A stretch of DNA of 64,000 bases from a virus. Position numbers and translations under genes: made by a program. The stretch lies in IMG/VR virus record IMGVR_UViG_3300034103_001027, positions 42,834 through 106,833 of that record; one strand, written 5' to 3'. Numbering within the stretch: the stretch's first letter is position 1; the number at the start of each line of letters is the position of its first letter. Below are positions 1-64,000 of the stretch, in pieces. The notes under the pieces were generated by a model. It was not told where the DNA came from. It saw only the letters and a list, made by a program, of their open reading frames with translations, and ran no database searches.

Positions 1-1421
1 GATCTGTTAAGGTAGATGCCTTTGACGTTATTACATTTGACGTAGTGCATTTCCCCAAAACCAGTTGGGAAGCCTACCTTTGGATCACCTGGGTAGTCAT
101 TCGAGCAATCAACAGAGATACCGAAGTGCCCCCCATTGGTGTCTCGTGTCGCCGTTTCGCTTCCAATCAGTGCGATATCTCGAATCTCACCGCTTTGTAT
201 CAGGTTGTAGAAGTAGCAGTATTTGATCAAAGATGGCGGACAGTAGTATGGGTCTGTTCGATTGCTGTAGACAGCGTTGCGACATTCGAGAGCGCCGCCA
301 CGAATGGTAACGCCCTCTGAGAATATGCGGATCATGTCGACCGCTGCCGAACCACTATAGAGGCAGCCTACAGTACCGTTAGTGATTCTCTTGGATAAGT
401 TAGCTTCACCCTTGAGAAACACGTTCTTAGGTTTGGCTATTGTCAGTGTACTTAGTACGCAATAGCACCCATCGATATAAGCATCGTACTCGGAGTCAAA
501 TAAGTATTGGACTATCGCCGTCGCATCAACTGCCGAGGAGTAGTTGAGTGTGCTTAGCTGCCTGGAAGCGCCGAGGTTCTGCGGAGTTACCCAATTGTTA
601 GTCGGAGCGATCTTCCACAACTTGTAAGTGGCCCCGCTACCAAGTTTGATAATGTCCTTACCGTTGGAAATGTCTTCAGCGTCTGGGTAGCTAACCGTCT
701 CGCCCTCAGTCATGCCGTCCGGCGTGCCGTTCTCGAAGTTCTTATAGAACGTAAGTGGGGAGCCTCCTACCGTTGCACCCTGAATACGAAAATCGCGATA
801 GTGCGTGATCGTCCCGCTATAGTACGCACCAAATACAATCTTTTGGGCAGACGTAATCGTAAACTCTGTTTTGACTCGAACCGTTACCAAGTACCATACG
901 TTTTTCGCTAGATTCTCCTGGTCTTGAAACGTGCCGTCTTCCGTTTCAACAGAAACGACTTCAATCTTGGCTGTAGATACGTTGAATCTGATGAAACCGC
1001 TGGAAGTACGAAAACCAAAAATCTGGTCATGCAAATACACGTCACCCGCTGCACCTGTTAAGGAAGAACTAGAGTCAATCCTACACCAGGCTTGAATTAC
1101 CGCGCCAACTGGTAGTGTCACAGTTCCGCCTAGCGTGCTGCCTGCGATCTCTACACGGTTCCCTGTGTAACTGCCGCCTGAACTGCCAGCGACTCGTAGA
1201 TACTTACCGACCGTGTTGCGCAATAGACGGAAGTTACAGCCGCGATCTCGAACGTACGCCTCAGTATTCAATGGAACATCTAGCCCGAGAGCGTCTACAG
1301 TGGCGACTTGCTGGACCGCGCCAATCAGTTCTGGCTCTAATTCCACCGAGTCAAACAGATCGCCCAGCCGTTCTTCTACGACGGCTTCAGCAATGGGTCT
1401 TGGGTTTGGAATGACTGTCAT
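1..1421 (-). CDS. Putative tailspike/tail fibre protein with pectate-lyase-like beta-helix (partial, runs off the left edge)
   Basis: ATG at 1421 overlaps the TGA of the upstream gene. The frame stays open in the segments translated by hand and is missing from the ORF track, consistent with running off the edge. It contains 'WVTPQNLGA...AVDATAIVQ', typical of the start of tailspike beta-helices, and lies downstream of the portal. Confidence 0.6.
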   Translation of the reverse strand, partial: MTVIPNPRPIAEAVVEERLGDLFDSVELEPELIGAVQQVATVDALGLDVPLNTEAYVRDRGCNFRLLRNTVGKYLRVAGSSGGSYTGNRVEIAGSTLGGTVTLPVGAVIQAWCRIDSSSSLTGAAGDVYLHDQIFGFRTSSGFIRFNVSTAKIEVVSVETEDGTFQDQENLAKNVWYLVTVRVKTEFTITSAQKIVFGAYYSGTITHYRDFRIQGATVGGSPLTFYKNFENGTPDGMTEGETVSYPDAEDISNGKDIIKLGSGATYKLWKIAPTNNWVTPQNLGASRQLSTLNYSSAVDATAIVQYLFDSEYDAYIDGCYCVLSTLTIAKPKNVFLKGEANLSKRITNGTVGCLYSGSAAVDMIRIFSEGVTIRGGALECRNAVYSNRTDPYYCPPSLIKYCYFYNLIQSGEIRDIALIGSETATRDTNGGHFGISVDCSNDYPGDPKVGFPTGFGEMHYVKCNNVKGIYLNR

Positions 1422-2176
1422 AGCGTCACCCCCGAGCGAGCCGCTAACCAAGATTCTACGGCGGTCAGATCATCACCCGCCAGAATCTCTGTGAACAAGA
1501 GTAGTGCGTAGATGTTACCAGTCAGCGTTCTGATACCGTCAGAAGTCCTGCCGGATATTCGTACATTCGCATTCCCCCATGTGCCCGCGCCTTGGCTCGA
1601 TGTCGTGGCTGTGCCGTTGACTCCGTTTATCCTGGTTTGCAATAAAGCAGAAGACCTACGAAAAAAGCCAGTAACAATTTCGGTATAGGGTTGTGCGGAA
1701 ACGTTTTGTGGTGAAGTCTGCCGTGTCGTGCCGACATTCGATCCCGCAACAATCGCTGGAGCTGTATTGTACTGCATGGAGAACCCAGGATTGACAGAAC
1801 CATTATTTTGATTGATCAGCATTATATCCGTACCCGCCTCTCGACGAACAGCAGCACAGATAGTCATGGCATTCAGCGAACTCATATCCAGCGTGCTATC
1901 TAACCTCTTGCCAGTGAACACGAGATACTTTAGCCCACCCGCTTCGGTGTATGTCGGAGCATTAGTAGCTTCGGTGAATAGCGTTGCGTTCGCTGTTTTG
2001 TCGCGCCAAGCCTTTACTGTTTGACCTGAAGCCGTAACCGCTGTAGTTGCCGCAGTATCAGTAAATAGCGTCGACATATCGGAAGCGTCCAGGCAAAGCC
2101 GACACGAGGCTATATTGAGAGGGGACCACTCCTCCTCGCCGCCAGGTATGTTCATGATAATGTTGGATACACTCAT
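1418..2176 (-). CDS. LamG/concanavalin-A-like domain virion protein
   Basis: Motifs 'LCLDASD...VKAWRDK...APTY...GNIYALLLF...VESWLA' resemble LamG-like phage tail domains; structural-module context. Confidence 0.6.
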   Translation of the reverse strand: MSVSNIIMNIPGGEEEWSPLNIASCRLCLDASDMSTLFTDTAATTAVTASGQTVKAWRDKTANATLFTEATNAPTYTEAGGLKYLVFTGKRLDSTLDMSSLNAMTICAAVRREAGTDIMLINQNNGSVNPGFSMQYNTAPAIVAGSNVGTTRQTSPQNVSAQPYTEIVTGFFRRSSALLQTRINGVNGTATTSSQGAGTWGNANVRISGRTSDGIRTLTGNIYALLLFTEILAGDDLTAVESWLAARSGVTL

Positions 2177-2746
2177 TGTTTTACTGGCCTTCCGTGCTTC
2201 TTTTCCACATAGGACTTCAGCTCTTGCTTGGTCATAGACCCAGCTTCGCCAGTCTTCGTGTAGTGATCCATCATTCTCTTTGTGACTTTTGGGTTGAGTG
2301 CTTTTTGCTTAGGTATCTTGTTTGGATCCGGCGCGACGTACAGTCCCGGCATGTCGCAGCCCTTGCCTGACTTCTGAAGCCTGCGCTTCATCTCGGATAA
2401 GCCCTCTCCGGGCTTGAAGAATGCGTCAGGGTTCCCGCCTTTGTCGTCGTCGAGTTGTCCGATGTAAACGTCATTCGCCCCTACGGTGTAGCCGCGCTTC
2501 CTCGCCTGGGATGCTATGTGATTAGTCCAGTTGACGTCGCCTTCCAGTTGGTCAAGCAGTGTTCCCCTGCCAGCATGGAACTGCGTATCGCTCCTGTGTC
2601 CAGGCGGCTTACGGCTCTCAAGCATATCTTGGCATTTGCTCATGAACTTTTTAGCTAGAGACTCAGGCAGTGGCGGGAAGTAGACCTTTTGTCCGTCAAC
2701 AATATTGACGCTGTACTTCGTGCCGTTAATCGTCATGAAAAACATC
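2173..2746 (-). CDS. Hypothetical protein in the head-tail module
   Basis: ORF 2173..2847; a start after the portal stop (ATG near 2746) is more plausible. Confidence 0.5.
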
Positions 2747-2755
2747 TGGGGGTTC

Positions 2756-4837
2756 CTATTCGTAGAAGCCTGTATCTTCTTCCATGTCTTCATCTGGAGC
2801 CGGATTAAATCCATCCAGCTGCTCAGGTGCAACACCGATACCTTCAACCATCATCTTGTGAGCCTTCTCTGCGTTGTTAAGCTGTAGCTTGCCAATGGCA
2901 GCCATCTGCTTCGCCTTGGCCATCTCTCGATCTTCTTGCATCGCAGCGATCTCTTCCTCAGATGGCCCTTGTTGCTGCTGTTGCACAGGTGGGTACTCCC
3001 AGGAACTGGTATCCTGGTCGATGGACTTGCCGATAGCACGAATCAAGCTGTTGAGAGGTTCTGTATTGCCAGTTGTTCCTGCGTACCATTGTGCCACTGG
3101 CAGCATGAAGGCCGACATTTGTTGCATGTTCTGAGCCTCTCTGGCCTTATTTGGTCGTCGGGTGGACCCAGCTTCGATCATGATGGTCATCTCGCGGAAG
3201 TACACATCAGGGTCCGCCTTGGTGATTAGTTCGGTCCACAGTTCTGACCCGAATGGGCCAAGAAGAGGCTTAAGAGTCGGGCCTTCTACGGAGTAACCAG
3301 CAGCGATGCGCTCGACGTTCGCGATGTCTGACTGCCACTCCTCCACTCTGGAAGCCATAAACTCCGGTCTTACTGCGACAGCCTCGCCCTTGATATTCGC
3401 GTCTGCTGCCGTTCTTGTAACCTTACCCCCAGGATTCAGGCCGTACATTAGGTCGGTTAATCCTACGGCCTTATCGAAGCTGGCGCTCATGATCTCAACC
3501 ATGCGCCAGACATCCATATTTAGCGGCTGCCTCTTAACACTGGAGATGAATTGGTCTATGGCCTCTCCAGCTGATGGATTGAGCGAGATGACCTCATGCC
3601 TCAGGCTGAGGATCTTAGAGACTGTGTCGCTATCCAGGACGTTACTGATGGCTATCTTGTCCAGGCTGTCCCTGTACGCCTTCTCTGCAATGGAGCAGAG
3701 GATTAAATTCATGATGGTCAACTGGCCAAGTCCAGCGCTGACTGTGGCGATAGGCCAGCATGTCTGCGGGTTATCCCAGAAGTCCAGGAGGCACACGGGC
3801 CATCTGCCATCCCTGTAGTACGGGATCGGCCAATCCATTCTCGCCTTGAGTTGCGAAAGCTCGATAGTAGAGGCTTCATCGTTTCTCAGGTTCAGTAATT
3901 CATTGACACCTGGACATACACAGAGGTAAGCTTCATCTCCTACCTCATCCTCAAACGCCTGATGCCATTCCTGCGCGCCTGAGCCATTGAATCGCGTCCC
4001 AACGCCACATAGGCTGAATATCTCGTACCAGACAGTCAAGTCATTGACATTCCTGGGGGCCTTATTCATCTTGCTGACTTCAGCGCCCATTCGAGAGGCT
4101 ACCGATGCGCCTTTGCCCTTAAGGCTGTTGCGAGGCCAGTTGAACCGTCTCTCGACTTCCCAGTGCGGATCGCAATGCTTGATGGCAACCCACTTGCATC
4201 CAGAGAGATCCCCTTGTTTGCAATTGGGGTCAATGAACAGGTCGTCGACATTGATCCTGAAGCCACCTGTAAGCTCGTAGTTGGCTCCATGGGGCTTGTA
4301 CGTGTCAATCTTGATCACTCCACGCCCCTTAATCAGGGCATCAAGGATCGCAAGCCTGCTCTGAGCCTTCAGGCCGCCTCCAGGCTGCTCTCGCTGGGAG
4401 TAATTGAGATATCGCTCCATGATCTTGCATGTAGCGTCATTGATGGCCCTGGTTTGTGCCTGCTCCATAAGGAACTGTTGTGCCATTGGCGCAGCTTCGG
4501 GCGATTGCAGGTCTATGCCCCTTAGCGCCAGTGGCACAGAAGGGTCAATGTCCAGCGCGGAATACATTGAAGCGTACCGTCCCGCATCGGCCCACATAAG
4601 GGACGGGCCAACAATGGACGTAAGCTCGAAGGTTTTGTTAAGGGTCAATCGAAACTGAGGCGCAGGTAATCCACCAAGAAACCTGGATCGAAATGAATCG
4701 TTCCACATTGCGTCCATGGAGCCGGTAAAGAAGGTCTGGCAGATCTCAGCAGTCTTGCTGAATGGTGCCTTAGCTTCTTCTGCGGCCTTGATGGCAGCGG
4801 ACCAGATTTTTGGTAGAGCGCCTAGATCGACTTGCAT
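2756..4837 (-). CDS. Portal protein (podovirus/P22-like size)
   Basis: 693 aa, downstream of TerL; contains 'DALIKGRGVIK' and 'RTAADA' segments and a Q-rich coiled C-terminus, as in large portals. Confidence 0.75.
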   Translation of the reverse strand: MQVDLGALPKIWSAAIKAAEEAKAPFSKTAEICQTFFTGSMDAMWNDSFRSRFLGGLPAPQFRLTLNKTFELTSIVGPSLMWADAGRYASMYSALDIDPSVPLALRGIDLQSPEAAPMAQQFLMEQAQTRAINDATCKIMERYLNYSQREQPGGGLKAQSRLAILDALIKGRGVIKIDTYKPHGANYELTGGFRINVDDLFIDPNCKQGDLSGCKWVAIKHCDPHWEVERRFNWPRNSLKGKGASVASRMGAEVSKMNKAPRNVNDLTVWYEIFSLCGVGTRFNGSGAQEWHQAFEDEVGDEAYLCVCPGVNELLNLRNDEASTIELSQLKARMDWPIPYYRDGRWPVCLLDFWDNPQTCWPIATVSAGLGQLTIMNLILCSIAEKAYRDSLDKIAISNVLDSDTVSKILSLRHEVISLNPSAGEAIDQFISSVKRQPLNMDVWRMVEIMSASFDKAVGLTDLMYGLNPGGKVTRTAADANIKGEAVAVRPEFMASRVEEWQSDIANVERIAAGYSVEGPTLKPLLGPFGSELWTELITKADPDVYFREMTIMIEAGSTRRPNKAREAQNMQQMSAFMLPVAQWYAGTTGNTEPLNSLIRAIGKSIDQDTSSWEYPPVQQQQQGPSEEEIAAMQEDREMAKAKQMAAIGKLQLNNAEKAHKMMVEGIGVAPEQLDGFNPAPDEDMEEDTGFYE

Positions 4838-5184
4838 TAGACTTCGACTTTCTTGCCCTGCAGCGCCTTGATTCGTTTTTCAATGTACTGCTTCGCTAGT
4901 GGGGCAGGCTCCCAACAACCTTTGCGAGATGCTGCAGTGCTGATATTCCCTCGAGAGTCAAACACTCTTCGGTCGCCGATATGGAATACGCCGTCTTGAT
5001 ACATGGCGGACCCATCGGTGTCTGGGAAGAAATTGATGTCAGCTTGGCCTTGATCCCACCCCTTGTGGATGATTCCGTTGAGCGGAGTTGCGTTTGGGTC
5101 AACGCGGCCACCTGGCCAGTAGAGGACGGGGATTCCGGTTTCTGGTACTTCGGAGTAGTGATCTGGCTGTGTTTCTGGGGTCAT
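4837..5184 (-). CDS. Hypothetical protein between TerL and portal
   Basis: 115-aa ORF whose stop overlaps the portal start. Confidence 0.6.
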   Translation of the reverse strand: MTPETQPDHYSEVPETGIPVLYWPGGRVDPNATPLNGIIHKGWDQGQADINFFPDTDGSAMYQDGVFHIGDRRVFDSRGNISTAASRKGCWEPAPLAKQYIEKRIKALQGKKVEV

Positions 5185-5194
5185 GTTCTTTCCG

Positions 5195-6883
5195 TTAGTA
5201 AAAGGTTCCTATTGAGACTGTTGGTCTCTCCGTGTTTTGCCCAAACTTTTTCATGTATCGCTGATACGCTGGGCTCGCATCCTCGATGGTTGGCTTGATA
5301 AAGAAGTAATACGGTTTCGATCCTGCAAAGTATCCGAGCGCGTCAGCTACGTCGCTTGGCTGCCCGTCCGCTTTGCGTTCATCGACAGCTTCTTTTTGAA
5401 TCACTTTCTTCTTCAGTTTGGTTAGCTGGACGCAAAGGTTTGGGCATCTGTGTGTCACGATCCTTAACCTGGGAAGCCCTTTTTGATTCGGATGCATCCA
5501 GCCGTTGATAATCATTTGCCTACCGCCGACATCATCGCTGCCAGGGCGGAACCTGTGTTTCGTTGAGAAGCATGTTAGGCCAGCTAGCAAGAAGGCCCTT
5601 TCGTACTCATCTACAATCCGGCACCCAAAACCCATCGGCGTCTGTCGGGATGCCCTATGGTCAATAATGAACTTGAAGAATTTCTCATCCTGAGCCTCTC
5701 GCTTGATCAACTGAGCGAGCTGAACCGCATCAGCTCTTCCCGGATAAAATTCTTGATACGGGACGAAGTATTCACCAAACTCCGGTGGAGGGACTGCACA
5801 CAAAAGAGCAGCGGGTGCAGAAGTTCCTGGATCGACGATAAGGTATTTAGTCCATGTATTAGGAGGAAGCCCATCACGAGAACGAAGAGTCCGACTAACC
5901 ACATCTTCACGATCCTCATCATCAATAATTGCTGAGTGAACATACTTATCAAACAGTGGGTACATCCTAAGGTTTGCAGAGACAAATAGTCCCTTGTCTC
6001 GAGCCATCGCTTCTTCTGGTGTCGAGCACCCCGCAAGAAACTCGGCTATCGCCTTCCGGCCTAAATGCCTGTTGCCAGACATTGTTAGCATGACCTTGCG
6101 GGCGATGTGGTGATTACCGGCCTCGATCTCCCGGTCAATCATGTCCACGTATTTCTTCAAGTCCTCGCTGTCCTCGTCAGGCCATGACGACCACATGAGC
6201 CGTCCATCCCTATCGAGCAGTCGAGCCTTGGCTTCATCCACATACCCGTCGATATAGCACCGCTCGTCAATCCATATTTCATCAACCGGATCTCCAGGCT
6301 GCGGTGCGCCACGACTTGAAAATGCGAATATCTCTGCAAGGTCTTCTCCGGTCGACGGGTCCTTGATAATGACCTTATTGAAGATGTTCTCGCTCTTAAC
6401 ATTCCATGAGATACTCTTAATGAATCTCTTGGGTATCAGAGGCGGACTATCCTTCGGCTTAAGCCCCTTGTCTTTGTCTGGGTCGTATGCTCTTAGCTCT
6501 TTAGTCAGTGGGTCGGTGACGACCTTGAATAGTCCTGACTTGAAGAGAACTCTGTGTATTGTTCTTCCTATGGCGGATTCGTCGAATGCCACGATATACA
6601 TTCGCAGGCATCTACCCTTCTGCCACGGCTCTCTGAGGTCAACTGTCCGTCCGTCTGCTAGTGTTACTGGCGTGTCCGTCGCTATCGCAGCGAACACATG
6701 AGCTAGTACAACTGTTTTTCCCGCGCGGTTCCCGCCTTGGCAGCAAGTATACTTGGCCCTTGGCATGTCATATAAAGGCTCTTGCTTGTCGGTTGGCCTG
6801 AATATCCTGATGGCCATCCTGGATCGCTCGACGAGTTCTACGGCTGCTGCTGCTTCTACTGCAGTGAAGTTCAGCCCTGCCAT
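5195..6883 (-). CDS. terL: Terminase large subunit
   Basis: Walker A GGNRAGKT, Walker B IWIDE, and RNase H-like nuclease acidic residues (IVDPG, DVADAL). Confidence 0.9.
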   Translation of the reverse strand: MAGLNFTAVEAAAAVELVERSRMAIRIFRPTDKQEPLYDMPRAKYTCCQGGNRAGKTVVLAHVFAAIATDTPVTLADGRTVDLREPWQKGRCLRMYIVAFDESAIGRTIHRVLFKSGLFKVVTDPLTKELRAYDPDKDKGLKPKDSPPLIPKRFIKSISWNVKSENIFNKVIIKDPSTGEDLAEIFAFSSRGAPQPGDPVDEIWIDERCYIDGYVDEAKARLLDRDGRLMWSSWPDEDSEDLKKYVDMIDREIEAGNHHIARKVMLTMSGNRHLGRKAIAEFLAGCSTPEEAMARDKGLFVSANLRMYPLFDKYVHSAIIDDEDREDVVSRTLRSRDGLPPNTWTKYLIVDPGTSAPAALLCAVPPPEFGEYFVPYQEFYPGRADAVQLAQLIKREAQDEKFFKFIIDHRASRQTPMGFGCRIVDEYERAFLLAGLTCFSTKHRFRPGSDDVGGRQMIINGWMHPNQKGLPRLRIVTHRCPNLCVQLTKLKKKVIQKEAVDERKADGQPSDVADALGYFAGSKPYYFFIKPTIEDASPAYQRYMKKFGQNTERPTVSIGTFY

Positions 6884-7614
6884 TATTCCTCCGTGTACTC
6901 GTCAGCTTTGGGGTCGTATTCAGTATCTTCCCCTGTATTATTCTCTTCTGGAAATTTTTCTATTTCCGAATACTCGGCATCGATAATGACGCCGCCCTTT
7001 TCGAGGATCTCAGTGACAAGTGACGGGTCGGCTTTGATGCACGCCAGAAACACTTTCCTTCTTATGCCTCTGTCTGATACGGCTTGCGCGATGACTGCCG
7101 TTTGCAGTGCTGGGTCTTCCGAGAACGCCTTGAGTGCGATATTAGCGAGGATTGACTCTAGATCCGCTTCATCCAGTGATCCAACATCGAGTTGCTTATC
7201 AGCGTCAGCGGCCTTGGCGTGTCGCGAGATCAGGTCAAACCAGTCCTTTCGGAGGTTGAGGCTTGGCTCGTAGAATTCCTTCTCCTCGATGGATAGGCCA
7301 TTGCCGAGAGCTTTTTGGAACTCTTCATGCATCAGCTTGGCAAAGCCTTCATGCCCGCCAACTTCGGCAAAAAAAGAGGACATGACCATTGGCATGGCCT
7401 GTCCGTCTTTGCCTTTATCTTTTAGTGCTGCTAGAAGCTTCGTTGCAGCGCGGGTGCGGACCCTGCTTTCGGATCTGGTGATTATGCCTTTGGCTTGGTC
7501 GTTGTGATCCATAATACAATCTCGGCACAGTCCACTTGTTAGTTCGGCATTCCTGAAGACAAAGCCGCACGTCATGCAGTGCGAGTGCTGTTTATCTACC
7601 TTGGGCCAAACCAT
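6883..7614 (-). CDS. Hypothetical protein, possible terminase small subunit, with N-terminal CxxC...CxxC zinc finger
   Basis: Directly upstream of and coupled to terL; helical with an acidic tail. ATG at 7614 follows a terminator. Confidence 0.45.
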   Translation of the reverse strand: MVWPKVDKQHSHCMTCGFVFRNAELTSGLCRDCIMDHNDQAKGIITRSESRVRTRAATKLLAALKDKGKDGQAMPMVMSSFFAEVGGHEGFAKLMHEEFQKALGNGLSIEEKEFYEPSLNLRKDWFDLISRHAKAADADKQLDVGSLDEADLESILANIALKAFSEDPALQTAVIAQAVSDRGIRRKVFLACIKADPSLVTEILEKGGVIIDAEYSEIEKFPEENNTGEDTEYDPKADEYTEE

Positions 7615-7625
7615 GTTTCTTCCAG

Positions 7626-7660
7626 AAAAAAAGGCGGGCAGCAACGAGCCACCCGCCCTC
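7626..7660 (-). terminator. Rho-independent terminator after the capsid genes
   Basis: Minus strand GGCGGGTGGC-TCGTT-GCTGCCCGCC followed by T7. Confidence 0.8.
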
Positions 7661-7706
7661 TAGCGGCTTTCGTTACCGATTTAGCCGCCATCCCCAGATT
7701 GTGTGA

Positions 7707-7907
7707 TTAGCTGTTGCCCTTCATGCCCTGCATTTTCAGCGGGCTTGACGACAGAGAGCCAATCGGTTCTGTTCCGACCTTATTTGGGAAGCCAGATGGC
7801 CGTGGAATCACGTTCTGGACCTTTCCCTTAGACAGGGCGACTTTCGCGTCTGCACGATTGGAATCGTTCAGCTTCGCGCCGCCCAGGTTCATTTTTCCAT
7901 TAGCCAT
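7707..7907 (-). CDS. Small basic hypothetical (possibly virion) protein
   Basis: 66-aa ORF with an AAGGAAG RBS, in the capsid operon. Confidence 0.55.
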   Translation of the reverse strand: MANGKMNLGGAKLNDSNRADAKVALSKGKVQNVIPRPSGFPNKVGTEPIGSLSSSPLKMQGMKGNS

Positions 7908-7924
7908 GAGGTACTTCCTTGTTG

Positions 7925-8845
7925 TTAGGCTGCGACGAGTTCGTAAGTAATTAGCGCATGAACTGCAGTTGCGCCAGTCAAGTCACCACCATCCTTAATG
8001 ATGGTGATTGCAGTGTTTGCGTCACATGCAGCAAAGCTCGCGCCGTCAGCCAGGACTAGGCCGTTGGTGGCTGTTCCAATTCGCAGCACTACACTGCGAC
8101 CCAGACCGGCAATCTTAGCGTCCATGAGCGATACGGGTGACGAGGATTGCGTTCCACGCACCAGTATCCCAGTGATTCCTGCGGTTGTTCCGCCGACCGC
8201 AATCAATGACAGGTCGTGCAGTCTGTATTTATATCCAGGTACTGCTGGTAGCAGTGTTGCGCCAGCATTGACATTTGCAGTGGTCGTCTCGACCCTAGCA
8301 GTCTGGACTACACCAGCAGCGGCTGCTGGTCGTGCTGTACTGAAGTCGCACGAGACGTCCGATAGCACATTGTTGGCCACTGCTTCGAGAGCCACGATGT
8401 TTCCTGCTGTTCCAGCCACCAGCTTGCCGCTGGTGCCGCACACGAGGTTTGCGCCTTTAGATACGGTCGCACCGCCAAGTCCTTCAATGCGGCTGGCCTT
8501 GGTGATGATCAGGAATAGCTCGTCGTCTGCAACGTCGGATGTTAGGAATGGATCGACGATGCCGCATGGGGCAGTGCCCGTGGTGCATTGAACGACATCG
8601 GTGTCCATGCGAGTTCCGGAGGTGTCAGGTGTTACCAGAGACCCTGGCTTCAGCGCACCACCGCTCGTATTCTTAACCCACTTGGTCTTAACTCGGCCAC
8701 TATTCAAGACATAGAATATGTCGTTGGCTGAGTCATAACGCATTGCGACATCATCGCGCTCGTCACCAAGCAAGCCTGGTTCTTGAGCGGAGTCAGCCGC
8801 CGCTACTTTCTGCCCGAGGGCATATCTTCCGTGAAAACTAGACAT
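7925..8845 (-). CDS. Capsid decoration/cement-like protein
   Basis: Directly downstream of the MCP; Gly/Ala/Thr/Val-rich beta-type sequence. Confidence 0.55.
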   Translation of the reverse strand: MSSFHGRYALGQKVAAADSAQEPGLLGDERDDVAMRYDSANDIFYVLNSGRVKTKWVKNTSGGALKPGSLVTPDTSGTRMDTDVVQCTTGTAPCGIVDPFLTSDVADDELFLIITKASRIEGLGGATVSKGANLVCGTSGKLVAGTAGNIVALEAVANNVLSDVSCDFSTARPAAAAGVVQTARVETTTANVNAGATLLPAVPGYKYRLHDLSLIAVGGTTAGITGILVRGTQSSSPVSLMDAKIAGLGRSVVLRIGTATNGLVLADGASFAACDANTAITIIKDGGDLTGATAVHALITYELVAA

Positions 8846-8872
8846 TTTGTATATTGCTCCTTGATTGACTGG

Positions 8873-9982
8873 TTATGCTGCGTAGTAAGCGCCGGTGTAC
8901 TTGGGCTGATGGACATAGTTGCCCAAGAAGCCTACTAGGAATTGACTCAACTGGCTTTCTGTGGACCAATCAGTGTCAGTGAAGAACAGGTCGCTGTGTA
9001 CTGAGTACAGGGCTGACGTTGATGGGTTGATCGCAAAGCCTTGACCTGCTGGGCAGTCAAAGTCGCTGGTGATCAAGGATCCACCGTAAGTCAGCGTGTC
9101 AGGGAAGCCTAGATTAGAGGCGTAATCGCTAACGCGAGTTCGCTCTCGTTCTTCCAGTCTGTCCTCGACGGCGCTGTACAATTCTTGCGACAGCAACTGA
9201 ACGACAGGAGCAGCGCCTTCGCCACCAGTGTGACGGATTGACTGAGTCATTCGTCGCATCGCTTTCAAGCAGTTAGCTGCCCATCCTGTCGATGCGCCGA
9301 TGCTGGCCGAGACGTTCATGATCTTGGGACTGTTGTAGTCATAATCGCTGGAGCCAGAACCAAGTGGCCAGTCAGTAAGTAGCGCGGCGCATGGACGGCC
9401 TGATCCAATATTGTTGGACCATGTCCCGCCAATGGCTCCAAGAGCGATTGACAGTCCACCGTAGGTGGTTCCTGCGGTTGGCTTCATGATCCACTCAGTG
9501 GATGGTGAGCCAGGCGTGTCACCCTTCAAGAAGCTCTTGATCCCAGTCATGTACTGAGAGTTTGCTCCACTGTTGTCGATGTAGAACTGGCCGTTCAACT
9601 TGCGAGTCATCGCTCGAACCAAGCGGTCCATCTTCTTGCCAGCTTCGTCAACGATTGCTTGAGGCGAATCGCTGTTGATCATTTGGAATCGACGACGCAT
9701 AGTGTCGGTTGACTCTAGTTCGGCGTGCGAAATTCGCAGTTGCTCGTAAACTTGGGTTTCGTCCCATACGTGACGGTCGCTGCCAGTGATGGCACGAACC
9801 TTTGGCTCGCGTACTTCGATGTCCCAGACCATTTCTGGAGCCTTCATGTTCAGGATAACATTACCCTGGATTTCCATGAGCTTCAGCAAAAGGCGATTTC
9901 GGATGGTGTGATCGGTGGCTTCCTTAAAGTAGGCTGGCACCGTTACTTTGAGCGCGGCTAGCGCTTCAGCAATGGCATTCAC
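8873..9982 (-). CDS. Major capsid protein (HK97 fold)
   Basis: 369 aa, strong RBS (AAGGAG), follows a scaffold-like gene; 'LGFPDTLTYGGSLITSDFDCP' resembles phage MCP C-terminal segments. Confidence 0.75.
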   Translation of the reverse strand: MNAIAEALAALKVTVPAYFKEATDHTIRNRLLLKLMEIQGNVILNMKAPEMVWDIEVREPKVRAITGSDRHVWDETQVYEQLRISHAELESTDTMRRRFQMINSDSPQAIVDEAGKKMDRLVRAMTRKLNGQFYIDNSGANSQYMTGIKSFLKGDTPGSPSTEWIMKPTAGTTYGGLSIALGAIGGTWSNNIGSGRPCAALLTDWPLGSGSSDYDYNSPKIMNVSASIGASTGWAANCLKAMRRMTQSIRHTGGEGAAPVVQLLSQELYSAVEDRLEERERTRVSDYASNLGFPDTLTYGGSLITSDFDCPAGQGFAINPSTSALYSVHSDLFFTDTDWSTESQLSQFLVGFLGNYVHQPKYTGAYYAA

Positions 9983-10047
9983 AGGTTGATACTCCTTACT
10001 GTGTTATGTTGCCTGGCCAGCCTCATGCCGACCAATGGGGTTGTCCG

Positions 10048-11289
10048 CTAGTTTCTCCACCCGCTGACCCGCTCGGCGTTCTCTGGATTCATTCGAACCA
10101 TATTTGCCAGGCGAAGCGTTGGGAGAGTTTTCGATACATGCCCAACGTCTGCCGCTGGGGTTTGTTGATTTGGTACTGGCTGTCTGTTGTCAGCCAAGAG
10201 TCGTTTTTGCTGCGCCTGAGTTAGGACGGGTGCTGGCTCGGCGACTGCTGCTTGTGCTTGTGCTTGTTGAGTCCCTGCTGTCGCGAACTCAAGTGCGAGT
10301 TGTCGCAGTGTGATTTCTGGAGCGCCGGGAAGTTGTGTTCGCAATTGCGAAAGCTTGTTCTTGAAAGTGCTTCCCGCTTTAGTCCAGGCAACGTCGCCGG
10401 ATCCGAAGAAGTCTTGTTTTGGCTCGCCGTTTGCGTCCAAGTGGAACAGGACAGACTTGTTTACTTCGTGCCACTGCTGGAGTGACTGCCTGCTCTGTCG
10501 CTCTTGCTCGGCCTGGACGTAACTCTGTCGCTCTTGCTCGACTCGGGAGTTCATCTCAGCAAACCTGGCTTCGATGATTCTCTGTGCCTTTTCCTCGGCG
10601 ATTTTCTCGATAATCTCTTTGCTGTCTTCGACTACTGCCATCGGGTTCCGTAGGAGCATGTCAGCCTGCTCTCGGGATGCCCTTTCGTACTCGTTGATTG
10701 TACGGGCTGCATCGATACTCACCGCGCCGAATGAAGTAATTGGCTTGGCGTAACCACTGTCATCGCGTTCGACGTAGTTTTCCAGTAGTGGATCATACTT
10801 CTGCAGCTCACGGAACCGTCTCGCGATTTGTTGCGATTGAGTCTCTGGTCCCGTTGGTTGAGAATGTCCTGTTGTGTCCTGAGGGGCAGCCGCAGACTGA
10901 GCGGGTTGACTCTGAGAAGCTCTAAGCTGTTCTAACTCGTCCCTGAGTCGCGCTGCTTCCGACATAGCTTGCGAACCCGCCAAAGCGCGAGAGATGACGC
11001 TTTCGTAGAGTTCTGCAGGATCAGTCCCTTCATCGACAGTGATACCCTTCTGTCTGAGAAGGTCTTCAAACCTGATGGCCGCCTCTGAAGGCTGGCCCTG
11101 CCCCTGGTCTAAAACTGAAGCGGCATCCGTGCCTTCTACTGTCTCTATTCCCGGCGACAGTGCTTCAGTTGTAACCTGCGATACTTCCTCGCTAACCGTT
11201 GTAGCTGCAGTATCGCTTGTTTGAGTTGTGTCTGCTTGTGTTTTGCTGCTGGACATAAAGTCCGCAAAACGAAGTTCTTGGGATGTCAT
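10048..11289 (-). CDS. Capsid scaffolding protein
   Basis: Q/E/A-rich, low-complexity, coiled-coil protein immediately upstream of the MCP. Confidence 0.6.
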   Translation of the reverse strand: MTSQELRFADFMSSSKTQADTTQTSDTAATTVSEEVSQVTTEALSPGIETVEGTDAASVLDQGQGQPSEAAIRFEDLLRQKGITVDEGTDPAELYESVISRALAGSQAMSEAARLRDELEQLRASQSQPAQSAAAPQDTTGHSQPTGPETQSQQIARRFRELQKYDPLLENYVERDDSGYAKPITSFGAVSIDAARTINEYERASREQADMLLRNPMAVVEDSKEIIEKIAEEKAQRIIEARFAEMNSRVEQERQSYVQAEQERQSRQSLQQWHEVNKSVLFHLDANGEPKQDFFGSGDVAWTKAGSTFKNKLSQLRTQLPGAPEITLRQLALEFATAGTQQAQAQAAVAEPAPVLTQAQQKRLLADNRQPVPNQQTPAADVGHVSKTLPTLRLANMVRMNPENAERVSGWRN

Positions 11290-11461
11290 TTGTACTCTAC
11301 TGGGGGATAGTGTCGCTTTGCCATCGCTCGGGTGGCTTTAATGCGATTTATTCCCCAAGTGGAGTCAGTGACTAGAAAGCTCCCGAATTGAGTATCAAAA
11401 AAATAAAAAAATCGAAAAAGGAATAATGTGTAGGCAATGGTTCTTTTTAAGAAAGGTGTTT

Positions 11462-11674
11462 ATGGACAGTATTCCTCCAACGGAAGAGTGGCTATCAGCT
11501 AAGGAAGTGGCGGCAATCTTTGGCGTCAGCGTGTCTCGGGTTTATTTTGCGCATAGTACTGGACGCAGGAATTCGTCTGGATCGCTAGTGCGGCTGACTA
11601 TGTTTCGGACTCTGTCCGGACTGGCTACGACCAGGAAGCTCGTGGATGAGTTCCTGCTGAAGCTGAATGGTTAG
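11462..11674 (+). CDS. Small HTH DNA-binding protein (DUF1580/excisionase-like)
   Basis: 'WLSAKEVAAIFGVSVSRVY' HTH and a 'VRL...SGLATTRKLVDEFL' tail; RBS GAAAGG before ATG 11462. Confidence 0.65.
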   Translation: MDSIPPTEEWLSAKEVAAIFGVSVSRVYFAHSTGRRNSSGSLVRLTMFRTLSGLATTRKLVDEFLLKLNG

Positions 11675-11861
11675 AAGCCCATGCACTGGAAATTGTATCT
11701 TATGTGATACAATATGCATTGGCTGTGGCAGGACTCTCGATGAGATATTTCGATGGCGCGCTATGCGCGACTGCGAGAAGCTCGAGGTTTTGAGGCGGAC
11801 GGGAGCACTGGACTGTGAGTCCACTTCCAGCGATGAATCAGCCGAAGGTGATCCGCGCTAA
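11667..11861 (+). CDS. DUF1289-like putative Fe-S protein
   Basis: 'SPCTGNC...CIGCGRTLDEIFRW' signature. Confidence 0.8.
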   Translation: MVRSPCTGNCILCDTICIGCGRTLDEIFRWRAMRDCEKLEVLRRTGALDCESTSSDESAEGDPR

Positions 11862-13188
11862 ATGGCTTCTTGAGGCTGAGTCTTGCCTTGTGTTTGCACT
11901 TGCCCCACAAGCTGCTGCCAATCATCTCGTGCATGATGTCTATCTGTCTCAGCCTGCGCTGCACATAGGATCGCTTGAGCATTGTCAGATTGGCCTTGAC
12001 GCCTAGTTCCCTGGCCTTGATGGCTATGATCATGTCCTCGATTTGAGTGGTAGACAATCCGAGTTCGTACTTCATGACCCATATCTGACCGGCTTGAAGC
12101 AGTTGCTTCTTATCGACAGCCAGTCTCTTTTGGTGTTCGCTAATCTGTTCTATTTTGAATCCAGCGCGAGGGAGTCCATTTGGCCTTCCGTTTGCTTGGC
12201 ACCATGCAGCAGTTTCCTTGTTTCGATTAGACTTCATCTGGCTTTCTAATTGTGCAATTGAAGCCATCAGCGATATCCATTCCTTACCCTGCCCTGTGTC
12301 TGTCCTGATTCGCTCGCAGACGAAGTGAACGTAAGCGCCTTTTCGCTGTATCTCGGCTATTGTCTTCATGGCGTCCAGGGTATTTCGCCACCCTCGATCC
12401 ATTCGGTAGATAACGACGTCATCCCCTGGCTGCAGGTCGTTCATAAGCCGCTTACCGGCCTCTCGCTCCATAAATGGCACTGAGAAGGCGCTAATGGCAG
12501 GATCGGAGTAAACTGGCCCTACAGGGCACTGTAGCTTCTCTGCGAGGTCCTCTGCGTATTTGGCATTGGCAGTGCCTTGCCACTTCAGGCCGAGCCCTGA
12601 GACGTACTGTGGCTCTGTGGATACACGTTCGTACATGCGGATCGTGCCTGTTGGTCGCTCCGTTTTGATCTTTTGAGGCAGGACGAATTCGCTATTCATC
12701 CATTTGACTTTTGGCTTCGTGTTTGACGATTGCGAGTTTTGAAGCCTCTTGATTAGTAGTGCTTCTCTAATTCGCTCGCTTGTCACATCAGAAGCGTATT
12801 GAGCCATAGCGGCTAGGATATTCGCCTGTAGCTTCCCGGAGGCTGTGGTCGTGTTGATCTGGTTGTTGATGAAATGCACGAAGATACCCTTCTCCTCGAA
12901 GAAGTGCATCAAGTTGCAGAAGTCTCTCAGGTTTCTGCATAGTCGGTCGATCTGCAAGCATATAACGTGGTCGCCCGGCTTTACCTGCTCGATGATGCGA
13001 CCACCACCTGGGCGGCCCGCAAAGGATTTGCTCCATGCGCTGACGCCAGCATCAGTAACCACAACTTGCTCAGCCTCTGGTATAACCGAAGTGGCATAAT
13101 TGGTTGTCCTGACCATTTGGTCTGGTATACTGATGTCAGAGGCTTTGGAGTCCTTATGGCTAACGCGATTGTAAAGGAATGCTTTCAT
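11761..13188 (-). CDS. Serine recombinase with two tandem resolvase catalytic domains
   Basis: Two copies of YxRVS (YNRVS at aa 6-10, YERVS near aa 186), each followed by D-x-x-x-SA, R-x-x-G and DR(L/G)xRN motifs and helix E. Confidence 0.9.
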   Translation of the reverse strand: MKAFLYNRVSHKDSKASDISIPDQMVRTTNYATSVIPEAEQVVVTDAGVSAWSKSFAGRPGGGRIIEQVKPGDHVICLQIDRLCRNLRDFCNLMHFFEEKGIFVHFINNQINTTTASGKLQANILAAMAQYASDVTSERIREALLIKRLQNSQSSNTKPKVKWMNSEFVLPQKIKTERPTGTIRMYERVSTEPQYVSGLGLKWQGTANAKYAEDLAEKLQCPVGPVYSDPAISAFSVPFMEREAGKRLMNDLQPGDDVVIYRMDRGWRNTLDAMKTIAEIQRKGAYVHFVCERIRTDTGQGKEWISLMASIAQLESQMKSNRNKETAAWCQANGRPNGLPRAGFKIEQISEHQKRLAVDKKQLLQAGQIWVMKYELGLSTTQIEDMIIAIKARELGVKANLTMLKRSYVQRRLRQIDIMHEMIGSSLWGKCKHKARLSLKKPFSADHLRLIHRWKWTHSPVLPSASKPRASRSRA

Positions 13189-13876
13189 GGGTAAACGTCG
13201 AAAAGGAGGGATGTTTTCACCGAGTCCCTATGTGACTGGTGCGAAGCAAATGTCAACTGGAGAGGAATTGCAAGCGATTGCCGTATACCAGAAGACGAGA
13301 GATGGTAGTTTAGCGGAATCGGTACTTAAGTCAAGGGCCTCTTGGGTGCAGAGTATCATTGCTAATATACCCATGCCCAGCTTTGCTGACATGGATACGG
13401 TGTTTTCTGATGTCATGCTGGCCGTCTATGAGTCGCTCTCGAACTACGATGAATCCAAGGCGGCCCTGTCCACATACCTCTGGAGGGTTATCTATAATTC
13501 TGCACTGACCAGCGCCAAAGAGCAGGATACAAATGCTGAGCAGTTTACCCCTGAACTGATCGTCGATGAGGCCGTTGATTACTCTGAGTGCATCGAAAAC
13601 GCCCGAAAGGTCATCTTGAATACACCCCCCGAGATGCTCAATGAGCGATCCAGAAAGGTTGCGCACATGATGCTCAAGGGTTACTCCGTTCAGGAGATAG
13701 CAAGCACCTTAGACGTGACCAAGTCCGTTGCCGGTGAGATAATCACCAGCATACGTCGATACATCGCTTGGTGCATGGTCAAGCAGAATCTATCTGCAGA
13801 GCCGGTCATTAGCGACAGCGATCTTATGGATCTGGCTGAGGAGCATGAGCGGGCCAATGTGACCAAATGGCGGTAG
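13187..13876 (+). CDS. Phage sigma-70/ECF-like RNA polymerase sigma factor
   Basis: Region 2-like 'LAVYESLSNYDESKAALSTYLWRVIYN' and region 4 HTH 'GYSVQEIASTLDVTKSVA'. Confidence 0.8.
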   Translation: MGKRRKGGMFSPSPYVTGAKQMSTGEELQAIAVYQKTRDGSLAESVLKSRASWVQSIIANIPMPSFADMDTVFSDVMLAVYESLSNYDESKAALSTYLWRVIYNSALTSAKEQDTNAEQFTPELIVDEAVDYSECIENARKVILNTPPEMLNERSRKVAHMMLKGYSVQEIASTLDVTKSVAGEIITSIRRYIAWCMVKQNLSAEPVISDSDLMDLAEEHERANVTKWR

Positions 13877-13879
13877 TGG

Positions 13880-14536
13880 TTAGTCCGGCCCTAATCTCTC
13901 TAGGATCAATGGGATCAATGGGTGCCTGACGCTACTGGCTATACTGGAGAAGTGAAAGTGCTGGATTCCATCTATCCCAGAGAGTAATGTGGCAGCCCGG
14001 AACAGGCCGCTGTCTCTGATGTCTGCTTGCTCAATGTCGCCGCACATGATCAGCTTGGATCCTATGCCTATTCGCGTCAGCAGTAGCCTCATTTGTCGTA
14101 TATTGGCGTTCTGCGCCTCATCGACGACTAAGACGGTGTTCTTTAGCGTCCTGCCGCGCAAGTACGCCATAGCGACAATCTCTGATGCGATCTTTTGATC
14201 TGGTGCGTACTCCTTGATCGTGTCTGTCAGTGGATGCAAGAATGGCGACATCTTTTCGATGATGCCTCCAGGTATTGCCCCGATTTCTTCCCCGCAGGCT
14301 TCAACTGCCGGTCTTGTCAGTATCAGCTTCTTTCCCTCATGGGATAGGATGTAGTCAATTGCACAGGCTATTGCCGTGTATGTCTTTGAGCATCCTGCCG
14401 GTCCTGTCAGAAATGTTATGTCGTTTTTCTGACACGCTGCGTATGCATCTGCTTGTTCTTGAGTAACTGGTCGAAAGTGCGGTCTGTTCACGGTGTGACC
14501 TTCCGTAGTCGAGTAGAGTTTCTTTCTCTTAGACAT
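13880..14536 (-). CDS. phoH: PhoH family ATPase
   Basis: GPAGCSKT, LTRPAV, YLRGRTL, VVDEAQN, LLTRIG and GDIEQAD motifs. Confidence 0.95.
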   Translation of the reverse strand: MSKRKKLYSTTEGHTVNRPHFRPVTQEQADAYAACQKNDITFLTGPAGCSKTYTAIACAIDYILSHEGKKLILTRPAVEACGEEIGAIPGGIIEKMSPFLHPLTDTIKEYAPDQKIASEIVAMAYLRGRTLKNTVLVVDEAQNANIRQMRLLLTRIGIGSKLIMCGDIEQADIRDSGLFRAATLLSGIDGIQHFHFSSIASSVRHPLIPLILERLGPD

Positions 14537-14770
14537 TGTCGTCTTGTTCCTCTTGGATGTGCGCTGTTTGGAAGCTTTCTTTACACAGTGGGCACACCAC
14601 GATGCTTGGGTGTGTTTCGACTATAGCGCCACCCCCGTCTTCTGATCTTGCGTTGTACTCGTTATTGAGCTGCTCCTCGGAGATGACTTTAATCACGGGA
14701 TGAACGTAGTTCATTGTCCCGCAGCTATCGCATATCCATGCGAAGACTTCGAATAATTCTGCCACTCTCA
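14529..14770 (-). CDS. Small zinc-ribbon protein
   Basis: CDSC...CPLC; the start MRVAE likely overlaps the primase stop. Confidence 0.5.
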
Positions 14771-15643
14771 TGCGCTTGCAATCCTTTGCTTTTCTTGATA
14801 GACCCGCCGAACCTTGGTGATAATCTCGTGGGAACTCCACGGTGGGGATACATTGCGACCATGCCATAGGATTACTTCATGGATCGCTTCTGTTTCGCTT
14901 AATCCAGCCTCGATGCAGACCATCGTGGCGTGGTATGTTTTTACGTCTCTCTCGCCCTCGGATGCTCTGATTGTGCCTAGCACTGCCTGAGCGCTGCGAA
15001 CGTGGTTGCCAATAACCGCATGAGACACGCCCGCTGACTCCGGTCTCCAGCCCATGTTGAACACTGGTAGGTTTCCTGGCATGATCCACTTTGCGTCAAG
15101 GTTGCCAGTGCAAATGCAGACTTGATACTGAAATCCCTTGACGATACTTGGCGGCATTAGGCAGTAGCTCTTGTCTCCCTTGACATCGTAGGTAAACCCT
15201 TCAGGGGCCTCGATCTTGGAGTTTGACTTAACGTAGATGCCTGGGTGCCGGTAATAGAAGTGCATTCCCTTGCGCGATCTTACTCTCAGTGGAGTTCTTG
15301 GCCTATGCTGCAGCCAGGACTTGTAAGATTCCTTTGTGTCGCAGTCGATGACCACGTATCCATTTTCTGCGCCGGTCAGCATTGCAATGTTGACGCCTCT
15401 GAATCTCCACTTCCTTAGCGGGTTGCCAATCAGGTTGCCCCATTCCGTAGTGGGTATTTTAGTCTCCATGCCAATAGGGATGACGCTCATTCCTCGGCTT
15501 AGCATTAGGCTGGCCACTTCGCTGACTCTGTCGCATATCACAGACACATTAAGCCTCCTTGTGTGTTCTTCGGAACGGAAGTGGTGGAGCCTTTCGGAAT
15601 CTCCAGCCTGACCTGAACAGTATTGAATTGCCGCCCGGTGCAT
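14768..15643 (-). CDS. Bifunctional DNA primase/polymerase (Prim-Pol N-terminal domain plus PriCT-like domain)
   Basis: 'GMSVIPI...NIAMLTG...VVIDCD...GMHFYY...DVKG...MPPS'. The true start is probably about 40 codons downstream. Confidence 0.85.
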   Translation of the reverse strand: MHRAAIQYCSGQAGDSERLHHFRSEEHTRRLNVSVICDRVSEVASLMLSRGMSVIPIGMETKIPTTEWGNLIGNPLRKWRFRGVNIAMLTGAENGYVVIDCDTKESYKSWLQHRPRTPLRVRSRKGMHFYYRHPGIYVKSNSKIEAPEGFTYDVKGDKSYCLMPPSIVKGFQYQVCICTGNLDAKWIMPGNLPVFNMGWRPESAGVSHAVIGNHVRSAQAVLGTIRASEGERDVKTYHATMVCIEAGLSETEAIHEVILWHGRNVSPPWSSHEIITKVRRVYQEKQRIASA

Positions 15644-16046
15644 CTACAGCCGTGAAGTCGTTTTCCGCCAGGAATGTTACGGACTGCGTGTCGCTGACAT
15701 CAACCACTGCCTCTAGTGACATTGATGGCCATGTCATCAGCCGTATATGTTCGATTAAGCTGGTTCCTATACCGAGCCTTCGCTTCCTATGATCCACTGC
15801 TACGTCGAGTATCTGATGTACGCACATATCCGATACAGAGCAAAGGTATCCTACTATATTTCCGCCAAGCTCTGCAACTAAGCAGATCGCTCCTGGGTCG
15901 CTTATATGGCACGCCACTAAGTCATGACTGCCACCTATAGCATCGATGAATTGCAAGTCAATTCGCATTGCTCTGCGTACTGAAAGCTCGTTCAATTGGC
16001 AACCTCCTATCCAGTGTATGCAAGCTCCTTGCTGTCCAATAATCAA
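15549..16046 (-). CDS. GNAT (RimI-like) acetyltransferase
   Basis: 'ILDVAVDHRKRRLGIGTSL' acetyl-CoA-binding motif A. Confidence 0.7.
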   Translation of the reverse strand: MIIGQQGACIHWIGGCQLNELSVRRAMRIDLQFIDAIGGSHDLVACHISDPGAICLVAELGGNIVGYLCSVSDMCVHQILDVAVDHRKRRLGIGTSLIEHIRLMTWPSMSLEAVVDVSDTQSVTFLAENDFTAVDAPGGNSILFRSGWRFRKAPPLPFRRTHKEA

Positions 16047-16881
16047 ACTGCTTCATGGTTGCCCGAATCTTTTCTGGTATGAAGTCCGAATGCATCGTGT
16101 CTATGAATGTCCCGCATGAAGACAGCAGGTCACTGGCAGTCTTGACTCCGATACCGCAAACTCCCTGCACTCCGTTCTTGCCTACCATGCAGAGCCAGTC
16201 AATCACTTGCGTCGGCTTGATCTTATGTGTCGCCAGTAGCCAGTTGGCCCCGTAGAACTCATCTTTAGCCCTTGAGTAGATCGATGTCTTAGGACCTAAG
16301 GACTGCCAGCAATCCTTATCCTCTGTGACCATCATGCATTCAGTGTCAAGTATCTGGCACTGCATGGCTACGCTAGCCAGTACATCATCGGCCTCCCTGC
16401 CGGTGTGTACCTCGACCTGCATGCCAGAATCCCTAAGGTGCTGTATCACCATGGGCCTGAGGCGATTTAATTCCTCTTTGATTGGGTCGTTTGGTCTGTC
16501 TGACTTAAATTCCGAGTAGAGTTTTCTTCGGAAGTTATTTGAGTCATCGAACCCAACAATGAAATGCTCTGGTTTATTCGTTGTTTTTAGCTTCTTGAGG
16601 CACGCATGAATCTTCTCGTGGATTCGATCTGTGCCTTTTGAAGCAAAGGCAACGGCACATGCTATCGCTTCACCATCTACCACTTGCGTCAGTCCGGCGC
16701 GAAAGCCTATATTCTGCGAGGCTCTACGCGCCTCCGTGACGCAAATAGGTACAACGCCCCTGACCTTGTGAAGCTGTGGGATCAATTGTAGCTTTGTCAG
16801 TAGTTCGTTCGCTGTCCTGCTGGCGTGCAGCTCGTTGCAGATATCGTTAACAACCTCTTCTGCCGTTATTACGCTAGGCAT
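15958..16881 (-). CDS. 5'-3' exonuclease (PolA N-terminal/T5-FEN family)
   Basis: 'FDD...FRRKLYSEFKSDR', 'EADD', 'EDKD' and the HhH motif 'GVCGIGVKTA'. Confidence 0.9.
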   Translation of the reverse strand: MPSVITAEEVVNDICNELHASRTANELLTKLQLIPQLHKVRGVVPICVTEARRASQNIGFRAGLTQVVDGEAIACAVAFASKGTDRIHEKIHACLKKLKTTNKPEHFIVGFDDSNNFRRKLYSEFKSDRPNDPIKEELNRLRPMVIQHLRDSGMQVEVHTGREADDVLASVAMQCQILDTECMMVTEDKDCWQSLGPKTSIYSRAKDEFYGANWLLATHKIKPTQVIDWLCMVGKNGVQGVCGIGVKTASDLLSSCGTFIDTMHSDFIPEKIRATMKQFDYWTARSLHTLDRRLPIERAFSTQSNAN

Positions 16882-18448
16882 AGGCTCGCTTCCTTTGTAT
16901 CGCTAGTTCTCTTTCCTGGGCCCATCTGTGATACATGTCGTCCGGTGGGTATCCACCGTGTCTCTTGGCATATATGGCAAGTACCTGAGCGTCAGTTGGT
17001 GACTTCCCTGATCTTTTCCTCACGGAAAAGAATATCTGGCTGAGCCTCTTGAGTTCTTCAGGCTTGGGTGGTGGAGGTGGCTCGAATTGATCCATCTTGC
17101 GCTCCACGAGCCTTCCGTCCTTCTGGACGATGATTCGTGTCCTTGGATCTGCCTGGAACCCGCAGGCAGGGCATCTAAGGCCCTCAGCACGCACCGTACC
17201 GCACCTTGGGCATACAATGGGATTGGGAGCCTTACCTTCCTGCACGTCGCGTGTGCGCGATTCTGCGATCTCCTTCTCGGTCATGGAGAACATGGCCTCC
17301 CAGTCGCGATTAGCGTTGGGAGAGCCATGTCGGATCATATTGGCTCCGTGATCCTGTATAACTGCGTGGGTCTTGCCTGATTCAGGACATGCTCTAATTA
17401 CTCTTCCAACGCTTTGGACATAATTAGCCAGCGAGCCGTATGGCCTGGCTAGGATTAGGTGCCTTAGGTTAGGTATATCGATGCCCTCTTGCACGACTTG
17501 GCAGTGACATAGAACGTCAAAGTCCCCTGCCTTCATGTCGTTGAGCACTTGATTCCTGACTTTCCCCTCGGCATCGTTGTCGTAGGTCTCTCCGTTGACG
17601 ATGACTTTCTTACAGTCAATGTGAGCGACTCGATGTCCCTTCTTGAGGAATAAGTCAGCAACCCAGGCTGACTCGTCGATTCCAGGTGAAGCGCAGAGGG
17701 TCGGTAATGCATCAGGATTGAGTCTTCGCCAGTCTTCGTAGATGTACCCAACGATGGCTTGGCTCCAACATTCCTTAATGATGTCGCCGTCTGAGTATTC
17801 GCCCGTCTTTTCTGGCTTGATCTTGTCTACGTCCATTTCATGCACTGAGAAGCACTTTGCTGGCACGTGCGCGCCACAGGCCCTTAGTTCCGAATTGGTC
17901 GCAGCCACCACGACATCTCTATAGGCACCACTCATGCCTATTGGTGTTCCTGACATTCCCAGAACGTAGGCCCCTTTGGATAGGTATCTCTGGATCAGTT
18001 CAAGGGCCTTAGGTGACATGAGCATGTGAGCTTCGTCAATAATGACTAGATTCGCATCGAATAGCTGCCATCGCTCCTGGTTGATAACTCGCTGGATGTC
18101 AGTCTGGATCTGTGCTATCTGGATTCTCGCATTTGGATCGACCTTGTGTCGCATTGACGCTGCTCTCGCACCTGCCTCAATGCCATCTGATATGAGGCGA
18201 TCCATCGACTGTTGCGTCAATAAGCGACGAGGGTTGTAGATAATTACCTTTCCGCCTTGTTTTTCAAGGAGATTCACTAATCCTGTAGTTATTAAGCCTT
18301 TTCCCGAGGCCGTAGGTGCGCCTAGAACAACTGATTTAATGCCGCTACTGAACTTGTCGCATATCTGCCGAATCGATCTTATCTGATGATCCCATGGTTC
18401 TCTTGTGAAAGAGCCGTAGATGTCGTTATTAGAGAATCTCCAATCCAT
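16874..18448 (-). CDS. SF2 DEAH helicase with C-terminal zinc ribbon
   Basis: APTASGK, IDEAH, SGTP, EGIDIP, QSVGR motifs; CPRC...CPAC. Confidence 0.9.
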   Translation of the reverse strand: MDWRFSNNDIYGSFTREPWDHQIRSIRQICDKFSSGIKSVVLGAPTASGKGLITTGLVNLLEKQGGKVIIYNPRRLLTQQSMDRLISDGIEAGARAASMRHKVDPNARIQIAQIQTDIQRVINQERWQLFDANLVIIDEAHMLMSPKALELIQRYLSKGAYVLGMSGTPIGMSGAYRDVVVAATNSELRACGAHVPAKCFSVHEMDVDKIKPEKTGEYSDGDIIKECWSQAIVGYIYEDWRRLNPDALPTLCASPGIDESAWVADLFLKKGHRVAHIDCKKVIVNGETYDNDAEGKVRNQVLNDMKAGDFDVLCHCQVVQEGIDIPNLRHLILARPYGSLANYVQSVGRVIRACPESGKTHAVIQDHGANMIRHGSPNANRDWEAMFSMTEKEIAESRTRDVQEGKAPNPIVCPRCGTVRAEGLRCPACGFQADPRTRIIVQKDGRLVERKMDQFEPPPPPKPEELKRLSQIFFSVRKRSGKSPTDAQVLAIYAKRHGGYPPDDMYHRWAQERELAIQRKRAYA

Positions 18449-18465
18449 GCCTCTCGTGTCTCCTG

Positions 18466-19419
18466 TTACTCAGCTTTGAGTGAGTTTGCTTGCGTTAAGA
18501 ATTGCTTCAGTGATACCCTGCACTGCGCCGTATTGAATCCTGCTGCGTCCAGATCGCTGAGCCTCTCCTCGATCCGCTCGCACAGCGGTGTGATTGACAT
18601 GAGCGCGAATCTGAGTGACTCAGATGTCGACTTTGGTCTTATTTCGCCCTGGACTATCATCAGGCCCTGCTTGACACTGGTAACCTCTGGGTCCTCTAGG
18701 ACTGATGAGAGCAGTTCCTGTTTTTCTGGAGCGAGGCTGGATAGTTTCTTGATGCTCTGGTGATCTGCTACTACAACGCCTGAGGCGACCCGTCTTTTAA
18801 CTTCAGGGCTCATGTACTTGGATTTATTGATTGCCTCTAGATCGTCAGCCTTGGGGTTCCTTTTTGTCTTGGGTAGAGCGTCTCGCAGTGTCATATGCGG
18901 ATTCTCTTTGATCCTTTGCTCGACAGCCGATGCCTCTAGTGGCTGCAGGGTGGAGAACTCCTCCCAGTCTTTCTTGCTGTTGATGATTTCGCCGGACAGG
19001 CACTTTTCCCTGAATCCCTTGGATGCCTTGTCCATCGAGTCAGCCATCTCGATGTCTCGGTAGACAGTTCGCTCGCTGACATCGAATGCCTCAGCGACCT
19101 CCGCTGGAGATGTCATCTTGGCCATTGTTCCACGGATATATGCGACTTCTGATTCAGACAGGTTTCTCTTGCCAACCTGATTCTTTAGGACCCACAGCCG
19201 AGCCTCTTCGATATCAGCGAACTCCATCTCTTTTGTATGGGTCGCAAGGTTGTGCTTCTTGGCTATCTTGAGCCTGTGGCGACCGTCGACCAAGTATCCA
19301 TTCCATACCTTAATTTCATCTAGGACGCCATGCTCAAGGCAGTTCTCCTCGAGATCCTTGTACTCATCCCTGGTTAACGCTCGAAGGGATTCGACTAATT
19401 CCATTTTATATTCTTGCAT
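18466..19419 (-). CDS. ParB/Srx-like N-terminal domain protein with HTH
   Basis: 'LVDGRHRL', 'NQVGKRNL' and HTH 'AEVAEAFDVSERTVYRD'. Confidence 0.8.
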   Translation of the reverse strand: MQEYKMELVESLRALTRDEYKDLEENCLEHGVLDEIKVWNGYLVDGRHRLKIAKKHNLATHTKEMEFADIEEARLWVLKNQVGKRNLSESEVAYIRGTMAKMTSPAEVAEAFDVSERTVYRDIEMADSMDKASKGFREKCLSGEIINSKKDWEEFSTLQPLEASAVEQRIKENPHMTLRDALPKTKRNPKADDLEAINKSKYMSPEVKRRVASGVVVADHQSIKKLSSLAPEKQELLSSVLEDPEVTSVKQGLMIVQGEIRPKSTSESLRFALMSITPLCERIEERLSDLDAAGFNTAQCRVSLKQFLTQANSLKAE

Positions 19420-19436
19420 TTTGTCCTCCTTGAATT

Positions 19437-19465
19437 GTTTTATCTAAACTACTGGTATATGGCAA
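19437..19465 (-). promoter_or_regulatory. Sigma70-type promoter TTGCCA-N17-TAAAAC containing the repeated GACTTGCCATATA(A)CC motif
   Basis: Directly upstream of the AGGAGG RBS and ATG of the parB-like gene. Confidence 0.6.
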
Positions 19466-19519
19466 GTCTCGTGGCTAAGTGTATCGCATTAAATCTGCGC
19501 GGCGCAGGTTATGACGTTG

Positions 19520-20868
19520 TTATGCAGACCAGCCGTGCTCGACCATGAGTTCCTTTGTAATCTCAAACCATGGTTCGCCAAACGAAACTTCTACTTGCAA
19601 TGTGACTTCTCCAGTCTCCATGCACCAAGTGACCTCCGTTACCATCATTTCGTCCAATATCGTACACTCCGACGATCTTAAGAATTGAATCACTAATCCT
19701 TCAAATGGTGCGAATGGAAGTTCAACCTTTCGCGTGACATAGTTTCCGTGTTCATCAATTCTAAACTCTAGCGTGACTGGATGCATAGCAATGTGTTCTA
19801 CAAAAGTTGCCGGTAAGGTGTTTGGTTCGCTCAAAGTCGTCCGGCGGTAACTTTGTGACCACTACCGTTATAGATCAATACAGTTCCGCGAGATTAAATC
19901 CTTCCAGTATCATTGCCCCGATATTTTCCCCGGTGAATCGTGGGCCAGACCTGATGGAGGCTTGTCTCGGCAGAACCAACTCTTGCGATGCTGTCTTTGT
20001 TGCACCAACAGTTTCTGCCGCAATGATCCCGCTGGTACTGTTCGCTTGCGTTAGGACATAATGCAGCCTATCGCTTGGCCTAACCCTACAGCCTGTATCT
20101 GCCCAGCCAGTATCCCCGAAACAAAACCAGTGATTAAACATCAGGTCTTCGTATCTAATGAAGGTAAAACCAAATGCGTCTGCTGGGTTTAGAAATGACT
20201 CCATTGACGAAGGCTCAAATCCGTGCAAAAAGCATTTCCCGCGACACCCCAGCTCGAATACAAGAAAACTTACGTCCTCGTGCCCTGTATTGCCTGAGCC
20301 AACGCGGTAGTTACTCTCCGCAACTTCCTTATTAAATCCACTTGGATACTGCAAGTGCTCGCCGTCATCATTCCGCAATCGCAAGAACGCCTTCCACTCT
20401 CCGCGAATTAAGCTCTCAACCTGATTTGACATACTCATAACCTACGAATCACGCAAGTTCCCGGTCTTGCGTTTTACCAAGAGAGAATCACGCTCGGGAA
20501 CTGCGCGATTCGTAGAGTTCACTGGATCACTGCTCAACAGTGAATCCAAGTGTTTCAAAATGCTGCGATGTTGCAAAGTCTGTCGCAAACGGGAAGTCCA
20601 GTTCACTAACCATGTCGCCATCGGCATCAACAACTGCGATTCCAGACCAATAGTCAACGTCCAGATACGCAACCATTTCCTCACCTGGATTCAAGATCGG
20701 AGGGCTCCAGTTCGGTAGTACTACCTGCTTGAATCTCCCTGTATCTTTACAGATCTCGCACTGGTCGCAATCGCCGTGACACTTCGGGCATTCTTCCTCT
20801 GGAAATCCGACTCGCTTAATCGTGTCCAATCGTGACATGGCATTAACCCTTCTGTCTAACCTAACCAC
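19520..20868 (-). CDS. Cluster of three hypothetical genes (19520-19834, 19875-20438, 20527-20868 with CxxC motifs)
   Basis: Co-oriented ORFs in the ORF track; no recognisable family. Confidence 0.5.
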
Positions 20869-20927
20869 TGTGCTTTATAAGCAGCTTGCTTGGCAGTTTC
20901 CATTAGTCTTGCCGCTCCGTCTCGGTC

Positions 20928-20955
20928 ATTTTATTGAGTGTCTGGTATATGGCAA
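20928..20955 (-). promoter_or_regulatory. Promoter TTGCCA-N16-TAAAAT
   Basis: Intergenic, just after the UvrD stop; carries the conserved motif. Confidence 0.6.
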
Positions 20956-20963
20956 GCCACTAA

Positions 20964-22475
20964 TCAGAAAAAATCTAAATAGGGACTTGGTTTCTGGCTG
21001 TACATGACATGCAGCTGCTCTATGGTTCTTGTTATTGCAACATAAAACACTCGCAGCTCTTCGTCGCTTCCTCTTCCCTGAGGCCATTCGCCTTCGTTTA
21101 GGTGCGGCAGGATTACAATCGGCCACTCTCCACCCTTTGCCCAATGCACAGTCCCGACAGTGATCCCGTCGCCCTCTGCGATCCATTCAGGCTTAGCCTC
21201 TTCGGATCTGTAGTCAGAGAGGGTTCTTCCAGCGTAGTACCTAAGTATCTCCTCTCTTTCTATTCTGCAAAACGCATTTTCTGGTATCTTGGATAGGATT
21301 ATGTCCACCTTCCTGCCGACATTCGTTAGCCAGTCCTTGACAGCCGCTGCAACTGCCCGCTGCGGCAGGTCAGACGCTATGTATTTAACAATCTCTGGCT
21401 TGTCGCCCATCCACTGCGAAACTTTCTCTCGCGCCGTGACGCTTCCCGGCGAGGCCAGGTACATTAAAAGGTAATGCAATTGCCCGTACTTCTTGATTGT
21501 CGGCACCACCACTGGGAAGCCCTTAGACGCTAGAGCTTCTCTGACCTTAAAGACCTGATTGTTATATCTGCACAAAACTGCTACATCCTGGTAGTCGCAC
21601 CCACCTTTAACCAGCTTGGAAACTAGTGAAACAATATCGTCAGACTTGTGAACCACAACTTCTCTCTCTCGCTTCTTGGACACAACCTTTAGAGGCGTTG
21701 CGTTCGTGAGGTTCGCGATGTCTGCTATGTTCCTTGGAAATCGAAATGACTCACTCATATTCAGTGTTGGCCACTCAAGGTCGCTGAACTCCTCAGGGGT
21801 TGCCCCACGGAATCCATAAAGGCTCTGCCCGATATCCCCGACAACCATGACAGACGCATTCTTGGATATCTCGTACACAAAGTCCCATTGCAGCGGCTCA
21901 TTGTCCTGCGCCTCATCAACGAACAAATGCTCGCACCAAAGGAACTTCCCGTCCCTCGCCAATGCGATGCCAGATACCAAGAGTCCATCGAAATCCGTAT
22001 CGCCATTTATGGCTAATTCCGACAAGAACGCTTTGCATATAGGAGTCTCACTTCCCCTTCGCATGCGGTAACTGCGAATCTCCTTGCGGGATTTGCTGAT
22101 CTGCCCAGCTTCTGACTTGTAGAAATTGTACTTACCTATCTTTTTTAGGCACTTCACAATTGTGTCATCTGTCTCTTTTTCTGTTAGCACGTTCGGAAAA
22201 GTGCCATTATTTTGAAGAGTTCGAAGAATAACGCTATGAAAAGTACCCACTGTAACAGATCGATACTCCTCACCCAGCCTTGCGACTAGTTCCTTACCAG
22301 CCCTGCGGGTGAAGGTGATGGCCATGATGGATTCCGGTTCGGCGCCATCGGTGCATAAGCGGCTGATGCGGCTAGTGAGAACCGTCGTCTTGCCGCTACC
22401 TGCCGCACTAAGCACCTTAAAGTGCCTTTCCTGGCAAGAGACAATGGCTTCTTGTTCGGCTGTTAGAGTTGACAT
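20964..22475 (-). CDS. UvrD/Rep family SF1 helicase
   Basis: AAGSGKT, AITFT, GTFHS, VDEAQD, VGDxGQSLYGFRGA, TVHWAKGGEW and FYVAITR motifs. Confidence 0.95.
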   Translation of the reverse strand: MSTLTAEQEAIVSCQERHFKVLSAAGSGKTTVLTSRISRLCTDGAEPESIMAITFTRRAGKELVARLGEEYRSVTVGTFHSVILRTLQNNGTFPNVLTEKETDDTIVKCLKKIGKYNFYKSEAGQISKSRKEIRSYRMRRGSETPICKAFLSELAINGDTDFDGLLVSGIALARDGKFLWCEHLFVDEAQDNEPLQWDFVYEISKNASVMVVGDIGQSLYGFRGATPEEFSDLEWPTLNMSESFRFPRNIADIANLTNATPLKVVSKKREREVVVHKSDDIVSLVSKLVKGGCDYQDVAVLCRYNNQVFKVREALASKGFPVVVPTIKKYGQLHYLLMYLASPGSVTAREKVSQWMGDKPEIVKYIASDLPQRAVAAAVKDWLTNVGRKVDIILSKIPENAFCRIEREEILRYYAGRTLSDYRSEEAKPEWIAEGDGITVGTVHWAKGGEWPIVILPHLNEGEWPQGRGSDEELRVFYVAITRTIEQLHVMYSQKPSPYLDFF

Positions 22476-22496
22476 TTTTGCGTCTTTTGGTAGAGT
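22469..22496 (+). promoter_or_regulatory. Promoter TTGACA-N16-TAGAGT with extended -10 TG
   Basis: Upstream of the plus-strand secreted-protein gene; overlaps the UvrD start. Confidence 0.6.
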
Positions 22497-22535
22497 TTAG
22501 GTGAGTCAAGTACCCGTTAATCAAAGGAGTTCGTC

Positions 22536-23027
22536 ATGGCAAGATTATCTTTGTCGCTGTTGATTGTAGCAATCTCTTGTGGCGTTTCATCTGCCCAATA
22601 CTACAACCATGGCTCGTACTACAATAACAGCCCGTCGCACTGGCCGAATTGGCCGCCACCTACGCCATCTGATATGCCAATGAGCGCACTTGAGTTTGAG
22701 CGGATCATTGAGAGGCAGAGGCAACGCGCTCAGGAGGATACGATGCAGCAGTGGCAATATCAGCAACAAATGCAGCAGCAGATGATGTATCAGCAGCAAA
22801 TGCAGAGGCAAATGCAACAGCAAATGCTTCTCAATGAGCAGGATATCGTCATGCGTCCCGTCGAGAAGAAGATACCTTGGGGGCCTCCATTTAAGGGGCA
22901 GCCTAGAACTGAAAAGGAGAGGCAGGACCGTGAGGCTTTTAAGAAGCGATTCCGTAAGGCTCTTGACGCTTTTGATGCAAGTGGATCGGATGTTCCTTTC
23001 ATCTTCGAGGGCTACAGGTATTTATAG
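22536..23027 (+). CDS. Secreted Gln/Met-rich protein (moron-like)
   Basis: Signal peptide MARLSLSLLIVAISCGVSSA/Q, AAAGGAG RBS, poly-Q/M tract; opposite strand to its neighbours. Confidence 0.7.
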   Translation: MARLSLSLLIVAISCGVSSAQYYNHGSYYNNSPSHWPNWPPPTPSDMPMSALEFERIIERQRQRAQEDTMQQWQYQQQMQQQMMYQQQMQRQMQQQMLLNEQDIVMRPVEKKIPWGPPFKGQPRTEKERQDREAFKKRFRKALDAFDASGSDVPFIFEGYRYL

Positions 23028-23198
23028 AGCTAGCCATTGCCGTGAACCTTTACGATCCTCCCGTCCCTAATGGCTACATTGATCCTCTCTGGAATGTAAT
23101 CCATGGTCACGACACAAGCGTGATCTCCATCCTGGACCACGCGAACCGAATAGCCGTTTCGCGGCGGCCCGTTGATGGGTAGCGTTCTATTGACGAAA

Positions 23199-24484
23199 CT
23201 ATATTCCTAAATCTCTCAGTGTTGCCTCTATTTCTTTCCATGATCCAGCGCCAAAATTACTGACGTTTCTCATGCCACTCCAGCCTATCGATCTGATTTG
23301 TTCCGCAGTCAGTGGCCATATAAGCGTAGGCTGCGACTCGCAATACTCTTGCACGCAATTGCGTACCCGAGAGCTAACCTTATCCCACGGAAATGGCGTC
23401 CTACCTTGTGGCGAAGGAGAGTGTTTTTCTAGTTCGTTTGCAATGCGCTCTAGTGCTTCGGCTATTCGCAACAGAACAACGCGATCAACCGAAGCCGGAT
23501 CAACGTCGTTCGCAGTGCCTTGAGGCTCTTGATTCTTCATGCTTTACCCTTACCGATTCCCTTTCTCGCCCGCTGGTTGCGAATGCTGTGTGGATTTGAT
23601 CCTCTCATTGAACGACAGCGCCTTATAGTGCTTGCCGATGTTCCCAGCATTAAGCCACTCTAGGTACGCTTCCGCCTCTGCTTTGCTGAGACTGCTCGAC
23701 CCCTGAAATGAGACATAAGTAACACGGACATACCTCCCAGATCTGGTTGCCCATGCATTGTAGTATGGCGATATGCTCCTTCCGTCTTTAGCAGCGTTGA
23801 TGGTCTTATCTGACTCAAACCGCTTCAAGTGGTCTTTAATCTTGTCGGCTATTTCTTGCAACTTCATAATTCACCCCTCTCTTAAATGAAGAACTCTGGA
23901 TCACTAAGCGTGATTCCGGTTCGCCTTTTGAATCTTAACTTAAATAGAGCAACATCATGCTTAAGCATGGCACCGCTGCTGTATGTTCGGTACATGTGTA
24001 AGTGCTTGCCACGCTCTTCGTGATGCCTGAATGTCTGGTTGAACTGCCCGAACGCACTGAACTTGATTCCCTGGTAAGGCTCCAGTGCAGTCGTCACACG
24101 TTGACTGTAAGCATATGACTGCTTAACCTTCTCCTGTACGACATATAGTTTTAAGTCATAAGAGAATATCTCAAAAACCGGGTCGCCTCGGCTGAATTTA
24201 TAGTCACGCGACAAGCCTAAGTTGTCAGTCGCGCTTTCTTGTGAGTCCATATTCACTCTCAGGGTTGTGTGATTTCAGTCGCTCGTCTGTTTATTCGCAT
24301 CGGGTTGACTCGCAATGCGATTGTTTCTCCATCGTTCTGCTGTTTTTTCGCACATCTTGCAGCGATGCTCTTTTTTGAAGGTGTCGAATACTGCCAGCTT
24401 GTAGGAGGGAACCATTCGAGCCGTACCGTTTTTCCAGGACGGGCAATGGCACCGGCCTTTTTCGTCGCATAAGTGTTTTTTCAC
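23199..24484 (-). CDS. Four small hypothetical genes (23199-23540 with an RNAP alpha-CTD-like HhH tail, 23550-23867, 23882-24256, 24275-24484)
   Basis: Tightly packed ORFs; 'SSRVRNC...NVSNFGAGSWKEI' resembles the alpha-CTD HhH motif. Confidence 0.5.
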
Positions 24485-24595
24485 AATCGTTTGCCTCCGT
24501 GTGTCATACTTTGGCCTTCGATCTTTCTTCGATCAATCGCCCTCGCAGTTCGCTTTGACATACTCCCCACGGATAAATCCGGGGGATTCTTGGAT

Positions 24596-25735
24596 TCAAA
24601 CAGGAACAGCACAACCGGAGTTGCGACTTACATTCCCTAGCCCTGACGCCTGATGCCCCAGGCGTTTAATATTTAAAGCAGCATTCAAATCTCGATCAAC
24701 TGAACAATGACAACCACCACAATTAAAAACTCGAACATCAAGAGGCATGTTTTGAACACGACCGCATTGATGACAGGTTTTGGTTGTCGGTTCCCATTGT
24801 CCGATTTGCTCGGTACTTTTACCACGCTTGTACGCTACCCACTTCAGAATCTGCAAGAAACTATCGAACGAAAGATCGGATATCTTCCTTCCCCAAAGTT
24901 TCTGCATGGCTGCGATATTAAGCGTCTCAAAGTACATTATGTCAAACCTATCACACAACGAATGTGCCAACTTAAAGAACCAATCGGTTCTCCGGTTGGC
25001 GATTCGCTCGTGTGCTCTGCTCAATCGATACTTTGCTTTTCGGCGATTCTTGCTGCCTTTCTTTTTACTTGCCAGTTCTCGGTTGCACTTGGCAATTTCA
25101 GCCATGCTAACCTTAAAGAACTGCGGACTTTCAATGGTAGTGCCGTCGCTGCAAGTGAGGAATTGCTTGAGTCCAAAATCAAAGCCAGCCGTATGAATGG
25201 AACCTGTGACTTGATTTTGAGTCTCTTCCTTCTCACAACTAAACACTACCCAAAAACGATTCATGCTATCTCGCTTGAGCGTGCAAGTTTTGATATTGCC
25301 TTCGATCTCACGAGATTTAATGAATTTGTACTGATACTTACCAAAACGGATTCGATTTTCGCCAAGGTATGCCCAACCTGCCTGCTTGAACGTGACGCTT
25401 CCATGCCCAGCGGAACGCTTGAACTTGGGCTTGCCTCGCTTCAGCCCAGCCCGCGTCTTGATCCACTTAAAAAACGCTTGGTACGTCAAGTCGAGTTTTT
25501 CAATGACCGCCTGGACACATTGCGATCCAACGACTTGCCAAGCTTCGCGACGATTGCGAAGCTTGGCAATGTGCTTCATCAGCTGGAATTTATTGCAGTG
25601 CTTCTTGAACAATCGATAGTGGGTTTTTTGAAAAGCAACACAGTGATTGCGAATGCGAGTGGCTGTAGTCACAAGGCGATGAAGCCTGTGATTCTTGCTG
25701 CTCTCGTACATTCGGAATTTGTAGCTGATTCTCAT
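24596..25735 (-). CDS. tnpB: TnpB RNA-guided endonuclease
   Basis: RuvC D (GFDFG), E (FETL), D (DRDLNAA) and zinc finger CHQC...CGGC. Confidence 0.95.
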   Translation of the reverse strand: MRISYKFRMYESSKNHRLHRLVTTATRIRNHCVAFQKTHYRLFKKHCNKFQLMKHIAKLRNRREAWQVVGSQCVQAVIEKLDLTYQAFFKWIKTRAGLKRGKPKFKRSAGHGSVTFKQAGWAYLGENRIRFGKYQYKFIKSREIEGNIKTCTLKRDSMNRFWVVFSCEKEETQNQVTGSIHTAGFDFGLKQFLTCSDGTTIESPQFFKVSMAEIAKCNRELASKKKGSKNRRKAKYRLSRAHERIANRRTDWFFKLAHSLCDRFDIMYFETLNIAAMQKLWGRKISDLSFDSFLQILKWVAYKRGKSTEQIGQWEPTTKTCHQCGRVQNMPLDVRVFNCGGCHCSVDRDLNAALNIKRLGHQASGLGNVSRNSGCAVPV

Positions 25736-26128
25736 TTAGACGTTTCTCTGGTTTTCAATATATTGCTTAATGACCGAAAGCGGAGCACCACCCACCGTTG
25801 CGACGAAATAGCTATTTGTCCAAAGCGTTGGCATTCGACTCTTGAGGTGCCTGAATTCTGATCGAAGCAACCGACTAGTGCGTCCCTTGATCTGCTTGAC
25901 GAGGCGATGGATTCCGTACTGTGGATCGCACTCAACAAGAAGATGCACATGGTCGGGCATTGTCTCAATTTCAATTATGTCACTAAGACGCTCGCCGCAA
26001 ACCTGACGAACAATCTCCTTGAGTCGCACATCAACCGCATCAACGATTACGTTTCGCCTGTACTTCGGGCACCAAACCACGTGGTACTTGCACGAGTAGC
26101 AGACGTTGTTGTTAGTTTTGTATTTCAT
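25736..26128 (-). CDS. tnpA: IS200-type Y1 HUH transposase
   Basis: 'YHVVWCPKYRR', HUH 'PDHVHL', 'LWTNSYF' and catalytic Tyr in 'QYIENQ'. Confidence 0.95.
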   Translation of the reverse strand: MKYKTNNNVCYSCKYHVVWCPKYRRNVIVDAVDVRLKEIVRQVCGERLSDIIEIETMPDHVHLLVECDPQYGIHRLVKQIKGRTSRLLRSEFRHLKSRMPTLWTNSYFVATVGGAPLSVIKQYIENQRNV

Positions 26129-26415
26129 GGTCTGAATTATACCGCTCGTTACTGTATAGTCAATGCCCATTTCAAAAACATTAGGAGCGTTGGCTTATAT
26201 TCCCATGCCTAAAGGTAGGGGCTTTACGCCAAATTTGGTAATGGCTCGCTTGCATCGCCAATTTCCCAACCAAACTTGCCAACCAATCAACATCGCTTGC
26301 CGATGGCCCAACCAGGCTACCAAGGCGATCTGCTGCCAATTTGACTGTTTCTACCCAAGTCTCTCGTTGCGACTCTAGCTGACCTTGAATTTCTTTTTCT
26401 CGTTCGCTCATTTCA

Positions 26416-26745
26416 TTATTTCCCCTTATGATTGTTGTGTTCTTGGAATTCATCGGAATCTCTGTACCCAAGCTTCCATAGTATGCGACTTAAGTCTGCA
26501 GCCAAATGCTCCACGTAGTCCTCCGAATGCACAAACCCAATAGCGCATTGGTCGCACGCATGTATCACTTCATGAATCACCGCCTCTAGTTTTGTTTTGC
26601 CGCACAGGTTTGAATCAATCCAGATCGATCTATTCTTCGCCACGACTGGATCGCAAAGCCCGTCCACTTTTTCCCCATTCGACTTATGCCGACCAAGGGC
26701 CTTGAATTCAATGTTCCAGTACTTGCGTAATATCTTGACTCTCAT
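26416..26745 (-). CDS. Small HExxH metallopeptidase-like protein
   Basis: 'IWIDSNL...AVIHEVIHA'. Confidence 0.6.
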   Translation of the reverse strand: MRVKILRKYWNIEFKALGRHKSNGEKVDGLCDPVVAKNRSIWIDSNLCGKTKLEAVIHEVIHACDQCAIGFVHSEDYVEHLAADLSRILWKLGYRDSDEFQEHNNHKGK

Positions 26746-26776
26746 TGAAAAACCCATCTGAATAATGAGACTAAAC

Positions 26777-28420
26777 CTACACCAGCACTCCACATGAAAG
26801 GTCAATCACCGCCACATCCACATCGGGCTTACTCCAGTGCTCAAGGATCACGTTACCCTTGCGTTTAACCTTCATCGCTGCTATGGCCTTCTCGAAGGTC
26901 CTGTGATCCATCTCGGCACATTCGACCGTTAGGATAGGTGCCTTGGCATTACTCAGCTCATGGATCGCTGCAACAAGACACAACCCGTACAGTAACCTCT
27001 TGCTGCGCGCCAATGACTCAATGGCAACGTCGTCAATGGACACATCCAAGGTCCATCCACGGCCATTCTGGTTGACGCTAACGTAGAGGTTGCTGAGGCC
27101 AGCAGCACCAAGCATCTCATTTGCCTTTGATTCAATTGGCCCTTTTAGCTTCTGAACCTCCTCAGTAAGACGCTTCTTGGCCGTCTCCAATCTTGTCGCA
27201 ACGCCTTCAAGTTCCATGAACGCCTTGTTCCTGGCCTCAACCTGCTTCTTCATTGCTGCTTCATATGCATCCCACGCGCTTGCGGCTTGTACTTGCTGCT
27301 TAAGCGTCGAGATTGACGCATGTGCAGCAAAGAGAGCCTGGTCGTCTAAGATGCAATCGAAGCTGGGCTTCAGGCCAGCAGTGGCCATCGTGACCGCCTC
27401 GATCTTGTCAAGCGCTGTGTTGATTTGCTTGATTTCGTTGGCGTACTTATTGGACAACTCGCTCAGCTTTCCAGAGGCTGCGTACACCCTAAGGCCATCT
27501 GCCTCTGGGATCGTGCTCTTGAACGTCGCGGATTCAGGCAGCTCCAATTCCCCCTCGGGGATCTGACTGCAGATCAAGTCACTCCACTCCTGGGTAGCCG
27601 CCTTCGGATTAGCCCACTGAACAGCTTGCACCAAAAGATGCACTGTATCCTGAACAGCCACCCTAAGAGGCACACCGCGCCCTCTAGCAGAGGAGACAAT
27701 CTTTGGCTCTTTGCTAGACGCCTCCTGGTATATGGCAAGCTGGGTATTTGCTTTTTCAAGCTCAGCGTTTACGTGCGACAGCTTTGTGTTTAGGCCCTGA
27801 AGGATGCCGGTTAGCCGCTGCTTATCAGCCACCCGAGCGGCAGCCTCAGTCTCGGTGCTCTCGAGTTTCGCATTGGCACTGACTTGCATGTTGTGCCTGG
27901 AAAGCTTTTGCTCGATCTCCCTGATCTGATCTTCGATCTCATGGATTGGAGGACCAGTGTACGTGTCAGGCGTCGGCGGCGTCGGTGCGTCGATGATAGT
28001 CTTTAGTCTTTTGCGGTCAGCTTCGAGCGATGCGATGTCCGATTCAATTGAATCAAGTGTCCCTGGTGGCGAGATAAGCTTCAGTCTTCCAGCGCCAGTA
28101 AGGGACCAGAATTCATCGACAGTGCTCGGCAGTCCACCCTGTGTCTCAGGGTCCTCCCACGCCTTCTTGCCTCCACGGATACTCCATGAAGCTTCGATGC
28201 CACGCCCCCAGGCCGTTGCTACCGCTGCATCGCCGCTCATCAGCTTAGACTGCGCTGATGCAATGGCTCCTATTTCGCATCGACCTGTAGCGGCAAGCTG
28301 TAGTGCGGCAGTAGCAGCAGACTTGCCTGATTCGTTGGGGCCCGTGATTACCAGCACATTATCCAACTGAATGGTGTTTGAAGTGCCCTTGACGCCGCTA
28401 TAACTTAAATTAGTAAACAT
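26777..28420 (-). CDS. SMC/SbcC/RecF-like coiled-coil ATPase
   Basis: N-terminal Walker A GPNESGKS, long coiled coil, degenerate C-terminal signature/Walker B (LARSKR...LTVECAEMD). Confidence 0.75.
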   Translation of the reverse strand: MFTNLSYSGVKGTSNTIQLDNVLVITGPNESGKSAATAALQLAATGRCEIGAIASAQSKLMSGDAAVATAWGRGIEASWSIRGGKKAWEDPETQGGLPSTVDEFWSLTGAGRLKLISPPGTLDSIESDIASLEADRKRLKTIIDAPTPPTPDTYTGPPIHEIEDQIREIEQKLSRHNMQVSANAKLESTETEAAARVADKQRLTGILQGLNTKLSHVNAELEKANTQLAIYQEASSKEPKIVSSARGRGVPLRVAVQDTVHLLVQAVQWANPKAATQEWSDLICSQIPEGELELPESATFKSTIPEADGLRVYAASGKLSELSNKYANEIKQINTALDKIEAVTMATAGLKPSFDCILDDQALFAAHASISTLKQQVQAASAWDAYEAAMKKQVEARNKAFMELEGVATRLETAKKRLTEEVQKLKGPIESKANEMLGAAGLSNLYVSVNQNGRGWTLDVSIDDVAIESLARSKRLLYGLCLVAAIHELSNAKAPILTVECAEMDHRTFEKAIAAMKVKRKGNVILEHWSKPDVDVAVIDLSCGVLV

Positions 28421-28445
28421 ATTGCTCCTGTTTTATGGTAAGCTA

Positions 28446-28874
28446 CTAGGAAATGGACTTGACTTTAATGCTTTCATTGACAAAATTGATGATGTCGCCC
28501 CAACTTCTCCCCTCATGAAACATAATTGTGATGGTGTTGAACACCTGTTCTTTGCATTCTGATGAGTACTCAAGACCACCAAAGTACCGATAAACGGACG
28601 GTTCCTGGGCACTTTCTGGATCAATATTCCATGGCAGTAGTCGTAGAATATTGATAATGGATTGCCATGCCGCATGCGCAGGGATGTGCTTCAGTAGTTC
28701 GACTGCCAGTTCGTTGGCGATTGCTACCTGAGCTTCGCACATCTGTTCTAAAGACATAGCGTGCGGACCAGTAGCAGTGTGGTCGAGGTAATCGCGAATG
28801 TGATCGCGAATATCGTGTTCGTCGTTGGCTTCAAGTGAATCGAGTAGCATCTGTCTCTCCCTACTTGTCAGCAT
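28446..28874 (-). CDS. Hypothetical protein, first gene of the replication operon
   Basis: ORF immediately downstream of a near-consensus promoter. Confidence 0.55.
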   Translation of the reverse strand: MLTSRERQMLLDSLEANDEHDIRDHIRDYLDHTATGPHAMSLEQMCEAQVAIANELAVELLKHIPAHAAWQSIINILRLLPWNIDPESAQEPSVYRYFGGLEYSSECKEQVFNTITIMFHEGRSWGDIINFVNESIKVKSIS

Positions 28875-28882
28875 AGAATAGT

Positions 28883-28910
28883 ATTATATTTTTGTGACAC
28901 CTTTGGTCAA
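28883..28910 (-). promoter_or_regulatory. Strong promoter TTGACC-N16-TATAAT, divergent from the XRE gene
   Basis: Near-consensus -35 and -10 boxes in the 51-bp divergent gap. Confidence 0.75.
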
Positions 28911-28925
28911 ACACGGAGAAAAGTT

Positions 28926-29312
28926 ATGGAAGTTGATCCTAAGCAAATCGCACTGATATCCAGCGCCAAGGCGTGGATTGCCAGTAGGATACGCGATGTC
29001 AGATTGGCTCGTGGTATGACACAGAAAGAACTCAGTAATCGCATGGCGATAACCTATACCAGAGTTTCTGACCTGGAAAACAACATCTCGGACTACAAAA
29101 TCAGCTCACTCCTTAGGGCCGCATGGGGGCTTGGAGTCTCGCTTGAGGACTTGATGAGCGGCTGCCCTGGATGGAAGTCCAAGGCAGCCATCGAAAAAAC
29201 AATGATTATTGTTGAACACCAGAGAGCCCATCACGTTCTAGTCTCTTCTGGTGTTTCGGCTCGAGAGGCTGACCGCATTTGCGCCAGACTCCTCGATGAA
29301 TCCCGGTCATAA
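28926..29312 (+). CDS. XRE-family HTH regulator (candidate repressor)
   Basis: 'IRDVRLARGMTQKELSNRMAITYTRVSDLEN...LGVSLEDL'. Confidence 0.9.
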   Translation: MEVDPKQIALISSAKAWIASRIRDVRLARGMTQKELSNRMAITYTRVSDLENNISDYKISSLLRAAWGLGVSLEDLMSGCPGWKSKAAIEKTMIIVEHQRAHHVLVSSGVSAREADRICARLLDESRS

Positions 29313-32300
29313 CAAATTCCCACCCCGTCTTATGCTTGGTAGCGTCGGAGTATCCTTTCAGTATTGTAGCCAGAGGTTTACTGACAATCATCTAATAGTT
29401 CCTCCTTTTCTTCCTTGATTCCAAACTTTTTCATGAGCGACTCCCGGTACTCCAAAGCGCCCTCCACCCCCAAGGCTCGCATCCTCTGGCTGAACAGATG
29501 CCTTACAGGCTCCAGCTTCTCGTAGGTACTGAGGACCCCCTTGACCTTCTCATGGGCTGCCTGTAATGCCTCATGGTACTCTGCGTGCCTGGAATCAATT
29601 GCGTCTGGAACAAACACGCAATTACGAATCACGAGAAATTCCCCGTCCTTTTCTGCGACGAGGATGTGGTATGTCTTACTGATAGGTAGCTTGTCGATTA
29701 CGTTCATGTATGCCTCTTTCGTTGTTGATGTAGTGTCGGATACTAAGTGTCTCTTATAGGCGACTCCTTGTGTGTTATAGGCTTGTTAAATCTATGTATC
29801 GCCAACCAGCTCGCGCGCCGATTCGTTCACTTCCATTCATTTCACTCTCCTTCGACTACCACTCTGGTAGTGTACTGATCTCCATTGATCACGTAAGTGC
29901 CACACGCTTCACCAGTCGCTAGCGCCTCGGTGATCATGCCTTGCACTGGATGGTCAGGCGAGAATATTTCCCGTACCTTGCTGACCTCGCCGTGCGCTAC
30001 TGTATGCACAGCATTTCCGTCGATGTCGTTCACTAATACTATTGCCATTACACCTCCTCTGATTGGTCGTCGACCACTTGAAACAAAACGCGATCATGGC
30101 TTTCAAAAATAGAAGCAAATCCATCACGCAGGCGAATGTTACCTGGATCGATTTCCAGTAGCCTTTCCATTGCTGTCTTTAGTAATTTTTTCGATTCTAC
30201 TAAGCACACCCTTGCCGCCTCTCGCGACCTCACTCGCTCAATTCTCTTCATTTTGCTCCTCCGTTGGTCTGGTGTTTAACTGACTGGCCATGACTCTCGC
30301 GCTCAGCACGTTCCAAGAACCCCAAAAAGTTCATTCTTATACGCCCAAGATTCGACATCCGCAATCTGCTCCTCAGTCATACACTCTTCAATAGCATCCA
30401 TCGCCGATTCAATTTTATTAAGTCTCTTATAATATGCTTTGAGTTCTCTGTGATAAGGATGATCCATTGGATTCTTACCATAAAATGGGCTTCGCCAAAG
30501 TGCGTGCACCCTGCGGGCAAGCCTCTTGAAGGTTGCTATTTGCGTTGTAGTTGCCATTCCTATCTCCGTTAAATAAGTAAGTATCTCACGCTTTACGTTT
30601 CACACATCCTTTAAGCTGTGAACATAAGAGAATGTCCTCGTTGGAGTACCCACCTGCCGGTGGCTGTCCTTCATAAAACGAGTATATGATTTGTTGCTGT
30701 CCCACTCCATATTTACCAGGATTTGGGTTTTGGTTTCACCAACAATTACACCGACAAGGCCGTCGCTTGTCTTGATGTATAGCGTACCTAAATGGTTGAT
30801 TAGCTTGCTCATTCTGCCTCTCCCTTGCAAGAATAGCGGCCAGACGAAGTGACAGGCCGCTTGATACTCAACACTTCTTTATCTATAAACTCAGTGCATG
30901 AGCACATGCCACTTCGCACCTCACCTAGCAGGGACAGTTCCAGGCGACTAGCTTCCCTATACTTAGAAAACGCATCCCTCTCTGCGAGTCTACACGCTTC
31001 AGTTTCAGATTGAATCATTGTGTCGAACTCAACCATCGTTTTCACTAGGCCAATCCTCTTGGCCTCTCGTCTTGCAAATGTTTGAGTGCGACGGGGATCC
31101 TGTGATCGCAAGTATCTCAAAAAGTCCAGAGCCTTAGTTGTGGGGTTTTCGTAGTTAAAGTCGTTCATGTAGCGGATCGCTTTAACCTCACCGTTGTCAA
31201 TCGCGACCCAGGCTTTACCGCAGCCCCTGTAGTCTCGATCCAGGACGGTATCATCTATCTTGTAAACAATCATTTTGTGCCTCCTTCGATTTGGTGTTTA
31301 ACTGTTCGTTACTACTCGATCACGTAGCATGTGACGCTTGTGCCATCTATCTCGACCGAGATTACACCGCTGCCGCCATCATGCTTAGCCGCCTCAATTG
31401 ATTCAGCCAGCTCTTCGGCGGTTGCCTCTCGAACAAAATCGCCGGTCTGATAACTCATTAAGCTTGCCATTTATCTCTCCATATCTAAGGGTTGTGCGTA
31501 GCCGCATTGAAGCTAGTTGTCGGTTACTGAATACTAACCTCTGGCAAATCCATGACCCCATCGCTTTCGCGAAGCTCATTCGCGGCGTCACACCAGTCGC
31601 TTGCAAGTTGCCTGAGATACTTCTCGCATGTATCAGTCAGTGGAAACGATCCGCAGAAGTCCTCGGCTACAACTCTGAACTTATCATGGCCTGGCATGTC
31701 CATTGCGCTCAGGTCGTACTCGTTGAAGATAGCCAGGCAGCCTTGTTGCCCTTCGCAATGCAGCCACAAGCCGCCCTTCCCTGACTTTGTAGTGCCGGGA
31801 TGTATCTTGACTGAGCCATCAGCTAAGCCCTTAGCAAGCCAGCCGCACGTTCCACGAAGGTATCCGGTATTGGGTATACTGAATTCCATAACTAAATCTC
31901 CTGCGGGGCGATAGCTGCCCGCTAGCTTCCGGTAATTCCCGGCGTTTCCCGAATTCGGTCGGGGCCGTTCCTCAAAGTGAGGTAATTCATCTACATTCTA
32001 ACATCGGTTATTACCGATATCGGAATCCTCTTTCTCTCGTGCAGTACCTTCGCCCACTTATGGCCGTAGCCAAGCAGGCGATAGTTACCTCCACCGCATG
32101 TCGTCACCCATACGGACTTGATTGCCAAGTCCCTATTGCTGACCATCTTCTTCAGTTCTCTCAGTGTCATCTCGATTCTCCATTTCAATGAACAGATCTA
32201 TTTGTGCGTCAATTGCATCAGCCGCCTCTTTGGCTGTTGCGCGATCCTCATTTGTATTGAGGTCAGCTTCCCGTGCTAGCCAGTACAGGAATCTCTGTAT

Positions 32301-32332
32301 CATCCCAAATAGTTCTAGCGTCTTGCCTTTCA

Positions 32333-33166
32333 TCACCACCATCCAGTCACGGCAAAGCCGCTGTCAAGTGCCTTCTGTCGAAACTCCTTCGATGGTGCCT
32401 TGAGTCTTAACCCAATCACAACACCACGAGGATCTTCCCATCTGCGGTCAGTCTCATCTCCGTTGACTACCTGGAAACCATTCCATTCCTCTGGGAGAGT
32501 CCGATTGAACTTGTGAAGGTTCCTCGCCCCTGAAGTGTAACCATCGTCAAACACAACGGCAACATTCTTTCCTTCCTGGAGCAGCTCGATGCATGTTCCG
32601 TCACCGAATTTACCACCTCTAGAGAATGTAGTCCAGTAGTTCTTTCGGACTTGACCAACTCGCTGAGGGTGTTTGGTGTAGTCATAGAACTGAACATCTG
32701 GGTGTGCTTGCGGCACGCCGTATTTCTCCCACTTAATATCAGAAAACATGTTCGGCCTGTAGCAAAGCTTCTTGCCCTGCTTCTTAGCCTTCTCACTGAA
32801 CTTCTCGATCTCCCTTGCTTGTTGGTCAAGGAACCATTCGCGAGCCTGGAACCACGCAACAGTCCTGGCTATTCTAGCGCCGTGAATCACGTCGCCTAAA
32901 AAGTGCTTTGCACCTCTTCCTGTCTGGTCGAGACATGTGTCTGGGCAGTGCAGCGCATTCGTGCATACGTTGCCAGTTCCAGAACTCTCCTCTGGAGCCA
33001 GCGACGTGCCACAGGACATATACTCTTCGTTGTTATTCTTGGCTGTCTTCATGTTGTTATCGCCGTTAGAGACTACGCTCTTAACTGGTCGCAGCACACC
33101 ATTGACCTCCACCACTGGGCTGCCATTAACCCAATCAACAACACGATTCACCTTAGTATTAATCAC
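32333..33166 (-). CDS. GP88-like (Cys-motif, radical-SAM-like) phage protein
   Basis: 'CTNALHCPDTCL...GRG', 'RPNMFSDI', 'QFYDYTK', 'NVAVVF' and 'NGDETDRRWEDP...GLRLK'. Confidence 0.75.
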   Translation of the reverse strand: MINTKVNRVVDWVNGSPVVEVNGVLRPVKSVVSNGDNNMKTAKNNNEEYMSCGTSLAPEESSGTGNVCTNALHCPDTCLDQTGRGAKHFLGDVIHGARIARTVAWFQAREWFLDQQAREIEKFSEKAKKQGKKLCYRPNMFSDIKWEKYGVPQAHPDVQFYDYTKHPQRVGQVRKNYWTTFSRGGKFGDGTCIELLQEGKNVAVVFDDGYTSGARNLHKFNRTLPEEWNGFQVVNGDETDRRWEDPRGVVIGLRLKAPSKEFRQKALDSGFAVTGWW

Positions 33167-33708
33167 TCAATAGCTCCTTATATTTTAGATACAACAAAAA
33201 GAGAGGCCGGATAAAACTGCCGTTGCCGTACCTCTCAGGGGAGAATGCTACGCAGATGAGTGCCACGTAGCAGGCTAGTTCTTAACTGGACGGCAATCTG
33301 CCTGTTAAGCGCCAGCCCTCTTTGCCTTATACCCTTAGTCGTTGACTGGGTTAATTTCCATTTCGTAGTGCGACCTGGCTGTCTCGAGCATCGACTCGAA
33401 ATCAACGCCTCTATCGCTGCAGAAATGCATCATGTCGACTAAGAGGTCCAGGCAGTCAGATTGCATTGGACCTTCCGAGTTAGTGATGTCTGCATAAAAC
33501 ACGATGCATCGTTCAGCTAGCATTGATCTTTCTTGATTATCCACGAGCGCTGACCTCCAGTGATTGCTTACCGAGACTTGTAATGTCGAAACCATTTTCT
33601 ACTTCACCATCGACTGGCTCAACCAGCCCCTTTCGTTGTAGTGACTTGAGGATCAGGAATGTCTGGTGCCTGCTACCCCAGAACCATGGGCCTTGCCGCC
33701 ATGCACCA

Positions 33709-34212
33709 TTACGCTTCAACTGCAGCAGCACTGCACGTTGATTCTTCGTTGCTCTTGGAACCTTTACTTGCATCCTCTGGACCTTTCTGAAAAATGAGGG
33801 GTGCCTTGCAGCACTTGCTGACATAAAGAATTAGTTTCCTGATCTTGCTGATGGACATTACCTTCTTGCCGCAGCAGGAGCATTCGTACTGATACGCTAT
33901 GCTCGGATGCACGCGAGCCTCGACGCTTCGATCTGGCCTGGCTCCGATCTCTCGGCACTTGGCTCGCCACCTTAACCCATGATCATCACCCGGTGTTAGG
34001 GCGTGTGCGACTTCATGCAGCACAGTATCCATCAAGTCGCCTTCGGGTTGGTATTTCGACACATGGATACACTTGCTGCTGCAGTCGCAAAGGCCAAGTG
34101 TCCTCTTGCTTCTGGTCACCTTGACGCTCCAGTCGCTAAGTCCATGAGCGTCCAGGACGCTTTGGACCTCTGCGACATTAACGTCGACACGCTTAAGTAC
34201 TCGCATTGGCAT
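33709..34212 (-). CDS. SprT-like zinc metalloprotease
   Basis: 'LGLC...DTVLHEVAHAL...HGLRW...IGA' with C-terminal Cys cluster. Confidence 0.85.
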   Translation of the reverse strand: MPMRVLKRVDVNVAEVQSVLDAHGLSDWSVKVTRSKRTLGLCDCSSKCIHVSKYQPEGDLMDTVLHEVAHALTPGDDHGLRWRAKCREIGARPDRSVEARVHPSIAYQYECSCCGKKVMSISKIRKLILYVSKCCKAPLIFQKGPEDASKGSKSNEESTCSAAAVEA

Positions 34213-36677
34213 TCTCCTTGTAAGCCCTAAGTAACTTGACAGCCTTCTCGGACATATTCAGTGCGTCATGGTGTGCCGTTAGCCCCCTGACAGTCATCTC
34301 TTCCATTAGCCTCCATGTGAAGTACCCCATTGCCTCTTCTCGCTGGTCGCTGTAGAAGTAGTGACCGTTGATCCACTCTGCGCTTCCTAGTGTATACAGT
34401 GACACAACGTACCCTGCGCACCTGCCACTGCCGCTTCTCTGCTCGACAAGTATTAGGTGTACAAATTCGTCAGGCGCACCAAGCGCACTGTACGGCGCAA
34501 AGGCCACTAGGTTGCCGGATGCCTTGTAGTTAATCATTGTCGCTCTCCTGGATATGAACGTGTTGTGATTGCGCGGATATGTACTGTCCGTTGCAGCATA
34601 TCACTGGGCCTCCATGATCCCACCCAACAAGCCGATGCATCGCCCTATTGTTGCCAGGCTCGCTGCCGTACTGAACCAGTACGTCAGTCCTTGGATTCAC
34701 ATCGCTTGGGCGAACTGCTCTCCACTTTTGTGGTCGATACCTCCGATAACTCCTCTCTTCCCCCCACTCAATAGGCTCAGTGAGTTCGCTGTCAGTTAGC
34801 GCGATTATGTTATTGCCGATGGCAATACGAGTAATGCTATCGCTCCATCGCCACATCTCATCGACCTTCATCACTGCAGACAGTCCCTCAAACGCTTCCT
34901 TTGGTGTCATTACTTAATCTCCCTTGTTAAGTTCTCACAAGCCCTGAGTGCCTCTCGTAAATTCCACCAGTCTTGATACCACCTGTATCCGTCTTCATCT
35001 ACAGGATAGTCATCATCGTGATTGTCCTCATCCACATAGACAGCACCGACGTCCATGTGATTAGCCATAACCTCTCTCGCCTCTTCCATGAGTATCTGAA
35101 ACTCAACTGGAATGTTCATCTCCTGTCCCTTTCGTAAGATTCAAATGTATCGTACCCATAACACGCAATCATCTGATCCATCATGACACTCATGTGCCCG
35201 GAACTTGCTGTGCCGCCGAACCCCTCGTCCTTTCTGTCGTTGTAGTTCTCAGCGAGCTTAGCCATCAGTTCCAGCGTGTCACTGAGTAAGTACTCCGTGT
35301 CCTCCTCAAGGCACTCCAGCACCTTTATGATGCACTCGGTTATGAAGATCCCTTCGTAGCACTCTGGATCATTGCCGTTCTCTTGTAGGAATAGTTTCAT
35401 ATTACCAACATCTCCTTGAATGTTTTAAGGATCTCTTTACCTAGACTAGTAGGCGTGTACTGCTTGCCGTCGAAACTCGCCAGACCTTTGCGAGCCAGCG
35501 AGTCCATGGCCCTCTTGGTTCCAGATGGAGTATCCCACACCCACCCGCAGCAGTCGTGCCACTTTCCACTATCGACCAATGACCTAAGGACAGCCACTTG
35601 AATCGCTCCGACACTGACCCCATGCTTCCTCTTGATATGGTCCAGGTTTTTAGCTTGCTGCACGTCCACCAGAAGCCTATTAACGTACCCGATCCAGTAT
35701 CCCGCTGCGCTGTCACTAACACTGCGACTCTCGATAGTGCTCTGTATGAACTTCAGTAGCGAAGTGAGCTCCGCGATGTCTATTGAATACTTCATGCTTT
35801 ACTCACCTCCTTAACCGTCTCGACCCACTTATCGCTTCCCATTATTTCACCATCAAAGATAATATATTTCTTTAGTATCTCCTCTCCGATCCTTGCTGCA
35901 TCCTGGCGAGACTCAGCCTCGACGATCCTTGTCTCAATGTAAATCTCCTTGCGAACAAACTTGATCTCATACTTCTTCATCTGACTCTCCTTCTCTTCTT
36001 GCTTGACTTAACCTTGCACGGAAACTTCTCGTACACCCAATCCTCTAGTATCTCAAAGTCCTTCGTGGATATCCTTCGCGCCTCGTGCTCCTCATGCAGA
36101 TTCCTGATTACGTACAGCAGCCGATCTCTCTTGTCCTGTATCATCTTCAGGTTGCCATCGCACTTAATGGCCTGCTTGAATCTTTGTATCGTGCCCATCA
36201 CTTGCTCCTTCTTGTTACTTGATATTCCCTGTCGAAGACGACCACCTCGTCCTCGTATACAGTGATCCTATTGTCTTCCTCGTCGATCACGACCATGCAA
36301 GGAATCCCACGCATAATCGTCTCGACATTCAAGTACTCAACACCTTCTAAGTGAACTTGATTTGATTCCATTACGGTACTCCAAGTTCTTCTGACAGATC
36401 GTGGTCGTAGTTTGTACTGCCGTCATCGTTAACTCCGTAGATAGATACCTCTGTTGGCCTTTTCGTGTCAGGCTCAATCTCAACACCCATGTCTTTCTCG
36501 AACCTAGAACCGTCCATGAGTTCGCAGTGGAATACACCCCATTTAATCCACCACTCCTTAATATCTTCAGTAGTCTTTCCCTCTGGCAATTCTACTGACG
36601 CACATGTGCTGCAGTAGTAAGTCGCATGTACTATAAACTCATTAATCGCCTTCATTTGCATTCTCCTTTGTGTGAAA

Positions 36678-37148
36678 CTACCGTCGTGATACACTGACCT
36701 TAAGTGACTCCATTATCCGATTGGCAATGTCGTCTGTGTCAATTCCGACACGCTCAGCGAGGTTGTCGTAGTCGATGTGTATGCTCTCGGCCAGTTCGGC
36801 ATAGTCCAGGTCGATGTTGCTTGCGATATCCTCTTTATCCAACTCAAGACACTCAACCAACTCCCTGTAGTCGACTTCAAGGTATCTAGCTAGCTCGCTA
36901 TATTCAAAACATAGGTTATCAGCCAGCTCTCTGTAATCGATATGCCTCGACCAGTTTATGTCCTCAGTGGCTCTCGTAACTGCATCATCTATAGCTACCG
37001 AATCTAGACCCTTGCTGACTTCACGGCGCATGACTTCTTCAATATCGATTCTATTGATTCGAGATTGAATCTCTGATGCAATCAGTTGTTTGACGCACGC
37101 ATCGATGCGATTCGTGATGAATGATTTAAATCGTGTGAACATGTTCAT
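36678..37148 (-). CDS. Acidic protein with about 11-aa IDYxELA repeats
   Basis: IDYRELA / FEYSELA / VDYRELV / LDYAELA / IDYDNLA / IDTDDIA. Confidence 0.65.
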   Translation of the reverse strand: MNMFTRFKSFITNRIDACVKQLIASEIQSRINRIDIEEVMRREVSKGLDSVAIDDAVTRATEDINWSRHIDYRELADNLCFEYSELARYLEVDYRELVECLELDKEDIASNIDLDYAELAESIHIDYDNLAERVGIDTDDIANRIMESLKVSVSRR

Positions 37149-37684
37149 TTGTCTTCTCCTTTTGAAAATTGTTTACTATCCCGCAGGTACTTCAGAAGGG
37201 CGACCGCCTTCTTGTACTCAGCCTGAATCGCCAGATCCTCTAGTGCCGCATGCCCGTCAAGGGCCTTGCACAGGTCGGACATGGAGATCAGTACGTCTCG
37301 AATGCTTGTCACCATATCGATGGTAACGCCACCAATAGTGACGCCACCCTCTACAGTGAGCATCCCATCTATGACGGTGATCGTGTGCTTCACTTCTCCT
37401 CCAGCGTGTACGTGACTGCTACGTCGTCCATGGTTTCGCTAATTACCGCACCCTCGGACCTCAGCACTGCGAGTACGCTCTCAAATGCCTTCTTGGTGCA
37501 GTCAGATATAGCATCAACTGGAACAATTCGAACTGGTCGGCCACTCATGAGATCCTCTACGTGTCTAGCGATGTCACCTGCAGGCCACCCGAACGTCATG
37601 AACATCGCCATCTCTTGCCTGACGATTTCACTTGACACCTCATTACTTAGCTTCATATTGATTCTCCTGTCTCTTAAGAGACGG

Positions 37685-38644
37685 CTAAACATTAAAGAAC
37701 TTTCGCAATCTCTCGTGACCGTATTGACCTTTCGTCTTCTCAATTATCTGCTTGACCGTGTACTCCTTTCTCTCATGCCCTGCGGACTCGACGAACATTT
37801 GGCAGCCCATCGAGCAGGCCCCGGTAACTGACCTGTACAACTGAACGCACTTCTCGAACGGCAGCTTGTCGGTTAGCTTCAGGCCCTTGAACTCACTGGT
37901 GTCCCTCGGTGATAACTTGTAGGCCAGGGACTCACGCGCTTTCTCGATGGTCTCTCCGTGAGAATAGTTCTCCCCGTCTGTTACGAGATACGAAACCTTG
38001 CCGTCGATCTGGCGTAGTTTGCGAATACCAAACTTCTCGCTTATGACTTCCGAGAAGACACCATCAACCTTGATGTACTTGCCGTTCTGCCAAGACAGGA
38101 GTCGAACATCGCTTCCTATATGGCGACTGTCGCCCTGCAGGTGTAGGTCTCCACCAACCGTAGGATTAAATCCTTCCGGCAGGCTGGTAACACTCCGCAG
38201 ATATAGGTTTCCACCAACCGTAGGATTGAATCCTTCCGGCAGGCTGATAACCCTCGACAGGTATAGGTCTCCACCAACCGTAGGATTAAATCCTTCCGGC
38301 AGGCTGGTAACGCTGTGCAGGTAAAGGCTTCTACAAACCGTAGGATTAAATCCTTCCGGCAGGCTGGTAACACTCCGCAGGTCGAGGTATCCACCAACCG
38401 TAGGATTGAATCCTTCCGGCAGGCTGGTAACACTCCGCAGGTCGAGGTCTCCACCAACCGTAGGATTGAATCCTTCCGGCAGGCTGGTAACACTCGACAG
38501 GTATAGGTCTCCACCAACCGTAGGATTAAATCCTTCCGGCAGGCTGGTAACACTCCGCAGGTCGAGGTCTCCACCAATGGGCTGCCTCCCGTCGAACTGC
38601 TCGTCAGTAATATTGAATTTCTTGCAAAACTCTTTTCGATTCAT
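37685..38644 (-). CDS. Leucine-rich-repeat-like protein with seven 20-aa repeats
   Basis: GGDLxLxSVTSLPEGFNPTV x7. Confidence 0.85.
   Translation of the reverse strand: MNRKEFCKKFNITDEQFDGRQPIGGDLDLRSVTSLPEGFNPTVGGDLYLSSVTSLPEGFNPTVGGDLDLRSVTSLPEGFNPTVGGYLDLRSVTSLPEGFNPTVCRSLYLHSVTSLPEGFNPTVGGDLYLSRVISLPEGFNPTVGGNLYLRSVTSLPEGFNPTVGGDLHLQGDSRHIGSDVRLLSWQNGKYIKVDGVFSEVISEKFGIRKLRQIDGKVSYLVTDGENYSHGETIEKARESLAYKLSPRDTSEFKGLKLTDKLPFEKCVQLYRSVTGACSMGCQMFVESAGHERKEYTVKQIIEKTKGQYGHERLRKFFNV
38140..38576. repeat. 60-bp tandem repeat (about 7 copies), coding
   Basis: Repeated 'ccaccaaccgtaggatt(a/g)aatccttccggcaggctggtaac' at 60-bp period. Confidence 0.95.
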
Positions 38645-41600
38645 ATTGATTCTCCTGCCTCTTAAGAGACGGCTAGTGTCCTAATTTCCTCGAACTCGCA
38701 CTCGCTGACCCCATTGATCCTTAACCACTGCACATGCTCGTACTTCTTGTAGAGTTCATCTCGAATCTCGTCGGCACTTGCGTGGCTACTTAGGATCACT
38801 TGGTCGGCGATACGGTAAAACAAGCCGGACGCATTAACCTTGCGCCCTGTGAATTCGCATTGATAAATCATGTGTTCTCCTTTTTATAATGCGACATGCC
38901 GTACATGGCAAGTCTGGGTCACCAGTCATACTGTGGAAGTTCTTCGTGCAGCGGACCATCCGCATCGAGGACCAACCATTTGCAATCATTGTCCTTGGCT
39001 ATACGAAGAAGCCTCGCAACATTCGTGACACCAAAATTCTCAAGAGCACTAATCGTCTCCTCGAAATCCGGTGGTGTGTATATTCGCCATCCATATTCAT
39101 ACGGGTAGCATATTATGTACTTATTAACCCTACTGCACTTATCTTGGAGCGCTGCGCTTTCAAGTACATTGATATGTGCAGTGCTGAAGACAATCTCTTT
39201 GTTGATTTCGTAGTTCATATTCGCTTCCCTTCTTCTGTAAATTCGTATTCGTTGCAAACGATATTCTCAGCAACATTCTCGTCACCCATCAAGTAGTCGT
39301 ACTCCCTCTCAAGGCTCTTGTACAACCAGTGCGCAAGGTCTCGGAAGAGATCAAGCAAGTCGTCTTCGACGGTTGGCTCAGTGATATCCTTGCCGTCCCG
39401 CCCTTCTATGTAGTCAACGCTCATTGTGTACGCATGAACACCCCTGCCACCCTGACTCACTCGGGCCGTCAGTTGATACATGTACGGCTTCTGTATCGAC
39501 TGCAGTCCTTCGCCTATACGCAGTAACTCCTTGTCATTGCAGTACGCGAGGAGCTTCTTCTTCCAGCCAGGCGAGTACTCATAATCCCCGGCCCAGGATG
39601 CTCCATCACCCTGCGAGCAGAAGCCGCTAAAGTAAATCACTGGCTTGTACACAGGTATCTTAGCGCCGTCTTTTCCGAGACGGTAAGTGCAGCTTGTTCT
39701 TTCGCTCAGGGTGATACCGAGTATCTTCGTGATCGCAATGAAGTCATCGAAGATGCAATCCCACCACTCGTCGTATGGGTAATCCCCCCCTCGATACCAG
39801 TCGCGAGCATTGGCTTTTGCTGAATCGCTAAGCTCCTCGTAGGTGTAGACCTTCGTCTCAATCGTTCGCATGGCTCTCCTCCGTTCTCTGTATTGGCTCG
39901 ACCTTAGTGACACGCAGTCCACCGCAGATTGTCTTGGCAGTCACCTGATGTGAAGGAGCCCTGCCTTTCGAAAATGGATTGGACTTCCACTGAACCTTGA
40001 TGCAATCTTCATCGTGCGATATCCGCACAGTCGTCCCAAGGCATGCGCCGGGGTACTCATTGCCACCGCTGACAATGCCGTTCTCTATGGCGCGAGCAAT
40101 CCTTAGTAACTGCTCGGCACTCAACTTAATACCGTTCATTACATCCTCCTAATCGAACCAAAAGTAAAGCCTAATTGCAGACACAATGAACTCATCTGCT
40201 TGATTGGCGAACCTACTGAAGTCAGCCAGAGTTTCTTTACTGTACTCCCCGACATACTCCAGTCCCTCGATAGTCACCCTGTAGTCGTCTCTTAGGTGAC
40301 TGATGGCGTAGCCATGGGCCGTAAACACTGGGTTGCTCTCCATAAATTTAAGCATCTCCGAGGCAGTTGGCGCACTGTTCTGGTGATCCTTTCCTTCAAT
40401 GAACTTCTCATCGAACAACTTCTTCAATGTCTCTAGGGTCATACCCCTGAAACTCTCGCAGTCGCCGACCTCATCTCGGCCAAAGATAATCTGATTCCGT
40501 CGCTTGTAATCTTTATTTAACATCAGTATTCTCCTTAAATATCTAATCCACCACGCTGAAATAAAACCACCTTCTTGGGATGCTCGATCTCGTGCGAGCT
40601 TTTCATTCTTCTGCCCCTGCACTTTCAATGAACTTCTCCCTTGTCAACACCTGAATCACTACAGACATATCCGAAGCCAGCCCCCTGGGTGATATCGGGC
40701 CAGTTGGCACCTCCTTCAGAGTGCAGTTCGGCCCGTATGGTAGGATGGTCAGTTGACCAGCCCAGCTTGACCCAAAATCATGTGCTTCCAGTAGAACCCA
40801 GCCATCAGGCCGGTACTCATTCAGTTGCACCCCAAGACGCCGTGACAACTCTGGCGGCTCAATGTCTTGCTTGCCGCAGTATGTTGCGATAAACGTCGAA
40901 CGGTCCACGTATTCCATCATTCTTCTCCTGTTTCTTGTGGTACATTCGCCTTACATGGCAAGTTGTTGATACAAAAATCATACGCATCAGAAAATCTGTC
41001 GTCGCTTCGCACCATGGAATCAATCTTATTGACCCACAGAACAGTGACCGGATGTTCCCTCAGCGCATCGCCATAGACACCATGGCCCTTTAGGTCCGAT
41101 AGCGCCCTGGAGAATCCATTAGCTACCGCCATAAGATTGCAGGCGTCTTGGACCGATAGGGCGTCATCGCATAGTTCAGGTATTGGTTTCATTGACATGA
41201 GTCCTTTCTAAAGTTGACTTCATTTCGAGGATACAGAACATGTATTCATCATGGGCAACTGGCCGCCAGTTCTCCACGAGATCCTTCAAGACCATTGGCC
41301 CTGTGCAGAATCTCCCTTCATGGAAGTAGATGATTTTCTTTGTTTTCTCGTGGACATACGAAGGACAGAATCCCCAGTATTTCCAGCACCCAGTAATTGT
41401 GTAGCCATACCTCGCCATGTCTGGGATCTTGCGGAACCCGTCAATAGCATCCGCCTTGTAGTACCTGCGACGGTCAGCCATCACATCCATCCTTTCTCTT
41501 TGAGGTGCTGCTTAATATCCCTATAGGTGCAGTTGCTTAGTCCTGGCCAGAAGACGCTAAACATAGTTCCGTACTCAAGCTCTGCCTTGCACGCACCTCC

Positions 41601-44600
41601 TCGCCACCACCCGCAGTAGCCGCAACTACTGAACTTAATTCCTGCATACCGTGCGTACTGCACCATAATGCAGCCGCACGTATCGCCTGCCAAATTCTCA
41701 CCGAATCTAACCTGTCGGTCGTCCGGCTGCTGCTGAATAAACTCGATCATGTCTTCCCTGGTTACTACTTTCATCACTGCTCTCCCTTCGTCTCTTTAGA
41801 GACGGCATTAGCTTTCTCTTGAACGTACGACATGGCGTCACACCGAATCGTCGGAACCCCACGAATGATTGCCATTGCTCCTCCACCGAACTCATCAGTT
41901 CGCATTTTGCTACATGTGTATGCCCACGAGCAGAAGAATGGGTCATCGATCTCAAGCTCCTCAATTAACTGTCGAGCAATCGCGTCGACTGTAATCGGAC
42001 AGAACGACTCGTCTCCGATGAACAGCACTCCATCACCCTTGATCTCAATCTCCACTCCATACTCAAGATAAGACTCGTATTCGTCCTCACTTTCTCCGTA
42101 TTCTAGACATACAGATTTAGCCGCCTCGATCTTCGCTCTCTCAATGATCTCCTGAACGCGAGGCATCTTGTCTTTTGGTATCTCCATGAATGAACTGCTT
42201 TGTGAATAGTTATTGGCCATTTCATCTCTCCGTTTGTAAGGGTTAATTCCGCCACGAACCATCTCTAAAAAGACGGTTATATGGCAAGTCACCAGCGTGC
42301 CCACTCAGGCAACGCTTCGTAAGTTTCCTGCGCCAACTCTTCATATCGCATCGCCCATGGAATGTCGCCGCCAGTCCTCTTGGTTCTCGCCTCAAGGGAC
42401 AGCGAAGCGTATTGGCGTAGTTGTTTAACTGCATCCATGGCTTCCTTTCCTTTGCCAGGGAACATGACCCTAGCTTCAGTCATGGGCCGATCCCACATAG
42501 ACCGATAGAACCCACGCAAGTCCTCCTCGTCCATCCCGTCCAAGTTCGGGCTGCCAACCCAATTCCTGGACTTCTTCCTCGGTGTCGCCTTAAGTTCCTT
42601 AAGGTTCTCCAGTGCCCACTTTCGCATCGCAACAGCTTCGCTTCCTGCGCTATTGTGTCCGCCCCCATTATTCCAGGCGTCGTATAGTTCATCAGGAAGT
42701 TCCAAGCCGAACCGGCAGTAAACGTCATCCGGCACTGTCTCTGGTAATCCATCTGATCCATACGACCCAGATAGCGTCGTTTGGTAGTCACCCAGCTTCG
42801 CGCTGCCCATCATGAAGTGCCCGAATTGCGACATCTTCACGAAGCGAACTACACCCTTGAGCTTTCTGTACTTTTCGCTCTCGCCTTGCATGAGAATCAA
42901 GAATTCTCCGTGAGCGAACTGCTCTCCGCTGCTAGTATATCCTCGCTTTGTTGTTGTTACGAACATTAGTTGCCCCTCCAGTCGAGGTCTTGTGTTATGC
43001 AGATAGAACGGCGTCGCGTTAAGGCGAAACCAGCGGTCAGGCAGTCGTTCACATCAGCGGAAGTGTACTCGTTCCAGGTGGTAATGTATTCTTCGCACAG
43101 TTCCAGGAACTTCTTTTCTGCGGACTCATAGTCGTCGAATAAGTAAGCCTCTTCTAGTAAATTGCGGTCGATGATAACTACTAGTGTCTTATTCATGATT
43201 AACCTTTCTGCCGTCTCGAAAAAGACGGCCCGTGATGATAGTCTATACTTCCCCTACGATCTCAAGATCAGGGAAGCTTGGGATCTCTAGGGACCGAATA
43301 AATTCCTCAATTGTCGTACTTGGATCGCGTGCTTCAAGTTGATCCAATGGGATCAAGATACGACCTGATTGAGTGGCGTTGAACATTGCAATACCATTTG
43401 GCGTGTAGTATTCAACGTGCCCATCAAGCTCGTACCTGGTGTCCCGTTGAATCAAGATGGAGGCTCCAATTTCAATACAATACGCAACAGTGTCGTTGAA
43501 ATCACTTTGAGTGCATTCGTAGAAGTACCCGAAACCATCATCACCTAAGTCGCCTTCAAGGCACGGCGACAGCAAGCACTCGATCTTCTCTAATTGCTCC
43601 TGCGTTACCTTGCCGCCAATGTAAACCGATCCACTAAACCTGTCAGCCATGTTACACCTCCTCCCTGTCGTATGTATCACAAACCCCAAAAGCTTCTGCC
43701 GCATCGTCTGGATTCTGCTTAAGGTACCTAACCCTCTGCTGTAATGCGTCAATTAGCACGCCAACCGGAACATCCCTCGGTTCTTCGCAGTCGTGATTGA
43801 CTGTAAACGCCACGTCAAACATGGTGTTGTATCTCATCGCTCTCTCCTTAGTACTTGGATTTCTCTTGCCAAACAAACTTAACGCCTTCCGGTAGGTCGG
43901 CTGTCTGAAACTCTGCCACAATTGGAGCCATTGCATCGAACTGCTCCTTCGTTATCCTCCTATCGGTGCTAGTCCAATTGACCGTCACCTCATTAGTGTG
44001 GTTGTAGTAAATGTAGTTGATGCCGCTTCCGAACTTGTCAAGCATGAACAACTCAATATCACGGTCGATACGAAGCTTCTTGGACTTGTTATCAAAGTCG
44101 CAGAGAATCTCAAGCCGCTTCTGCGCCTTAAAGCGAGCTTTCTTTTCGGCGTCTCTTGCGGCGATAGATTCAGGTGAGTAGTACCCAGTTCTCCTTCTCT
44201 CAGCCACCAATTCCCTCATCTCTTTCGAGACGGGCTTGTAGTGCTTTCTTGTGGCTTTAGACTCGAACTTCTTGCCGGTCCACGCCTCAAGCTGGGCAAT
44301 AGCGGCATCTGCCTCTTGCTTCCATCTCTCGACAATACCCGTGTCCTCGAGGAGTATTTGAATCTCCTCATCGGATCGGCACTCAATGAATGCAGGAAGC
44401 TCAGCATCGGTCAGCCTGAGCGACTCCTTGAAGATGCGCAGGCACTCCTCCTTGCTCTTTGCCCAGCTTCCACTGCCACCGTGATACTCGACCCAGGGGG
44501 CACCGAGATACCCGGCCAGCCAGTACCACGCATTGCCTCCATGCATTGGGACGCCTTCCCAATCACACAGGTGAAGGTCAACGAACGGCTTGAGTTCTGG

Positions 44601-44846
44601 CCTGACCGAGAGTATCTCCTCGTGGCAACAGCCGCCACCAGCATCGACCCATCGACCTCGACCGTCCTTCTCTTTGATGTTTGCTGTTACAGAGAAGTCC
44701 TCATGGCCATTCTTACAGTCATCGTCCAGGGTTATTCGAATGTCGAACAACCGGCCACCCTTCCTCGCCACGATACTGTGCCGCAGGGTGTTAGTCGTTT
44801 CAGTTGTTTCAGTCATTTCATCTCTCCTTCGTCTCTTTAGAGACGG

Positions 44847-45008
44847 TTAGTGCGTCGTGACATTGCATTCGTACTTGCCTATCAAGTGCGATAATGCTTG
44901 GTTGGCATTGGGCCAGCTACACCAGCCCATGCCGTTCTTGTAAACAGAGCCGGACATGAAGATGTGATACACATCTGGTCCGACTCGAACTGTATAGATC
45001 AAGGTCAT
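44847..45008 (-). CDS. 53-aa gene (MTLIYTVRVGPDVYHIF...) bracketed by identical palindromes; not in the ORF track
   Basis: Hand-translated; AAGGGG RBS follows the palindrome, and the TAA abuts the next palindrome. Confidence 0.6.
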   Translation of the reverse strand: MTLIYTVRVGPDVYHIFMSGSVYKNGMGWCSWPNANQALSHLIGKYECNVTTH

Positions 45009-45315
45009 GCCATTGCCCCTTTCGTCTCTTTAGAGACGGTTAGTACATTTGGTCAGCCAATTGACATCGCAGTTCCTGAGCCAGGTCCAGGCAGTTTGAG
45101 CTTCTGTACACGCCGACATTCGCCCAGTACTGATGCAAGTACGCACCGCCACTAAAAGAGTTATCGCCGGTCTGGTAATCCCAAGAGCCGTCCTTGTCAG
45201 CTCCAACGGTTAGCTGTATCCCTGGTTTGTCGTCACCCTCGAAGGCAAGATAGTCATCCTCGATGTACTTCTTGATATGGCGACACAGCTCGTAGAGTTC
45301 TTTGATTGTTGGTTT

Positions 45316-45477
45316 CATTTGCTTTTCCTTAGTGAGTAGACTGATTCTCCAGGTGGCCAGATGCATGGCACGAGATACAGCGTGACGCCGCACTTCGGGC
45401 ACGTAATAGTCTCTGGTTCGGGCCAGCCAGGGACATTGATCATTTCTTTGCAGGCACCGCATGATTGACTAGTCATG
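45316..45477 (-). CDS. 53-aa zinc-ribbon protein (CGAC...CPKC); not in the ORF track
   Basis: Hand-translated; ATGA overlap at its start, and its stop overlaps the start of the next gene. Confidence 0.55.
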
Positions 45478-46510
45478 CGACGCCTCTGTCTCTCTTGCGA
45501 CGGTACGCTTACGCCTTATCCGGGTCACTAGGAACGTACATTCCCAGCTCTCCTCGTCACCGCTAATAAGCGCCGCTTCCCACATACAAGGGCGACACCA
45601 TAGCCTCGTTCGTTCGTCAGCCTCCCTGATAGCGGCCTGGCACATATTCTCAAGCCAACCCTCGCTACGGTCGTACAGGTCAGACGGAAGCTTCACTTTG
45701 TATTTATCCTTAACAGTGCTCATGCTGTTCTCCATGAAGTTGTTGGCGCTTCTTCGATGGCGTAACGTGTGCCATCGTCAATCAGAACTAGAGCCTCTCC
45801 AGGGAAGAGATCAGGCTTGCCGATGCAGATTGAGCCATCGGCGATCTTGGAATTTACAAGGGACATAATGTCCCCGAGGGTCGCGTCGTCCTCGTAGTCG
45901 CTGTAGTACACACAGGCTTTCGAGAAGGACACGAAGTGATTAGTGCCGTTGGTCATCAATCATCTCCTCATTAAGGGTTATATGGCAAGTCCTATCCGGA
46001 ATAATAGCGACAGAGACTTGAGGTCTGTCGCCATTCATGTTGATACCTACGACCCATCGGTGTGACTGGCACCCCGAGAGGAGGAGGGTAAGTAGCAGTA
46101 ATCCTTTACGCATGATAATCCTTTCTATTTGATCCATGAAAACTCATAGGGCCATTGCGACGGACTGCATGAATCGTGAATGCGTTGGTACGACCGAATA
46201 AGATCCCTATGACTCTCTGGCAGGCCATATATGGTAACCAGTCGATCCCAGGTGTGATTCTCGAAATCCACGTTGTACTCATCGTCTCCGATGAGGCATC
46301 CCGCCGCACACTTGAGGGTCTTACCGTCTCCTTCGAGATGATAGCGACATATAGCACCGGCTACACATCGCTCGCCCTGAGCGAGAAGATGCGCCTCGAT
46401 CTGTGCCTTAACCTCTTCCCGTGTTGCAAGGTGCAATGTCTTTAGCGTGATCATGATTAACCTTTCTTGTTGATGATTGCCGTCTCTAAAAAGACGGCCT
46501 CTTGCTTATA

Positions 46511-46552
46511 CAAAAACTTGCCATACAACGCAAGAGTGTTATATGGCAAGTC
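46511..46552 (-). terminator. Hairpin built from two inverted copies of the TTGCCATA motif, followed by T5
   Basis: Minus strand ACTTGCCATATAAC-ACTCTTGC-GTTGTATGGCAAGT-TTTT. Confidence 0.6.
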
Positions 46553-48771
46553 GATTCCAAAAATTACAGCAGGAACTCAGTCGTAGTCCCGCATACGATC
46601 CACTTGCCAACCTTGTAGTCCAGCGTGCCGCATGGATGGCGATGCGGGACAAAGACCACAAGGTCTAGGTACTGCAAGGCCAGGAACATCGGGCTATCCT
46701 TGGGCATGTCGACTGGAATTGATTCATGCGCTGGCCGCCAAGCGCCCTTCCACACTAGGCTTCGGTATGTATCAATAATCTCTTGCCTGGACAATCTAGC
46801 CCCGGTCTTTTCAAGGACGACTCTAATCGCCTCTCTAACCCATTTAGCGCGAGACCGACCGGCAGCCGCTCGATCTACTGGCTCTATGACGCAATTTACG
46901 TGCAGGTTTCTTTTGCTGGACCCAGCCCAATACCCGCATCCATCCCTGGACGCAGTGAAAAGCTCTCCATGCAGCCAGAACTTGTCGCCTGGCGCGAGCA
47001 ATCCAAACCGATAAACTGGCTTTATTTTTTTCGTTCTCATGTTTCCCTTTCACTCGTCTTTTTAGAGACGGTTGATTGTTGTTGCGCATTTTCCCTAAAG
47101 CAAATCCTGGATCTCGTCAGCTAGGCGATACGTGTACTTCAGTTCCTCGTCAGATGCCCACTGCATGATATATGCAGCGGTAACCCCTTTCATACTAATG
47201 CCACCACCGTGGGCCATCAAAAACTCGTCCACAATAGCCCTCATGGCTTCATTGAGATGCACCCACTGTCCGCCCACTGGAAGGTTCAGTGCTTCCGTCT
47301 CCTTGGCGCTAAACAGATCGCAGGAGGCGATGTCGCCCCAGCCGTCTGCATTAGACCAAAACAACATTACGTTGTTTTCCATGCTTCGAATCACATAGAT
47401 CATGGTTTCCCCTTCGTCTCTAAAAAGACGGTTAAGTGTTATTACGGATTGTCTCTAGGTTAAGACATGGATTTCGAGCGATTGTGGACAGAGCTGCCGT
47501 CCGGGTAGATATTGAGCCCAACGTAAAACGCCGGGAGCACTCGCCGATCCTCTCCTGCGGCCTCTGCGGCCAATCCCCTGGCAATGTCATCCAGGATACT
47601 GTACTGGCAGCCATCTTTGCAGATATTGGCGACAGTGACATTCCTTGGGTCAAAGCCTTCAGCCCGCAGCAGACCAACGACACTTCGCACGGGGGTTCTA
47701 CTTAGCACCTCAGGCAGGCGGTACACGAAGCTCGTGCTGTTGACTGTAATCTCAACTCTCATTTACTTCCCCTTCGTCTCTAAAAAGATGACTCTTAGCC
47801 CAGACGGACCTTCCGCCCGGCTCTCTTGAACACGCCGCCAACGGGTCGCTGCCGACCCAATTCGGGGCAGGCCGTAATGACCCAGCGCCCGTTTGGTTGC
47901 AACACCACGCGCCCAGGCCCAGCCGGAACCGGCCTTTTCAGGCTAGCATGTTCCATTGCCACTAGGCCCAACGCCTTCCTGGGTGGCATCCCATAGTGGG
48001 CACACATTGCCCGTATGGATACCCAGTGCCCATAGTATGGACAATTCATAGTAACTTTCCTTATACCAGGAGTCCCAAAACGAAACAAGCCAACAGCCCC
48101 GATAAGGCAATTGGCTAGCGTCGTCTCGAAAAAGACGGACCAAGGTCGGCGCGCACCCCGATGATAGTCCCCTTATGATAGTCCGCATCTTGCCGATTCA
48201 CCCGTCCCCAAGGCAGCCGCTGACCATCGGGCCAACCGCTGCTGTGTAGGACAGGTGAATCGTTTGAAACAACCGTCTCAAAAAAGACGGGTCAATCCCC
48301 AATCGGAAGTCTGGTAGTGCCGAATTCGGCGAATCCAACAAACGTATAGTTCGCCAAGGCTTTCACGCTATCGCTCCACTTCCGGCCATCCACGCCCAGG
48401 TCGTTCAGAATGTCCAAGAACACTTCGGCAGTCGCGCCGTAGTGACGATGCGTCTCAGCGTATGCCTCCCAGTAGAGGTTGCCAATCGCATCAAAGCCGA
48501 CTAGCACTTCAACTGGGCGGATATAATCCGGGTGTTCACACAGATACTTAGCAGCCATTTCGATTCCCCTTTGTTTCTAACCGTCTCAAAAAAGACGGCT
48601 TGCACCAATTACGGATTTTCTCCGTGGTGCTTTTGGTCCAATTGAGACAATGGAAACAAGTGAAACTTGCTTCCCCTACGCAACAAACGTAGGCTAACGA
48701 ATCCCGTAGGATACATTAGCCTACGCCGCCCCCCTAGTTTGAGGGGCGGAGAAGGTTATATGGCAAGTCGA

Positions 48772-49542
48772 TTAGGCGACTTCAGCGGTAGCCGCTGCAA
48801 AAGCTTCTCGAGCCATCTGATCTACTTCAGGGGCAAGCATTCCATCCAGCCAAACTGCCTTGTCGGCAAGGGCTTGGCTTACCACTAGATCGAACACTCT
48901 ACCGCTAAACTCAGGGCCGCCAGCCTTCAGCCAGTCAGCGATTAGCAGCAGCTTGTCATTGGTATCCGCTGGCAGGACCGCTGGAATAGGCGACTCAACC
49001 GTCTCTTGAGAGACGGTTGGATTGCCAGTCGCACTCTCGGGCTGCGCTTCCTCAGCCTTCTTCTTAGACTCAATCGCCCCTACAGCCTTAAGCTGCGCAT
49101 TCATCTGCTGGTTGAGCAGATTGCCAACGCTCCGCAAGCGGTTCCCGATGCACTTGCAATCCAATTCCCACTTGCGATACGCTTCGGCGTCTGCTGGAGA
49201 CGGGCGTACTTGCATGCGCATTTCCCGGACAACTAAGTCCCAATGGGCGTAGCTGGTCCATGCAAAGCCGCACTTGGCGCTAAACACCCCTTGGCTGACG
49301 TCGCGCTTCTTCTTCTTGGCAAGAGACTTCAGCGCTTCAACAATGGTCTCATTGCAAGACCAGAACGCCTTGATACATTGCAGCTTGTCGGCGCTCGCCG
49401 TATCAACGGTCGAGTCCGCAAACACTTCCCGCATGAATGGCTCCATCATCACGACGCGCTCACTGTCAGTCAGTCCATTCTCAATCTCTTGTGCCAGCAT
49501 ATCCCTAACGGCACTCTCGAACTTGGTCAGATTCTTGCTCAT
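48772..49542 (-). CDS. Hypothetical 256-aa protein, first gene downstream of the large structured RNA
   Basis: AAGGAG RBS overlaps a palindrome; a second palindrome lies inside the gene. Confidence 0.7.
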   Translation of the reverse strand: MSKNLTKFESAVRDMLAQEIENGLTDSERVVMMEPFMREVFADSTVDTASADKLQCIKAFWSCNETIVEALKSLAKKKKRDVSQGVFSAKCGFAWTSYAHWDLVVREMRMQVRPSPADAEAYRKWELDCKCIGNRLRSVGNLLNQQMNAQLKAVGAIESKKKAEEAQPESATGNPTVSQETVESPIPAVLPADTNDKLLLIADWLKAGGPEFSGRVFDLVVSQALADKAVWLDGMLAPEVDQMAREAFAAATAEVA

Positions 49543-49639
49543 TGCATTCTCCTTCGTCTCTTAAGAGACGACTAAAAACGGTTCGGCAGTATAGCGAAGG
49601 TGCTTGTCTGCTCTCGATTCACTCGACTTTGCAAGAGAA

Positions 49640-50340
49640 TCGAAAGCAGCCCTTGCACCAATAAGATACAAGGGCTGCCATTTTTAGTTTCTAGTTATGG
49701 TGAGAGTCGATGCCCCGCAGCAATCCAGACCCTTTTGGGGTACTGGTTGTAAAGCGCCCATATTGCCGCTTTACACTTCCCGTAGATAGCCCCTGCGATA
49801 CTTTCCGCCTATTTAATCGCGCCAAATTGTAGGCTATTGCTCACGCTAAAATCGGTTTCTAGTCTCCGATAGTGAATACCCGCTTTCCTAGTGTTTTGCC
49901 AGAACACCAGGCGTAAGAGACCCCCTTGATAGGTGGTGCATTGAATATCCGGCCTTTTATTGGCGACTACACGCCGCCTGACTACACGCAATAAACGCTA
50001 GAATCCGCATCATATCGCTATGAATGCGTTAGATTGTCGCGCTATCTACGTCGTAACATTTTATTGTTACAGCCCCCCGCTTTTCATGGCCTTCCTCAAG
50101 TCAGGGTTTCGCAGGGCGGTCAATACTAGCCATCGGTCTTGACAAGGGTAGTATTCCTGGAGCACACGGTTGGGTTTCCCCCAACTCAGTGACTGGTCCT
50201 AGTTTATCGAAAACTCGACTAGGACCCCGCTGATAATCTGCTATCGCAGCTTTCTGTCGCGATTACCGATGCGACAACCTAACATCATATGGGACAATCG
50301 TTCCTTGCATGCTTGTGTTGCTGTGATGCTATTTCCAATT
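49640..50340 (-). ncRNA. Candidate large structured ncRNA (about 620-700 nt) with a pseudoknot
   Basis: No credible ORF; more than 12 hairpins; long-range crossing helices; GNRA loops and G-U wobbles on the minus strand; upstream promoter and downstream terminator-like hairpin. Confidence 0.7.
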
Positions 50341-50347
50341 GCCTAGC

Positions 50348-50377
50348 ATTGTGGCAACTAAACATCGTATGGAACAA
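50348..50377 (-). promoter_or_regulatory. Putative promoter for the large RNA (TTGTTC-N18-CACAAT, extended -10 TG)
   Basis: Immediately upstream of the first hairpin; a palindrome copy lies at 50399-50416. Confidence 0.4.
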
Positions 50378-50786
50378 GTGAAACAATGGTTTCGGTTGTC
50401 GTCTTAGAAAAGACGGCTTGTGGCTTGTATAAGAATTAAGGCGAAAAATGCTTTTCAACGTGCTAATGGGGCGAATTTTCACATTAACTTTCAGTTTTGA
50501 GCGTCGTAAGTGCTTATTTGACAAGGGGTTACGAAAATCAGCCAGGTGATAAAGGGGTGGGACGGACCATTTGTCTTGTAGATATATATTGGTACAGCCC
50601 CAAAAATTTTTCACGATTTTCAAACTCCAATTCCCCTCTTTTAGTGGAGCATGCGAATCAAACGAATCAGGATTGGGCTAGAATCGACGCTGATCGAGCC
50701 TTGACTCTTTACACCTAATCACCCTCAAGTCGCTTCCTGACGCGAGTTAGGGGCCTTCTTGAGCGTTTGATGCGACCTGAGGGTCT

Positions 50787-50962
50787 TGAAGGTGCGAAGT
50801 AGGTGGAAGCACCAATTGCCCCTTTCAACGCTTTACGGGGCAATCTGATGCGTTTTAGGGCATCTATAGCCCCACGAGCGTCTTGTGGGGTGTTAGGTAC
50901 GGTGAGGAAGACGGTGATTCGGTGGTGAAGGTGCGGAATGGGTGGAAGTACCAATTGCCCCT
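50787..50962. repeat. 37-bp imperfect direct repeat (50787-50823 / 50926-50962)
   Basis: tgaaggtgcg...ggtggaag(c/t)accaattgcccct occurs twice. Confidence 0.8.
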
Positions 50963-51175
50963 AGCGCATTTGATACTGATCCCTGGTGTCCTTCTTGCGT
51001 TCCCTAGGGTTCCTTCCTGCCTTTCTTCACGGGATGCCTCTTCCCTTCTGCTCCTATTGCTTCGCTTACCCCTTGAGAGGCTATTGCTTGGCTATTGCCT
51101 CTTTATGGGGCTTGTTGAAGCAACTTGGAGCTATTAGTTATATGTTGCACCTTATTTCAAATGTGTACCATTATT

Positions 51176-51203
51176 TTGAAAGTCAATGAGGGAATCATAT
51201 ACT
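51176..51203 (+). promoter_or_regulatory. Promoter TTGAAA-N16-TATACT
   Basis: AT-rich region directly upstream of the second structured element. Confidence 0.65.
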
Positions 51204-51209
51204 GTTGCG

Positions 51210-51491
51210 CGTTTATGTCTCTATGTAGTTTCTAAGCAGGCCGCCCAGGGAGGAGGCAACCAAGAAGGGGCCTGGTTCACGCTGCTTTATGTCTCAAATG
51301 ACCTATTTTAGATCTCAACTGACCACAAAAGAGACGGAAAGCAGCCATTCAAACCCTTAATGGCTCGCTGGACGCCCTTATGTACCCCTAGAACGGCTTG
51401 AGACCCGATTAGTGCATGGAATCTTGCCATTAAGGTATCTGAAATAGACCCTAAATACACCAACAACTGGGTTGCCGAGTAGATTTTATGG
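51210..51491 (+). ncRNA. Candidate structured ncRNA (about 270 nt) with two pseudoknots
   Basis: Three stems plus two loop-to-downstream pairings; G-U wobbles on the plus strand; has its own promoter. Confidence 0.6.
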
Positions 51492-51521
51492 CGTTTTTCG
51501 CCAGAAAGAGCATCGAGGGAC

Positions 51522-51549
51522 TTGCCATATACCGGAAGGTCGCTAAGAT
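51522..51549 (+). promoter_or_regulatory. Promoter TTGCCA-N16-TAAGAT
   Basis: Conserved motif upstream of a GGAGG RBS and ATG 51599. Confidence 0.65.
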
Positions 51550-51598
51550 TGGTGTGAATTGGGGTTTCAGGAGTCTATTTAGCTTGGAGGCAGCACAG

Positions 51599-53650
51599 AT
51601 GGGGCGTGTTTGGAAGCGAGCGGGTATTGATCTGGACGCTCTTATTGATGCTGAGCGCGCTGCTCAGCTTAGCGGTTATGACCTGGATGAGGATGCGTTC
51701 TATGCCAGGCTCTGCGAGGCCACTAAATGCGGTGCAGTCAGCGCCCCAGAAGGGGAGAGATACGACTGGTACACCGATGACGAGGAGTCCGAGGGGCCGG
51801 AAGCCGCCCCTGAGCCCGAAGATGCCGATAGTGAGTCATGGTGCTGGCATGGGCATCCCGACAGGGGGGAGCGGATTCGTCGAGTCCAGGCGTATACAAA
51901 GATACACGCCAAGCACCGGGACATCTGGGACATTGACGCTGAAGACCTAGAGATCCTAACTGCAGCCAAGGAGGAGGTCCTCATGCGCTGCAAGACATCC
52001 TATGGGGTCATGTACGTCGTGGAGGACTTTGGGGTCAGCGAAGTGAGTGTCCGGTGGGTCGTTAAGTGCCACAGGAAGAATCTGAGGGCTGGTGATCCAG
52101 ATGCTCTAGCGCTTGAGAAGGCGATTCAGGACAGAATGAAGGCGGCTGGCGGTCCCAAAGGCATGAGGAATGCAATGAAACGCAGACGTCGTTTTGATTT
52201 GAGTGTAACTAAGGGTATAAGGCAAGTTGCTTCAGCGTAGCAGGGAGGCTGAGATGGCTCAAGCGATAGTGATTTGTGCTTTTGTGTTGGCTTTTGTGGT
52301 TCAGGGGTTATTTGTACTAAGAGAGGGCAGTGATCATGAAGATTGAAGATATTAACGCAACGCTCCGCAAGGACGTAGATGTGCTTTTTATGGATGCCAT
52401 GGCGGCTCGCAGAGCCTTGGGTGAGGCTATGCGGCGTGTTGATGGCGTCCTGGAGGCGATTGAGAAGATCGAGAAGCTCGAGGACGCAATGCTTATTCAC
52501 AGCCGGAAGACCGGATCAGCATTGAACCTTACGCTGCCTAATGCGCCGGAAGGTGCCTATACCAGCACTTGTGGCGATGTGCAGCTTTGGTTCGACTGGG
52601 CCAATAAGGATGATGGAGTTTGGCCGTAAATACTACGGCTTAGTGCGATTTCTTAACAAGGAGTTTTATATGGTACATGGATTAGAAGTCATCAAGGCAA
52701 TGAATCACGAGGCTAGCGCGCCTGACAAGTTGCAGGCTGAGATCGTAGCTGCGGAGGCGCGCAGGTTATACGAGGACTTGCCTACCTTCCGGTGGGGCTC
52801 GGCAACTACATTTGTGAACGCTGGCGGGAGGCTTATTCGCATTACCATGTCAATTGTCGATGATGCAGATGGCATTATCCGCGACATGGGCGGGCGAAGA
52901 GTGACTGTCGGCAGTAAAGTGCGAGTCCACCAAGAAGACGGAATCCGCACTGCCGTTGTTCACAAGCTCCAATTGAACCAACCGACCAAAAACGCACCGG
53001 GCTACTGGGTTGATATCGATTCCGGCGAGGGGCTAGAGGGAATGCCATCATATCTCCTGGAGGTGATTGATGACTGACATAGTAAAAGCCCTCAGAGATC
53101 CAGAAGGATGTACCGCAGGCGACATAAGCGAAGCGGCAGATATGCTGGCATTCTTCTTTCTTATGATGCAAATACACTCCCCGAAGGGGAACAATCAATA
53201 CAGTTTCGTGTTCCATAACGGCTGGCCAACGACGCTTTGTGTTGGCAGCGGCCCGCAAGAAGCTGTTCGGGCTGCGATTCGAGATATCAGAACGAATATT
53301 GGTGAGTAACAATGAATCGTTATGTAATAAAAACTGAACGCACTGGCGAGTCAGGTGAATGTCATTATGTATGGGCGAAATCCAAAGACCGCGCTGTCGA
53401 ACTCTTTAAGGAATTACACCCAGACGCAGTGGCGAAAGGAGCATCCTTGACAGTGACCAGTGACAGACTAGATCCACCGGCTGGCCTTCACGACGAAGAC
53501 ACTCCAGATGGCGCGCTCAGCGAGCGTGAGAAGATGCTTGGGCTACTACGGCAAACCCTCGACATGATGGAGCGATGCAAGTTGTACGGCCCACTAAGGC
53601 GAGATATCAAGTCAGTCCTAGGTCTCCCGCAGAGTACATCCAAGCCATGA
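51599..53650 (+). CDS. Rightward operon of hypothetical genes (51599-52240, 52330-52629, about 52670-53077, 53067-53309, 53312-53650)
   Basis: Co-oriented ORFs with RBSs leading to xis. Confidence 0.6.
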
Positions 53651-53865
53651 CTCTTCTTGACACTAAACAAGTCCACCAGATCACAGGTTGGTCCCTAGAC
53701 AAGATCCGCTCACTCATACGATCCGGTAGACTCCCCGCTGTCAATACGAGTTCAGGGAGGCGTCCTACGTTCTCCATACGACGCGATGACCTTGATCGGC
53801 TCATAACACCAACCGAGCCTAAGTCGCACAGAAGAACGCGACAGAGGGCTCCTAAGGTGTTTTAA
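53647..53865 (+). CDS. xis: Excisionase-like HTH_17 protein
   Basis: 'LLDTKQVHQITGWSLDKIRSLIRSGRLPA...SIRRDDLDRL'; convergent with int. Confidence 0.8.
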   Translation: MTLLDTKQVHQITGWSLDKIRSLIRSGRLPAVNTSSGRRPTFSIRRDDLDRLITPTEPKSHRRTRQRAPKVF

Positions 53866-54970
53866 GGAGCCATGATCGAATGTGCAGACAGACCTTCTTG
53901 ATTCTCTCATCGCTAACCTGTCTGTACCTTGAGGACATATCCGATGCACTTGGGGTATGCCCCATACAGAACGAGACAGCGGGGAAGTCCATTGTCTCGT
54001 CTCCTACGGTCTGAAATGTCCTGCGTAGGTCATAGAACGAGCCTTTCTTGAGCTTAGCGGCGATACGAGCCTTTCGAAACATTTGCGTCCCTGCGTCTTG
54101 TGAGTCATGTTGCCACGGAGTGCCATGCGAAGTTAGCAATGCGGCACTTAAGTGGCTTGACTCTTTTCGACGCGAAATGGACGCCTTGATGGCCTTGATT
54201 GTTTCCGGCCAGAGATAGATTCTCCTTGGGGTGCCGGTTTTATTTCTAGGGCAGTTGAGCCACGGGAGATCCTCTAGCTGATCTAGTGTTATCCTTGAGA
54301 TGTCACCTACTCCCATTCCTCCGTTGATACCTAAGTACACTACTGGTAAGAAGTACACATTGCATTTGGATAGGATGGATCTGATGTGGCTTGCGGGGAG
54401 CGGCCCAGAGGAGGATTGATGCCTTTCGAGGCGAGTGATCCTTGAGCTGAACTCAGACAATGCGCAGCCTGGTTCCGCTGGCGGGAGGTACTTTGAGTTC
54501 CTAAGCCAGTTTAGAAACGCCTTGATTCGGCGGATGTCACCATTGACTGTAACATGCGATCTCTTCTGCACCGCGCCGCGACCACCAGTTCCCTTCTTTC
54601 GAGAGACCGGCTCCAAGAGCTTCACCTTGATTCTCTGATAAGCATCCTGATTCCAACTCGCTGGGTCGCTGGTCCTCCCCATAACACCACATAGCCGCAC
54701 AAGAGTCTTCTTGACCTCTTGAAGCGACCTGTCGCTAAACTCACCTATTGCGACCTGTTGCTTCTTATGGTCATAGTACAGATCGGCAAGTTCATGCAGA
54801 GGAAGGTCCGGTGAGTCATCTATCTTCCCGAGGCCAGCGCGAAGATTCTCTTTGGACTTCGAATAGGACAAGAGAGCCTTCTCGAGGTCTGTACCGAAGT
54901 AGTAAAACTTGCCATTGATCTTTTTGCACCACTGGCCGCTGGTGTGCCTGCAAAGCGGTAAGTCTCCCAT
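53852..54970 (-). CDS. int: Tyrosine integrase (planctomycete-type)
   Basis: 'GQWCKKINGKFYYFG' arm-binding domain; RNKTG, YDLRRT, MGH and catalytic RY; adjacent to attP. Confidence 0.9.
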   Translation of the reverse strand: MGDLPLCRHTSGQWCKKINGKFYYFGTDLEKALLSYSKSKENLRAGLGKIDDSPDLPLHELADLYYDHKKQQVAIGEFSDRSLQEVKKTLVRLCGVMGRTSDPASWNQDAYQRIKVKLLEPVSRKKGTGGRGAVQKRSHVTVNGDIRRIKAFLNWLRNSKYLPPAEPGCALSEFSSRITRLERHQSSSGPLPASHIRSILSKCNVYFLPVVYLGINGGMGVGDISRITLDQLEDLPWLNCPRNKTGTPRRIYLWPETIKAIKASISRRKESSHLSAALLTSHGTPWQHDSQDAGTQMFRKARIAAKLKKGSFYDLRRTFQTVGDETMDFPAVSFCMGHTPSASDMSSRYRQVSDERIKKVCLHIRSWLLKTP

Positions 54971-55016
54971 AGTTGCCTCCGCACGGCATTGTAGCGGCAG
55001 GAGGTGCTAGGATCAA

Positions 55017-55222
<206 letters not shown>

Positions 55223-55223
55223 A

Positions 55224-55598
55224 TCACCTTGGCTTGGCGTACACGGCGCACCAGTAAAGCTTTCCGTTTTGGGAGTCGCGACACCCGAATCCGCATTCTG
55301 AGTAAGACTTATTGAGCATGTTTCTGCGATGCCCCAAAGAGCGATACCACGCCTTTATGACATCCTCTTCGCTGCGGTATCCTGCAGCCACGTTTTCGGC
55401 TACCGCAAGGAATGAATACCCCTGGTCCTTAACGCGATCCGATGGAGAGGAGAATTCCTTTCCCCTGTGAGACATTCGGCTCTTCTTGGCCATCCAGTCA
55501 GCGTGACCTTGGGCTGCCTTAGATAAGAGGTCGTCAAGCTCTAGCGGGCTTCCGCCGCGCAGATCGTTTGTTAGGTCAAGCAAAAGCTTCGGGTTCAA
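55224..55598 (-). CDS. CAP/SCP domain protein
   Basis: 'LSKAAQGHADWMA...SH', 'AENVAAG' and 'WYRSLGHRRNML...GFG'. Confidence 0.9.
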   Translation of the reverse strand: MNPKLLLDLTNDLRGGSPLELDDLLSKAAQGHADWMAKKSRMSHRGKEFSSPSDRVKDQGYSFLAVAENVAAGYRSEEDVIKAWYRSLGHRRNMLNKSYSECGFGCRDSQNGKLYWCAVYAKPR

Positions 55599-56262
55599 AT
55601 TTCAAGTCCTTTATCCATTGAGATATTTTGGGGTTAAGATTCCGGTCCCACCCATGACGGAGCCTTGGTCTCATGCTACGGTCGACCCTAATATGCCTTC
55701 CGGTGCCTTCCAGGAAGTCCACATGGCGACCAATCACCCACGCATCCTCCATTCTCTCGACTGCGCTCCTGTAGATAGCCTTGGACTTCCGGCCTCTCTT
55801 GTTCCAGATGATCAAAGCTGGGAAGCTTCCCATGGCTTTGTTGTAAGCACCCAGCGGAGACTCATACAGCACGGCGCTTCTAATGTTAGGCAAGATACAG
55901 GACAGGTCCGCTATAACACCCCCGCCACGACTGTAACCAATGAGGTTCACTTCCGGAAACTCTCTGCAGAAGCTGGCGGCATGGTACTTATCTATGAAGT
56001 AATCGACATGCAGTTTCTCGCCGATATCTTCACGAAGCATCTCTGGTGTCGCGCCGTCTCCGTGAAATGCAATTGTTGCTACTTCATTACCAACCTGGCG
56101 ATTAGAAGGCTGGAATTCATCCCATTTTTCGACAATCATGTACTCGTCACCTGACCATGTTTCCCCCACCCAGTCTGTCGTAAAGCCAAGGCCACACTTT
56201 GGGCACTTACTGATGCTCAGTGACAGCTCGAAATCAAATCCACAGCGAGGGCAGTCGACCAT
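55576..56262 (-). CDS. Alpha/beta hydrolase with N-terminal zinc ribbon
   Basis: FHG oxyanion motif, GYSRGG nucleophile elbow, CPRC...CPKC. Confidence 0.7.
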   Translation of the reverse strand: MVDCPRCGFDFELSLSISKCPKCGLGFTTDWVGETWSGDEYMIVEKWDEFQPSNRQVGNEVATIAFHGDGATPEMLREDIGEKLHVDYFIDKYHAASFCREFPEVNLIGYSRGGGVIADLSCILPNIRSAVLYESPLGAYNKAMGSFPALIIWNKRGRKSKAIYRSAVERMEDAWVIGRHVDFLEGTGRHIRVDRSMRPRLRHGWDRNLNPKISQWIKDLKFEPEAFA

Positions 56263-56364
56263 ATTTCAGTCCTGAAGTGACGGAATAGAGTGAAGTGACT
56301 AAGAGCCGCAGTGGGGTGCAATTGTTGTCATATTAAATCTGCGCTGGCGCAGGTTATGCAGTAG

Positions 56365-57150
56365 TTATACGGATTCAATCAAACGTCGTCCAATCCACTC
56401 GGCGACTTGTGGCACGACTGCGTTTCCAACCAATCGCTCGGAAACCCCATCAGCCACAACAGAAACTCTTTCGACGGGTTCATCGCTACCGAGAACGGAA
56501 ATCCACCGATCAAACAAAGCACTTGCTTCAAACCTTTTTGTACGACTCGCCCCGTTGACTGGTGGTAAAACCGCTGGTTCCAGTGTTCCGGCTTTGAACC
56601 ATCTTTTTTCACAACGTCCATTTTCCATTGCGGTGGACGTGCGCACGGTGTCGGCAATAATGAACATCCTTTCCCGTAAGTGCGGGGCACCAATGGCGGC
56701 TGCGGGAATAATGTCCCATTCGCAAACGTACCCGATACCGGCCAACTGTTCGACGATCTCTCGCAATCCTCTTGTTCTGATCGCTGGGCTGTTTTCGATA
56801 ACAACAATTCTTGGCTTGGCTTGTTTGACGACTCGGAAATACTCTGCCCATAAACCACTTCTGTCGTCGCTAAGTCCTTTGCCTTTTCCTGCAACGCTGA
56901 TTCCTTGGCACGGGAATCCTCCACAAATAACATCAACTGATGTTGGCTCGAATGTTCTAATGTCGTCATGCTTGGGCACCTCCGGCCAATGCTTGTTTAA
57001 TACCATCCGTGCATCTGGATCAATCTCGACTTGCCACGCACACTTTAACCCCGCTCTGTCAAACCCAAGGTCAATACCACCGATGCCGGAAAACAAAGAA
57101 CCGTATAGCAATTGATTGCATCGAAGCCCGCTATCAGGCGTTTTTGACAT
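56365..57150 (-). CDS. C5 cytosine DNA methyltransferase, alpha polypeptide (lacks motif IX)
   Basis: FSGIGG (I), FPCQ (IV), ENS (VI), PHLRER (VIII) and GNAVVP (X). Confidence 0.9.
   Translation of the reverse strand: MSKTPDSGLRCNQLLYGSLFSGIGGIDLGFDRAGLKCAWQVEIDPDARMVLNKHWPEVPKHDDIRTFEPTSVDVICGGFPCQGISVAGKGKGLSDDRSGLWAEYFRVVKQAKPRIVVIENSPAIRTRGLREIVEQLAGIGYVCEWDIIPAAAIGAPHLRERMFIIADTVRTSTAMENGRCEKRWFKAGTLEPAVLPPVNGASRTKRFEASALFDRWISVLGSDEPVERVSVVADGVSERLVGNAVVPQVAEWIGRRLIESV
56379..56969 (-). CDS. Overlapping alternative-frame beta polypeptide of the methyltransferase, carrying motif IX
   Basis: 196-aa nested ORF with 'WPVSG...NG...LLPTP' and 'NPSKEFLLWLMGFPSDW'. Confidence 0.75.
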   Translation of the reverse strand: MTTLEHSSQHQLMLFVEDSRAKESALQEKAKDLATTEVVYGQSISESSNKPSQELLLSKTAQRSEQEDCERSSNSWPVSGTFANGTLFPQPPLVPRTYGKGCSLLPTPCARPPQWKMDVVKKDGSKPEHWNQRFYHQSTGRVVQKGLKQVLCLIGGFPFSVAMNPSKEFLLWLMGFPSDWLETQSCHKSPSGLDDV

Positions 57151-59948
57151 GGTGAATTTTTCCTTGCGGGCTCAATGAATCAAAACGTTCGTCGTACCAA
57201 ATAGGCCGCTCTACGTTGTCCTTTTCCATCGCGAGCATCAATTGCCGCAATGCGTCCAAGTTCTCGGTCGAGTCCTTTTGCGAATCCATGTATATTGCTC
57301 CAGCGCGATAATCGCAGATGTTATTTACATGAAGGTGGCTTAGGGTATGGCATCCAGTGCGTGACAGATGCAATATCGTCGTCGTCTAGTTTGTCTGCAT
57401 GCATTCCGTCCCAGCACCACAATACCGAGAATACACACGTTCCGTCAGAGACCAAAATGTCATCCTCGTCCTTTGGGATAAACTTTGCAAAGCTATTCCA
57501 GTTCCCATAGCGTCCACTGATATATTTTGCGTTTTTCGCCAGATTTCGTGGGAACCTCCTCTCCATAGCTTCGACCTGCTCTTTCGACATAGACTCTACG
57601 CTCGTAGGGAAAACCATTTCTTGAATTTCATCCATGAGATCAAGTGCGTCCGGTAAGCTTGTGCTTATGGCGGTCTGCATTTGGCTTACTTTCCTTGCTA
57701 TGTCTTCTCGCCTACTATCGAGGCTCCTATCCTTGACTGCGCAATCCAGCATCCCGCCTACTCGCTCGACCAACCACTTGCTGTCAATGTAATTCTGTTC
57801 TGTCATATCCTTCTCCTTGAATTATGCCGTCACTATTACTGTCCACTCAAGAAATGATCGTGAAGCGTGGGATGCCTAGGTCTCCAGTTATTCCCCGGCT
57901 GGGGAGACTCCACGAGACCGACGATTACTCGCCGGTTTCTGCGATCTCTCGATCACTTCATCAGTCGCAAAATGCCGGGCCAGATGTTTCCGATGTCAGC
58001 ACCCCTGGGAAACCCACGGTTCTCGATCACTCCTCAATTAACAACTCAATTCACTAAAACGCATGACTTTACTCAGTAGTAAATACTGCCACCGACAAAC
58101 AAGATCTTGCTGCGACAGCGTGAATCATTCCCACGACCAGGACCACAATCGCCTAGCCCTGAATGCATCGCCGACTTCGCCGTACTGATAATCTCGCCGC
58201 CTCCTGGTTCCATCTGGGAACTCCACTACCGTATAGTAGTCTTGCGCGCCGATCTCATGGCTATGACCGACCACTACAATCTTCACATCTTCCAGCGGTG
58301 CCTGGTTACAACCAGGGATAACGCACAGCAAAAGCACACAATAAACTATAGCCTGAAGTCTTTTCCGAATACCCATACGATCACCTTCGTGCCAACTAGA
58401 GTCAGTACTATCGCGACGAAACATCAGCATCAATAGAATTGACCTGCACATTAAGATGCGTGGCTTCATACCACGGCATATCGATCCCCTTCGTCTCCTT
58501 GATCCATCGTGACTTTGCTCGTCCGTCAAGATACATGATCGGAATAACTAGAACTGCTATCAGTAAAATTGCCGACATTATGGAACCAATGAATATGCAC
58601 AACAACTTTAGGCGCTCCGACCAATCCATAATTCACCTCAATAGAAACAATAGGCACTACCTATCCTGGTAGTACAGGACTTTCCTTGCTTGACTTGCAG
58701 CGTCTGGCAGCAACTTAGCTATTGCTGGCCACTGATCACCGATGCGGACCTCAATACCCTTCTCAATCACATGCAAACACATTGACAGCGCCTTTTTCAA
58801 CCTGACACTCTCGGCCAGCGCCATTGCGTGATGGGCTCGTCCTGACTGCTGGTCGGCATATGACCCAAAGCACTCACCGTCTGGCGACACAATGGAATAC
58901 CCATCACCCCGTTCTGTGGCCTGTATCGTCCACACTTCCACAGCCGCACTTTCGCTTTTACTCATGATCTACTCCTCAGGCACACCGAACGGCATGCCGT
59001 CATCAACGAACATGAATCTCCTGAAAGCTTCCTCCCAGGTGTAAACTGACCATGCATAACTAGAATATCGCTGCGGAGGGAGAGCCTCCGTGCTACCAAT
59101 CCTGACCGTCCATTTGTTTTTATATGGCTCAAACTCAGTCGCATTTTTGAACGGCCTGTATTTCGGCTTAGGCTCATCTATTGGAGCACAGTACAGCAAA
59201 AATGCCTCGTACTTAGTATTTCTGGCAGACCTCCACACTTTGTTGCTATAATCAAAAAACTTCGCACCACTCCTGAAAGGCTCATTCGCCGTATCGATCA
59301 ACCGATACCCTTCAGGTGGATCGACTGGCTTAAACTCAGGTATCGGCATCCAGGCGACTACGCCGCCTAAAGACTTCCAATGGTAGAAGCTGACATTACC
59401 CATGCGCGACAGCTGCAATACAAGACCATCTTTGTTTGCATCAGCCGCAGTGGGCTTTCGTATTCGAATGTCAATCCAGTTCATTTCCAGCCCCTATCTC
59501 GTAATAATTGCACCAATTTCACAGTCCAGACTAATCAGCACAGTTCGCACAAATACATTCCTCATGGCGCGACTGTAGGTGTCGATCTTTCCAGAATCAT
59601 CACCCTCTGATCTTCCTTTCTGTACTTCTGATTTAATCTCTCCGGATCTAGCCTCGTCCATGTCTGCCTAAACACTTTTGACTTAAAAAAGACAATGCCG
59701 TGACTAGCAGATATATGCTCAGCGATCCACATGTCACCACGCCTCCTCACTGGGTAGCTCTTCTCCGCTAAGAACCACCCAGATACATCATACCTTCGAT
59801 ATTCAGGATCCCATGTCCATAAAATAATCTGCTTGTACTCAGCGCCGTTGTATAGCTGCTTGCAATGATTAAACTCAATTACATCGACAGGAAACTCGTT
59901 CCGAACTGAAACTGACACAACAGTCGCAAGAAGAATAAAGCGGAACAT
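57134..59948 (-). CDS. Cluster of hypothetical genes, including DUF551-like proteins ('VTHWMPYPKPP', 'VVAWMPIP'), a small membrane protein and a lipoprotein
   Basis: ORFs 57134-57373, 57321-57806, 58125-58529, 58408-58629, 58657-58965, 58969-59484 and 59562-59948. Confidence 0.55.
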
Positions 59949-59958
59949 CCTTGATCCT

Positions 59959-60004
59959 AAAAAATGGCAGCGCCGGGCGAGAGGCGGTCAACCCGACGCC
60001 GCCA
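59959..60004 (-). terminator. Rho-independent terminator after the SSB-like gene
   Basis: Minus-strand GC-rich hairpin TGGCGGCGTCGGG...CCCGGCGCTGCCA followed by T5. Confidence 0.75.
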
Positions 60005-60013
60005 CAGGGGATA

Positions 60014-60574
60014 CTAAAATGGAATATCTTCCATTGACGACTGCGATGGCTGATACTGTTGCGGAGGAGCAGCGTGCGGGTTGTACTGCTGCTGCGGAGC
60101 CGCTTGTTGAGTCGGCTGAGATCGCTGCTGCTGTGGCTGCTGTCTCTGCTGGTACTGCGTGTCCTGGTTGTACTGCTGGTCGCCGTGCTGCTCTCCAGTT
60201 CCGATGTACTTGCTCCAGCCTACAAGCCCAAGCACATGATTCGATGGGTCCTGTGGAGGACCTTTCTTAACGTACACCTCACCAACACGCTCCTGGAACT
60301 CGCCGATATGCCGCTTGAAAAACTTCAGTGGCCCGCCATCGACGCAAACCTGCTCATAGTACTTGCACGGCTTTCCTTGCGCAGTCTTTGCGTGACGCAC
60401 AGTGAACTTAACCCTGTCGCTGCTGATATTCTTACCTGTCTCGTCTTTCCCCCACGCGCGAATGTCGTAAAACAACTCGTCAGCCTGCGCCAGGTCAGTC
60501 AGGACCTTAGTCATCTGATCTCCTTCAACTTCAACCTCAAACCCGTTCCCGTAGTCTCGTCTTACCTTAATCAT
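60014..60574 (-). CDS. Single-stranded DNA-binding-like protein
   Basis: Q/P-rich linker and C-terminal 'EDIPF' SSB tail; the N-terminal domain is divergent. Confidence 0.65.
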   Translation of the reverse strand: MIKVRRDYGNGFEVEVEGDQMTKVLTDLAQADELFYDIRAWGKDETGKNISSDRVKFTVRHAKTAQGKPCKYYEQVCVDGGPLKFFKRHIGEFQERVGEVYVKKGPPQDPSNHVLGLVGWSKYIGTGEQHGDQQYNQDTQYQQRQQPQQQRSQPTQQAAPQQQYNPHAAPPQQYQPSQSSMEDIPF

Positions 60575-60808
60575 TTCTTCACCTCTCTAATGAATCTCAC
60601 ACCCATGTTCTCTTCTAAGTATCGCTCGGCGTGGATTAGCGACCTTATCTTTCCGAAATTACTACTGACCGTGTTAGCGATCCTTCGCAGATCCTTCTCG
60701 TCTCCATTGAGTCTCTCGATGTTAATTAGAAGCTCTCTCTCAAGCTCATTAACATCCTCCATCTTCCATGTTGTTCCGTTAAGAACTTTCTCTTCCTTGA
60801 TACTCATA

Positions 60809-60836
60809 AATCTACTCAACTCCGGTTATATGGCAA
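60809..60836 (-). promoter_or_regulatory. Promoter TTGCCA-N16-TAGATT
   Basis: Conserved motif, intergenic/upstream of the SSB operon. Confidence 0.55.
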
Positions 60837-60843
60837 GTCAATA

Positions 60844-61260
60844 TCACAATAAAATTCCCTGACTATTCAAAATTTCTTTACACCATTGCTGAGGCGGCTT
60901 TTCCGGTTCAGGCAAGGCACCGATCCAAATGGACTGCAAGAAATCCTCATCATAGTACTCTGGATCAAATAGCCTCTTAAGGAACAACGTATGCCGCTCA
61001 TCTATCGTTTGGTATTCGATGTCGCCAATAACCTTAGTCGGAAATGACTCACTGTTGCTTACGTGCAAATCGTGGCATAGGGGGTGCAGGAGTACTACCG
61101 CCCTGCGGTCATCGACTCTAACTGCCCTTGCGCCACCACTGGCAATGTGAGCAACGTGAAGAGTCCGTGGTCCGTACCAGTTAGGCACTATGTAACTCGG
61201 CGTCCAACCGCTGAGCCAACAGAATCTTCTTCCTGGCTGGTGGACGTCGAAGCTATTCAT
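60844..61260 (-). CDS. Possible HNH-like nuclease
   Basis: 'HVAHI...VLLHPLCHDLH'. Confidence 0.4.
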   Translation of the reverse strand: MNSFDVHQPGRRFCWLSGWTPSYIVPNWYGPRTLHVAHIASGGARAVRVDDRRAVVLLHPLCHDLHVSNSESFPTKVIGDIEYQTIDERHTLFLKRLFDPEYYDEDFLQSIWIGALPEPEKPPQQWCKEILNSQGILL

Positions 61261-61862
61261 CGTGATCTACGCTCGCCGTGATCCTGTACGTCACACCATC
61301 AACCTCTGCTAGCAACTCGGCACCGCTGTAGACACCAGATCCTGCAAGACCGACATCTACACCAGCCTCCTTCAACCTTGGCCGCACAACCGTCTTGAGG
61401 AATCCAAGAGCCAGAAGGTTTTCGGCCTGCCGCTTATCTGCGGCTTCTAGATCTCGCAATCGCTCTTTCTCTGTCCGCCTGTCTTCGTATCCAAACATAA
61501 CTTAACCTCCAATAATAAAAGAACTGCGTGACTACTAATCAACATTCCGATCCACAGAAGCGATGTGCAACTCACCTATCTAAATTCCTTGCCGTAACAT
61601 TAACCCCAGTGTCTGGTGTCATCACAATGAACAGCTTCCGCAATTCGCTCCAGAGCCTTCGGGAGCGATGGATACAATTCCGACATCTCGACATGACATT
61701 CGCATTGATCCAATATATCCACAGACGCCTCAAGAAGCATGCGGTTAATCCTTCCGTACAACTGCTTCCAGATTATCGGGCGAAGGTCGCCGCCAGCTAG
61801 GTCTGTGCATGTTAGACGAAGCTCCGCGAATCCATCTCGATGCTCTATGTGGCTATACTTGA

Positions 61863-62231
61863 TCATTTAGCCTTCGCCGCCCTGCGCCTACGCGCCCTCT
61901 TGTTCCTTCTGATCCTCTTTTCGTCATCAGTAAGAAAGGACGGATGGTAGACTTCCATGGTCCTGGACATGTACCAGACGACGCTTTCGGATAAAAGGAA
62001 CGAGACCTTATCGTGAAGCTTATTGATTCTCATGCAATTCTCGGTCTTGCCGAGCCAAGCATTGCAGCCTCGATGCAGTACCCCTCGCATCTTTCCGGTC
62101 TTGTGACAGTGATCCGCTACAGCATCCCGTAAGGGGAGTTCCTGACCGCACAGTAGGCACTTCTTATCCTGATCGAGCCATGTCTTCACTCGCCACGTTG
62201 CAAGTTCTGTTCTTTTGATTCGATTGAGCAT
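61863..62231 (-). CDS. Recombination endonuclease VII family nuclease
   Basis: 'QDKKCLLC...ADHCHKTGKMRGVLHRGCNAWLG'. Confidence 0.9.
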   Translation of the reverse strand: MLNRIKRTELATWRVKTWLDQDKKCLLCGQELPLRDAVADHCHKTGKMRGVLHRGCNAWLGKTENCMRINKLHDKVSFLLSESVVWYMSRTMEVYHPSFLTDDEKRIRRNKRARRRRAAKAK

Positions 62232-62342
62232 CCATGCCTCACTTCATACACATCGCCAGGAAAGTACTCCGAGTAGTGCTGCCTTATATACTGACAGTCA
62301 CTCAGGCTAACTTCCTCGGACAGCTGCATGCACTTATTGTCA

Positions 62343-62828
62343 CTACGAACCCATACTGTCGGCATTGATTCGATACACCATCCGGTAAGCGTCTTCCGCT
62401 GGGTCTTCGAAGTATTCGTAAAGGATCTTGTTGGCGCGGAAGCCAAGCGACCTGAAGAAAACCTGTGCAGTCAAGTTGCTCTCCCGAACAAACACCGCTA
62501 CAGTGTTTCGGCGGTCAGGTGAGAGCTTACTGATTAGTCTGTGAACAAGGGACCGACCTACGCCCTGCAATCTGCAGTTCTCTGCAACAGCCATACGAGT
62601 AATGATCAGCGTGTTTTTGTGCAGCTCGTAGATCATATACCCCTCCACTCTGTCATCGACATCAATGACCATGCCGATTGTATTCCTGGATCTCAGTGCA
62701 GTTGAAAAATTCTCTTCGGTCCAGACAACCGGAAAGCTCTCGTAGTCGATATCGACCACGCGCTGCAGGTCACTCCTGATCAGCCACCGTGTAGGGAGCA
62801 GCACGTCACTAGAACTCGTCGACTTCAT
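62343..62828 (-). CDS. rimI: RimI-like ribosomal-protein N-acetyltransferase
   Basis: 'SFPVVWTEENF...GYMIYELH...RLQGVG...VRESNLTAQVFFRSLGF...YFEDPAEDAYRM'; GGAGG RBS before ATG 62828. Confidence 0.85.
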   Translation of the reverse strand: MKSTSSSDVLLPTRWLIRSDLQRVVDIDYESFPVVWTEENFSTALRSRNTIGMVIDVDDRVEGYMIYELHKNTLIITRMAVAENCRLQGVGRSLVHRLISKLSPDRRNTVAVFVRESNLTAQVFFRSLGFRANKILYEYFEDPAEDAYRMVYRINADSMGS

Positions 62829-63025
62829 TGTCCGCCTCCATGTCAACATCGGGCTCCGCAGGAGGCTTTTGACGGCCAAGCGCAAGCCATCCTCGGTGAG
62901 CGAAAATAGCAACATCAGAACCATCAACGAAAACTCGTAGCCTTCCTGTATCCTCGATCTCAAAGGTTGTGTCTCCTTCAAAAATCAAGTCATCACCTGT
63001 AGCCATAATTACCTTGAGCATTCCG

Positions 63026-63271
63026 TTACCCTTTGTTGTACTTTTGACGATTTGCTTTTTGTGTTGTCACTCGAGTATTTGACTTGCCCGAGCCGCCACC
63101 CTTACTGAGCGGCTTCTTGTGATCCACTTCCTTACTGGAACCTGGCTCGATCCTTCCGTCGCGAACCGCTTCACGGCGAGCCTTATTACGGGCTGCCCTG
63201 TTCTTCTTTTGCTCCTCAGAGCCTTGGTAATTCGCGTACTCTTCCTTGTAGTTCCTAGGGTTCTTAGGCAT
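63026..63271 (-). CDS. Small HNH endonuclease
   Basis: 'EVDHKKPLSKGG...SNTRV...ANRQK'. Confidence 0.75.
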   Translation of the reverse strand: MPKNPRNYKEEYANYQGSEEQKKNRAARNKARREAVRDGRIEPGSSKEVDHKKPLSKGGGSGKSNTRVTTQKANRQKYNKG

Positions 63272-63674
63272 TGCCAGGCTCCTTCGATAATCGCTTGATA
63301 TAGTTTGAAAACTCAGTCGTATCCATGCACGCATCTACAGCCTGCCTAAGGATCGCTTTCCTGAGGGCAGGGGTGAAGCTCGCTACCATTCCGTGCTGAG
63401 TCCACGATGCGCCAGGGACTCTCTCTGTGATCTTGTACTTCCTTGCCTGCGCGGCTGATCGAGTCATTTGTCCGTGACTAGCGTTCATTGGCATTGCCTG
63501 CCAGATATCGTCGCCGAATCTAGCCTCGCCAAACGTGATCAGGTCGCCAATCCACCAGTTGACGTTTCGTTGCATGAAGAAAAGCTTTTCAACATGCTCC
63601 TCGATGTCATTGATAGTTGCATCAGCATCGACAACCAGAAAGCCATCACTCAATGTCATTGGACCTAACTTCAT
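63264..63674 (-). CDS. Hypothetical DNA-binding protein (LmbU-like WWIGD motif)
   Basis: 'NWWIGDLITFGEARFG...SWTQH'. Confidence 0.5.
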   Translation of the reverse strand: MKLGPMTLSDGFLVVDADATINDIEEHVEKLFFMQRNVNWWIGDLITFGEARFGDDIWQAMPMNASHGQMTRSAAQARKYKITERVPGASWTQHGMVASFTPALRKAILRQAVDACMDTTEFSNYIKRLSKEPGNA

Positions 63675-64000
63675 GAATGCACTCCTGCGCTTGGTGGTGC
63701 CATTTGCCCGACAGCAATCAAGCAGTCTCTTCCATGTACCAGCACAGCGCGACCGTCTAGTGTCCCTAGTCGGAAGTCATCTTCACCAGCAGCAGCAATG
63801 GCATTTGAAAGAAGCCTTGATGAAGCGAATACAGGCTTCCCAGGGCAGTGATCTCCTTCGACATGAAACTCACACCTAGCCTCAGCGCCAAGTTCCACAT
63901 GCCTTGCGCCATCGGCCATCCCAACGTAGCGGCAGTACAGACCTGTCTCTTTTGGTTCGATCCACACGCCAGTAGCTTCATTTGTCGAGATGGCTGCGGT

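What the first reader, a model, noticed from the sequence alone, without database searches (positions are those of the whole stretch)
11761..13188. Serine recombinase with two complete catalytic domains in one chain
Seen: two resolvase-type domains, each with an intact YxRVS nucleophile and downstream arginines, and no large-serine-recombinase recombinase/zinc domain. Established: serine recombinases act as tetramers of single-domain subunits. Inference: a fused pseudo-dimer could handle asymmetric sites. The phage already has a tyrosine Int and attP for integration, so this enzyme probably does something else, such as multimer resolution, inversion, or acting on the cassette array.
Basis: partly seen in the sequence, partly recalled or inferred. 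Interest (0 to 1): 0.7.

Follow-up and report, generated by a model that had tools for sequence, protein, structure and literature searches.

The report
Two-headed serine recombinase of planctomycete phages
This phage gene encodes a DNA cut-and-rejoin enzyme with two complete catalytic heads in one chain; it belongs to a large, apparently undescribed phage family that keeps both heads intact, but its DNA target and its job in the phage are still unknown.

Summary
ORF 11761-13188 (-) encodes 475 aa with two full PF00239 domains (101 and 78 bits; cut-off 23.3). Both have Ser, Arg and Asp active-site residues. A 31-aa linker joins them, and one helical C-terminal domain follows. There is no Recombinase or Zn-ribbon domain.

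It is not a fusion artefact. At least 150 clusters (50% identity) share the collinear architecture, and 367 hits reach E<=1e-30. In 175 members every canonical catalytic residue is invariant in both domains. All second domains form one clade, so the duplication is old.

The gene sits at a fixed place in an uncultured phage lineage: sigma-like gene (divergent), recombinase, small HTH gene (convergent), then the capsid genes. It is present in 25 of 29 related contigs.

The attP core is the tRNA-Arg(TCT) 3' end of Pirellulaceae, so the host is a planctomycete. Four complete relatives keep the two-headed enzyme but have no such integrase and no copy of this window's palindrome motif, so the link to the array is not supported.

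Best reading: both heads are active and two chains supply the four active sites. No target site, partner site or prophage copy was found. I found no paper describing it. Within this scan, only notes on this same stretch mention it.

The parts
11761..13188 (-). Gene for the 475-aa two-headed serine recombinase (P0001), including the stop codon at 11761-11763
   Evidence: ORF and translation. Two PF00239 stretches. About 33 full-length homologues at 34-69% identity. At least 150 clusters with the collinear architecture.
12844..13188 (-). Catalytic domain 1 core (residues 1-115). The nucleophile Ser10 codon is at 13159-13161. R8, D46, S50, R59, D81, R82 and R85 are the other active-site residues.
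   Evidence: VIA-align to the Sin catalytic domain 5c31_G: Z 15.7, rmsd 1.8 A, 117 residues aligned over model 2-134. In 175 family members R8 is 140/140, S10 144/144, and R82 and R85 167/167 among non-gap rows. The mapping to gamma-delta R45, D67, R68 and R71 comes from the alignments.
12739..12843 (-). Long E-helix of domain 1 (residues 116-150)
   Evidence: Helix 116-150 in the AlphaFold model. It is the most conserved segment of the family, with mean pairwise identity 0.42. R139, which aligns with gamma-delta R125, is kept in 170 of 173.
12646..12738 (-). Flexible inter-domain linker (residues 151-181), with a partly conserved basic and aromatic patch (K158, K160, W163)
   Evidence: pLDDT is below 50 at residues 158-175. 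Linker length across the family is mostly 24-72 residues (one row 0) with a mode of 31-36. Mean identity is 0.17. W or Y at position 163 occurs in 106 of 175.
12295..12645 (-). Catalytic domain 2 core (residues 182-298). The nucleophile Ser190 codon is at 12619-12621. R188, S233, R242, D264, R265 and R268 are the other active-site residues.
   Evidence: VIA-align to Sin 5c32_A: Z 16.2, rmsd 1.6 A, 113 residues. R188 and S190 are 174/174, R265 is 175/175 and D264 is 173/175.
12193..12294 (-). E-helix of domain 2 (residues 299-332), followed by a GRP-type arm
   Evidence: Helix 299-332 in the model. Model residues 181-421 align with all 179 residues of the gamma-delta resolvase/Hin chimaera 2gm4_A (Z 15.7, rmsd 3.0 A).
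11764..12192 (-). C-terminal domain (residues 333-475): a beta-hairpin plus four helices, probably an HTH-type DNA-binding domain; the tail from about residue 452 is disordered
   Evidence: Modelled alone it reaches pLDDT 80.7 and pTM 0.70. Foldseek finds nothing at E<=0.001. VIA-wide gives only weak matches to HTH domains, Z<=5.1 (small terminase DBD, DeoR, sigma region 4). It is the least conserved folded part, with identity 0.18. There is no Pfam hit.
13187..13876 (+). Divergent ECF-type sigma-factor-like gene. Its start codon abuts or overlaps the recombinase start. The likely true start is 13211, which follows a GGAGGG Shine-Dalgarno sequence.
   Evidence: PF04542 Sigma70_r2 E 3.5e-7. TIGR02937 sigma70-ECF E 3.4e-10, and a weaker match to the Rhodopirellula/Verrucomicrobium sigma family. 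Sequence read. Orthologues lie in the same divergent position in L002 and L005-L009.
11462..11674 (+). Small conserved HTH gene (70 aa, or 82 aa from 11426), convergent with the recombinase gene. It is a candidate accessory or directionality factor, or a regulator.
   Evidence: Weak sub-threshold hits to Rv2175c_wHTH (E 5e-4) and the excisionase-type HTH_17 (E 4e-3). Homologous small ORFs lie on the opposite strand directly downstream of the recombinase in L002 and L005-L009.

Best explanation
The gene encodes a working site-specific serine recombinase of unusual build: [catalytic domain 1 + E-helix] - flexible linker - [catalytic domain 2 + E-helix + HTH-like DNA-binding domain]. The second half alone is a complete small resolvase or invertase unit. 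The first half is an extra, fully equipped catalytic head with no DNA-binding domain of its own. I infer that both heads cut DNA, so two chains rather than four supply the four active sites of a strand-exchange synapse. Because each chain has only one DNA-binding domain, the sites should be asymmetric, with one specifically recognised half-site per pair of heads. The enzyme is an old, vertically inherited gene of a lineage of uncultured phages; this phage's host is a Pirellulaceae planctomycete. It forms a fixed module with a sigma-like gene and a small HTH gene at the border between the replication and capsid genes. Shown here: the architecture, the conservation of both active sites, the family size, the synteny and the separate tyrosine Int/attP. 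Inferred: catalysis by both heads, the two-chain stoichiometry and the asymmetric site. The biological task is unresolved. My ranking is: resolution or circularisation of replicated phage DNA about 35%; the lineage's ancestral integrase with the small HTH protein as helper about 30%; an inversion switch about 10%; something else about 25%.
For: Two PF00239 domains lie above cut-off. Each matches solved catalytic domains at Z 15-16 and rmsd 1.6-2.0 A, and residues 181-421 cover the whole of gamma-delta resolvase. In 175 members drawn from 50%-identity clusters, the nucleophile Ser and the Arg and Asp residues aligning with gamma-delta R8, S10, R45, D67, R68 and R71 are invariant or nearly so in BOTH domains. 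The two cores are about equally conserved (0.34 and 0.37), while the linker and C-terminus drift (0.17 and 0.18). All 173 second domains form one clade (support 0.997), so the duplication is old and has been retained. The family is large: at least 150 clusters match collinearly at E<=1e-58 and 367 reach E<=1e-30. Synteny is conserved in relatives with recombinase identity 31-44% and capsid identity 25-55%. The tandem form is present in 25 of 29 capsid-related IMG/VR loci that have enough upstream DNA. No split forms were found apart from fragments on 1-kb contigs. Integration in this phage is accounted for by a tyrosine Int with a tRNA-Arg attP.
Against: There is no biochemical evidence, and conservation of residues does not prove that both heads cut. 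No recombination site, partner site or rearranged isoform was found. The relative placement of the two heads in the model is not reliable (pTM 0.47), and no multimer or DNA complex could be modelled. A covalent tether between two subunits may hinder the 180-degree subunit rotation of the standard mechanism, depending on which pair is tethered. One relative has a single-domain recombinase in the same module (L071), and three relatives have none (L047, L058, L061). So the second head, and even the gene, can be dispensed with.
Confidence: 0.55

Rival explanations
1. It is the integrase of the lineage, a new kind of serine integrase. The small convergent HTH protein acts as its excision or directionality factor, and the tyrosine Int in this larger phage is a later addition.
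For: In four complete relatives (65-68 kb, CheckV 100%) it is the only recombinase found. PF00239 hits only this gene. There is no phrog_1 integrase, although this phage's own genome gives a positive control at E 4.7e-20, and there is no PF00589 hit. An excisionase-like small HTH gene is always adjacent. The best PHROG is 'integrase' phrog_95 at E 2.4e-54. ESM Atlas structural neighbours of residues 176-427 include small Resolvase+Recombinase proteins.
Against: No member was found in 802 Planctomycetota and Pirellulaceae genomes by profile. None was found in the 185,579 species genomes by peptide patterns. It has no zinc-ribbon or coiled-coil domain, which known serine integrases use to tell att sites apart. 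There is no att-like non-coding DNA next to the gene. phrog_125 'DNA invertase' scores almost the same. This phage already integrates through the tyrosine Int and tRNA-Arg attP.
Confidence: 0.3
2. Only one head is catalytic in practice. The other is a built-in structural or regulatory partner, comparable to accessory-site subunits of resolvases or to the separate catalytic-domain-only partner genes seen beside some integrases.
For: Domain 1 has no DNA-binding domain of its own. A single-domain enzyme occupies the same module in L071. Earlier notes of this scan describe extra catalytic-domain paralogues beside serine integrases (AI notes, unchecked).
Against: Those stand-alone partners have lost the serine, whereas here Ser, Arg and Asp are invariant in both heads over 175 diverged members. 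A purely structural domain would not be expected to keep its nucleophile for that long.
Confidence: 0.2
3. It is a DNA invertase that flips a promoter or gene segment, for example to switch the neighbouring sigma factor or the late genes.
For: The second half resembles Hin, Gin and resolvase over its full length. phrog_125 'DNA invertase' hits at E 4.7e-50. It is tightly associated with a sigma-like gene on the opposite strand. An 18-nt perfect inverted repeat lies at 33322-33339 and 52208-52225.
Against: No convincing inverted repeats flank the gene or its module. The 18-mer pair is expected about 0.08 times by chance (my estimate) and has no extended similarity. No inverted repeats of that kind occur in two complete relatives. 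No inversion was seen among 6 groups of near-identical contigs from different samples across about 15 kb around the gene.
Confidence: 0.1
4. It acts on the CCGTCT-N6-AGACGG palindrome array, moving or shuffling the small early genes as cassettes.
For: The array is real: 15 matches against 0.12 expected, all within 37.6-50.4 kb. An asymmetric enzyme could in principle use such sites.
Against: Four complete relatives with the enzyme have no copy of the motif, while this genome has 14. The array lies 24 kb from the gene. Its central bases vary between copies, which blocks serine-recombinase exchange between unlike sites (established for the 2-bp overlap). The positions between genes fit RNA hairpins or terminators better. 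One relative has hairpin repeats of another sequence, so co-variation is not fully excluded.
Confidence: 0.03
5. It is an artefact: two adjacent resolvase genes joined by an assembly or sequencing error.
For: None beyond the rarity of the architecture.
Against: The same uninterrupted architecture occurs in at least 150 clusters from many independent samples and assemblers. It also occurs in 25 IMG/VR loci. The ESM Atlas holds the same 475-aa sequence letter for letter, possibly from the same sample.
Confidence: 0.01

Closest known systems
Small serine recombinases: gamma-delta/Tn3 resolvase, Sin, Hin and Gin invertases
   Same: Residues 181-421 superpose on the whole of gamma-delta resolvase (179 of 179 residues, rmsd 3.0 A, Z 15.7). 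Both heads match the Sin and Gin catalytic domains at Z 15-16. The active-site residues are the same. The layout is a long E-helix followed by an arm and a helical DNA-binding domain.
   Different: There is a second complete catalytic domain with its own E-helix, fused in front through a linker of about 31 aa. The protein is 475 aa, against about 185-200 aa. The C-terminal domain is larger and gives no HTH_7 Pfam hit. No res, hix or gix-like sites were found.
Large serine recombinases (phage serine integrases PhiC31, Bxb1, TP901-1, A118, SPbeta SprA)
   Same: They are phage-encoded and of similar length. Domain 1 groups with LSR catalytic domains in a rough tree. Structural alignments of residues 174-438 run on into the LSR recombinase domain (9dxd_A, 235 residues, rmsd 3.9 A, Z 12.1). 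A small adjacent gene could be a directionality factor.
   Different: There is no PF07508 or PF13408 hit and no zinc ribbon or coiled coil. The extra length comes from a duplicated catalytic domain instead. NCBIfam LSR models (XisF, CcrA/B/C) reach only 22-77 bits against cut-offs of 375-900.
Two-recombinase systems such as CcrA/CcrB of SCCmec, and split or partnered serine integrases
   Same: These are precedents for a recombination machine built from two different serine-recombinase catalytic units. This point is from my own knowledge; related AI notes appear.
   Different: There the units are separate genes, each usually with its own DNA-binding domains, or the extra unit has lost its serine. 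Here the two units are one chain, share one DNA-binding domain and both keep the active site.
IS607-family serine transposases (TnpA)
   Same: Domain 1 aligns with the IS607-like TnpA catalytic domains (6dgc_D, Z 15.3). IS607 is the known case of a serine recombinase with a non-standard domain order and unconventional, asymmetric use of DNA-binding domains (PMC6188088, abstract as listed).
   Different: There is no N-terminal MerR-type HTH; the chain starts directly with strand beta-1 at residue 2. The context is a conserved phage module, not an insertion sequence.

Membership tests
Serine recombinase superfamily (Pfam PF00239 catalytic domain) | Resolvase-type catalytic domain recognised by the family profile above its curated cut-off | tested here: met
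   There are two separate matches, 101 and 77.8 bits against a 23.3-bit cut-off. hmmscan gives E 4.6e-51 with 2 stretches.
Serine recombinase superfamily (Pfam PF00239 catalytic domain) | Nucleophile serine plus the conserved Arg and Asp set (gamma-delta R8, S10, D36, R45, D67, R68, R71) | tested here: met
   The set is present in both domains of this protein and is invariant or nearly so in both domains of 175 relatives.
Serine recombinase superfamily (Pfam PF00239 catalytic domain) | Catalytic-domain fold with a long C-terminal E-helix | tested here: met
   In the model, pLDDT is mostly above 85 in both cores, with helices at 116-150 and 299-332. Z is 15.7 and 16.2 to Sin at rmsd 1.8 and 1.6 A.
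Serine recombinase superfamily (Pfam PF00239 catalytic domain) | Forms a covalent 5'-phosphoserine intermediate and exchanges DNA strands | not testable with these tools
   This needs biochemistry.
Small serine recombinases (resolvase/invertase type) | One catalytic domain followed by one short C-terminal HTH, about 180-200 aa in total | tested here: not met
   The protein has two catalytic domains and 475 aa. Only the second half (residues 181-421) has this layout.
Small serine recombinases (resolvase/invertase type) | C-terminal HTH of the resolvase type (HTH_7) | tested here: inconclusive
   There is no Pfam hit. The C-terminus modelled alone gives only weak HTH-type matches, Z<=5.1. In the full model it superposes on the gamma-delta HTH region.
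Large serine recombinases (serine integrases) | Recombinase domain (PF07508) after the E-helix | tested here: inconclusive
   There is no PF07508 hit at E<=1. However, structural alignments to the LSR recombinase domain run over residues 174-438 at rmsd 3.9-5.9 A, and Atlas neighbours carry PF07508.
Large serine recombinases (serine integrases) | Zinc-ribbon domain with an embedded coiled coil (PF13408) | tested here: not met
   There is no PF13408 hit. The C-terminal 143 residues are a hairpin plus four helices and a disordered tail.
IS607-type serine transposases | N-terminal MerR-like HTH in front of the catalytic domain | tested here: not met
   Strand beta-1 starts at residue 2 and Ser10 lies in the first loop.

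The most novel reading that the evidence does not exclude
One chain is a pre-assembled half of the recombination synapse. Its two heads sit on two different DNA duplexes, forming the pair of subunits that stays together during subunit rotation. A dimer of chains then carries out complete strand exchange on sites that each have only one specifically recognised half-site. That would be a new way of building and targeting a serine-recombinase synapse, kept in a whole lineage of phages. A still bolder variant is that a single chain makes a site-specific double-strand break on its own, for genome-end formation or replication.
Probability: 0.2. Interest if true: 0.85.

Novelty: new variant of a known kind. 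Interest (0 to 1): 0.64.

Why it matters
All characterised serine recombinases have one catalytic domain per chain and assemble four chains into a synapse that exchanges DNA by rotating one pair of subunits against the other. A natural family that ties two active heads together and gives them one DNA-binding domain raises three direct questions. Which two subunits of the tetramer may be tethered? How is rotation affected? How are asymmetric sites read? The family has hundreds of clusters, so many natural variants are available for study. Serine recombinases are genome-engineering tools, so a two-chain enzyme that may need only one specific half-site per duplex could be useful. For phage biology, it defines a conserved sigma-recombinase-HTH module of unknown role in planctomycete phages, a poorly known group.

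Tried and rejected
1. Recombination sites. Repeat scans of 9.5-15.5 kb and self-BLAST of the whole 106.8-kb record gave no credible pair near the gene. A 38-bp imperfect palindrome at 11684-11721, between the convergent genes, has no partner elsewhere. The 18-nt inverted pair at 33322/52208 has no extended similarity.
2. Two 19-bp palindromes, TTTTGACA-N3-TGTCAAAA, flank a 920-bp non-coding stretch outside the window. They contain TTGACA on both strands and look like operators or promoters. The odd-length centre fits a 2-bp staggered cut poorly.
3. Inversions. None was seen among near-identical contigs from different samples, and two complete relatives have no long inverted repeats.
4. Prophage copies. 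None was found in GTDB species genomes by peptide patterns or in 401 Planctomycetota plus 401 Pirellulaceae genomes by profile. These are samples, and those two searches had no positive control.
5. INPHARED phages. No record covers 80% or more of the protein, and there is no nucleotide match.
6. Split forms. Only two fragments on 1-kb contigs were found.
7. C-terminal fold. There is no significant match.
8. Literature. Six full-text searches found no description of tandem or duplicated serine-recombinase catalytic domains. The library is incomplete.
The long contigs of the closest homologues (P0004, P0011, P0020, P0024) therefore could not be read. Metagenome records were not held for whole-record searches.
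11. PF00589 six-frame searches missed this phage's own divergent Int, so phrog_1, checked against this phage's own genome as a positive control, was used instead.
Full report
THE OBJECT. ORF 11761..13188 on the minus strand encodes 475 residues. Pfam finds PF00239 (Resolvase catalytic domain) twice and nothing else of note. A six-frame search of the whole record scores the two copies at 101 and 77.8 bits against a cut-off of 23.3. These are the only two hits in the 106.8-kb record. The two halves are 31% identical (E 1e-22). The database gene call for this protein starts at Met25 and would remove Ser10. However, the first 24 residues are conserved across the family, so Met1 is the start.

ANATOMY. 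An AlphaFold model built on 28 homologues (pLDDT 79.9, pTM 0.47) shows this order:
- catalytic core 1 (residues 2-115);
- a long E-helix (116-150);
- a disordered linker (about 151-181);
- catalytic core 2 (182-298);
- a second E-helix (299-332);
- a beta-hairpin and four helices (344-440);
- a disordered tail.

Each core superposes on solved serine-recombinase catalytic domains: Sin at Z 15.7 and rmsd 1.8 A for head 1, and Z 16.2 and rmsd 1.6 A for head 2. Residues 181-421 cover all 179 residues of a gamma-delta resolvase/Hin chimaera (rmsd 3.0 A). So the second half is a complete small resolvase or invertase unit. The first half is an extra catalytic head with its own E-helix but no DNA-binding domain. 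Modelled alone (pLDDT 80.7), the C-terminal domain has no significant structural match. The weak ones (Z<=5.1) are all HTH DNA-binding domains. There is no Recombinase (PF07508) or zinc-ribbon (PF13408) hit. NCBIfam models of large serine recombinases reach only a fraction of their cut-offs. The low pTM means the relative placement of the two heads is not known.

IT IS A FAMILY, AND BOTH HEADS ARE KEPT. A word-indexed search found about 33 full-length homologues at 34-69% identity. A full HMMER scan of 1.84 billion cluster representatives, using the family profile, found at least 150 clusters matching collinearly across both heads (E<=1e-58 at rank 150). It found 367 hits at E<=1e-30.

In an alignment of 175 members, the residues aligning with gamma-delta R8, S10, R45, R68 and R71 are invariant among non-gap rows in head 1. 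R8 is 140/140, S10 is 144/144, and R82 and R85 are 167/167. The same positions are essentially invariant in head 2. R188 and S190 are 174/174, R265 is 175/175 and D264 is 173/175. The two cores are equally conserved (mean pairwise identity 0.34 and 0.37), and the first E-helix is the most conserved segment (0.42). The linker and the C-terminal domain drift (0.17 and 0.18). Linker length is mostly 24-72 residues with a mode of 31-36.

In a tree of the separated heads, all 173 second heads form one clade (support 0.997). The duplication therefore happened once, long ago, and has been retained. No split version was found apart from two fragments on 1-kb contigs. An assembly artefact is excluded.

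WHERE IT LIVES. The window is part of an IMG/VR virus record of 106,833 bp. The gene lies between a replication block and the capsid block. The replication block holds a helicase, a 5'-3' exonuclease, a GNAT, a primase and PhoH. The capsid block holds a 413-aa protein, the major capsid protein, the large terminase and a 693-aa protein.

In eight metagenomic and viral loci whose recombinase is only 31-44% identical, the order is the same. Three genes always go together:
- an ECF-type sigma-like gene, transcribed divergently, with its start codon abutting or overlapping the recombinase start (13187/13211-13876 here);
- the recombinase;
- a small HTH gene, convergent with the recombinase (11462-11674 here; weak excisionase-type HTH_17 and wHTH hits).

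I then scanned IMG/VR with a capsid-protein alignment, which returned 40 loci at 25-39% capsid identity. Of the 29 with at least 3.2 kb of upstream DNA, 25 carry the two-headed recombinase at the same spot. That is about 13 distinct phages after collapsing near-identical contigs. One locus (L071) carries a single-domain serine recombinase of 299 aa in the same three-gene arrangement; it is 39% identical to head 1 and 27% to head 2. Three loci have none. The gene is therefore an old, nearly core component of this phage lineage, not a passenger of a mobile element.

The tyrosine integrase is real but divergent. ORF 53852-54970 hits phrog_1 'integrase' at E 1.3e-18, and PF00589 at 25.2 bits, just below the 27.1 cut-off. 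Next to it lies the 3' part of a tRNA-Arg(TCT) (about 55144-55196). A 40-nt stretch of it matches exactly the 3' ends of tRNA-Arg(TCT) genes in Aureliella and other Pirellulaceae MAGs. In one Aureliella MAG contig, two copies of this core lie 8.07 kb apart. The first is 100 bp from an integrase 48% identical to the phage's (E 1e-104). This looks like an integrated element with attL and attR. So the host is a Pirellulaceae planctomycete, and integration of this phage is accounted for without the serine recombinase.

The palindrome array is also real: 15 matches to CCGTCT-N6-AGACGG against 0.12 expected, all at 37.6-50.4 kb. Four complete relatives (65-68 kb, CheckV 100%, two with terminal repeats) were then examined. 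They carry the two-headed recombinase as their only PF00239 gene. They have no phrog_1 or PF00589 integrase, and this phage's own genome served as a positive control for phrog_1. They have no copy of the palindrome motif, whereas this genome has 14. The caveat is that one relative has intergenic hairpin repeats of a different sequence in its early region.

WHAT IT DOES. Shown: the architecture, the selection on both active sites, and the fixed module. Inferred: both heads cut, two chains make the four-site synapse, and one DNA-binding domain per chain implies asymmetric sites.

From the established geometry of the gamma-delta synaptic tetramer (my knowledge of structures 1ZR2 and 1ZR4), the tether is easiest to reconcile with subunit rotation if it joins the two subunits that rotate together. 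Those subunits sit on different duplexes. A tether across the rotation interface would restrict rotation. This cannot be decided here.

I could not find the target. There are no credible repeat pairs near the gene or genome-wide. There are no inverted repeats in two complete relatives. There are no inversions among near-identical contigs from different samples. There are no prophage copies in 802 planctomycete genomes or in the species-genome collection searched by pattern.

The gene has the same orientation as the replication and capsid operons. It is bracketed by two opposite-strand genes with no spacer. A transcript running from the HTH gene into the sigma gene would therefore be antisense to the recombinase gene. 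This hints at mutually exclusive expression, but it is inference only.

My ranking of biological roles:
- resolution or circularisation of replicated DNA, about 35%;
- ancestral integrase with the HTH protein as helper, about 30%;
- inversion switch, about 10%;
- other, about 25%.

COMPARISON AND NOVELTY. [quoted passage not shown] It is not a small resolvase or invertase, because it has two catalytic domains. It is not a large serine recombinase, because it has no zinc ribbon, and the recombinase domain is not recognised by sequence. It is not an IS607-type transposase, because it has no N-terminal HTH. The PDB has no chain with two such domains. INPHARED phages have no full-length relative. 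Six full-text searches found no description. Source databases call these proteins only 'DNA invertase Pin-like'. Earlier notes of this scan describe separate, mostly serine-less catalytic-domain partners beside integrases in other genomes. None describes a fused form with both heads intact outside this same stretch. I class it as a new variant of a known kind.

No multimer or DNA-complex modelling was available, and neither were model coordinates. All functional statements are inferences from sequence.

Noticed in passing
window 63872-64000 and bases 5-133 of the record (outside the window): The two ends of the 106,833-bp record share a 129-bp direct repeat at 99.2% identity. The contig is probably a complete, circularly closed assembly, although it is listed as 'linear, 77% complete'.
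   Followed up: partly
window 53852-54970 (-) and about 55144-55196: A divergent tyrosine integrase (phrog_1 E 1.3e-18) lies next to an attP-like 3' fragment of tRNA-Arg(TCT). The fragment matches Pirellulaceae and Aureliella tRNA genes exactly, which assigns the host.
   Followed up: yes
L028 151-203 and 309-1418; L026 215-261 (Aureliella sp. MAG contig JBIIJD010000025.1, about 40.15-48.26 kb): An about 8-kb stretch is flanked by 48-53-nt direct repeats of the tRNA-Arg 3' end. It carries an integrase 48% identical to the phage Int. It is probably a small integrated element using the same att site.
   Followed up: partly
window 11462-11674 (+): A small HTH gene (70 aa) is conserved in all relatives examined, always convergent with the recombinase and sometimes overlapping its 3' end. 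It gives weak excisionase-type HTH hits only.
   Followed up: partly
window 13186-13211: The start codons of the recombinase (13188, minus strand) and the sigma-like gene (13187, or more likely 13211 after a GGAGGG Shine-Dalgarno sequence) abut, with no intergenic promoter space. The same back-to-back arrangement is seen in L005, L006 and L071.
   Followed up: partly
window 11684-11721: A 38-bp imperfect palindrome with a central AT lies between the convergent recombinase and HTH genes. It has no T-run and no partner copy elsewhere in the genome.
   Followed up: partly
window 33322-33339 and 52208-52225: An 18-nt perfect inverted repeat (TTGCCTTATACCCTTAGT) has its copies 18.9 kb apart and brackets the early region. 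About 0.08 such pairs are expected by chance (my estimate), and there is no similarity beyond the 18 nt.
   Followed up: partly
L024 1676-1695 and 2597-2616 (record bases about 7175-8115, outside the window): Two copies of the 19-bp palindrome TTTTGACA-N3-TGTCAAAA, with centres CGA and TCG, flank a 920-bp stretch with no long ORF. TTGACA occurs on both strands, which suggests operators or promoters.
   Followed up: partly
window 37667-50416: The palindrome array CCGTCT-N6-AGACGG is confirmed: 15 matches with at most 1 mismatch against 0.12 expected. The motif is absent from four complete relatives.
   Followed up: partly
L071 3740-5617: A more distant relative has a single-domain serine recombinase (299 aa, closer to head 1) in the same divergent-gene / recombinase / convergent-small-gene arrangement upstream of the capsid genes. 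It is a natural one-headed comparator.
   Followed up: partly
G805 (L087) about 2.6-10.1 kb, and its ends: A complete 67.9-kb relative has a 967-bp exact terminal repeat. It also has 50-70-bp repeats containing the hairpin GGGAGCCATTGCGGTGGCTCCC in its early region. This is an array of hairpins like this window's, but with a different sequence.
   Followed up: no
window 38137-38577: Tandem 60-bp repeats at about 89% identity lie inside a coding region.
   Followed up: no

Follow-up and report, generated by a model that had tools for sequence, protein, structure and literature searches.

A confined array of 18-bp palindromes in an uncultured phage: putative binding sites for a dimeric DNA-binding protein

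An uncultured phage contig of about 107 kb, whose host is probably a planctomycete bacterium and probably a member of the Pirellulaceae, carries 21 copies of an 18-bp palindrome, all of them within a single 12.8-kb block (37667-50416; positions are those of the window, the whole 64,000-nt stretch that was analysed). With moderate confidence, we interpret these palindromes as putative double-stranded DNA sites for one dimeric, sequence-specific protein, whose binding would silence the block. A palindrome array of this type is already described in other phages, though still unexplained. By comparison with known systems, the copies appear to be candidate binding sites, closest in kind to the inverted repeats of 17-18 bp known from Cluster O and Cluster EG actinophages, to stoperators and to SPBRE/MrpR.

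The initial annotation had reported about 20 copies in 12.8 kb, with no full copy elsewhere, and had named shuffled sequence as the standard of comparison. Both statements hold, and the motif is far more frequent than in shuffles. CCGTCT-N6-AGACGG has 6 exact matches, compared with 0 in 100 shuffles, and 22 matches at ≤2 mismatches, compared with 2.05 ± 1.43 expected. Twenty of these 22 fall in 37667-50416, and the remaining two, at 13281 and 54592, look like chance. An extra copy at 47774, with 3 mismatches, has the same context as the other copies. The degenerate form YCGTCTY-N4-RAGACGR has 14 exact matches versus 0 expected. The two weakest copies, at 45486 and 46324, could be chance or decayed sites. 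Elsewhere in the whole 106,833-bp contig, there is no copy at ≤1 mismatch. In viral, metagenome and genome collections, the motif was seen solely as single chance copies, and a search of IMG/VR and INPHARED gave no near relative of the phage.

Table 1 Palindrome copies and direct-repeat arms in the window (all on the minus strand).
Feature	Coordinates	Strand	Palindrome	Context
Copy 1	50399..50416	-	CCGTCTTTTCTAAGACGA on coding strand	Non-coding leader at block head; no gene start up to 45 nt away
Copy 2	49554..49571	-	TCGTCTCTTAAGAGACGA	AGGAG directly after; 256-aa ORF ATG at +11
Copy 3	48999..49016	-	Arms perfect	Within 256-aa ORF, about residues 176-181
Copy 4	48581..48598	-	Arms perfect	88-aa ORF ATG at +22; 18 nt identical to copy 5 across that gene
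Copy 5	48273..48290	-	Arms perfect	Begins 1 nt past 88-aa ORF TGA; no start codon after
Copy 6	48121..48138	-	One mismatch (A18)	Intergenic; possible TTG start at +32
Copy 7	47774..47791	-	Weak, 3 mismatches, TCATCTTTTTAGAGACGA	AGGGG, then 100-aa ORF ATG at +11
Copy 8	47414..47431	-		Adjoins TAA stop; AGGGG, then 102-aa ORF ATG at +10
Copy 9	47054..47071	-		158-aa ORF ATG at +13; upstream flank equals that of copy 8 at 18/25 positions
Copy 10	46480..46497	-	Arms perfect	About 17 nt past a terminator-like hairpin with 15-bp stem; 109-aa ORF ATG at +25
Copy 11	46324..46341	-	Weak, 2 mismatches	Within 109-aa ORF; may be chance or decayed
Copy 12	45486..45503	-	Weak, 2 mismatches, including sole transversion of array	Intergenic; ATG at +9
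Copy 13	45022..45039	-		Adjoins TAA stop; 53-aa ORF ATG at +13; 24 nt identical to copy 14 across gene
Copy 14	44829..44846	-		Adjoins TAA stop; AGGAG, then 322-aa ORF ATG at +12
Copy 15	44216..44233	-		Within 322-aa ORF, about residues 195-200
Copy 16	43211..43228	-	Arms perfect	76-aa ORF ATG at +14; start region AGAAAGGTTAATCATGA after it identical (17 nt) to that after copy 10
Copy 17	42259..42276	-	One mismatch (G-T type)	Begins 1 nt past CTTGCCATATA motif; ATG at +38
Copy 18	41788..41805	-		Last 10 codons of 176-aa ORF; AGGGAG, then next gene start 10-13 nt on
Copy 19	39666..39683	-	Arms perfect	Within 235-aa phrog_5162 gene; encodes YRLGKDG
Copy 20	38655..38672	-		Adjoins TAG stop; 319-aa repeat protein ATG at +10
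Copy 21	37667..37684	-		Adjoins TAG stop of 319-aa gene; next gene ATG at +10
Direct repeat, arm 1/2	37647..37687	-		Whole junction: stop, palindrome, GAGAATCAAT, ATGAA
Direct repeat, arm 2/2	38635..38675	-		With arm 1 brackets 319-aa gene; 38/41 nt identical

Conservation is limited to the 18 bp, and the flanks carry no information. The conserved arms and variable centre described in the initial annotation are confirmed, and the spacing between the hexamers is invariably 6 (22 sites at N6, versus 0-8 at any other spacing). Both half-sites follow one rule, Y-CGTCT-Y: across the 42 half-sites, 33 substitutions are transitions and 1 is a transversion. A/T makes up 88% of the central 4 nt, with T-rich and A-rich versions mixed on the coding strand, and the centre of the palindrome has no strand preference. 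The outer base of the right arm yields to the SD (A18). Conserved arms at a fixed distance, with a free A/T centre, are the classic operator pattern for a dimer. A protein-bound, operator-like array, one of three explanations proposed earlier, fits this anatomy best because of the invariant spacing, the rule shared by both halves, the A/T centre and the perfect copies inside genes, although the binders named with it lack support.

The block is composed of about 33 small, unrelated ORFan genes, all on the minus strand (leftward), and DUF5983 was the sole family match from its 33 ORFs. Four copies are inside ORFs, and the other 17 fall either outside the ORFs or at their ends; 2 copies are located in non-coding DNA. 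For eleven of the 21 copies, a start codon follows after 9-14 nt and the SD comes 0-1 nt behind the right arm; for a further 4, the start codon is 22-38 nt away. The real stop codon of the upstream gene adjoins 6 copies, while a seventh TAA, at 42259, is out of frame with the upstream gene. Thus, the order of stop, palindrome, RBS and ATG, which had been attributed to most copies, holds for about half of them. In our reading, this order would result from the tight packing of the genome, in which the gap from stop to SD, or a tolerant protein loop, is the only harmless room for 18 bp. The YRLGKDG encoded by copy 19 corresponds to a variable, gap-bearing loop of the conserved phrog_5162 protein. 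The perfect copies inside genes indicate that the site is kept without a link to translation starts.

The junctions span about 30 nt, and a T run is missing from most copies. No promoters were found at the junctions, and the promoter-like matches of the scan were not above shuffles (16 versus 14.5). None of the palindromes overlaps a convincing promoter, which gives no support to a repressor that acts at initiation. Terminator tails were not found at the junctions either, and the terminator-like matches were likewise not above shuffles (16 versus 12.4). Among the five motif copies listed in the terminator scan, 48273 alone was picked on the coding strand and the other four on the opposite strand. 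Intrinsic terminators, in which a G+C-rich stem precedes a T run in the direction of transcription, were rejected, because the scan total is not above shuffles and four of these five copies were picked on the wrong strand. The location of the sites within transcription units, and not at promoters, suggests a roadblock or silencing action.

The same placement could be read at the RNA level. A hairpin in the sense mRNA, with a 6-7-bp stem and a 4-nt loop directly 5' of the SD, is a possible but doubtful alternative. It could be the mark for a phage RNA-binding translational repressor or endoribonuclease that shuts the early block, or a passive stabiliser or insulator of cistrons; in T4, RegA and RegB act on early mRNAs. 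Every copy is in the transcribed sense orientation in one block, the eleven start-proximal copies end at the SD, and A18 leaves the SD unpaired. Position 7 is C or U and G12 is kept, which makes a C-G or U-G pair possible between positions 7 and 12 in 19/21 sense RNAs. Furthermore, two to four copies are just 3' of -10-like elements and could be 5'-terminal hairpins. The contact of 11 copies with the SD, and A18, would also suit an RNA-level role and, like the possible 7-12 pair, count against the DNA-site reading. However, sense and antisense hairpins are equally stable (-7.9 vs -7.6 kcal/mol, 10 vs 10), about half of the substitutions (C1-A18, C2-A17, A3-C16) would unpair the sense stem, and all substitutions but one are transitions that obey the half-site rule. 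The stem has no covariation and its sequence is conserved instead, while the loops are free, with U-rich and A-rich versions mixed and none or one stable tetraloop. None of the 4 intra-ORF copies is followed by a start codon, RNase III would need a stem longer than 7 bp, and an Rfam 15 search of 36000-52500 gave no match up to E = 1. The mRNA hairpins that had been listed as an option agree with the 11/21 copies beside the SD, but are not favoured, given the equal stability of the strands and the unpairing substitutions. Moreover, the confinement of the motif to one block of the 107-kb genome fits the mark of a regulon better than a general mRNA device.

Some junctions are duplicated as whole modules. 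A stop-palindrome-SD-ATGAA module is repeated on either side of the 319-aa gene (Table 1), the 53-aa gene is bracketed by a 24-nt identical repeat, and the 88-aa gene by identical 18-mers. Since such repeated modules flank single genes, the palindrome junctions probably double as recombination joints. It is unlikely that recombination is their main role, with the palindromes as cassette joints for the shuffling of single genes, either by a site-specific recombinase on the 6-6-6 core-like site or by PeSL-like short-homology recombination. In favour of such a role, the 319-aa gene is widely mobile: its relatives occupy 79 IMG/VR loci, in phages whose GC content ranges from 25 to 65%, and none of these loci shares other block genes. 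The genes of the block are unrelated ORFans, and adjacent copies resemble one another more than randomly chosen pairs do (permutation p = 0.02). In the 322-aa ORF, the site is exactly at a domain joint: a full-length phrog_17696 domain occupies residues 1-186 (190-position profile) and ends just before copy 15, which, because of this position, looks like a fused former junction.

The integron-like system of the initial annotation is retained only in this softer form, with modules repeated around genes. Each cassette boundary of an integron carries an attC of 57-141 bp, which contains R''-L''/L'-R' boxes and a GTTRRRY core, and the hallmark of an integron is an adjacent IntI integrase with an intact R-K-H-R-H/W-Y site, together with attI and a Pc promoter. 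An integron was ruled out here: conservation extends over just 18 bp, the flanks are uninformative, and the junctions lack GTTRRRY. The attC features and an integron integrase are absent, and a tyrosine-recombinase-like gene 3.4 kb away was rejected as such an integrase, having Gly at Arg I and Tyr at His II. The lack of Arg I in this protein also counts against recombination as the main role. Moreover, the arms are merely 6-7 bp, the variable centres would block tyrosine-recombinase exchange between most pairs, and in Cluster O, the best-studied analogue, the repeats are not at indel breakpoints (PMC4351075).

The contig encodes a serine recombinase and this single tyrosine-recombinase-like protein. 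The fold of the latter was predicted with a pLDDT of 88.6, and its best structural matches are to lambda Int, with IntI4 at rank 22 and SroF at rank 26. In 25/25 members of its family, Gly stands in place of Arg I and Tyr in place of His II, while the residues Lys, Arg II, His III and Tyr remain. ORF 18466-19419, previously described as ParB-like, has no ParB domain; it gave weak matches to HTH_11, Sigma70_ECF and HTH_23 (E about 1e-3), and its PHROGs label is HTH DNA-binding protein. There is no ParB family among the Pfam families listed. A parS/ParB centromere array was rejected, because this ORF is without the ParB N-terminal domain. The control region of the XRE gene itself contains no motif copy, and no recognisable fold or family was found for the 256-aa ORF. 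None of the XRE protein, the 'ParB-like' ORF and the block ORFs is supported as the binder, and no helical phasing was found between the sites; both observations count against the DNA-site reading.

That the search turned up no phage-encoded binder would also suit a decoy or reader array for a host transcription factor (a copied operator), or a selfish, functionless palindrome of the REP/MITE type. We consider this explanation very unlikely. No IS200/RAYT-type gene is among the 25 of 35 Pfam families listed, and the collections contain the motif solely as single chance copies; both results argue against this explanation.

The reading as DNA sites for a dimeric protein can be compared with known phage systems. 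Cluster O mycobacteriophages carry a 17-bp inverted repeat, TGTTCGG-N3-CCGAACA, for which the authors predicted a dimeric DNA-binding protein and whose function is unexplained (PMC4351075). In both cases, a single palindrome specific to the phage recurs tens of times and is most concentrated in a leftward non-structural operon, with invariant arms and an A/T-rich centre that is unoriented to transcription. Many copies are in short intergenic gaps and none at promoters; about a third of the Cluster O copies are inside ORFs. However, the sequence, the geometry (7-3-7 in Cluster O, 7-4-7 here) and the host phyla differ, and Cluster O sites are genome-wide and untied to start codons, whereas here they occupy 12.8 kb alone and half touch the SD. 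Cluster EG Microbacterium phages have an 18-bp inverted repeat, GATCAACC-NN-GGTTGATC, which was read as sites for a dimeric protein (PMC7302621). It is likewise found in short gaps at a near-fixed distance before leftward start codons. The Cluster EG repeats are at one genome end and are conserved though the surrounding genes differ. Their sequence is different, there are 8-10 copies at 14-22 bp from the start, and intragenic copies are unreported. With Clusters O and EG, the array shares a many-copy palindrome of 17-18 bp that is located in the gaps of a non-structural operon, with few copies intra-ORF and none at promoters.

For two of the known systems, stoperators (PMC9283540) and SPBRE/MrpR (PMC10516654), experiments have demonstrated the binding. 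In Cluster A phages, the immunity repressor bound to stoperators blocks elongation and silences genes (PMC9283540, PMC6550527). Like stoperators, the array consists of many copies of a short site that lie inside transcription units and frequently at the joins between genes. A stoperator is an asymmetric site of 13-14 bp to which a known repressor binds as a monomer; stoperators are oriented with transcription and genome-wide, whereas the sites here are palindromic and in one block. Stoperators proper were rejected, since both half-sites of the palindrome follow one rule. In the large temperate Bacillus phage SPbeta, the repeated element SPBRE of the early region is bound by the master repressor MrpR/YopR, which has a tyrosine-recombinase fold that has lost catalytic residues, and the integrase is a serine recombinase (PMC10516654). 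This contig, too, encodes a serine recombinase and a tyrosine-recombinase-like protein without Arg I. However, SPBRE is in about 10 promoter regions, while the sites here are inside operons, and the protein here is closer to full-length lambda Int than to SroF, the MrpR homologue.

The initial annotation had considered the T4-type PeSL, which consists of a strong sigma-70 promoter and a terminator stem-loop (PMC2839356), to be the closest analogue. PeSL is similar in being a short repeated element of a plastic region, where it separates small, non-essential ORFan genes, with direct repeats that bracket single genes. The analogy would extend to recombination alone, and closer analogues exist in actinophages; PeSL proper was rejected, because the ~30-nt junctions are without promoter or terminator. 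The SAS/ESAS of Cluster K mycobacteriophages are asymmetric 13-bp elements that contain the SD in one orientation, with unexplained function (PMC3203893). Like the palindrome, SAS are confined to the non-structural half of the genome and lie immediately 5' of start codons, sometimes overlapping the upstream stop; the palindrome is beside the SD, while SAS includes the SD itself.

In the mechanism that we propose, each half-site would be Y-CGTCT-Y, with an A/T-rich 4-bp centre between the halves, and the binder would be a phage protein or, with lower probability, a host protein. The sites would mark the 12.8-kb block of small accessory ORFan genes. Once occupied, they could act, in the manner of Cluster A stoperators, as a series of roadblocks or as a silencing coat, so that the whole block would be turned off together, either in the prophage state or once the early phase is over. 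As a side effect, the repeated junction modules would provide short homologies through which single genes may be gained, lost or swapped.

The initial annotation had described an array of 18-bp palindromes of the CCGTCT-N6-AGACGG type, and this array is real: its counts lie far above those of shuffled sequence and it is confined to window 37667-50416, within a 12.8 kb block of about 33 leftward small ORFan genes. The exact motif has 6 matches, against 0 in 100 shuffles. When up to 2 mismatches are allowed, there are 22 matches where 2.05 are expected, and 20 of the 22 are located at 37667-50416. A further degenerate copy, at 47774, shares its context with the others. The form YCGTCTY-N4-RAGACGR has 14 matches and 0 expected, and the rest of the 107-kb contig contains no copy with 1 mismatch or fewer. 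It is these exact, mismatch-tolerant and degenerate counts, together with the lack of copies elsewhere in the contig, that bear the observation out. Copies are hereafter named by their start coordinate.

The information content of the palindrome is limited to its 18 bp, and the 40 nt before and 30 nt after it carry none. The two hexamers are separated by a constant 6 bp (22 sites, versus 0-8 at any other spacing). Both half-sites follow the rule Y-C-G-T-C-T-Y, and the 42 half-sites show 33 transitions and 1 transversion. The central 4 bases are 88% A/T, with T-rich and A-rich versions mixed on the coding strand. No helical phasing was seen among the sites. The conserved arms, the fixed distance and the free, A/T-rich centre without strand preference, the single pyrimidine rule for both half-sites, and the presence of perfect copies within genes combined with restriction to one block all point to a predicted site array for a dimeric DNA-binding protein, which would exert roadblock or silencing along the transcription unit; we give this reading about an even chance. 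A role at the RNA level, such as the mRNA hairpins suggested earlier, is a weaker candidate that we consider unlikely, even though half of the copies are in tight contact with a Shine-Dalgarno (SD) sequence, positions 7/12 show a C/U toggle opposite a conserved G, and every copy is transcribed in the same sense. Such a role would predict covarying stems, preferred stable loops and one favoured strand, and the dimer-site features argue against it. Folded as RNA, the sense and antisense hairpins are equally stable (mean -7.9 versus -7.6 kcal/mol, 10 versus 10), and region 36000-52500 has no match to Rfam families.

With respect to genes, 11 copies lie 0-1 nt before an SD sequence and have a start codon 9-14 nt downstream, 6 copies adjoin the preceding gene's stop codon, and 4 copies have a start codon at 22-38 nt. 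Four copies are found within ORFs and 2 in non-coding DNA. Where the SD sequence directly follows, the right arm ends in A instead of G; at this base the palindrome yields to the SD sequence. Copy 39666 has perfect arms and falls in the gene of a conserved phrog_5162 protein; its codons specify YRLGKDG, within a variable loop that bears gaps. In a 322-aa ORF, copy 44216 directly follows a full-length phrog_17696 domain and looks like a former junction that has lost its stop codon. Site-bearing junctions are about 30 nt long; elsewhere in the operon genes overlap or abut. The order stop codon, palindrome, ribosome-binding site and ATG says little about function, because an 18-bp insert of any kind would have to show that order in a genome packed this tightly. 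An ECF-type promoter in which CGTCT would be the -10 element was rejected, as there is no conserved -35 element and the flanks are uninformative. Restriction-site avoidance (CGTCTC) was likewise dismissed, there being no strong depletion outside the block.

Since the sites are not at promoters, we propose that a bound protein would act as a roadblock or silencer along the transcription unit, as the stoperators of Cluster A mycobacteriophages do; for stoperators, this action has been demonstrated (PMC9283540). A protein-bound, operator-like array, one of the options first put forward, fits the anatomy best, and none of the binders named with it is supported. The XRE gene has no motif copy in its own control region. 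The ORF that had been called ParB-like has no ParB domain; it gives weak matches to HTH_11, Sigma70_ECF and HTH_23 and carries the PHROGs label 'HTH DNA binding protein'. The 256-aa ORF of the block gave no usable match, including in the ESM Atlas, and the same was true of a 250-aa ORF at the head of the block.

Another candidate is a 372-aa tyrosine-recombinase-like protein, which has a confident predicted structure (pLDDT 88.6). The model suggests that the protein has a complete lambda-Int-like architecture, with an arm-binding-like domain at its N terminus. When aligned to XerA, Arg I is replaced by Gly and His II by Tyr in 25 of 25 family members, whereas Lys, Arg II, His III and Tyr have been retained. 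In the Bacillus phage SPbeta, MrpR has a tyrosine-recombinase fold without catalytic residues and binds the repeated SPBRE as master repressor, and integration is carried out by a serine recombinase (PMC10516654). Like SPbeta, the present contig has a serine recombinase plus a tyrosine-recombinase-like protein without Arg I, which makes the parallel to MrpR suggestive. By analogy, the array and the 372-aa protein could form one system, in which a recombinase derivative widespread in Pirellulaceae, recombining rarely or not at all, would be the master silencer of the accessory block through about 20 core-like 6-6-6 sites, and residual or occasional strand exchange could turn these sites into joints for the exchange of gene cassettes. 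We regard this combined scheme as a long shot. If true, the MrpR/SPBRE principle would have a second, independent representative in a distant phylum, one whose sites, unlike SPBRE, are located at cistron junctions and not at promoters.

No relationship was seen among the roughly 33 block ORFs, almost all of which belong to no family; DUF5983 and two PHROGs of unknown function are the only assignments. The palindrome has thus not spread with gene duplication, and tandem paralogues are ruled out as its carriers. Footprints of recombination are present at several genes. On both sides of the 319-aa gene there is a full junction (TAG, palindrome, GAGAATCAAT, ATGAA), with 38 of 41 nt identical. The 53-aa gene is bracketed by an identical stretch of 24 nt and the 88-aa gene by identical 18-mers, and the genes after copies 43211 and 46480 have a 17-nt start region in common. 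Furthermore, adjacent copies are more similar than random pairs (p = 0.02). The 319-aa protein consists in part of 7-9 tandem 20-aa repeats of the PEGFNPTVGG type, with a 60-nt period, and length variants of 279 aa and 219 aa exist among close relatives (clusters at >=90% identity). Its gene has relatives at 79 IMG/VR loci, in phages of 25-65% GC; because of the repeats, these relatives often break off at a contig end. No other block gene is shared at these loci. Judged from this distribution, the 319-aa gene is widely mobile. The data support a role of the junction modules as recombination joints, at least as a side effect of their repetition. That recombination is the main function of the sites seems improbable to us, and integron-like shuffling of single genes, as first suggested, is not borne out, since integron features are absent. 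Loci with relatives of the 235-aa gene likewise share no further block gene, and no comparable palindrome array was found at loci with relatives of the 235-aa or 319-aa gene; the palindromes that seemed repeated there belong to the 60-nt repeats in the coding sequence of the 319-aa gene family. In the viral, metagenome and genome collections, motif scans brought up nothing beyond isolated chance copies whose flanks were unrelated. A host-factor decoy or selfish element is an explanation of the array that we consider very improbable.

The only strong intrinsic-terminator-like hairpin of the block has a 15-bp stem followed by a T run. It overlaps a second motif, CTTGCCATATA(A/C)C, and downstream of it come a TATAAG -10-like element and, next, palindrome copy 46480. 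Because of this hairpin and the -10-like element after it, the block is probably more than one transcription unit. The second motif has 12 exact copies of its 11-mer in the contig. All ten copies in the window are oriented with the local genes, and most copies lie in short gaps 5' of genes. As the contig codes for a Sigma70_r2 protein, a phage-specific factor could use the motif as a promoter. At the head of the block, at the point where transcription diverges, there is a nearly ORF-free stretch of about 1.8 kb, which contains a 42-nt direct repeat, several inverted repeats and three of the four exact window copies of GGCAATTGG. This stretch has no Rfam match and may serve as a regulatory region or an origin, or encode a non-coding RNA.

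Coordinates of genes and sequence features of the contig.
Feature	Position	Strand
475-aa serine recombinase	window 11761-13188	minus
ORF with PHROGs HTH label	window 18466-19419	minus
319-aa repeat protein gene	window 37685-38644	minus
372-aa tyrosine-recombinase-like protein	window 53852-54970	minus
4724-aa polyvalent protein	genome 8140-22314, upstream of window	minus
Terminator-like hairpin	window 46515-46552	minus
ORF-poor stretch	window 49600-51480	
42-nt direct repeat	window 50782/50921	
GGCAATTGG	window 48106, 50335, 50812, 50951	
CTTGCCATATA(A/C)C	window 16971, 19456, 20946, 27729, 42278, 45979, 46540, 48757, 60827	minus
CTTGCCATATA(A/C)C	window 51521	plus
CTTGCCATATA(A/C)C	genome 1499, 32801, upstream of window	not recorded

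The IMG/VR contig is linear, has 106,833 bp and an estimated completeness of 77%; the window corresponds to bases 42834-106833. Almost all genes are on the minus strand. The contig encodes a large terminase (TerL), helicases, the serine recombinase and the tyrosine-recombinase-like protein, as well as DNA methylases, PhoH, a primase-polymerase and a sigma-70-region-2 protein; the window yielded no tRNA genes. In the serine recombinase, two separate stretches match the Pfam Resolvase N-terminal domain. The polyvalent protein has an ART-PolyVal ADP-ribosyltransferase domain at residues 1245-1387 and no RNA-polymerase match, and an N4-type virion RNA polymerase with hairpin promoters was therefore rejected. 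Several homologues of the tyrosine-recombinase-like protein are found on 300-990-kb contigs named Aureliella, Rhodopirellula and Pirellulaceae, so the host is probably a planctomycete, this single gene being the sole host clue. A comparison of the block with INPHARED (megablast, blastn) and a TerL tblastn against INPHARED and PLSDB gave no match. The closest TerL match in IMG/VR has 41% identity, and homologues up to 80% identical are present in JGI, Logan and NCBI data. Copies of block proteins at >=90% identity occur on contigs of 34,077, 66,572 and 78,094 bp, and a 110,308-bp contig has a TerL with 79% and an integrase-like protein with 59% identity. The contig belongs to a phage lineage without a sequenced isolate that probably infects planctomycetes.

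The nearest described feature is the set of 17-bp inverted repeats of Cluster O mycobacteriophages, which has more than 30 copies, densest in the leftward operon, a third of them inside ORFs, with TTT or AAA centres in either orientation (PMC4351075). Next are the repeats of Cluster EG Microbacterium phages, which are 18-bp inverted repeats located 14-22 bp upstream of start codons (PMC7302621). Both are nearer than the PeSL that was initially named as closest analogue: PeSLs are promoter-plus-terminator units (PMC2839356), whereas neither promoter-like nor terminator-like matches exceed shuffles in the block. The SAS/ESAS of Cluster K mycobacteriophages are asymmetric and SD-containing (PMC3203893), unlike the palindrome described here.

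The palindrome array is real and is most likely an array of protein-binding sites; it is not an integron. Arrays of private palindromes recur in the accessory regions of large phages, as in Cluster O, Cluster EG actinophages and SPbeta, and for most of them the binder and the purpose are not known. The present array is a clean example of this known, mechanistically unsolved kind and no new class of system. Its sites, inside operons and without a promoter of their own, separate models of elongation roadblock or silencing from promoter repression. The sharp half-site rule (Y-CGTCT-Y, fixed spacing, A/T centre) suffices to design binding and reporter tests, and because junction modules are duplicated around single genes, a link of regulation to gene shuffling can be tested.

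Follow-up and report, generated by a model that had tools for sequence, protein, structure and literature searches.

The 64,000-nt window analysed here, part of a 106.8-kb viral contig, carries a leftward string of genes that we regard, from its layout only, as a putative early operon. Within it we found 19 good copies of an 18-bp, dyad-symmetric palindrome, all at 37667-50416 (a span of 12.8 kb), in an array whose proteins are nearly all ORFans. On the gene strand the family consensus is CCGTCT(C/T)-N4-GAGACG(G/A); good copies match CCGTCT-N6-AGACGG with at most two mismatches, and one copy with three was accepted. The rest of the contig contained only two 2-mismatch matches, as compared with 4.3 expected from shuffled sequence. 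A twentieth, doubtful match in the array (44216-44233, minus strand, two mismatches, within the gene 43848-44816) is probably due to chance, because it encodes a family-conserved peptide, PVSxE. The motif was absent from all relatives we reached, and the palindrome is a lineage-specific element of an uncultured phage.

Palindromes at gene starts

In the majority of cases (14/19) the palindrome precedes an ATG by 9-38 nt, with 11 of these copies at 9-14 nt. The resulting module is polar: a stop codon (TAA or TAG) comes 5' of the palindrome, and a Shine-Dalgarno sequence followed by the ATG comes 3' of it. Where intergenic gaps are wide, the copy stays near the downstream start and away from the preceding stop, and three copies that fall inside the upstream ORF nevertheless keep the same start distance.

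All copies are listed on the minus strand. The leftmost (37667-37684, centre CTTAAG) directly follows the stop of a repeat-rich gene, 10 nt upstream of the ATG of 37390-37656, and the same centre and distance are seen, with two mismatches, at 38655-38672 (gene 37685-38644). The 322-aa gene at 43848-44816 is preceded at 12 nt by 44829-44846 (centre CTAAAG), with a zero gap after the upstream stop; the centre CTAAAG (gene strand) is also carried by 41788-41805, in the 3' end of the upstream ORF, and by 45022-45039, each 13 nt from its ATG (genes 41481-41774 and 44847-45008). A degenerate copy with two mismatches (45486-45503), likewise in the 3' end of an upstream ORF, lies 9 nt from the ATG of 45315-45476, and a perfect one with centre TTTTCG (43211-43228) lies 14 nt from that of 42966-43196. 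The centre TTTTAG is found 10 nt upstream of 47095-47403 (copy 47414-47431), 11 nt upstream of 47460-47762 (47774-47791, three mismatches) and, in a perfect palindrome, 25 nt upstream of 46125-46454 (46480-46497). Copy 47054-47071, 13 nt upstream of 46564-47040, has a centre inverted relative to its neighbours; copy 49554-49571 (CTTAAG) is 11 nt upstream of the first gene; and the distances of 42259-42276 and of the perfect 48581-48598 (TTTTTG) are 38 nt (gene 41774-42220) and 22 nt (gene 48292-48558), respectively.

Five copies are remote from any start. Two perfect palindromes among them fall within ORFs: 39666-39683, whose centre is inverted, in the gene 39215-39871, and 48999-49016 in the first early ORF (48772-49542), an ORFan without homologues. 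The others are 48121-48138 (TTTTCG), which precedes the ATG of 47795-48049 by 71 nt; the perfect 48273-48290 (TTTTTG), 1 nt past the stop of 48292-48558 and without a nearby gene start; and the outermost, 50399-50416, in an ORF-poor leader with the next start 856 nt away. Promoter-like sites occur just upstream of three or four copies, namely 49554 (a weak TCGAGA-18-TATACT), 46480 (TTGCGT-17-TATAAG, read by eye), 42259, which is fused directly to the promoter-like 14-mer ACTTGCCATATAAC, and 50399. The palindrome family as a whole shows neither a promoter signature nor a terminator signature.

The arms of the palindrome (positions 2-6 and 13-17) are almost invariant across copies and their changes are all one-sided; covariation between the arms was no better than in shuffles. 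Pairing was equal on the sense and antisense strands (125 vs 128 of 140 cells), as were mean folding energies (-8.7 vs -8.4 kcal/mol). The letters are thus conserved and the pairing is not, and we therefore read the palindrome as a sequence-specific protein recognition site. Action on the mRNA leader appears most likely, because the palindrome hugs start codons; the site may serve there, immediately ahead of the ribosome-binding site, as an operator or protective structure in hairpin form. Genes with and without a palindrome did not differ in how accessible their ribosome-binding site is predicted to be (P = 0.33), and no candidate palindrome-binding protein was found among the array proteins. 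The start-remote copies, the asymmetric centre found in both orientations and the equal pairing of the two strands suit a DNA-level site at least equally well.

It is accordingly possible, although we consider it unlikely, that the copies serve as operators on DNA for a dimeric regulator of phage or prophage origin, which as a repressor at about 20 sites blocks or roadblocks early transcription, comparably to Cluster A stoperators or the Cluster O repeats, with neighbour likeness produced by gene conversion. Such operators would account for two 5-bp half-sites (CGTCT / AGACG) with centres 11 bp apart around an A/T-rich middle, for symmetric arm conservation without covariation, for perfect copies inside ORFs and far from starts, and for the copies just downstream of promoter-like sites. 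Cluster O repeats are alike in form and A/T centre and have no orientation bias (PMC4351075). A tyrosine recombinase (53852-54970, minus strand), the only one nearby, adjoins an HTH_17 Xis-like ORF (53575-53865, plus strand) about 3.4 kb beyond the array, so the phage may be temperate. Against operators, a start spacing of 9-14 nt, held even within an upstream ORF, would be unexpected for a roadblock; a divergent promoter-like region near 51.2 kb has no copy; the sites are limited to the initial 13 kb of a leftward gene string that continues far beyond them; and searches of the array proteins gave no helix-turn-helix protein.

Matching neighbours and a palindrome within a gene

A sequence-only reading of this DNA had proposed that near-identical palindromes bracket single genes in four places, and all four pairs were recovered. 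Copies 37667 and 38655 lie in a repeat of 35 nt with one mismatch (37653-37687 / 38641-38675), which extends to 41 nt at 93%; copies 44829 and 45022 in an identical 24-mer (at 44828 and 45021), 47414 and 47774 in a 22-mer (47407 and 47767), and 48273 and 48581 in a 20-mer (48271 and 48579). Each pair encloses one minus-strand ORF: 37685-38644, encoding 319 aa with eight 60-nt tandem repeats and without a match in Pfam, PHROG or NCBIfam, and the ORFans 44847-45008 (53 aa), 47460-47762 (100 aa) and 48292-48558 (88 aa). The bracketed genes are not tandem paralogues of one another.

Adjacent copies proved more alike than random pairs, with P ranging from 0.001 to 0.045 by statistic. Identical 6-nt centres occurred in 4/18 adjacent pairs (P = 0.045, or 0.037 with the doubtful copy 44216 counted) and, ignoring orientation, in 6/18 (P = 0.004); the three longest in-register matches of all 171 pairs were all between adjacent copies (P about 0.001), and the summed run length gave P = 0.018. 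Among single-gene brackets, a grouping chosen post hoc, half had identical centres (4/8, P = 0.0018). Three of the four centres (in plus-strand letters), however, recur in distant copies, which the sequence-only reading had not mentioned: CTTAAG at 49554, CTTTAG at 41788, and CTAAAA at 46480 and 42259, leaving CAAAAA as the only one without a distant copy.

Same-centre copies also occur 3-12 kb apart, with common flanks. A 17-nt leader is common to copies 43211 and 46480, 3.2 kb apart, and the 10-mer GACTATCATC lies upstream of both 43211 and 48121. Together with the first pair, whose likeness runs through the Shine-Dalgarno sequence and the ATG as if an entire leader had undergone homologous exchange or conversion, this likeness past the core points to whole-leader exchange. 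As neighbours are alike and the genes between them are unrelated ORFans, the pairs probably arose by duplication or recombination.

The in-frame copy 39666, a perfect palindrome, lies within the coding sequence of a 218-aa protein, for which a family search returned 3907 hits. The loop that holds it, between two invariant glycines, measures 30 aa in this protein and in a single one 98% identical to it, as compared with a family modal length of 24 aa (72/147), an excess of six codons or exactly 18 nt. This in-frame extra segment in a conserved gene indicates that the palindrome can arrive without a gene. It also favours a reading that we hold to be rather improbable, in which the 18-bp palindrome is a selfish insertion element of the REP/RPE style, hopping locally into tolerated sites, mainly between stop and Shine-Dalgarno sequence, so that a pair represents two insertions around a pre-existing gene. 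Inverted copies, near-invariant arms with one-sided changes only, and the absence of the motif from the relatives reached would agree with this, as would the ordinary, compact stop-Shine-Dalgarno-ATG junctions left when the 18-mer is deleted in silico from 44829, 45022, 47414 or 37667. However, we know of no enzyme that moves an 18-bp unit, and the end hairpins of the contig's IS200/IS605 element (tnpA 25748-26098, tnpB 24596-25735) are unlike the palindrome. Moreover, likeness between copies often continues past the 18-mer into leader and ATG, the loop around copy 39666 is itself length-variable (8 to 33 aa across the family), and confinement to gene starts in one 13-kb region suggests use over tolerance.

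The sequence-only reading had explained the pairs by circular one-gene cassettes, integrating by lox- or integron-like site-specific recombination at a matching centre and duplicating the site. Its premises, neighbour likeness and unrelated bracketed genes, were borne out; the mechanism itself we judge improbable. A centre of 4-6 bp between inverted arms does recall a minimal tyrosine-recombinase core site, half of the single-gene brackets share a centre under the post hoc grouping, and besides the tyrosine recombinase close to the array there is a serine recombinase at 11761-13188. The tyrosine recombinase, however, gave no match to any NCBIfam model, including those for integron integrases, and with its Xis-like neighbour resembles an ordinary phage integration module. 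The arms span 6-7 bp only, identical centres lie kilobases apart, the likeness of the first pair over 35-41 nt is larger than any core site, and palindromes occur alone within genes. Integron cassettes are comparable in that imperfect palindromes stand between single promoterless genes and circular intermediates are envisaged; attC sites, however, measure 57-141 bp, lie 3' of their gene and serve the IntI integrase as folded single-stranded substrates, whereas the element here is 18 bp long, lies 5' of genes and is joined directly to the Shine-Dalgarno sequence. Proteins encoded inside and outside brackets had exact copies on similar numbers of contigs (7-17), weak evidence against cassettes because contigs are fragments.

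That the hairpins act as attenuators or terminators between early cistrons, grading expression along the operon, is very unlikely. Their location between genes, often right after a stop, and a weak T-rich tail at copy 48273 would suit this role, and stem-loops of the promoter-early stem-loop (PeSL) type that lack classic tails lowered read-through in reporters (PMC2839356). Terminator-like sites were not enriched in our analysis (16 vs 12.6 expected), the stems are short (6-7 bp, -4 to -15 kcal/mol) and usually have no T tract, and the copies follow the downstream start rather than the upstream stop, some directly after promoter-like sites. The idea that neighbour matching is a chance arrangement of few centre types, without history, draws on the marginal P of the simplest statistic, the post hoc definition of the brackets and the small number of recurrent centre types (five), and is strongly disfavoured by the agreement of several independent statistics and by likeness that in adjacent pairs reaches outside the core.

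Distant relatives and comparable phage repeats

The conserved 322-aa gene served as query for relatives; neither it nor the terminase has close cultured relatives. Three distant relatives (L030-L032) share this gene at 61-62% identity, and in them the slot between stop and Shine-Dalgarno sequence holds a different repeated module, covarying and similar to the pistol self-cleaving ribozyme (Rfam RF02679; Harris et al. 2015, PMC4604425). The 322-aa gene is flanked by these modules, and leaders are homogenised within each genome. The gene and its downstream module lie on the opposite side of genes A-B in L031 as compared with L030 and L032, with breakpoints coinciding with module ends. In these relatives an RNA-level element occupies the equivalent slot and gene order is shuffled at it, whereas the palindrome is far too small for a ribozyme and does not covary; no pistol-like elements were found in the window.

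The closest parallel in recombination is offered by the PeSL cassettes of T4-type phages, about 100 bp long and composed of a strong sigma-70 promoter and a terminator-like stem-loop of variable sequence, for which recombination between flanking copies was proposed to drive modular shuffling and also to release circles by excision (Arbiol et al. 2010, PMC2839356; Comeau et al. 2014, PMC4122927); the last proposal is that of the sequence-only reading. In both systems, repeated intergenic modules stand amid small ORFans, single ORFans are flanked by repeats, and the order is upstream stop, stem-loop, Shine-Dalgarno sequence and start codon. The palindrome differs in being 18 bp long and fixed in sequence, and most copies (gaps of 28-56 nt) have neither a promoter nor a terminator tail. 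Searches of this phage gave no similarity to T4.

In form, the palindrome resembles, by analogy, repeats of mycobacteriophages. The start-associated sites of Cluster K (SAS), whose function is unassigned and for which a role in translation initiation was proposed (Pope et al. 2011, PMC3203893), likewise lie with a Shine-Dalgarno core a few bases upstream of starts, in genes of unrelated families limited to the non-structural part of the genome, and the extended form (ESAS) carries an inverted repeat immediately 5' of the Shine-Dalgarno-containing sequence. The sequences are unrelated, and ESAS arms are 17 bp long and imperfect with a 4-13 bp spacer, as opposed to 7-bp arms and a 4-nt centre here; the SAS is asymmetric and itself conserved, whereas here the palindrome is conserved and the Shine-Dalgarno sequence varies. 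The 17-bp dyad repeat of Cluster O (TGTTCGG-NNN-CCGAACA; Cresawn et al. 2015, PMC4351075), present in more than 30 copies, intergenic or near gene 5' ends and unexplained in function, shares the 7-bp invariant inverted arms, the short A/T-rich centre (TTT or AAA there) and a centre whose orientation carries no meaning. Its sequence is unrelated, its copies are genome-wide as opposed to one 13-kb block, and start coupling is tighter here. Separately, a Corndog gene has a copy of a 17-bp direct repeat on each side, whereas its sister phages carry only one copy (PMC4351075). The Cluster A stoperators (L5 gp71; PMC6550527, PMC9283540) likewise place many copies of a short site, there bound by a repressor, in narrow gaps between the genes of lytic operons, with effects beyond the main promoter. 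They are 13 bp long, asymmetric, bound by a monomer, oriented with transcription and spread across the whole genome, whereas the site here is palindromic, regional and without a known repressor.

Our preferred reading, held tentatively at a probability of roughly 0.45, is that the palindrome is a lineage-specific, start-associated protein recognition site whose copies recombine as PeSL cassettes do. It would form part of the leaders of many putative early-operon genes, and a protein recognising it may place early cistrons under joint control. About 20 near-identical copies within 13 kb would at the same time invite homologous recombination, gene conversion and local duplication, and a PeSL-type process of this kind could yield near-identical adjacent pairs around single ORFan genes with no need for a dedicated site-specific cassette integrase. 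The matching of neighbours would thus seem to reflect recombination between copies of a regulatory repeat, as is familiar from phages, rather than a new gene-capture machine.

Palindromes in the slot between early genes

The repeated element of the putative early-gene array comprises 19 good copies of CCGTCT-N6-AGACGG, an 18-bp palindrome, spanning positions 37667-50416 (copies are named here by their start coordinate), with only two weak matches in the remaining 94 kb, where shuffling predicts 4.3. A 20th match, at 44216, was treated as chance, because the peptide it encodes is conserved in homologues lacking the motif. On the gene strand, here the minus strand, the unit reads CCGTCT(C/T)-N4-GAGACG(G/A), with positions 2-6 and 13-17 nearly invariant and an A/T-rich centre. 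Its flanks are polar: roughly half of the copies have TAA or TAG on the 5' side, and AGGAG or AGGGG continues from the 3' arm. The dyad symmetry has no general extension into these flanks, one of which is a stop codon and the other a Shine-Dalgarno sequence.

For the majority of copies (14) an ATG follows at a distance of 9-38 nt, and for 11 of these at 9-14 nt. Copies in wide intergenic gaps sit near the start and away from the stop, and copies 38655, 41788 and 45486 keep the start distance even though they fall inside the 3' end of the upstream ORF. Most gaps in the array measure 28-56 nt and are taken up by the palindrome and the Shine-Dalgarno sequence. The element occupies the slot between an upstream stop and a downstream Shine-Dalgarno/ATG in an ORFan-rich region, the position expected of the repeats known as PeSLs. 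Five copies are not linked to a start: 50399, 48273, 48121 and the perfect in-ORF copies 39666 and 48999.

All palindrome copies fall inside the ORFan block, and the minus strand carries all genes from ~50.4 kb down through the array. The source contig (106.8 kb, linear, classed as viral in IMG/VR), of which bases 42834-106833 make up the window, has an estimated completeness of 77%, and no cultured relatives were found by megablast against GenBank phages or by tblastn with the terminase. Besides the large terminase, the window encodes helicases, a serine recombinase, TnpB, a Y1 TnpA, a tyrosine recombinase adjoining an HTH_17 Xis-like ORF, and a C5 methyltransferase. Two separate stretches of the serine recombinase (11761-13188, minus; residues about 2-154 and 182-316) match resolvase-type models. 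TnpB (24596-25735, minus) and the Y1 TnpA (25748-26098, minus; 150 bits to PF01797) make up a complete IS200/IS605-type element at 24596-26098 (minus). An IS200/IS605 (or REP/RAYT) origin of the palindrome was rejected, the flanking hairpins of this element being unlike CCGTCTC...GAGACGG, as was a restriction-site logic, since CGTCTC, the BsmBI/Esp3I site, is not depleted elsewhere in the genome.

Where an array gene has no palindrome, it either overlaps its neighbour or is preceded by another repeated word, ACTTGCCATATA(A/C)C. This 14-mer occurs on the gene strand throughout the contig, 20-35 nt upstream of start codons (48755, 46538, 45977, 42276, 40950, 38900 and about 12 more sites, all minus); no sigma-70 -35 box was found at the usual spacing from it, and it looks like a real, phage-specific promoter element. 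At 46515-46552 the word and an inverted copy of it make a 15-bp hairpin that precedes a T run. Sigma-70 promoter-like sites are not enriched in the array (15 found vs 14.9 expected), and only three or four palindrome copies adjoin one, whereas PeSLs have a promoter in each repeat. Terminator-like hairpins are likewise not enriched in the array, and the palindromes lack the T tract of an intrinsic terminator.

Conservation of the element and what might read it

The palindrome is predicted to form a hairpin on either strand (-4 to -15 kcal/mol), with pairing and folding energy equal on both. The changes in its arms are all one-sided, with none of the compensatory substitutions expected of a structured RNA, and its covariation is no better than that of shuffles, of which 240/500 reached the observed paired-cell percentage and 292/500 the observed covariation score. 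The element thus appears to be kept by its sequence and not by its pairing. Together with the equality of the strands and the presence of the asymmetric centre in both orientations, this conservation without covariation favours a sequence-specific protein that recognises the element, or recent spread, over a structure-only RNA. A DNA site would be consistent with the half-site geometry and the in-ORF copies, and an mRNA-leader element with the tight coupling to starts. As for an 'insulator' effect, predicted accessibility of ribosome sites did not differ between genes with and without a palindrome (P = 0.33). No candidate binding protein or repressor was found, the sole helix-turn-helix match being the Xis-like ORF at 53575-53865, and no known RNA family from Rfam was found in the window.

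No convincing ORF and no Rfam match were found in the ~1.9 kb (49572-51487) that separate the first early gene from the divergent rightward genes, where palindrome 50399, the outermost, lies together with two 42-nt direct repeats (at 50782 and 50921). A gene-free interval of 240 nt at 48050-48290, bounded and split by palindromes 48273 and 48121 and containing repeated GGACTATCAT words, could represent either a cassette in decay or a small RNA.

The two in-ORF copies show the element within coding sequence. Copy 48999 lies inside an ORFan; copy 39666 lies, in frame, within a 218-aa protein of a large family (3907 hits) that is continuous across the site, which excludes a fusion junction as its source. 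Between two invariant glycines this protein and one 98%-identical relative have 30 residues, a length found in no other member, and the family mode is 24 (72/147); the excess equals the 18-nt length of the element. Because the length of this loop varies across the family, the match is suggestive, not proof, that a palindrome can arrive alone. Should it do so, paired palindromes around a gene need not record the insertion of that gene.

Likeness of neighbouring copies and the cassette model

A sequence-only reading had described four single genes, each flanked by a near-identical pair of repeats. These repeats are present as described, and one minus-strand ORF lies inside each pair (37685-38644, 44847-45008, 47460-47762 and 48292-48558). 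None of the bracketed genes matched a known family. The first, a 319-aa gene, holds eight 60-nt tandem repeats that encode 20-aa units with SLPEGFNPTVGGDL-like text; its earlier label as an 'LRR' gene is unconfirmed, as no Pfam, PHROG or NCBIfam family matched.

The claim that neighbouring palindromes are more alike than random pairs also held, with P values between 0.001 and 0.045 depending on the statistic. Identical 6-nt centres occur in 4/18 adjacent pairs (P = 0.045) and in 4/8 single-gene brackets (P = 0.0018, for a grouping chosen after seeing the data), and 6/18 adjacent pairs have the same centre class when orientation is ignored (P = 0.004). The three longest in-register matches among the 171 pairs are all between adjacent copies (P about 0.001), and run lengths summed over adjacent pairs reach 254 nt (P = 0.018). 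We regard the likeness of neighbours as moderately well established. Tandem gene duplication was rejected as the source of the pairs, there being no paralogy among the 41 array proteins.

The centre types form sub-families that have distant members too. Copy 49554 resembles 37667/38655, GGAGAAT..CAAT included, 41788 resembles 44829/45022, and both 46480 and 42259 resemble 47414/47774; in addition, a 17-nt leader through the ATG is common to 43211 and 46480, and GACTATCATC stands upstream of both 43211 and 48121. These distant members with the same centre point to duplicative spread with a local bias, and not to one-to-one pairing of sites.

From the same pairs the sequence-only reading had inferred that circular one-gene units integrate site-specifically at a palindrome with a matching centre. 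The likeness of neighbours and the unrelatedness of the bracketed ORFans speak for this model, but the recombinase, the form of the site and the extent of the likeness all speak against the mechanism, which we consider very unlikely. The tyrosine recombinase (53852-54970), which reached only 25.2 bits against the Pfam Phage_integrase cut-off of 27.1, matched no NCBIfam model, integron integrase models included, so it does not look like the IntI type found in integrons, and it is paired with an Xis-like gene. An integron attC is an imperfect palindrome of 57-141 bp at the 3' end of each cassette; the site here is 18 bp, is tied to the downstream start and precedes the genes. Likeness within pairs, moreover, reaches beyond any core site, and the number of contigs with an exact copy of a given protein is similar whether or not its gene is bracketed, which is weak evidence against the model. 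A variant of this model would treat the palindromes as minimal lox-like sites, whose 4-6 bp centre must match between partners and through which single early genes are captured, excised and re-sorted by a phage recombinase; the site of 18 bp could also be planted alone (as at 39666). We give it similarly long odds; if true, it would amount to an integron-like cassette system carried by a phage, with a smaller site than any known and a ribosome-binding leader travelling with each gene.

Junction modules in relatives and the place of the array among phage repeats

The array is instead best filed as a form of known phage early-region punctuation. It shares with the SAS/ESAS repeats of Cluster K (PMC3203893) an inverted repeat associated with starts, adjoining the Shine-Dalgarno sequence and confined to non-structural genes, a likeness of architecture only, as the sequences are unrelated; with the Cluster O repeat (PMC4351075), dyad symmetry around an A/T centre; and with PeSLs (PMC2839356), the slot between stop and Shine-Dalgarno/ATG and a probable proneness to recombination.

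An exact scan of IMG/VR for the motif gave one match, due to chance, and an exact scan of JGI metagenomes gave 19 loci with a single copy each, except one (L021) with two. At least nine near-identical contigs exist, nine of them encoding the array's 322-aa protein unchanged, and proteins similar to those of the array are encoded on contigs of 12.7, 10.3 and 2.9 kb; the relatives reached by protein-guided scans share at most 62% identity, and the motif is absent from them. Among these are three complete phages of 68-73 kb in IMG/VR (L030-L032), which carry the array's 322-aa gene (43848-44816), a member of a widespread family, at 61-62% identity and have almost no other array gene in common with it. 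Other carriers of this family have palindromic repeats of their own: L008 (10 copies, 7840-20103) and L048 have, at intervals of about 1-2 kb, an element of ~70 nt with GGGCCCCCGGGCCC at its centre, and L009 has six copies of its own palindrome, GTGTAG-NNN-CTACAC.

In place of the palindrome, the slot between stop and Shine-Dalgarno in L030-L032 holds a module of 55-70 nt, CTCGG-T-GGGG-TTAGG-CCGAG-TGC-[variable hairpin]-GCGTCCCC, which scores 32.9 and 29.1 bits against the pistol ribozyme (Rfam RF02679), below the cut-off of 34.5. Ten copies lie between early genes, two to five per phage: 7835-7906, 8122-8193, 8578-8649, 9509-9582 and 10945-11016 in L031, 4256-4334, 5851-5924 and 6911-6982 in L032, and 9869-9940 and 10928-10999 in L030. 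All helices form in 10/10 copies (120/120 cells pair), five pairs have compensatory changes, and 0/500 shuffles matched the pairing or covariation score. The pseudoknot strand appears to lie just 5' of P2, and not in the P1 loop. A model of this pistol-like module found no match in the window.

Downstream of the module, leaders are homogenised within each of the three genomes. The 322-aa gene and the module downstream of it precede two genes, A and B, in L031 and follow them in L030 and L032, and homology around this change of order stops right at the module. Repeated junction modules thus do coincide with gene-order breakpoints in this phage group, as the PeSL model has it.

Most of the unknown genes for host takeover and counter-defence lie in phage early regions, and how they are swapped yet still expressed in their new surroundings is understood only in part. 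The array would be a very compact answer, in which the ribosome-binding site of each gene is joined to an 18-bp palindrome conserved in sequence and copies, on statistical evidence, have been duplicated or exchanged locally. The PeSL idea is thereby extended to an uncultured, unrelated phage and linked to the unexplained start-associated repeats of mycobacteriophages (SAS/ESAS, Cluster O). Relatives of the phage fill this slot with a pistol-like RNA that covaries, and the contrast suggests that different lineages install different portable elements at the boundary between early cistrons.

What the first reader, a model, noticed from the sequence alone, without database searches (positions are those of the whole stretch)
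49640..50340. Large (about 620-700 nt) pseudoknotted ncRNA candidate heading the early region
Seen: an ORF-poor stretch packed with helices. Plus-strand coordinates include GCAGCCCTTG/CAAGGGCTGC (49646-49678), TGTAAAGCG/CGCTTTACA (49748-49775), GGTCCTAGT/ACTAGGACC (50195-50226), AATACTA/TAGTATT, GTTGGG/CCCAAC, TGTCGC/GCGACA and GTAACA/TGTTAC. Two long-range helices cross, forming a pseudoknot: CGTAGATAGC (49781-90) with GCTATCTACG (50041-50), and CCCTGCGA (about 49791-98) with TCGCAGGG (50109-16). On the minus strand most mismatches become G-U pairs and several loops read GAAA, GCGA, GCAA or GUAA (GNRA), which fixes the orientation. A promoter-like element precedes it and a terminator-like hairpin follows. 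Known large phage RNAs of this size include GOLLD and ROOL; I cannot assign it to any family, so it may be new.
Basis: partly seen in the sequence, partly recalled or inferred. Interest (0 to 1): 0.9.

Follow-up and report, generated by a model that had tools for sequence, protein, structure and literature searches.

The report
Hairpin-rich non-coding phage early leader
An 830-base gene-free stretch at the head of the early genes of an uncultured lake phage of planctomycetes holds a few unusually strong hairpins and probably gives a non-coding RNA or leader. The claimed large pseudoknotted fold could not be confirmed, because no relative's DNA could be obtained.

Summary
The stretch is truly non-coding: there is no codon-usage signal, no RBS-led ORF and no Pfam hit anywhere in 49543-51487. 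It matches no Rfam family, GOLLD and ROOL included.

Only the local hairpins exceed chance. Three perfect 9-10 bp hairpins lie in 700 nt, and no control window of this phage has more than one. The long-range helices and the 'pseudoknot' occur about as often as in shuffles and in control windows. Folding z-scores are strong only for the 3' 150 nt (-4.8). The other 560 nt score -1.9 to -2.2 on the minus strand and better on the plus strand, so the fold does not fix the orientation.

New result: 48790-50369, the stretch plus the 256-aa first early gene, is an allelic cassette. An abundant sister phage carries 1628 other bases there, with a 32%-identical homologue of the gene and a gap of similar size (about 839 nt).

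No homologous DNA could be fetched, so covariation is untested. No RNA run was listed.

Best reading (0.4): an untranslated, terminator-ended leader or first transcript of the leftward early operon, matched to its gene. A stand-alone ornate RNA remains possible (0.2).

The parts
48790..50369 (-). Allelic cassette: the first early gene plus the non-coding stretch. In sister phages of the same lakes it is replaced as one block by 1628 other bases.
   Evidence: a contig of run X4 joins 48789 to 50370 with 1628 letters between. The same loose ends appear in X3 and X18. Flanks are 99-100% identical.
48772..49542 (-). 256-aa first early gene (P0001), an all-helical protein of unknown function. It has two distant homologues, P0002 and P0003.
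   Evidence: Coding signal. HMMER hits with E 8e-11 and 3e-8, aligned. No Pfam or PHROG family.
49555..49570 (.). Copy of the early-region palindrome (CGTCTC-N4-GAGACG). On the minus strand it lies directly before the RBS and ATG of the 256-aa gene. It is the left border of the gene-free unit.
49588..49617 (-). Weak promoter-like site (9 of 12 matches) between the terminal hairpin and the gene.
   Evidence: This is a consensus match only.
49645..49679 (-). Terminator-like hairpin. On the minus strand it has 15 bp (3 G-U) and a 5-nt loop, followed by a U-rich tail. On the plus strand it has 10 bp and is also followed by a U run.
49725..49775 (-). Two adjacent hairpins: a 9-bp perfect stem at 49748-49775 and a 4+4 bp stem at 49725-49746. 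With the terminal hairpin they form the only strongly structured block (z -4.76).
49781..50050 (-). Central part closed by the 10-bp long-range helix 49781-90/50041-50. Inner hairpins include 49887-49911 (9 bp with one G-U, minus strand only). z is -2.16.
49791..49798 (-). 8-nt segment abutting the 10-bp arm. It is complementary both to 50109-16 (the claimed pseudoknot) and, shifted by two bases, to 50242-49.
   Evidence: The number of such helices is within chance.
50052..50277 (-). 5' part with local hairpins at 50052-71, 50122-55, 50169-86, 50195-226 (9 bp perfect) and 50254-77. z is -1.91 on minus and -3.19 on plus.
50281..50377 (.). Two copies of a 17-mer (50281-97 and 50361-77), each inside a direct repeat of about 30 nt. 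The right cassette junction (50370) lies inside copy 2.
   Evidence: 2 exact copies, plus 1 at three mismatches elsewhere in the window, against 0.54 expected. Also.
50400..50415 (.). Last copy of the early-region palindrome. It is the right border of the gene-free unit.

Best explanation
The stretch is the untranslated first unit of the leftward (minus-strand) early operon. It would be a leader or separate transcript of about 700-830 nt, starting in or near the AT-rich control region right of 50340. It runs through a series of hairpins and ends, or is attenuated, at the 15-bp hairpin with its U-rich tail at 49679-49645, just before the palindrome, RBS and start of the 256-aa first early gene.

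Its working part is probably the set of discrete hairpins, above all the 3' 150 nt, rather than one compact 650-nt fold. I infer that it acts as a gate on read-through into the early genes, as a terminator/antiterminator or as a recognition site for a protein. I also infer that it is matched to the gene behind it, because the two are exchanged together as one allelic cassette.

Shown: the stretch is non-coding, has an excess of hairpins, has a terminator-like end, and is part of an exchanged cassette. Inferred: that it is transcribed, its strand, and the gating role.
For: - **Non-coding.** No frame reaches a coding score anywhere in 49580-51470, while both flanking genes do. There is no RBS-led ORF and no Pfam hit for the small ORFs.
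- **Hairpin excess.** Three perfect hairpins of 9 bp or more, against 0.02 in shuffles and at most 1 in 46 control windows.
- **Structured 3' block.** z is -4.76 for 49630-49780, with 0 of 200 shuffles as stable. The terminal hairpin lengthens from 10 to 15 bp through G-U pairs on the minus strand only.
- **Position.** The stretch lies between the last two copies of the palindrome that punctuates the early genes. It shares the negative GC skew of the minus-strand early block, and the skew changes sign at about 50300.
- **Cassette.** 48790-50369 is replaced as a block in sister phages. The replacement encodes P0003, 32% identical to the 256-aa protein, whose C-terminus matches the junction read. 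By arithmetic this leaves about 839 nt before that gene, against 827 nt here.
Against: - No transcript evidence.
- No clear promoter was found upstream.
- The plus strand folds as well or better in two of three parts.
- A promoter-like site lies between the hairpin and the gene, so the gene may not depend on read-through.
- Only one exchange event was seen, so the linkage of leader and gene may be accidental.
- The content of the sister allele's 839 nt is unknown. It could hold a gene.
Confidence: 0.4

Rival explanations
1. A stand-alone, large (about 650 nt), compactly folded non-coding RNA with long-range helices and a pseudoknot. It would be a new class comparable to GOLLD or ROOL.
For: The stretch is 830 nt without coding signal in an otherwise tightly packed phage. 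The whole-stretch z is -3.4. There is a 10-bp long-range helix that persists in the centroid fold. An adjoining 8-bp arm could stack on it. It ends in a terminator-like hairpin. It matches no Rfam family.
Against: The central and 5' parts reach only z -2.2 and -1.9. Windows of 200 nt across 49700-50100 give z from 0 to -1.3. One of 11 coding control windows folds better relative to its shuffles. Long-range helices are within chance, and the pseudoknot arm has an alternative partner. There is no homologue in 401 Pirellulaceae genomes, in the phage collection or elsewhere in the phage's own genome. There are no covariation data.
Confidence: 0.2
2. Mostly functionless spacer brought in by the recombination that exchanged the cassette. 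Only a promoter and the terminator hairpin would work, and the other helices would be chance or relics.
For: The cassette is mosaic. Folding of two-thirds of the stretch is unexceptional. No homologue was found anywhere.
Against: Phage genomes rarely keep 800 nt of idle DNA. This contig has few other gaps of that size. Three perfect 9-10 bp hairpins are far above both shuffles and the phage background. The sister allele appears to keep a gap of nearly the same size (by arithmetic). The stretch was identical in the 581 nt covered by low-depth contigs of another lake sample.
Confidence: 0.2
3. A DNA-level element, such as a replication origin or a regulator-binding region. It would use the inverted and direct repeats as protein sites beside the AT-rich segment at 50350-50650.
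For: A repeated 17-mer at 50281-97 and 50361-77. An AT-rich block with 40% G+C next to it. A local GC-skew switch at about 50300. The plus and minus strands fold equally well, as expected for DNA palindromes.
Against: The strong hairpins have 10-14 nt loops, unlike typical operators. The skew simply follows gene orientation, and the locus is not the global skew minimum. The replication genes lie 27-33 kb away. The G-U extensions favour RNA for at least two hairpins.
Confidence: 0.1

Closest known systems
GOLLD (Rfam RF01998) and ROOL (RF03087), large ornate RNAs of phages and prophages
   Same: Several hundred nucleotides of gene-free, hairpin-rich sequence in a phage. GOLLD was also first seen in lake metagenomes (own knowledge; named in the preprint 10.1101/2024.12.08.627333, listed).
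   Different: No match to either covariance model even at E up to 10. No tRNA neighbourhood. No family of homologues. Overall folding is not exceptional. A multimeric, compact fold is untested.
Leader of the lambda pL operon with nutL and gene N (processive antitermination). This is an analogy of mechanism, drawn from established knowledge.
   Same: An untranslated leader with RNA hairpins lies directly before the first early gene. That gene and the leader travel together between related phages. Many hairpins sit between the downstream early genes.
   Different: The leader is about four times longer. No boxA was found. The 256-aa protein has no similarity to N or any known family. Binding of the protein to the RNA is pure inference.
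RNA-based immunity leaders of P4 (CI RNA with seqA/seqC) and P1/P7 (c4 RNA). This is an analogy only, from own knowledge.
   Same: A non-coding head of an early operon in a temperate phage. One 18-nt segment (49781-98) is complementary to two separate sites in the same leader. A terminator lies before the first gene. The region differs between otherwise near-identical phages, as immunity regions do.
   Different: No sequence or Rfam similarity. The complementarities are within chance. No processing or immunity data exist.

Membership tests
GOLLD RNA (RF01998) | Match to the Rfam covariance model at or above its gathering score | tested here: not met
   No hit at gathering score in the whole window. 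No hit at E up to 10 in 49300-51700.
ROOL RNA (RF03087) | Match to the Rfam covariance model at or above its gathering score | tested here: not met
   no hit.
Other catalogued large RNAs (OLE, HEARO, group I and II introns, RNase P, tmRNA, 6S) | Match to the Rfam model, or ARAGORN for tmRNA | tested here: not met
   The only matches were three chance-level hits (E 6-7) to unrelated small families.
Structured non-coding RNA (generic) | No protein-coding capacity | tested here: met
Structured non-coding RNA (generic) | Folding energy clearly below shuffles and below the genome background | tested here: inconclusive
   Met for 49630-49780 (z -4.76). Not met for the remaining 560 nt (z -1.9 to -2.2). 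The controls reach -3.25.
Structured non-coding RNA (generic) | Compensatory base changes among homologues | not testable with these tools
Contigs of the same allele were identical.
Structured non-coding RNA (generic) | A discrete transcript of defined strand and ends | not testable with these tools
   No RNA run was listed among the 24 holders.
Intrinsic (Rho-independent) terminator | G+C-rich stem directly followed by a U tract | tested here: inconclusive
   A 15-bp stem with a 10-bp G+C-rich core. The tail is U-rich but interrupted, and the consensus scan did not list it. Terminator rules for planctomycetes are not established.
Nus-dependent antitermination leader (boxA type) | boxA-like sequence in the leader | tested here: not met
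   No match with up to 2 mismatches inside 49543-50420. The E. coli consensus was used; the host's own boxA was not derived.

The most novel reading that the evidence does not exclude
The stretch and the 256-aa protein form a co-evolving RNA-protein pair, a new kind of specificity cassette at the head of the early operon of planctomycete phages. It would exist in at least two highly divergent alleles in one lake population. The RNA would be a new large structured class recognised by its own protein, for example to license read-through of the roughly 20 inter-gene hairpins or to set immunity.
Probability: 0.12. Interest if true: 0.75.

Novelty: new member of a known kind. Interest (0 to 1): 0.35.

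Why it matters
Almost nothing is known about how phages of planctomycetes control their genes. If the stretch is a functional RNA, it would be a first handle on early regulation in these phages. The natural pair of highly divergent alleles in the same lakes would give a ready-made covariation and specificity test. As it stands it is an orphan candidate. Its value lies in the concrete, cheap next step of fetching the sister allele and comparing.

Tried and rejected
**Searches for homologous DNA, all empty**
- blastn against the phage collection.
- Related loci in viral contigs by the 256-aa protein, the 250-aa protein, the integrase, a helicase, P0003 and alignment A1.
- Exact patterns from the sister allele's junction and from the shared flank, in viral and metagenome contigs.
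- A 22-mer of the 18-nt double-arm segment in genome contigs.
- blastn of the whole gap against 401 Pirellulaceae genomes gave only chance-level short hits.
- The protein family was sought in 401 Pirellulaceae, 49 Aureliella-genus and 401 Planctomycetota genomes. This was done to reach prophage copies. Not found in those searched.
- tblastn of P0003 against phages.

**Other dead ends**
- No RNA holder was listed among the sequencing runs.
- Parts of the stretch had no contig cover in some runs.
- No paralogue in the phage's own genome apart from the palindrome.
- Alternative genetic codes do not open a long frame.
- AlphaFold2 model of the 256-aa protein: mean pLDDT 43.6, unusable, so no fold search was run.
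- The Atlas look-alikes are unnamed viral clusters scoring below 0.9.
- The Aureliella MAG that carries the att site has only an 8-kb tRNA-integrase island and a 227-nt prophage arm. It has none of the early region.
- The first sliding-window script timed out.
- Complex prediction was not used, because binding of protein to RNA cannot be sent to it.

Full report
**Context.** The window is the right 64 kb of a 106.8-kb IMG/VR virus record. It carries a terminase, a head protein, helicases, recombinases and a tyrosine integrase. The 3' half of a tRNA-Arg next to the integrase matches Aureliella and other Pirellulaceae MAGs exactly, one of them from a Lake Mendota sample by its name. The phage DNA is held by many lake-water metagenomes. 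The host is therefore very probably a freshwater planctomycete. The finding lies in a 1.9-kb gap (49543-51487). On its left is a 256-aa gene on the minus strand, the first of a long block of minus-strand early genes. On its right is a 250-aa gene on the plus strand.

The stretch is truly non-coding:
- A codon-usage log-odds profile trained on 23 genes of this phage stays at or below about 0.08 in all six frames from 49580 to 51470. It reaches 0.15-0.36 in both flanking genes.
- No ORF of 20 codons or more has a Shine-Dalgarno site.
- No stop-codon reassignment opens a long frame.
- None of the ten longest small ORFs has a credible Pfam match; the best is a collagen-repeat hit at E 0.12.

What exceeds chance is the set of local hairpins. 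Three perfect stems of 9-10 bp with loops of 10-14 nt lie in 700 nt. Dinucleotide shuffles give 0.02, and none of 46 control windows of the same phage has more than one.

The long-range part does not exceed chance. Four long-range helices of 8 bp or more were seen. All helices of that length average about 2 in shuffles and about 3 in control windows. The 8-nt arm of the 'pseudoknot' pairs equally well with 50242-49.

**Folding energy.** The whole 701 nt gives z -3.4 on the minus strand and -3.75 on the plus strand, with 20 shuffles each. Without the terminal hairpin it is -2.83. Eleven equally long minus-strand control windows range from +2.2 to -3.25.

Domain z-scores, 200 shuffles each:

| Part | Minus strand | Plus strand |
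|---|---|---|
| 3' block, 49630-49780 | -4.76 | -3.21 |
| Central, 49779-50052 | -2.16 | -2.86 |
| 5' part, 50051-50345 | -1.91 | -3.19 |

Windows of 200 nt across 49700-50100 give z from 0 to -1.3 on the minus strand. Strong structure is therefore confined to the 3' 150 nt, and thermodynamics does not fix the strand.

Three things favour the minus strand:
- The terminal hairpin grows from 10 to 15 bp through G-U pairs on that strand only, and 49887-49911 behaves likewise.
- The stretch shares the negative GC skew of the minus-strand early block. The sign changes at about 50300.
- It sits between the last two copies (49555-70 and 50400-15) of the palindrome that punctuates the early genes.

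I put the minus strand at about 60-65%.

**Known families.** There is no Rfam match at gathering scores in the window. Only three chance-level hits appear at E up to 10 in 49300-51700. There is no tRNA or tmRNA and no boxA-like sequence in the stretch. It is therefore not GOLLD, ROOL, OLE, HEARO, an intron, RNase P or tmRNA as catalogued.

**New finding: an allelic cassette.** Laying Logan contigs of four lake metagenomes on 48000-52500 showed that an abundant sister phage is 99-100% identical on both sides. It carries 1628 other bases in place of 48790-50369. One contig bridges the replacement, and the same loose ends appear in three runs.

An exhaustive HMMER search with the 256-aa protein found only two small homologues, and one further weak hit to a repeat-rich 858-aa protein (P0004) that I take to be spurious. 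One of the homologues, P0003 (268 aa, 32% identical), ends with exactly the residues encoded by the loose end at the left junction. The sister phage therefore holds a very divergent allele of the same first early gene.

By arithmetic, that allele has about 839 nt between its start codon and the right junction, against 827 nt here. The right junction falls inside a 17-mer that occurs twice (50281-97, 50361-77). The sister allele keeps a diverged copy of it, as read from the loose end. The gene-free stretch and the gene thus travel together, and a gap of the same size seems to be kept. Low-depth contigs of the window's own allele from another sample were identical over the 581 nt they cover. There is therefore no variation to test for covariation.

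**Why covariation could not be tested.** All routes to the sister allele's DNA or to more distant relatives came back empty or were closed. No RNA run was listed.

**Interpretation.** The solid facts are:
- an 830-nt non-coding unit;
- a handful of exceptional hairpins concentrated at its 3' end;
- a terminator-like end just before the first early gene;
- co-inheritance with that gene as an allelic block.

The most economical reading (0.4) is an untranslated leader or first transcript of the leftward early operon. Its hairpins would gate or modulate entry into the early genes, and it would be matched to the gene behind it. This is comparable in logic, not in sequence, to the lambda nutL-N leader or to the RNA-immunity leaders of P4 and P1.

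It is not excluded (0.2), but it has no support beyond the hairpins. A largely idle spacer (0.2) and a DNA-level site such as an origin or operator region (0.1) remain open.

**Verdict.** This is an orphan candidate with a clear, cheap decisive test: compare it with the sister allele.

Noticed in passing
window 50640-51200: The right half of the same gap is conserved in the sister phages and strongly structured (z -8 on minus and -5 on plus for 50701-50900). In the 2-5% diverged strain of run X18, 7 of 8 substitutions at paired positions keep pairing in the plus-strand fold, all through G-U intermediates. Only 3 of 9 do so in the minus-strand fold. This hints at a plus-strand structured leader before the 250-aa gene.
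   Followed up: partly
window 50782-50823 and 50921-50962: A 42-nt direct repeat (86% identical, 139 nt apart). Each copy contains a GGTGC...GCACC hairpin.
   Followed up: no
window 37668-50415: About 20 copies of the palindrome CGTCTC-N4-GAGACG lie between early genes. Two copies (49000-15, 49188-202) lie inside the 256-aa gene.
   Followed up: partly
window 51004, 51372-51419 and 50399: Further strain-specific replacements or junctions in the gap, seen as loose ends in runs X3, X13 and X18. The non-coding gap is a hot spot of mosaicism.
   Followed up: no
window 55143-55192; L004 219-261; L016 1120-1194: The attP tRNA-Arg 3' half is identical to Aureliella/Pirellulaceae MAGs. One Aureliella contig (G001:C43) starts with 227 nt resembling the phage's attP arm followed by the tRNA half. 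40 kb further on it has a full tRNA-Arg(TCT), followed by an integrase 49% identical to the phage's, in an island of about 8 kb.
   Followed up: partly
window 24596-25735 (-) and 24707-25861 (+): A 379-aa PHROG 'transposase' (phrog_506, E 2e-84) is overlapped almost fully by a 384-aa ORF on the opposite strand. It could be an IS element inside the phage. A guide-RNA region next to it was not looked for.
   Followed up: no
window 11761-13188 (-): A large serine recombinase/invertase (phrog_95 and phrog_125) in addition to the tyrosine integrase at 53852-54970.
   Followed up: no
window 51176-51223: Overlapping divergent promoter-like sites: plus strand TTGAAA-16-TATACT (10 of 12) and minus strand GAGACA-16-TATGAT (9 of 12), sharing their -10 regions. 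If the minus-strand site is used, the leftward leader would be 1.6 kb long.
   Followed up: no
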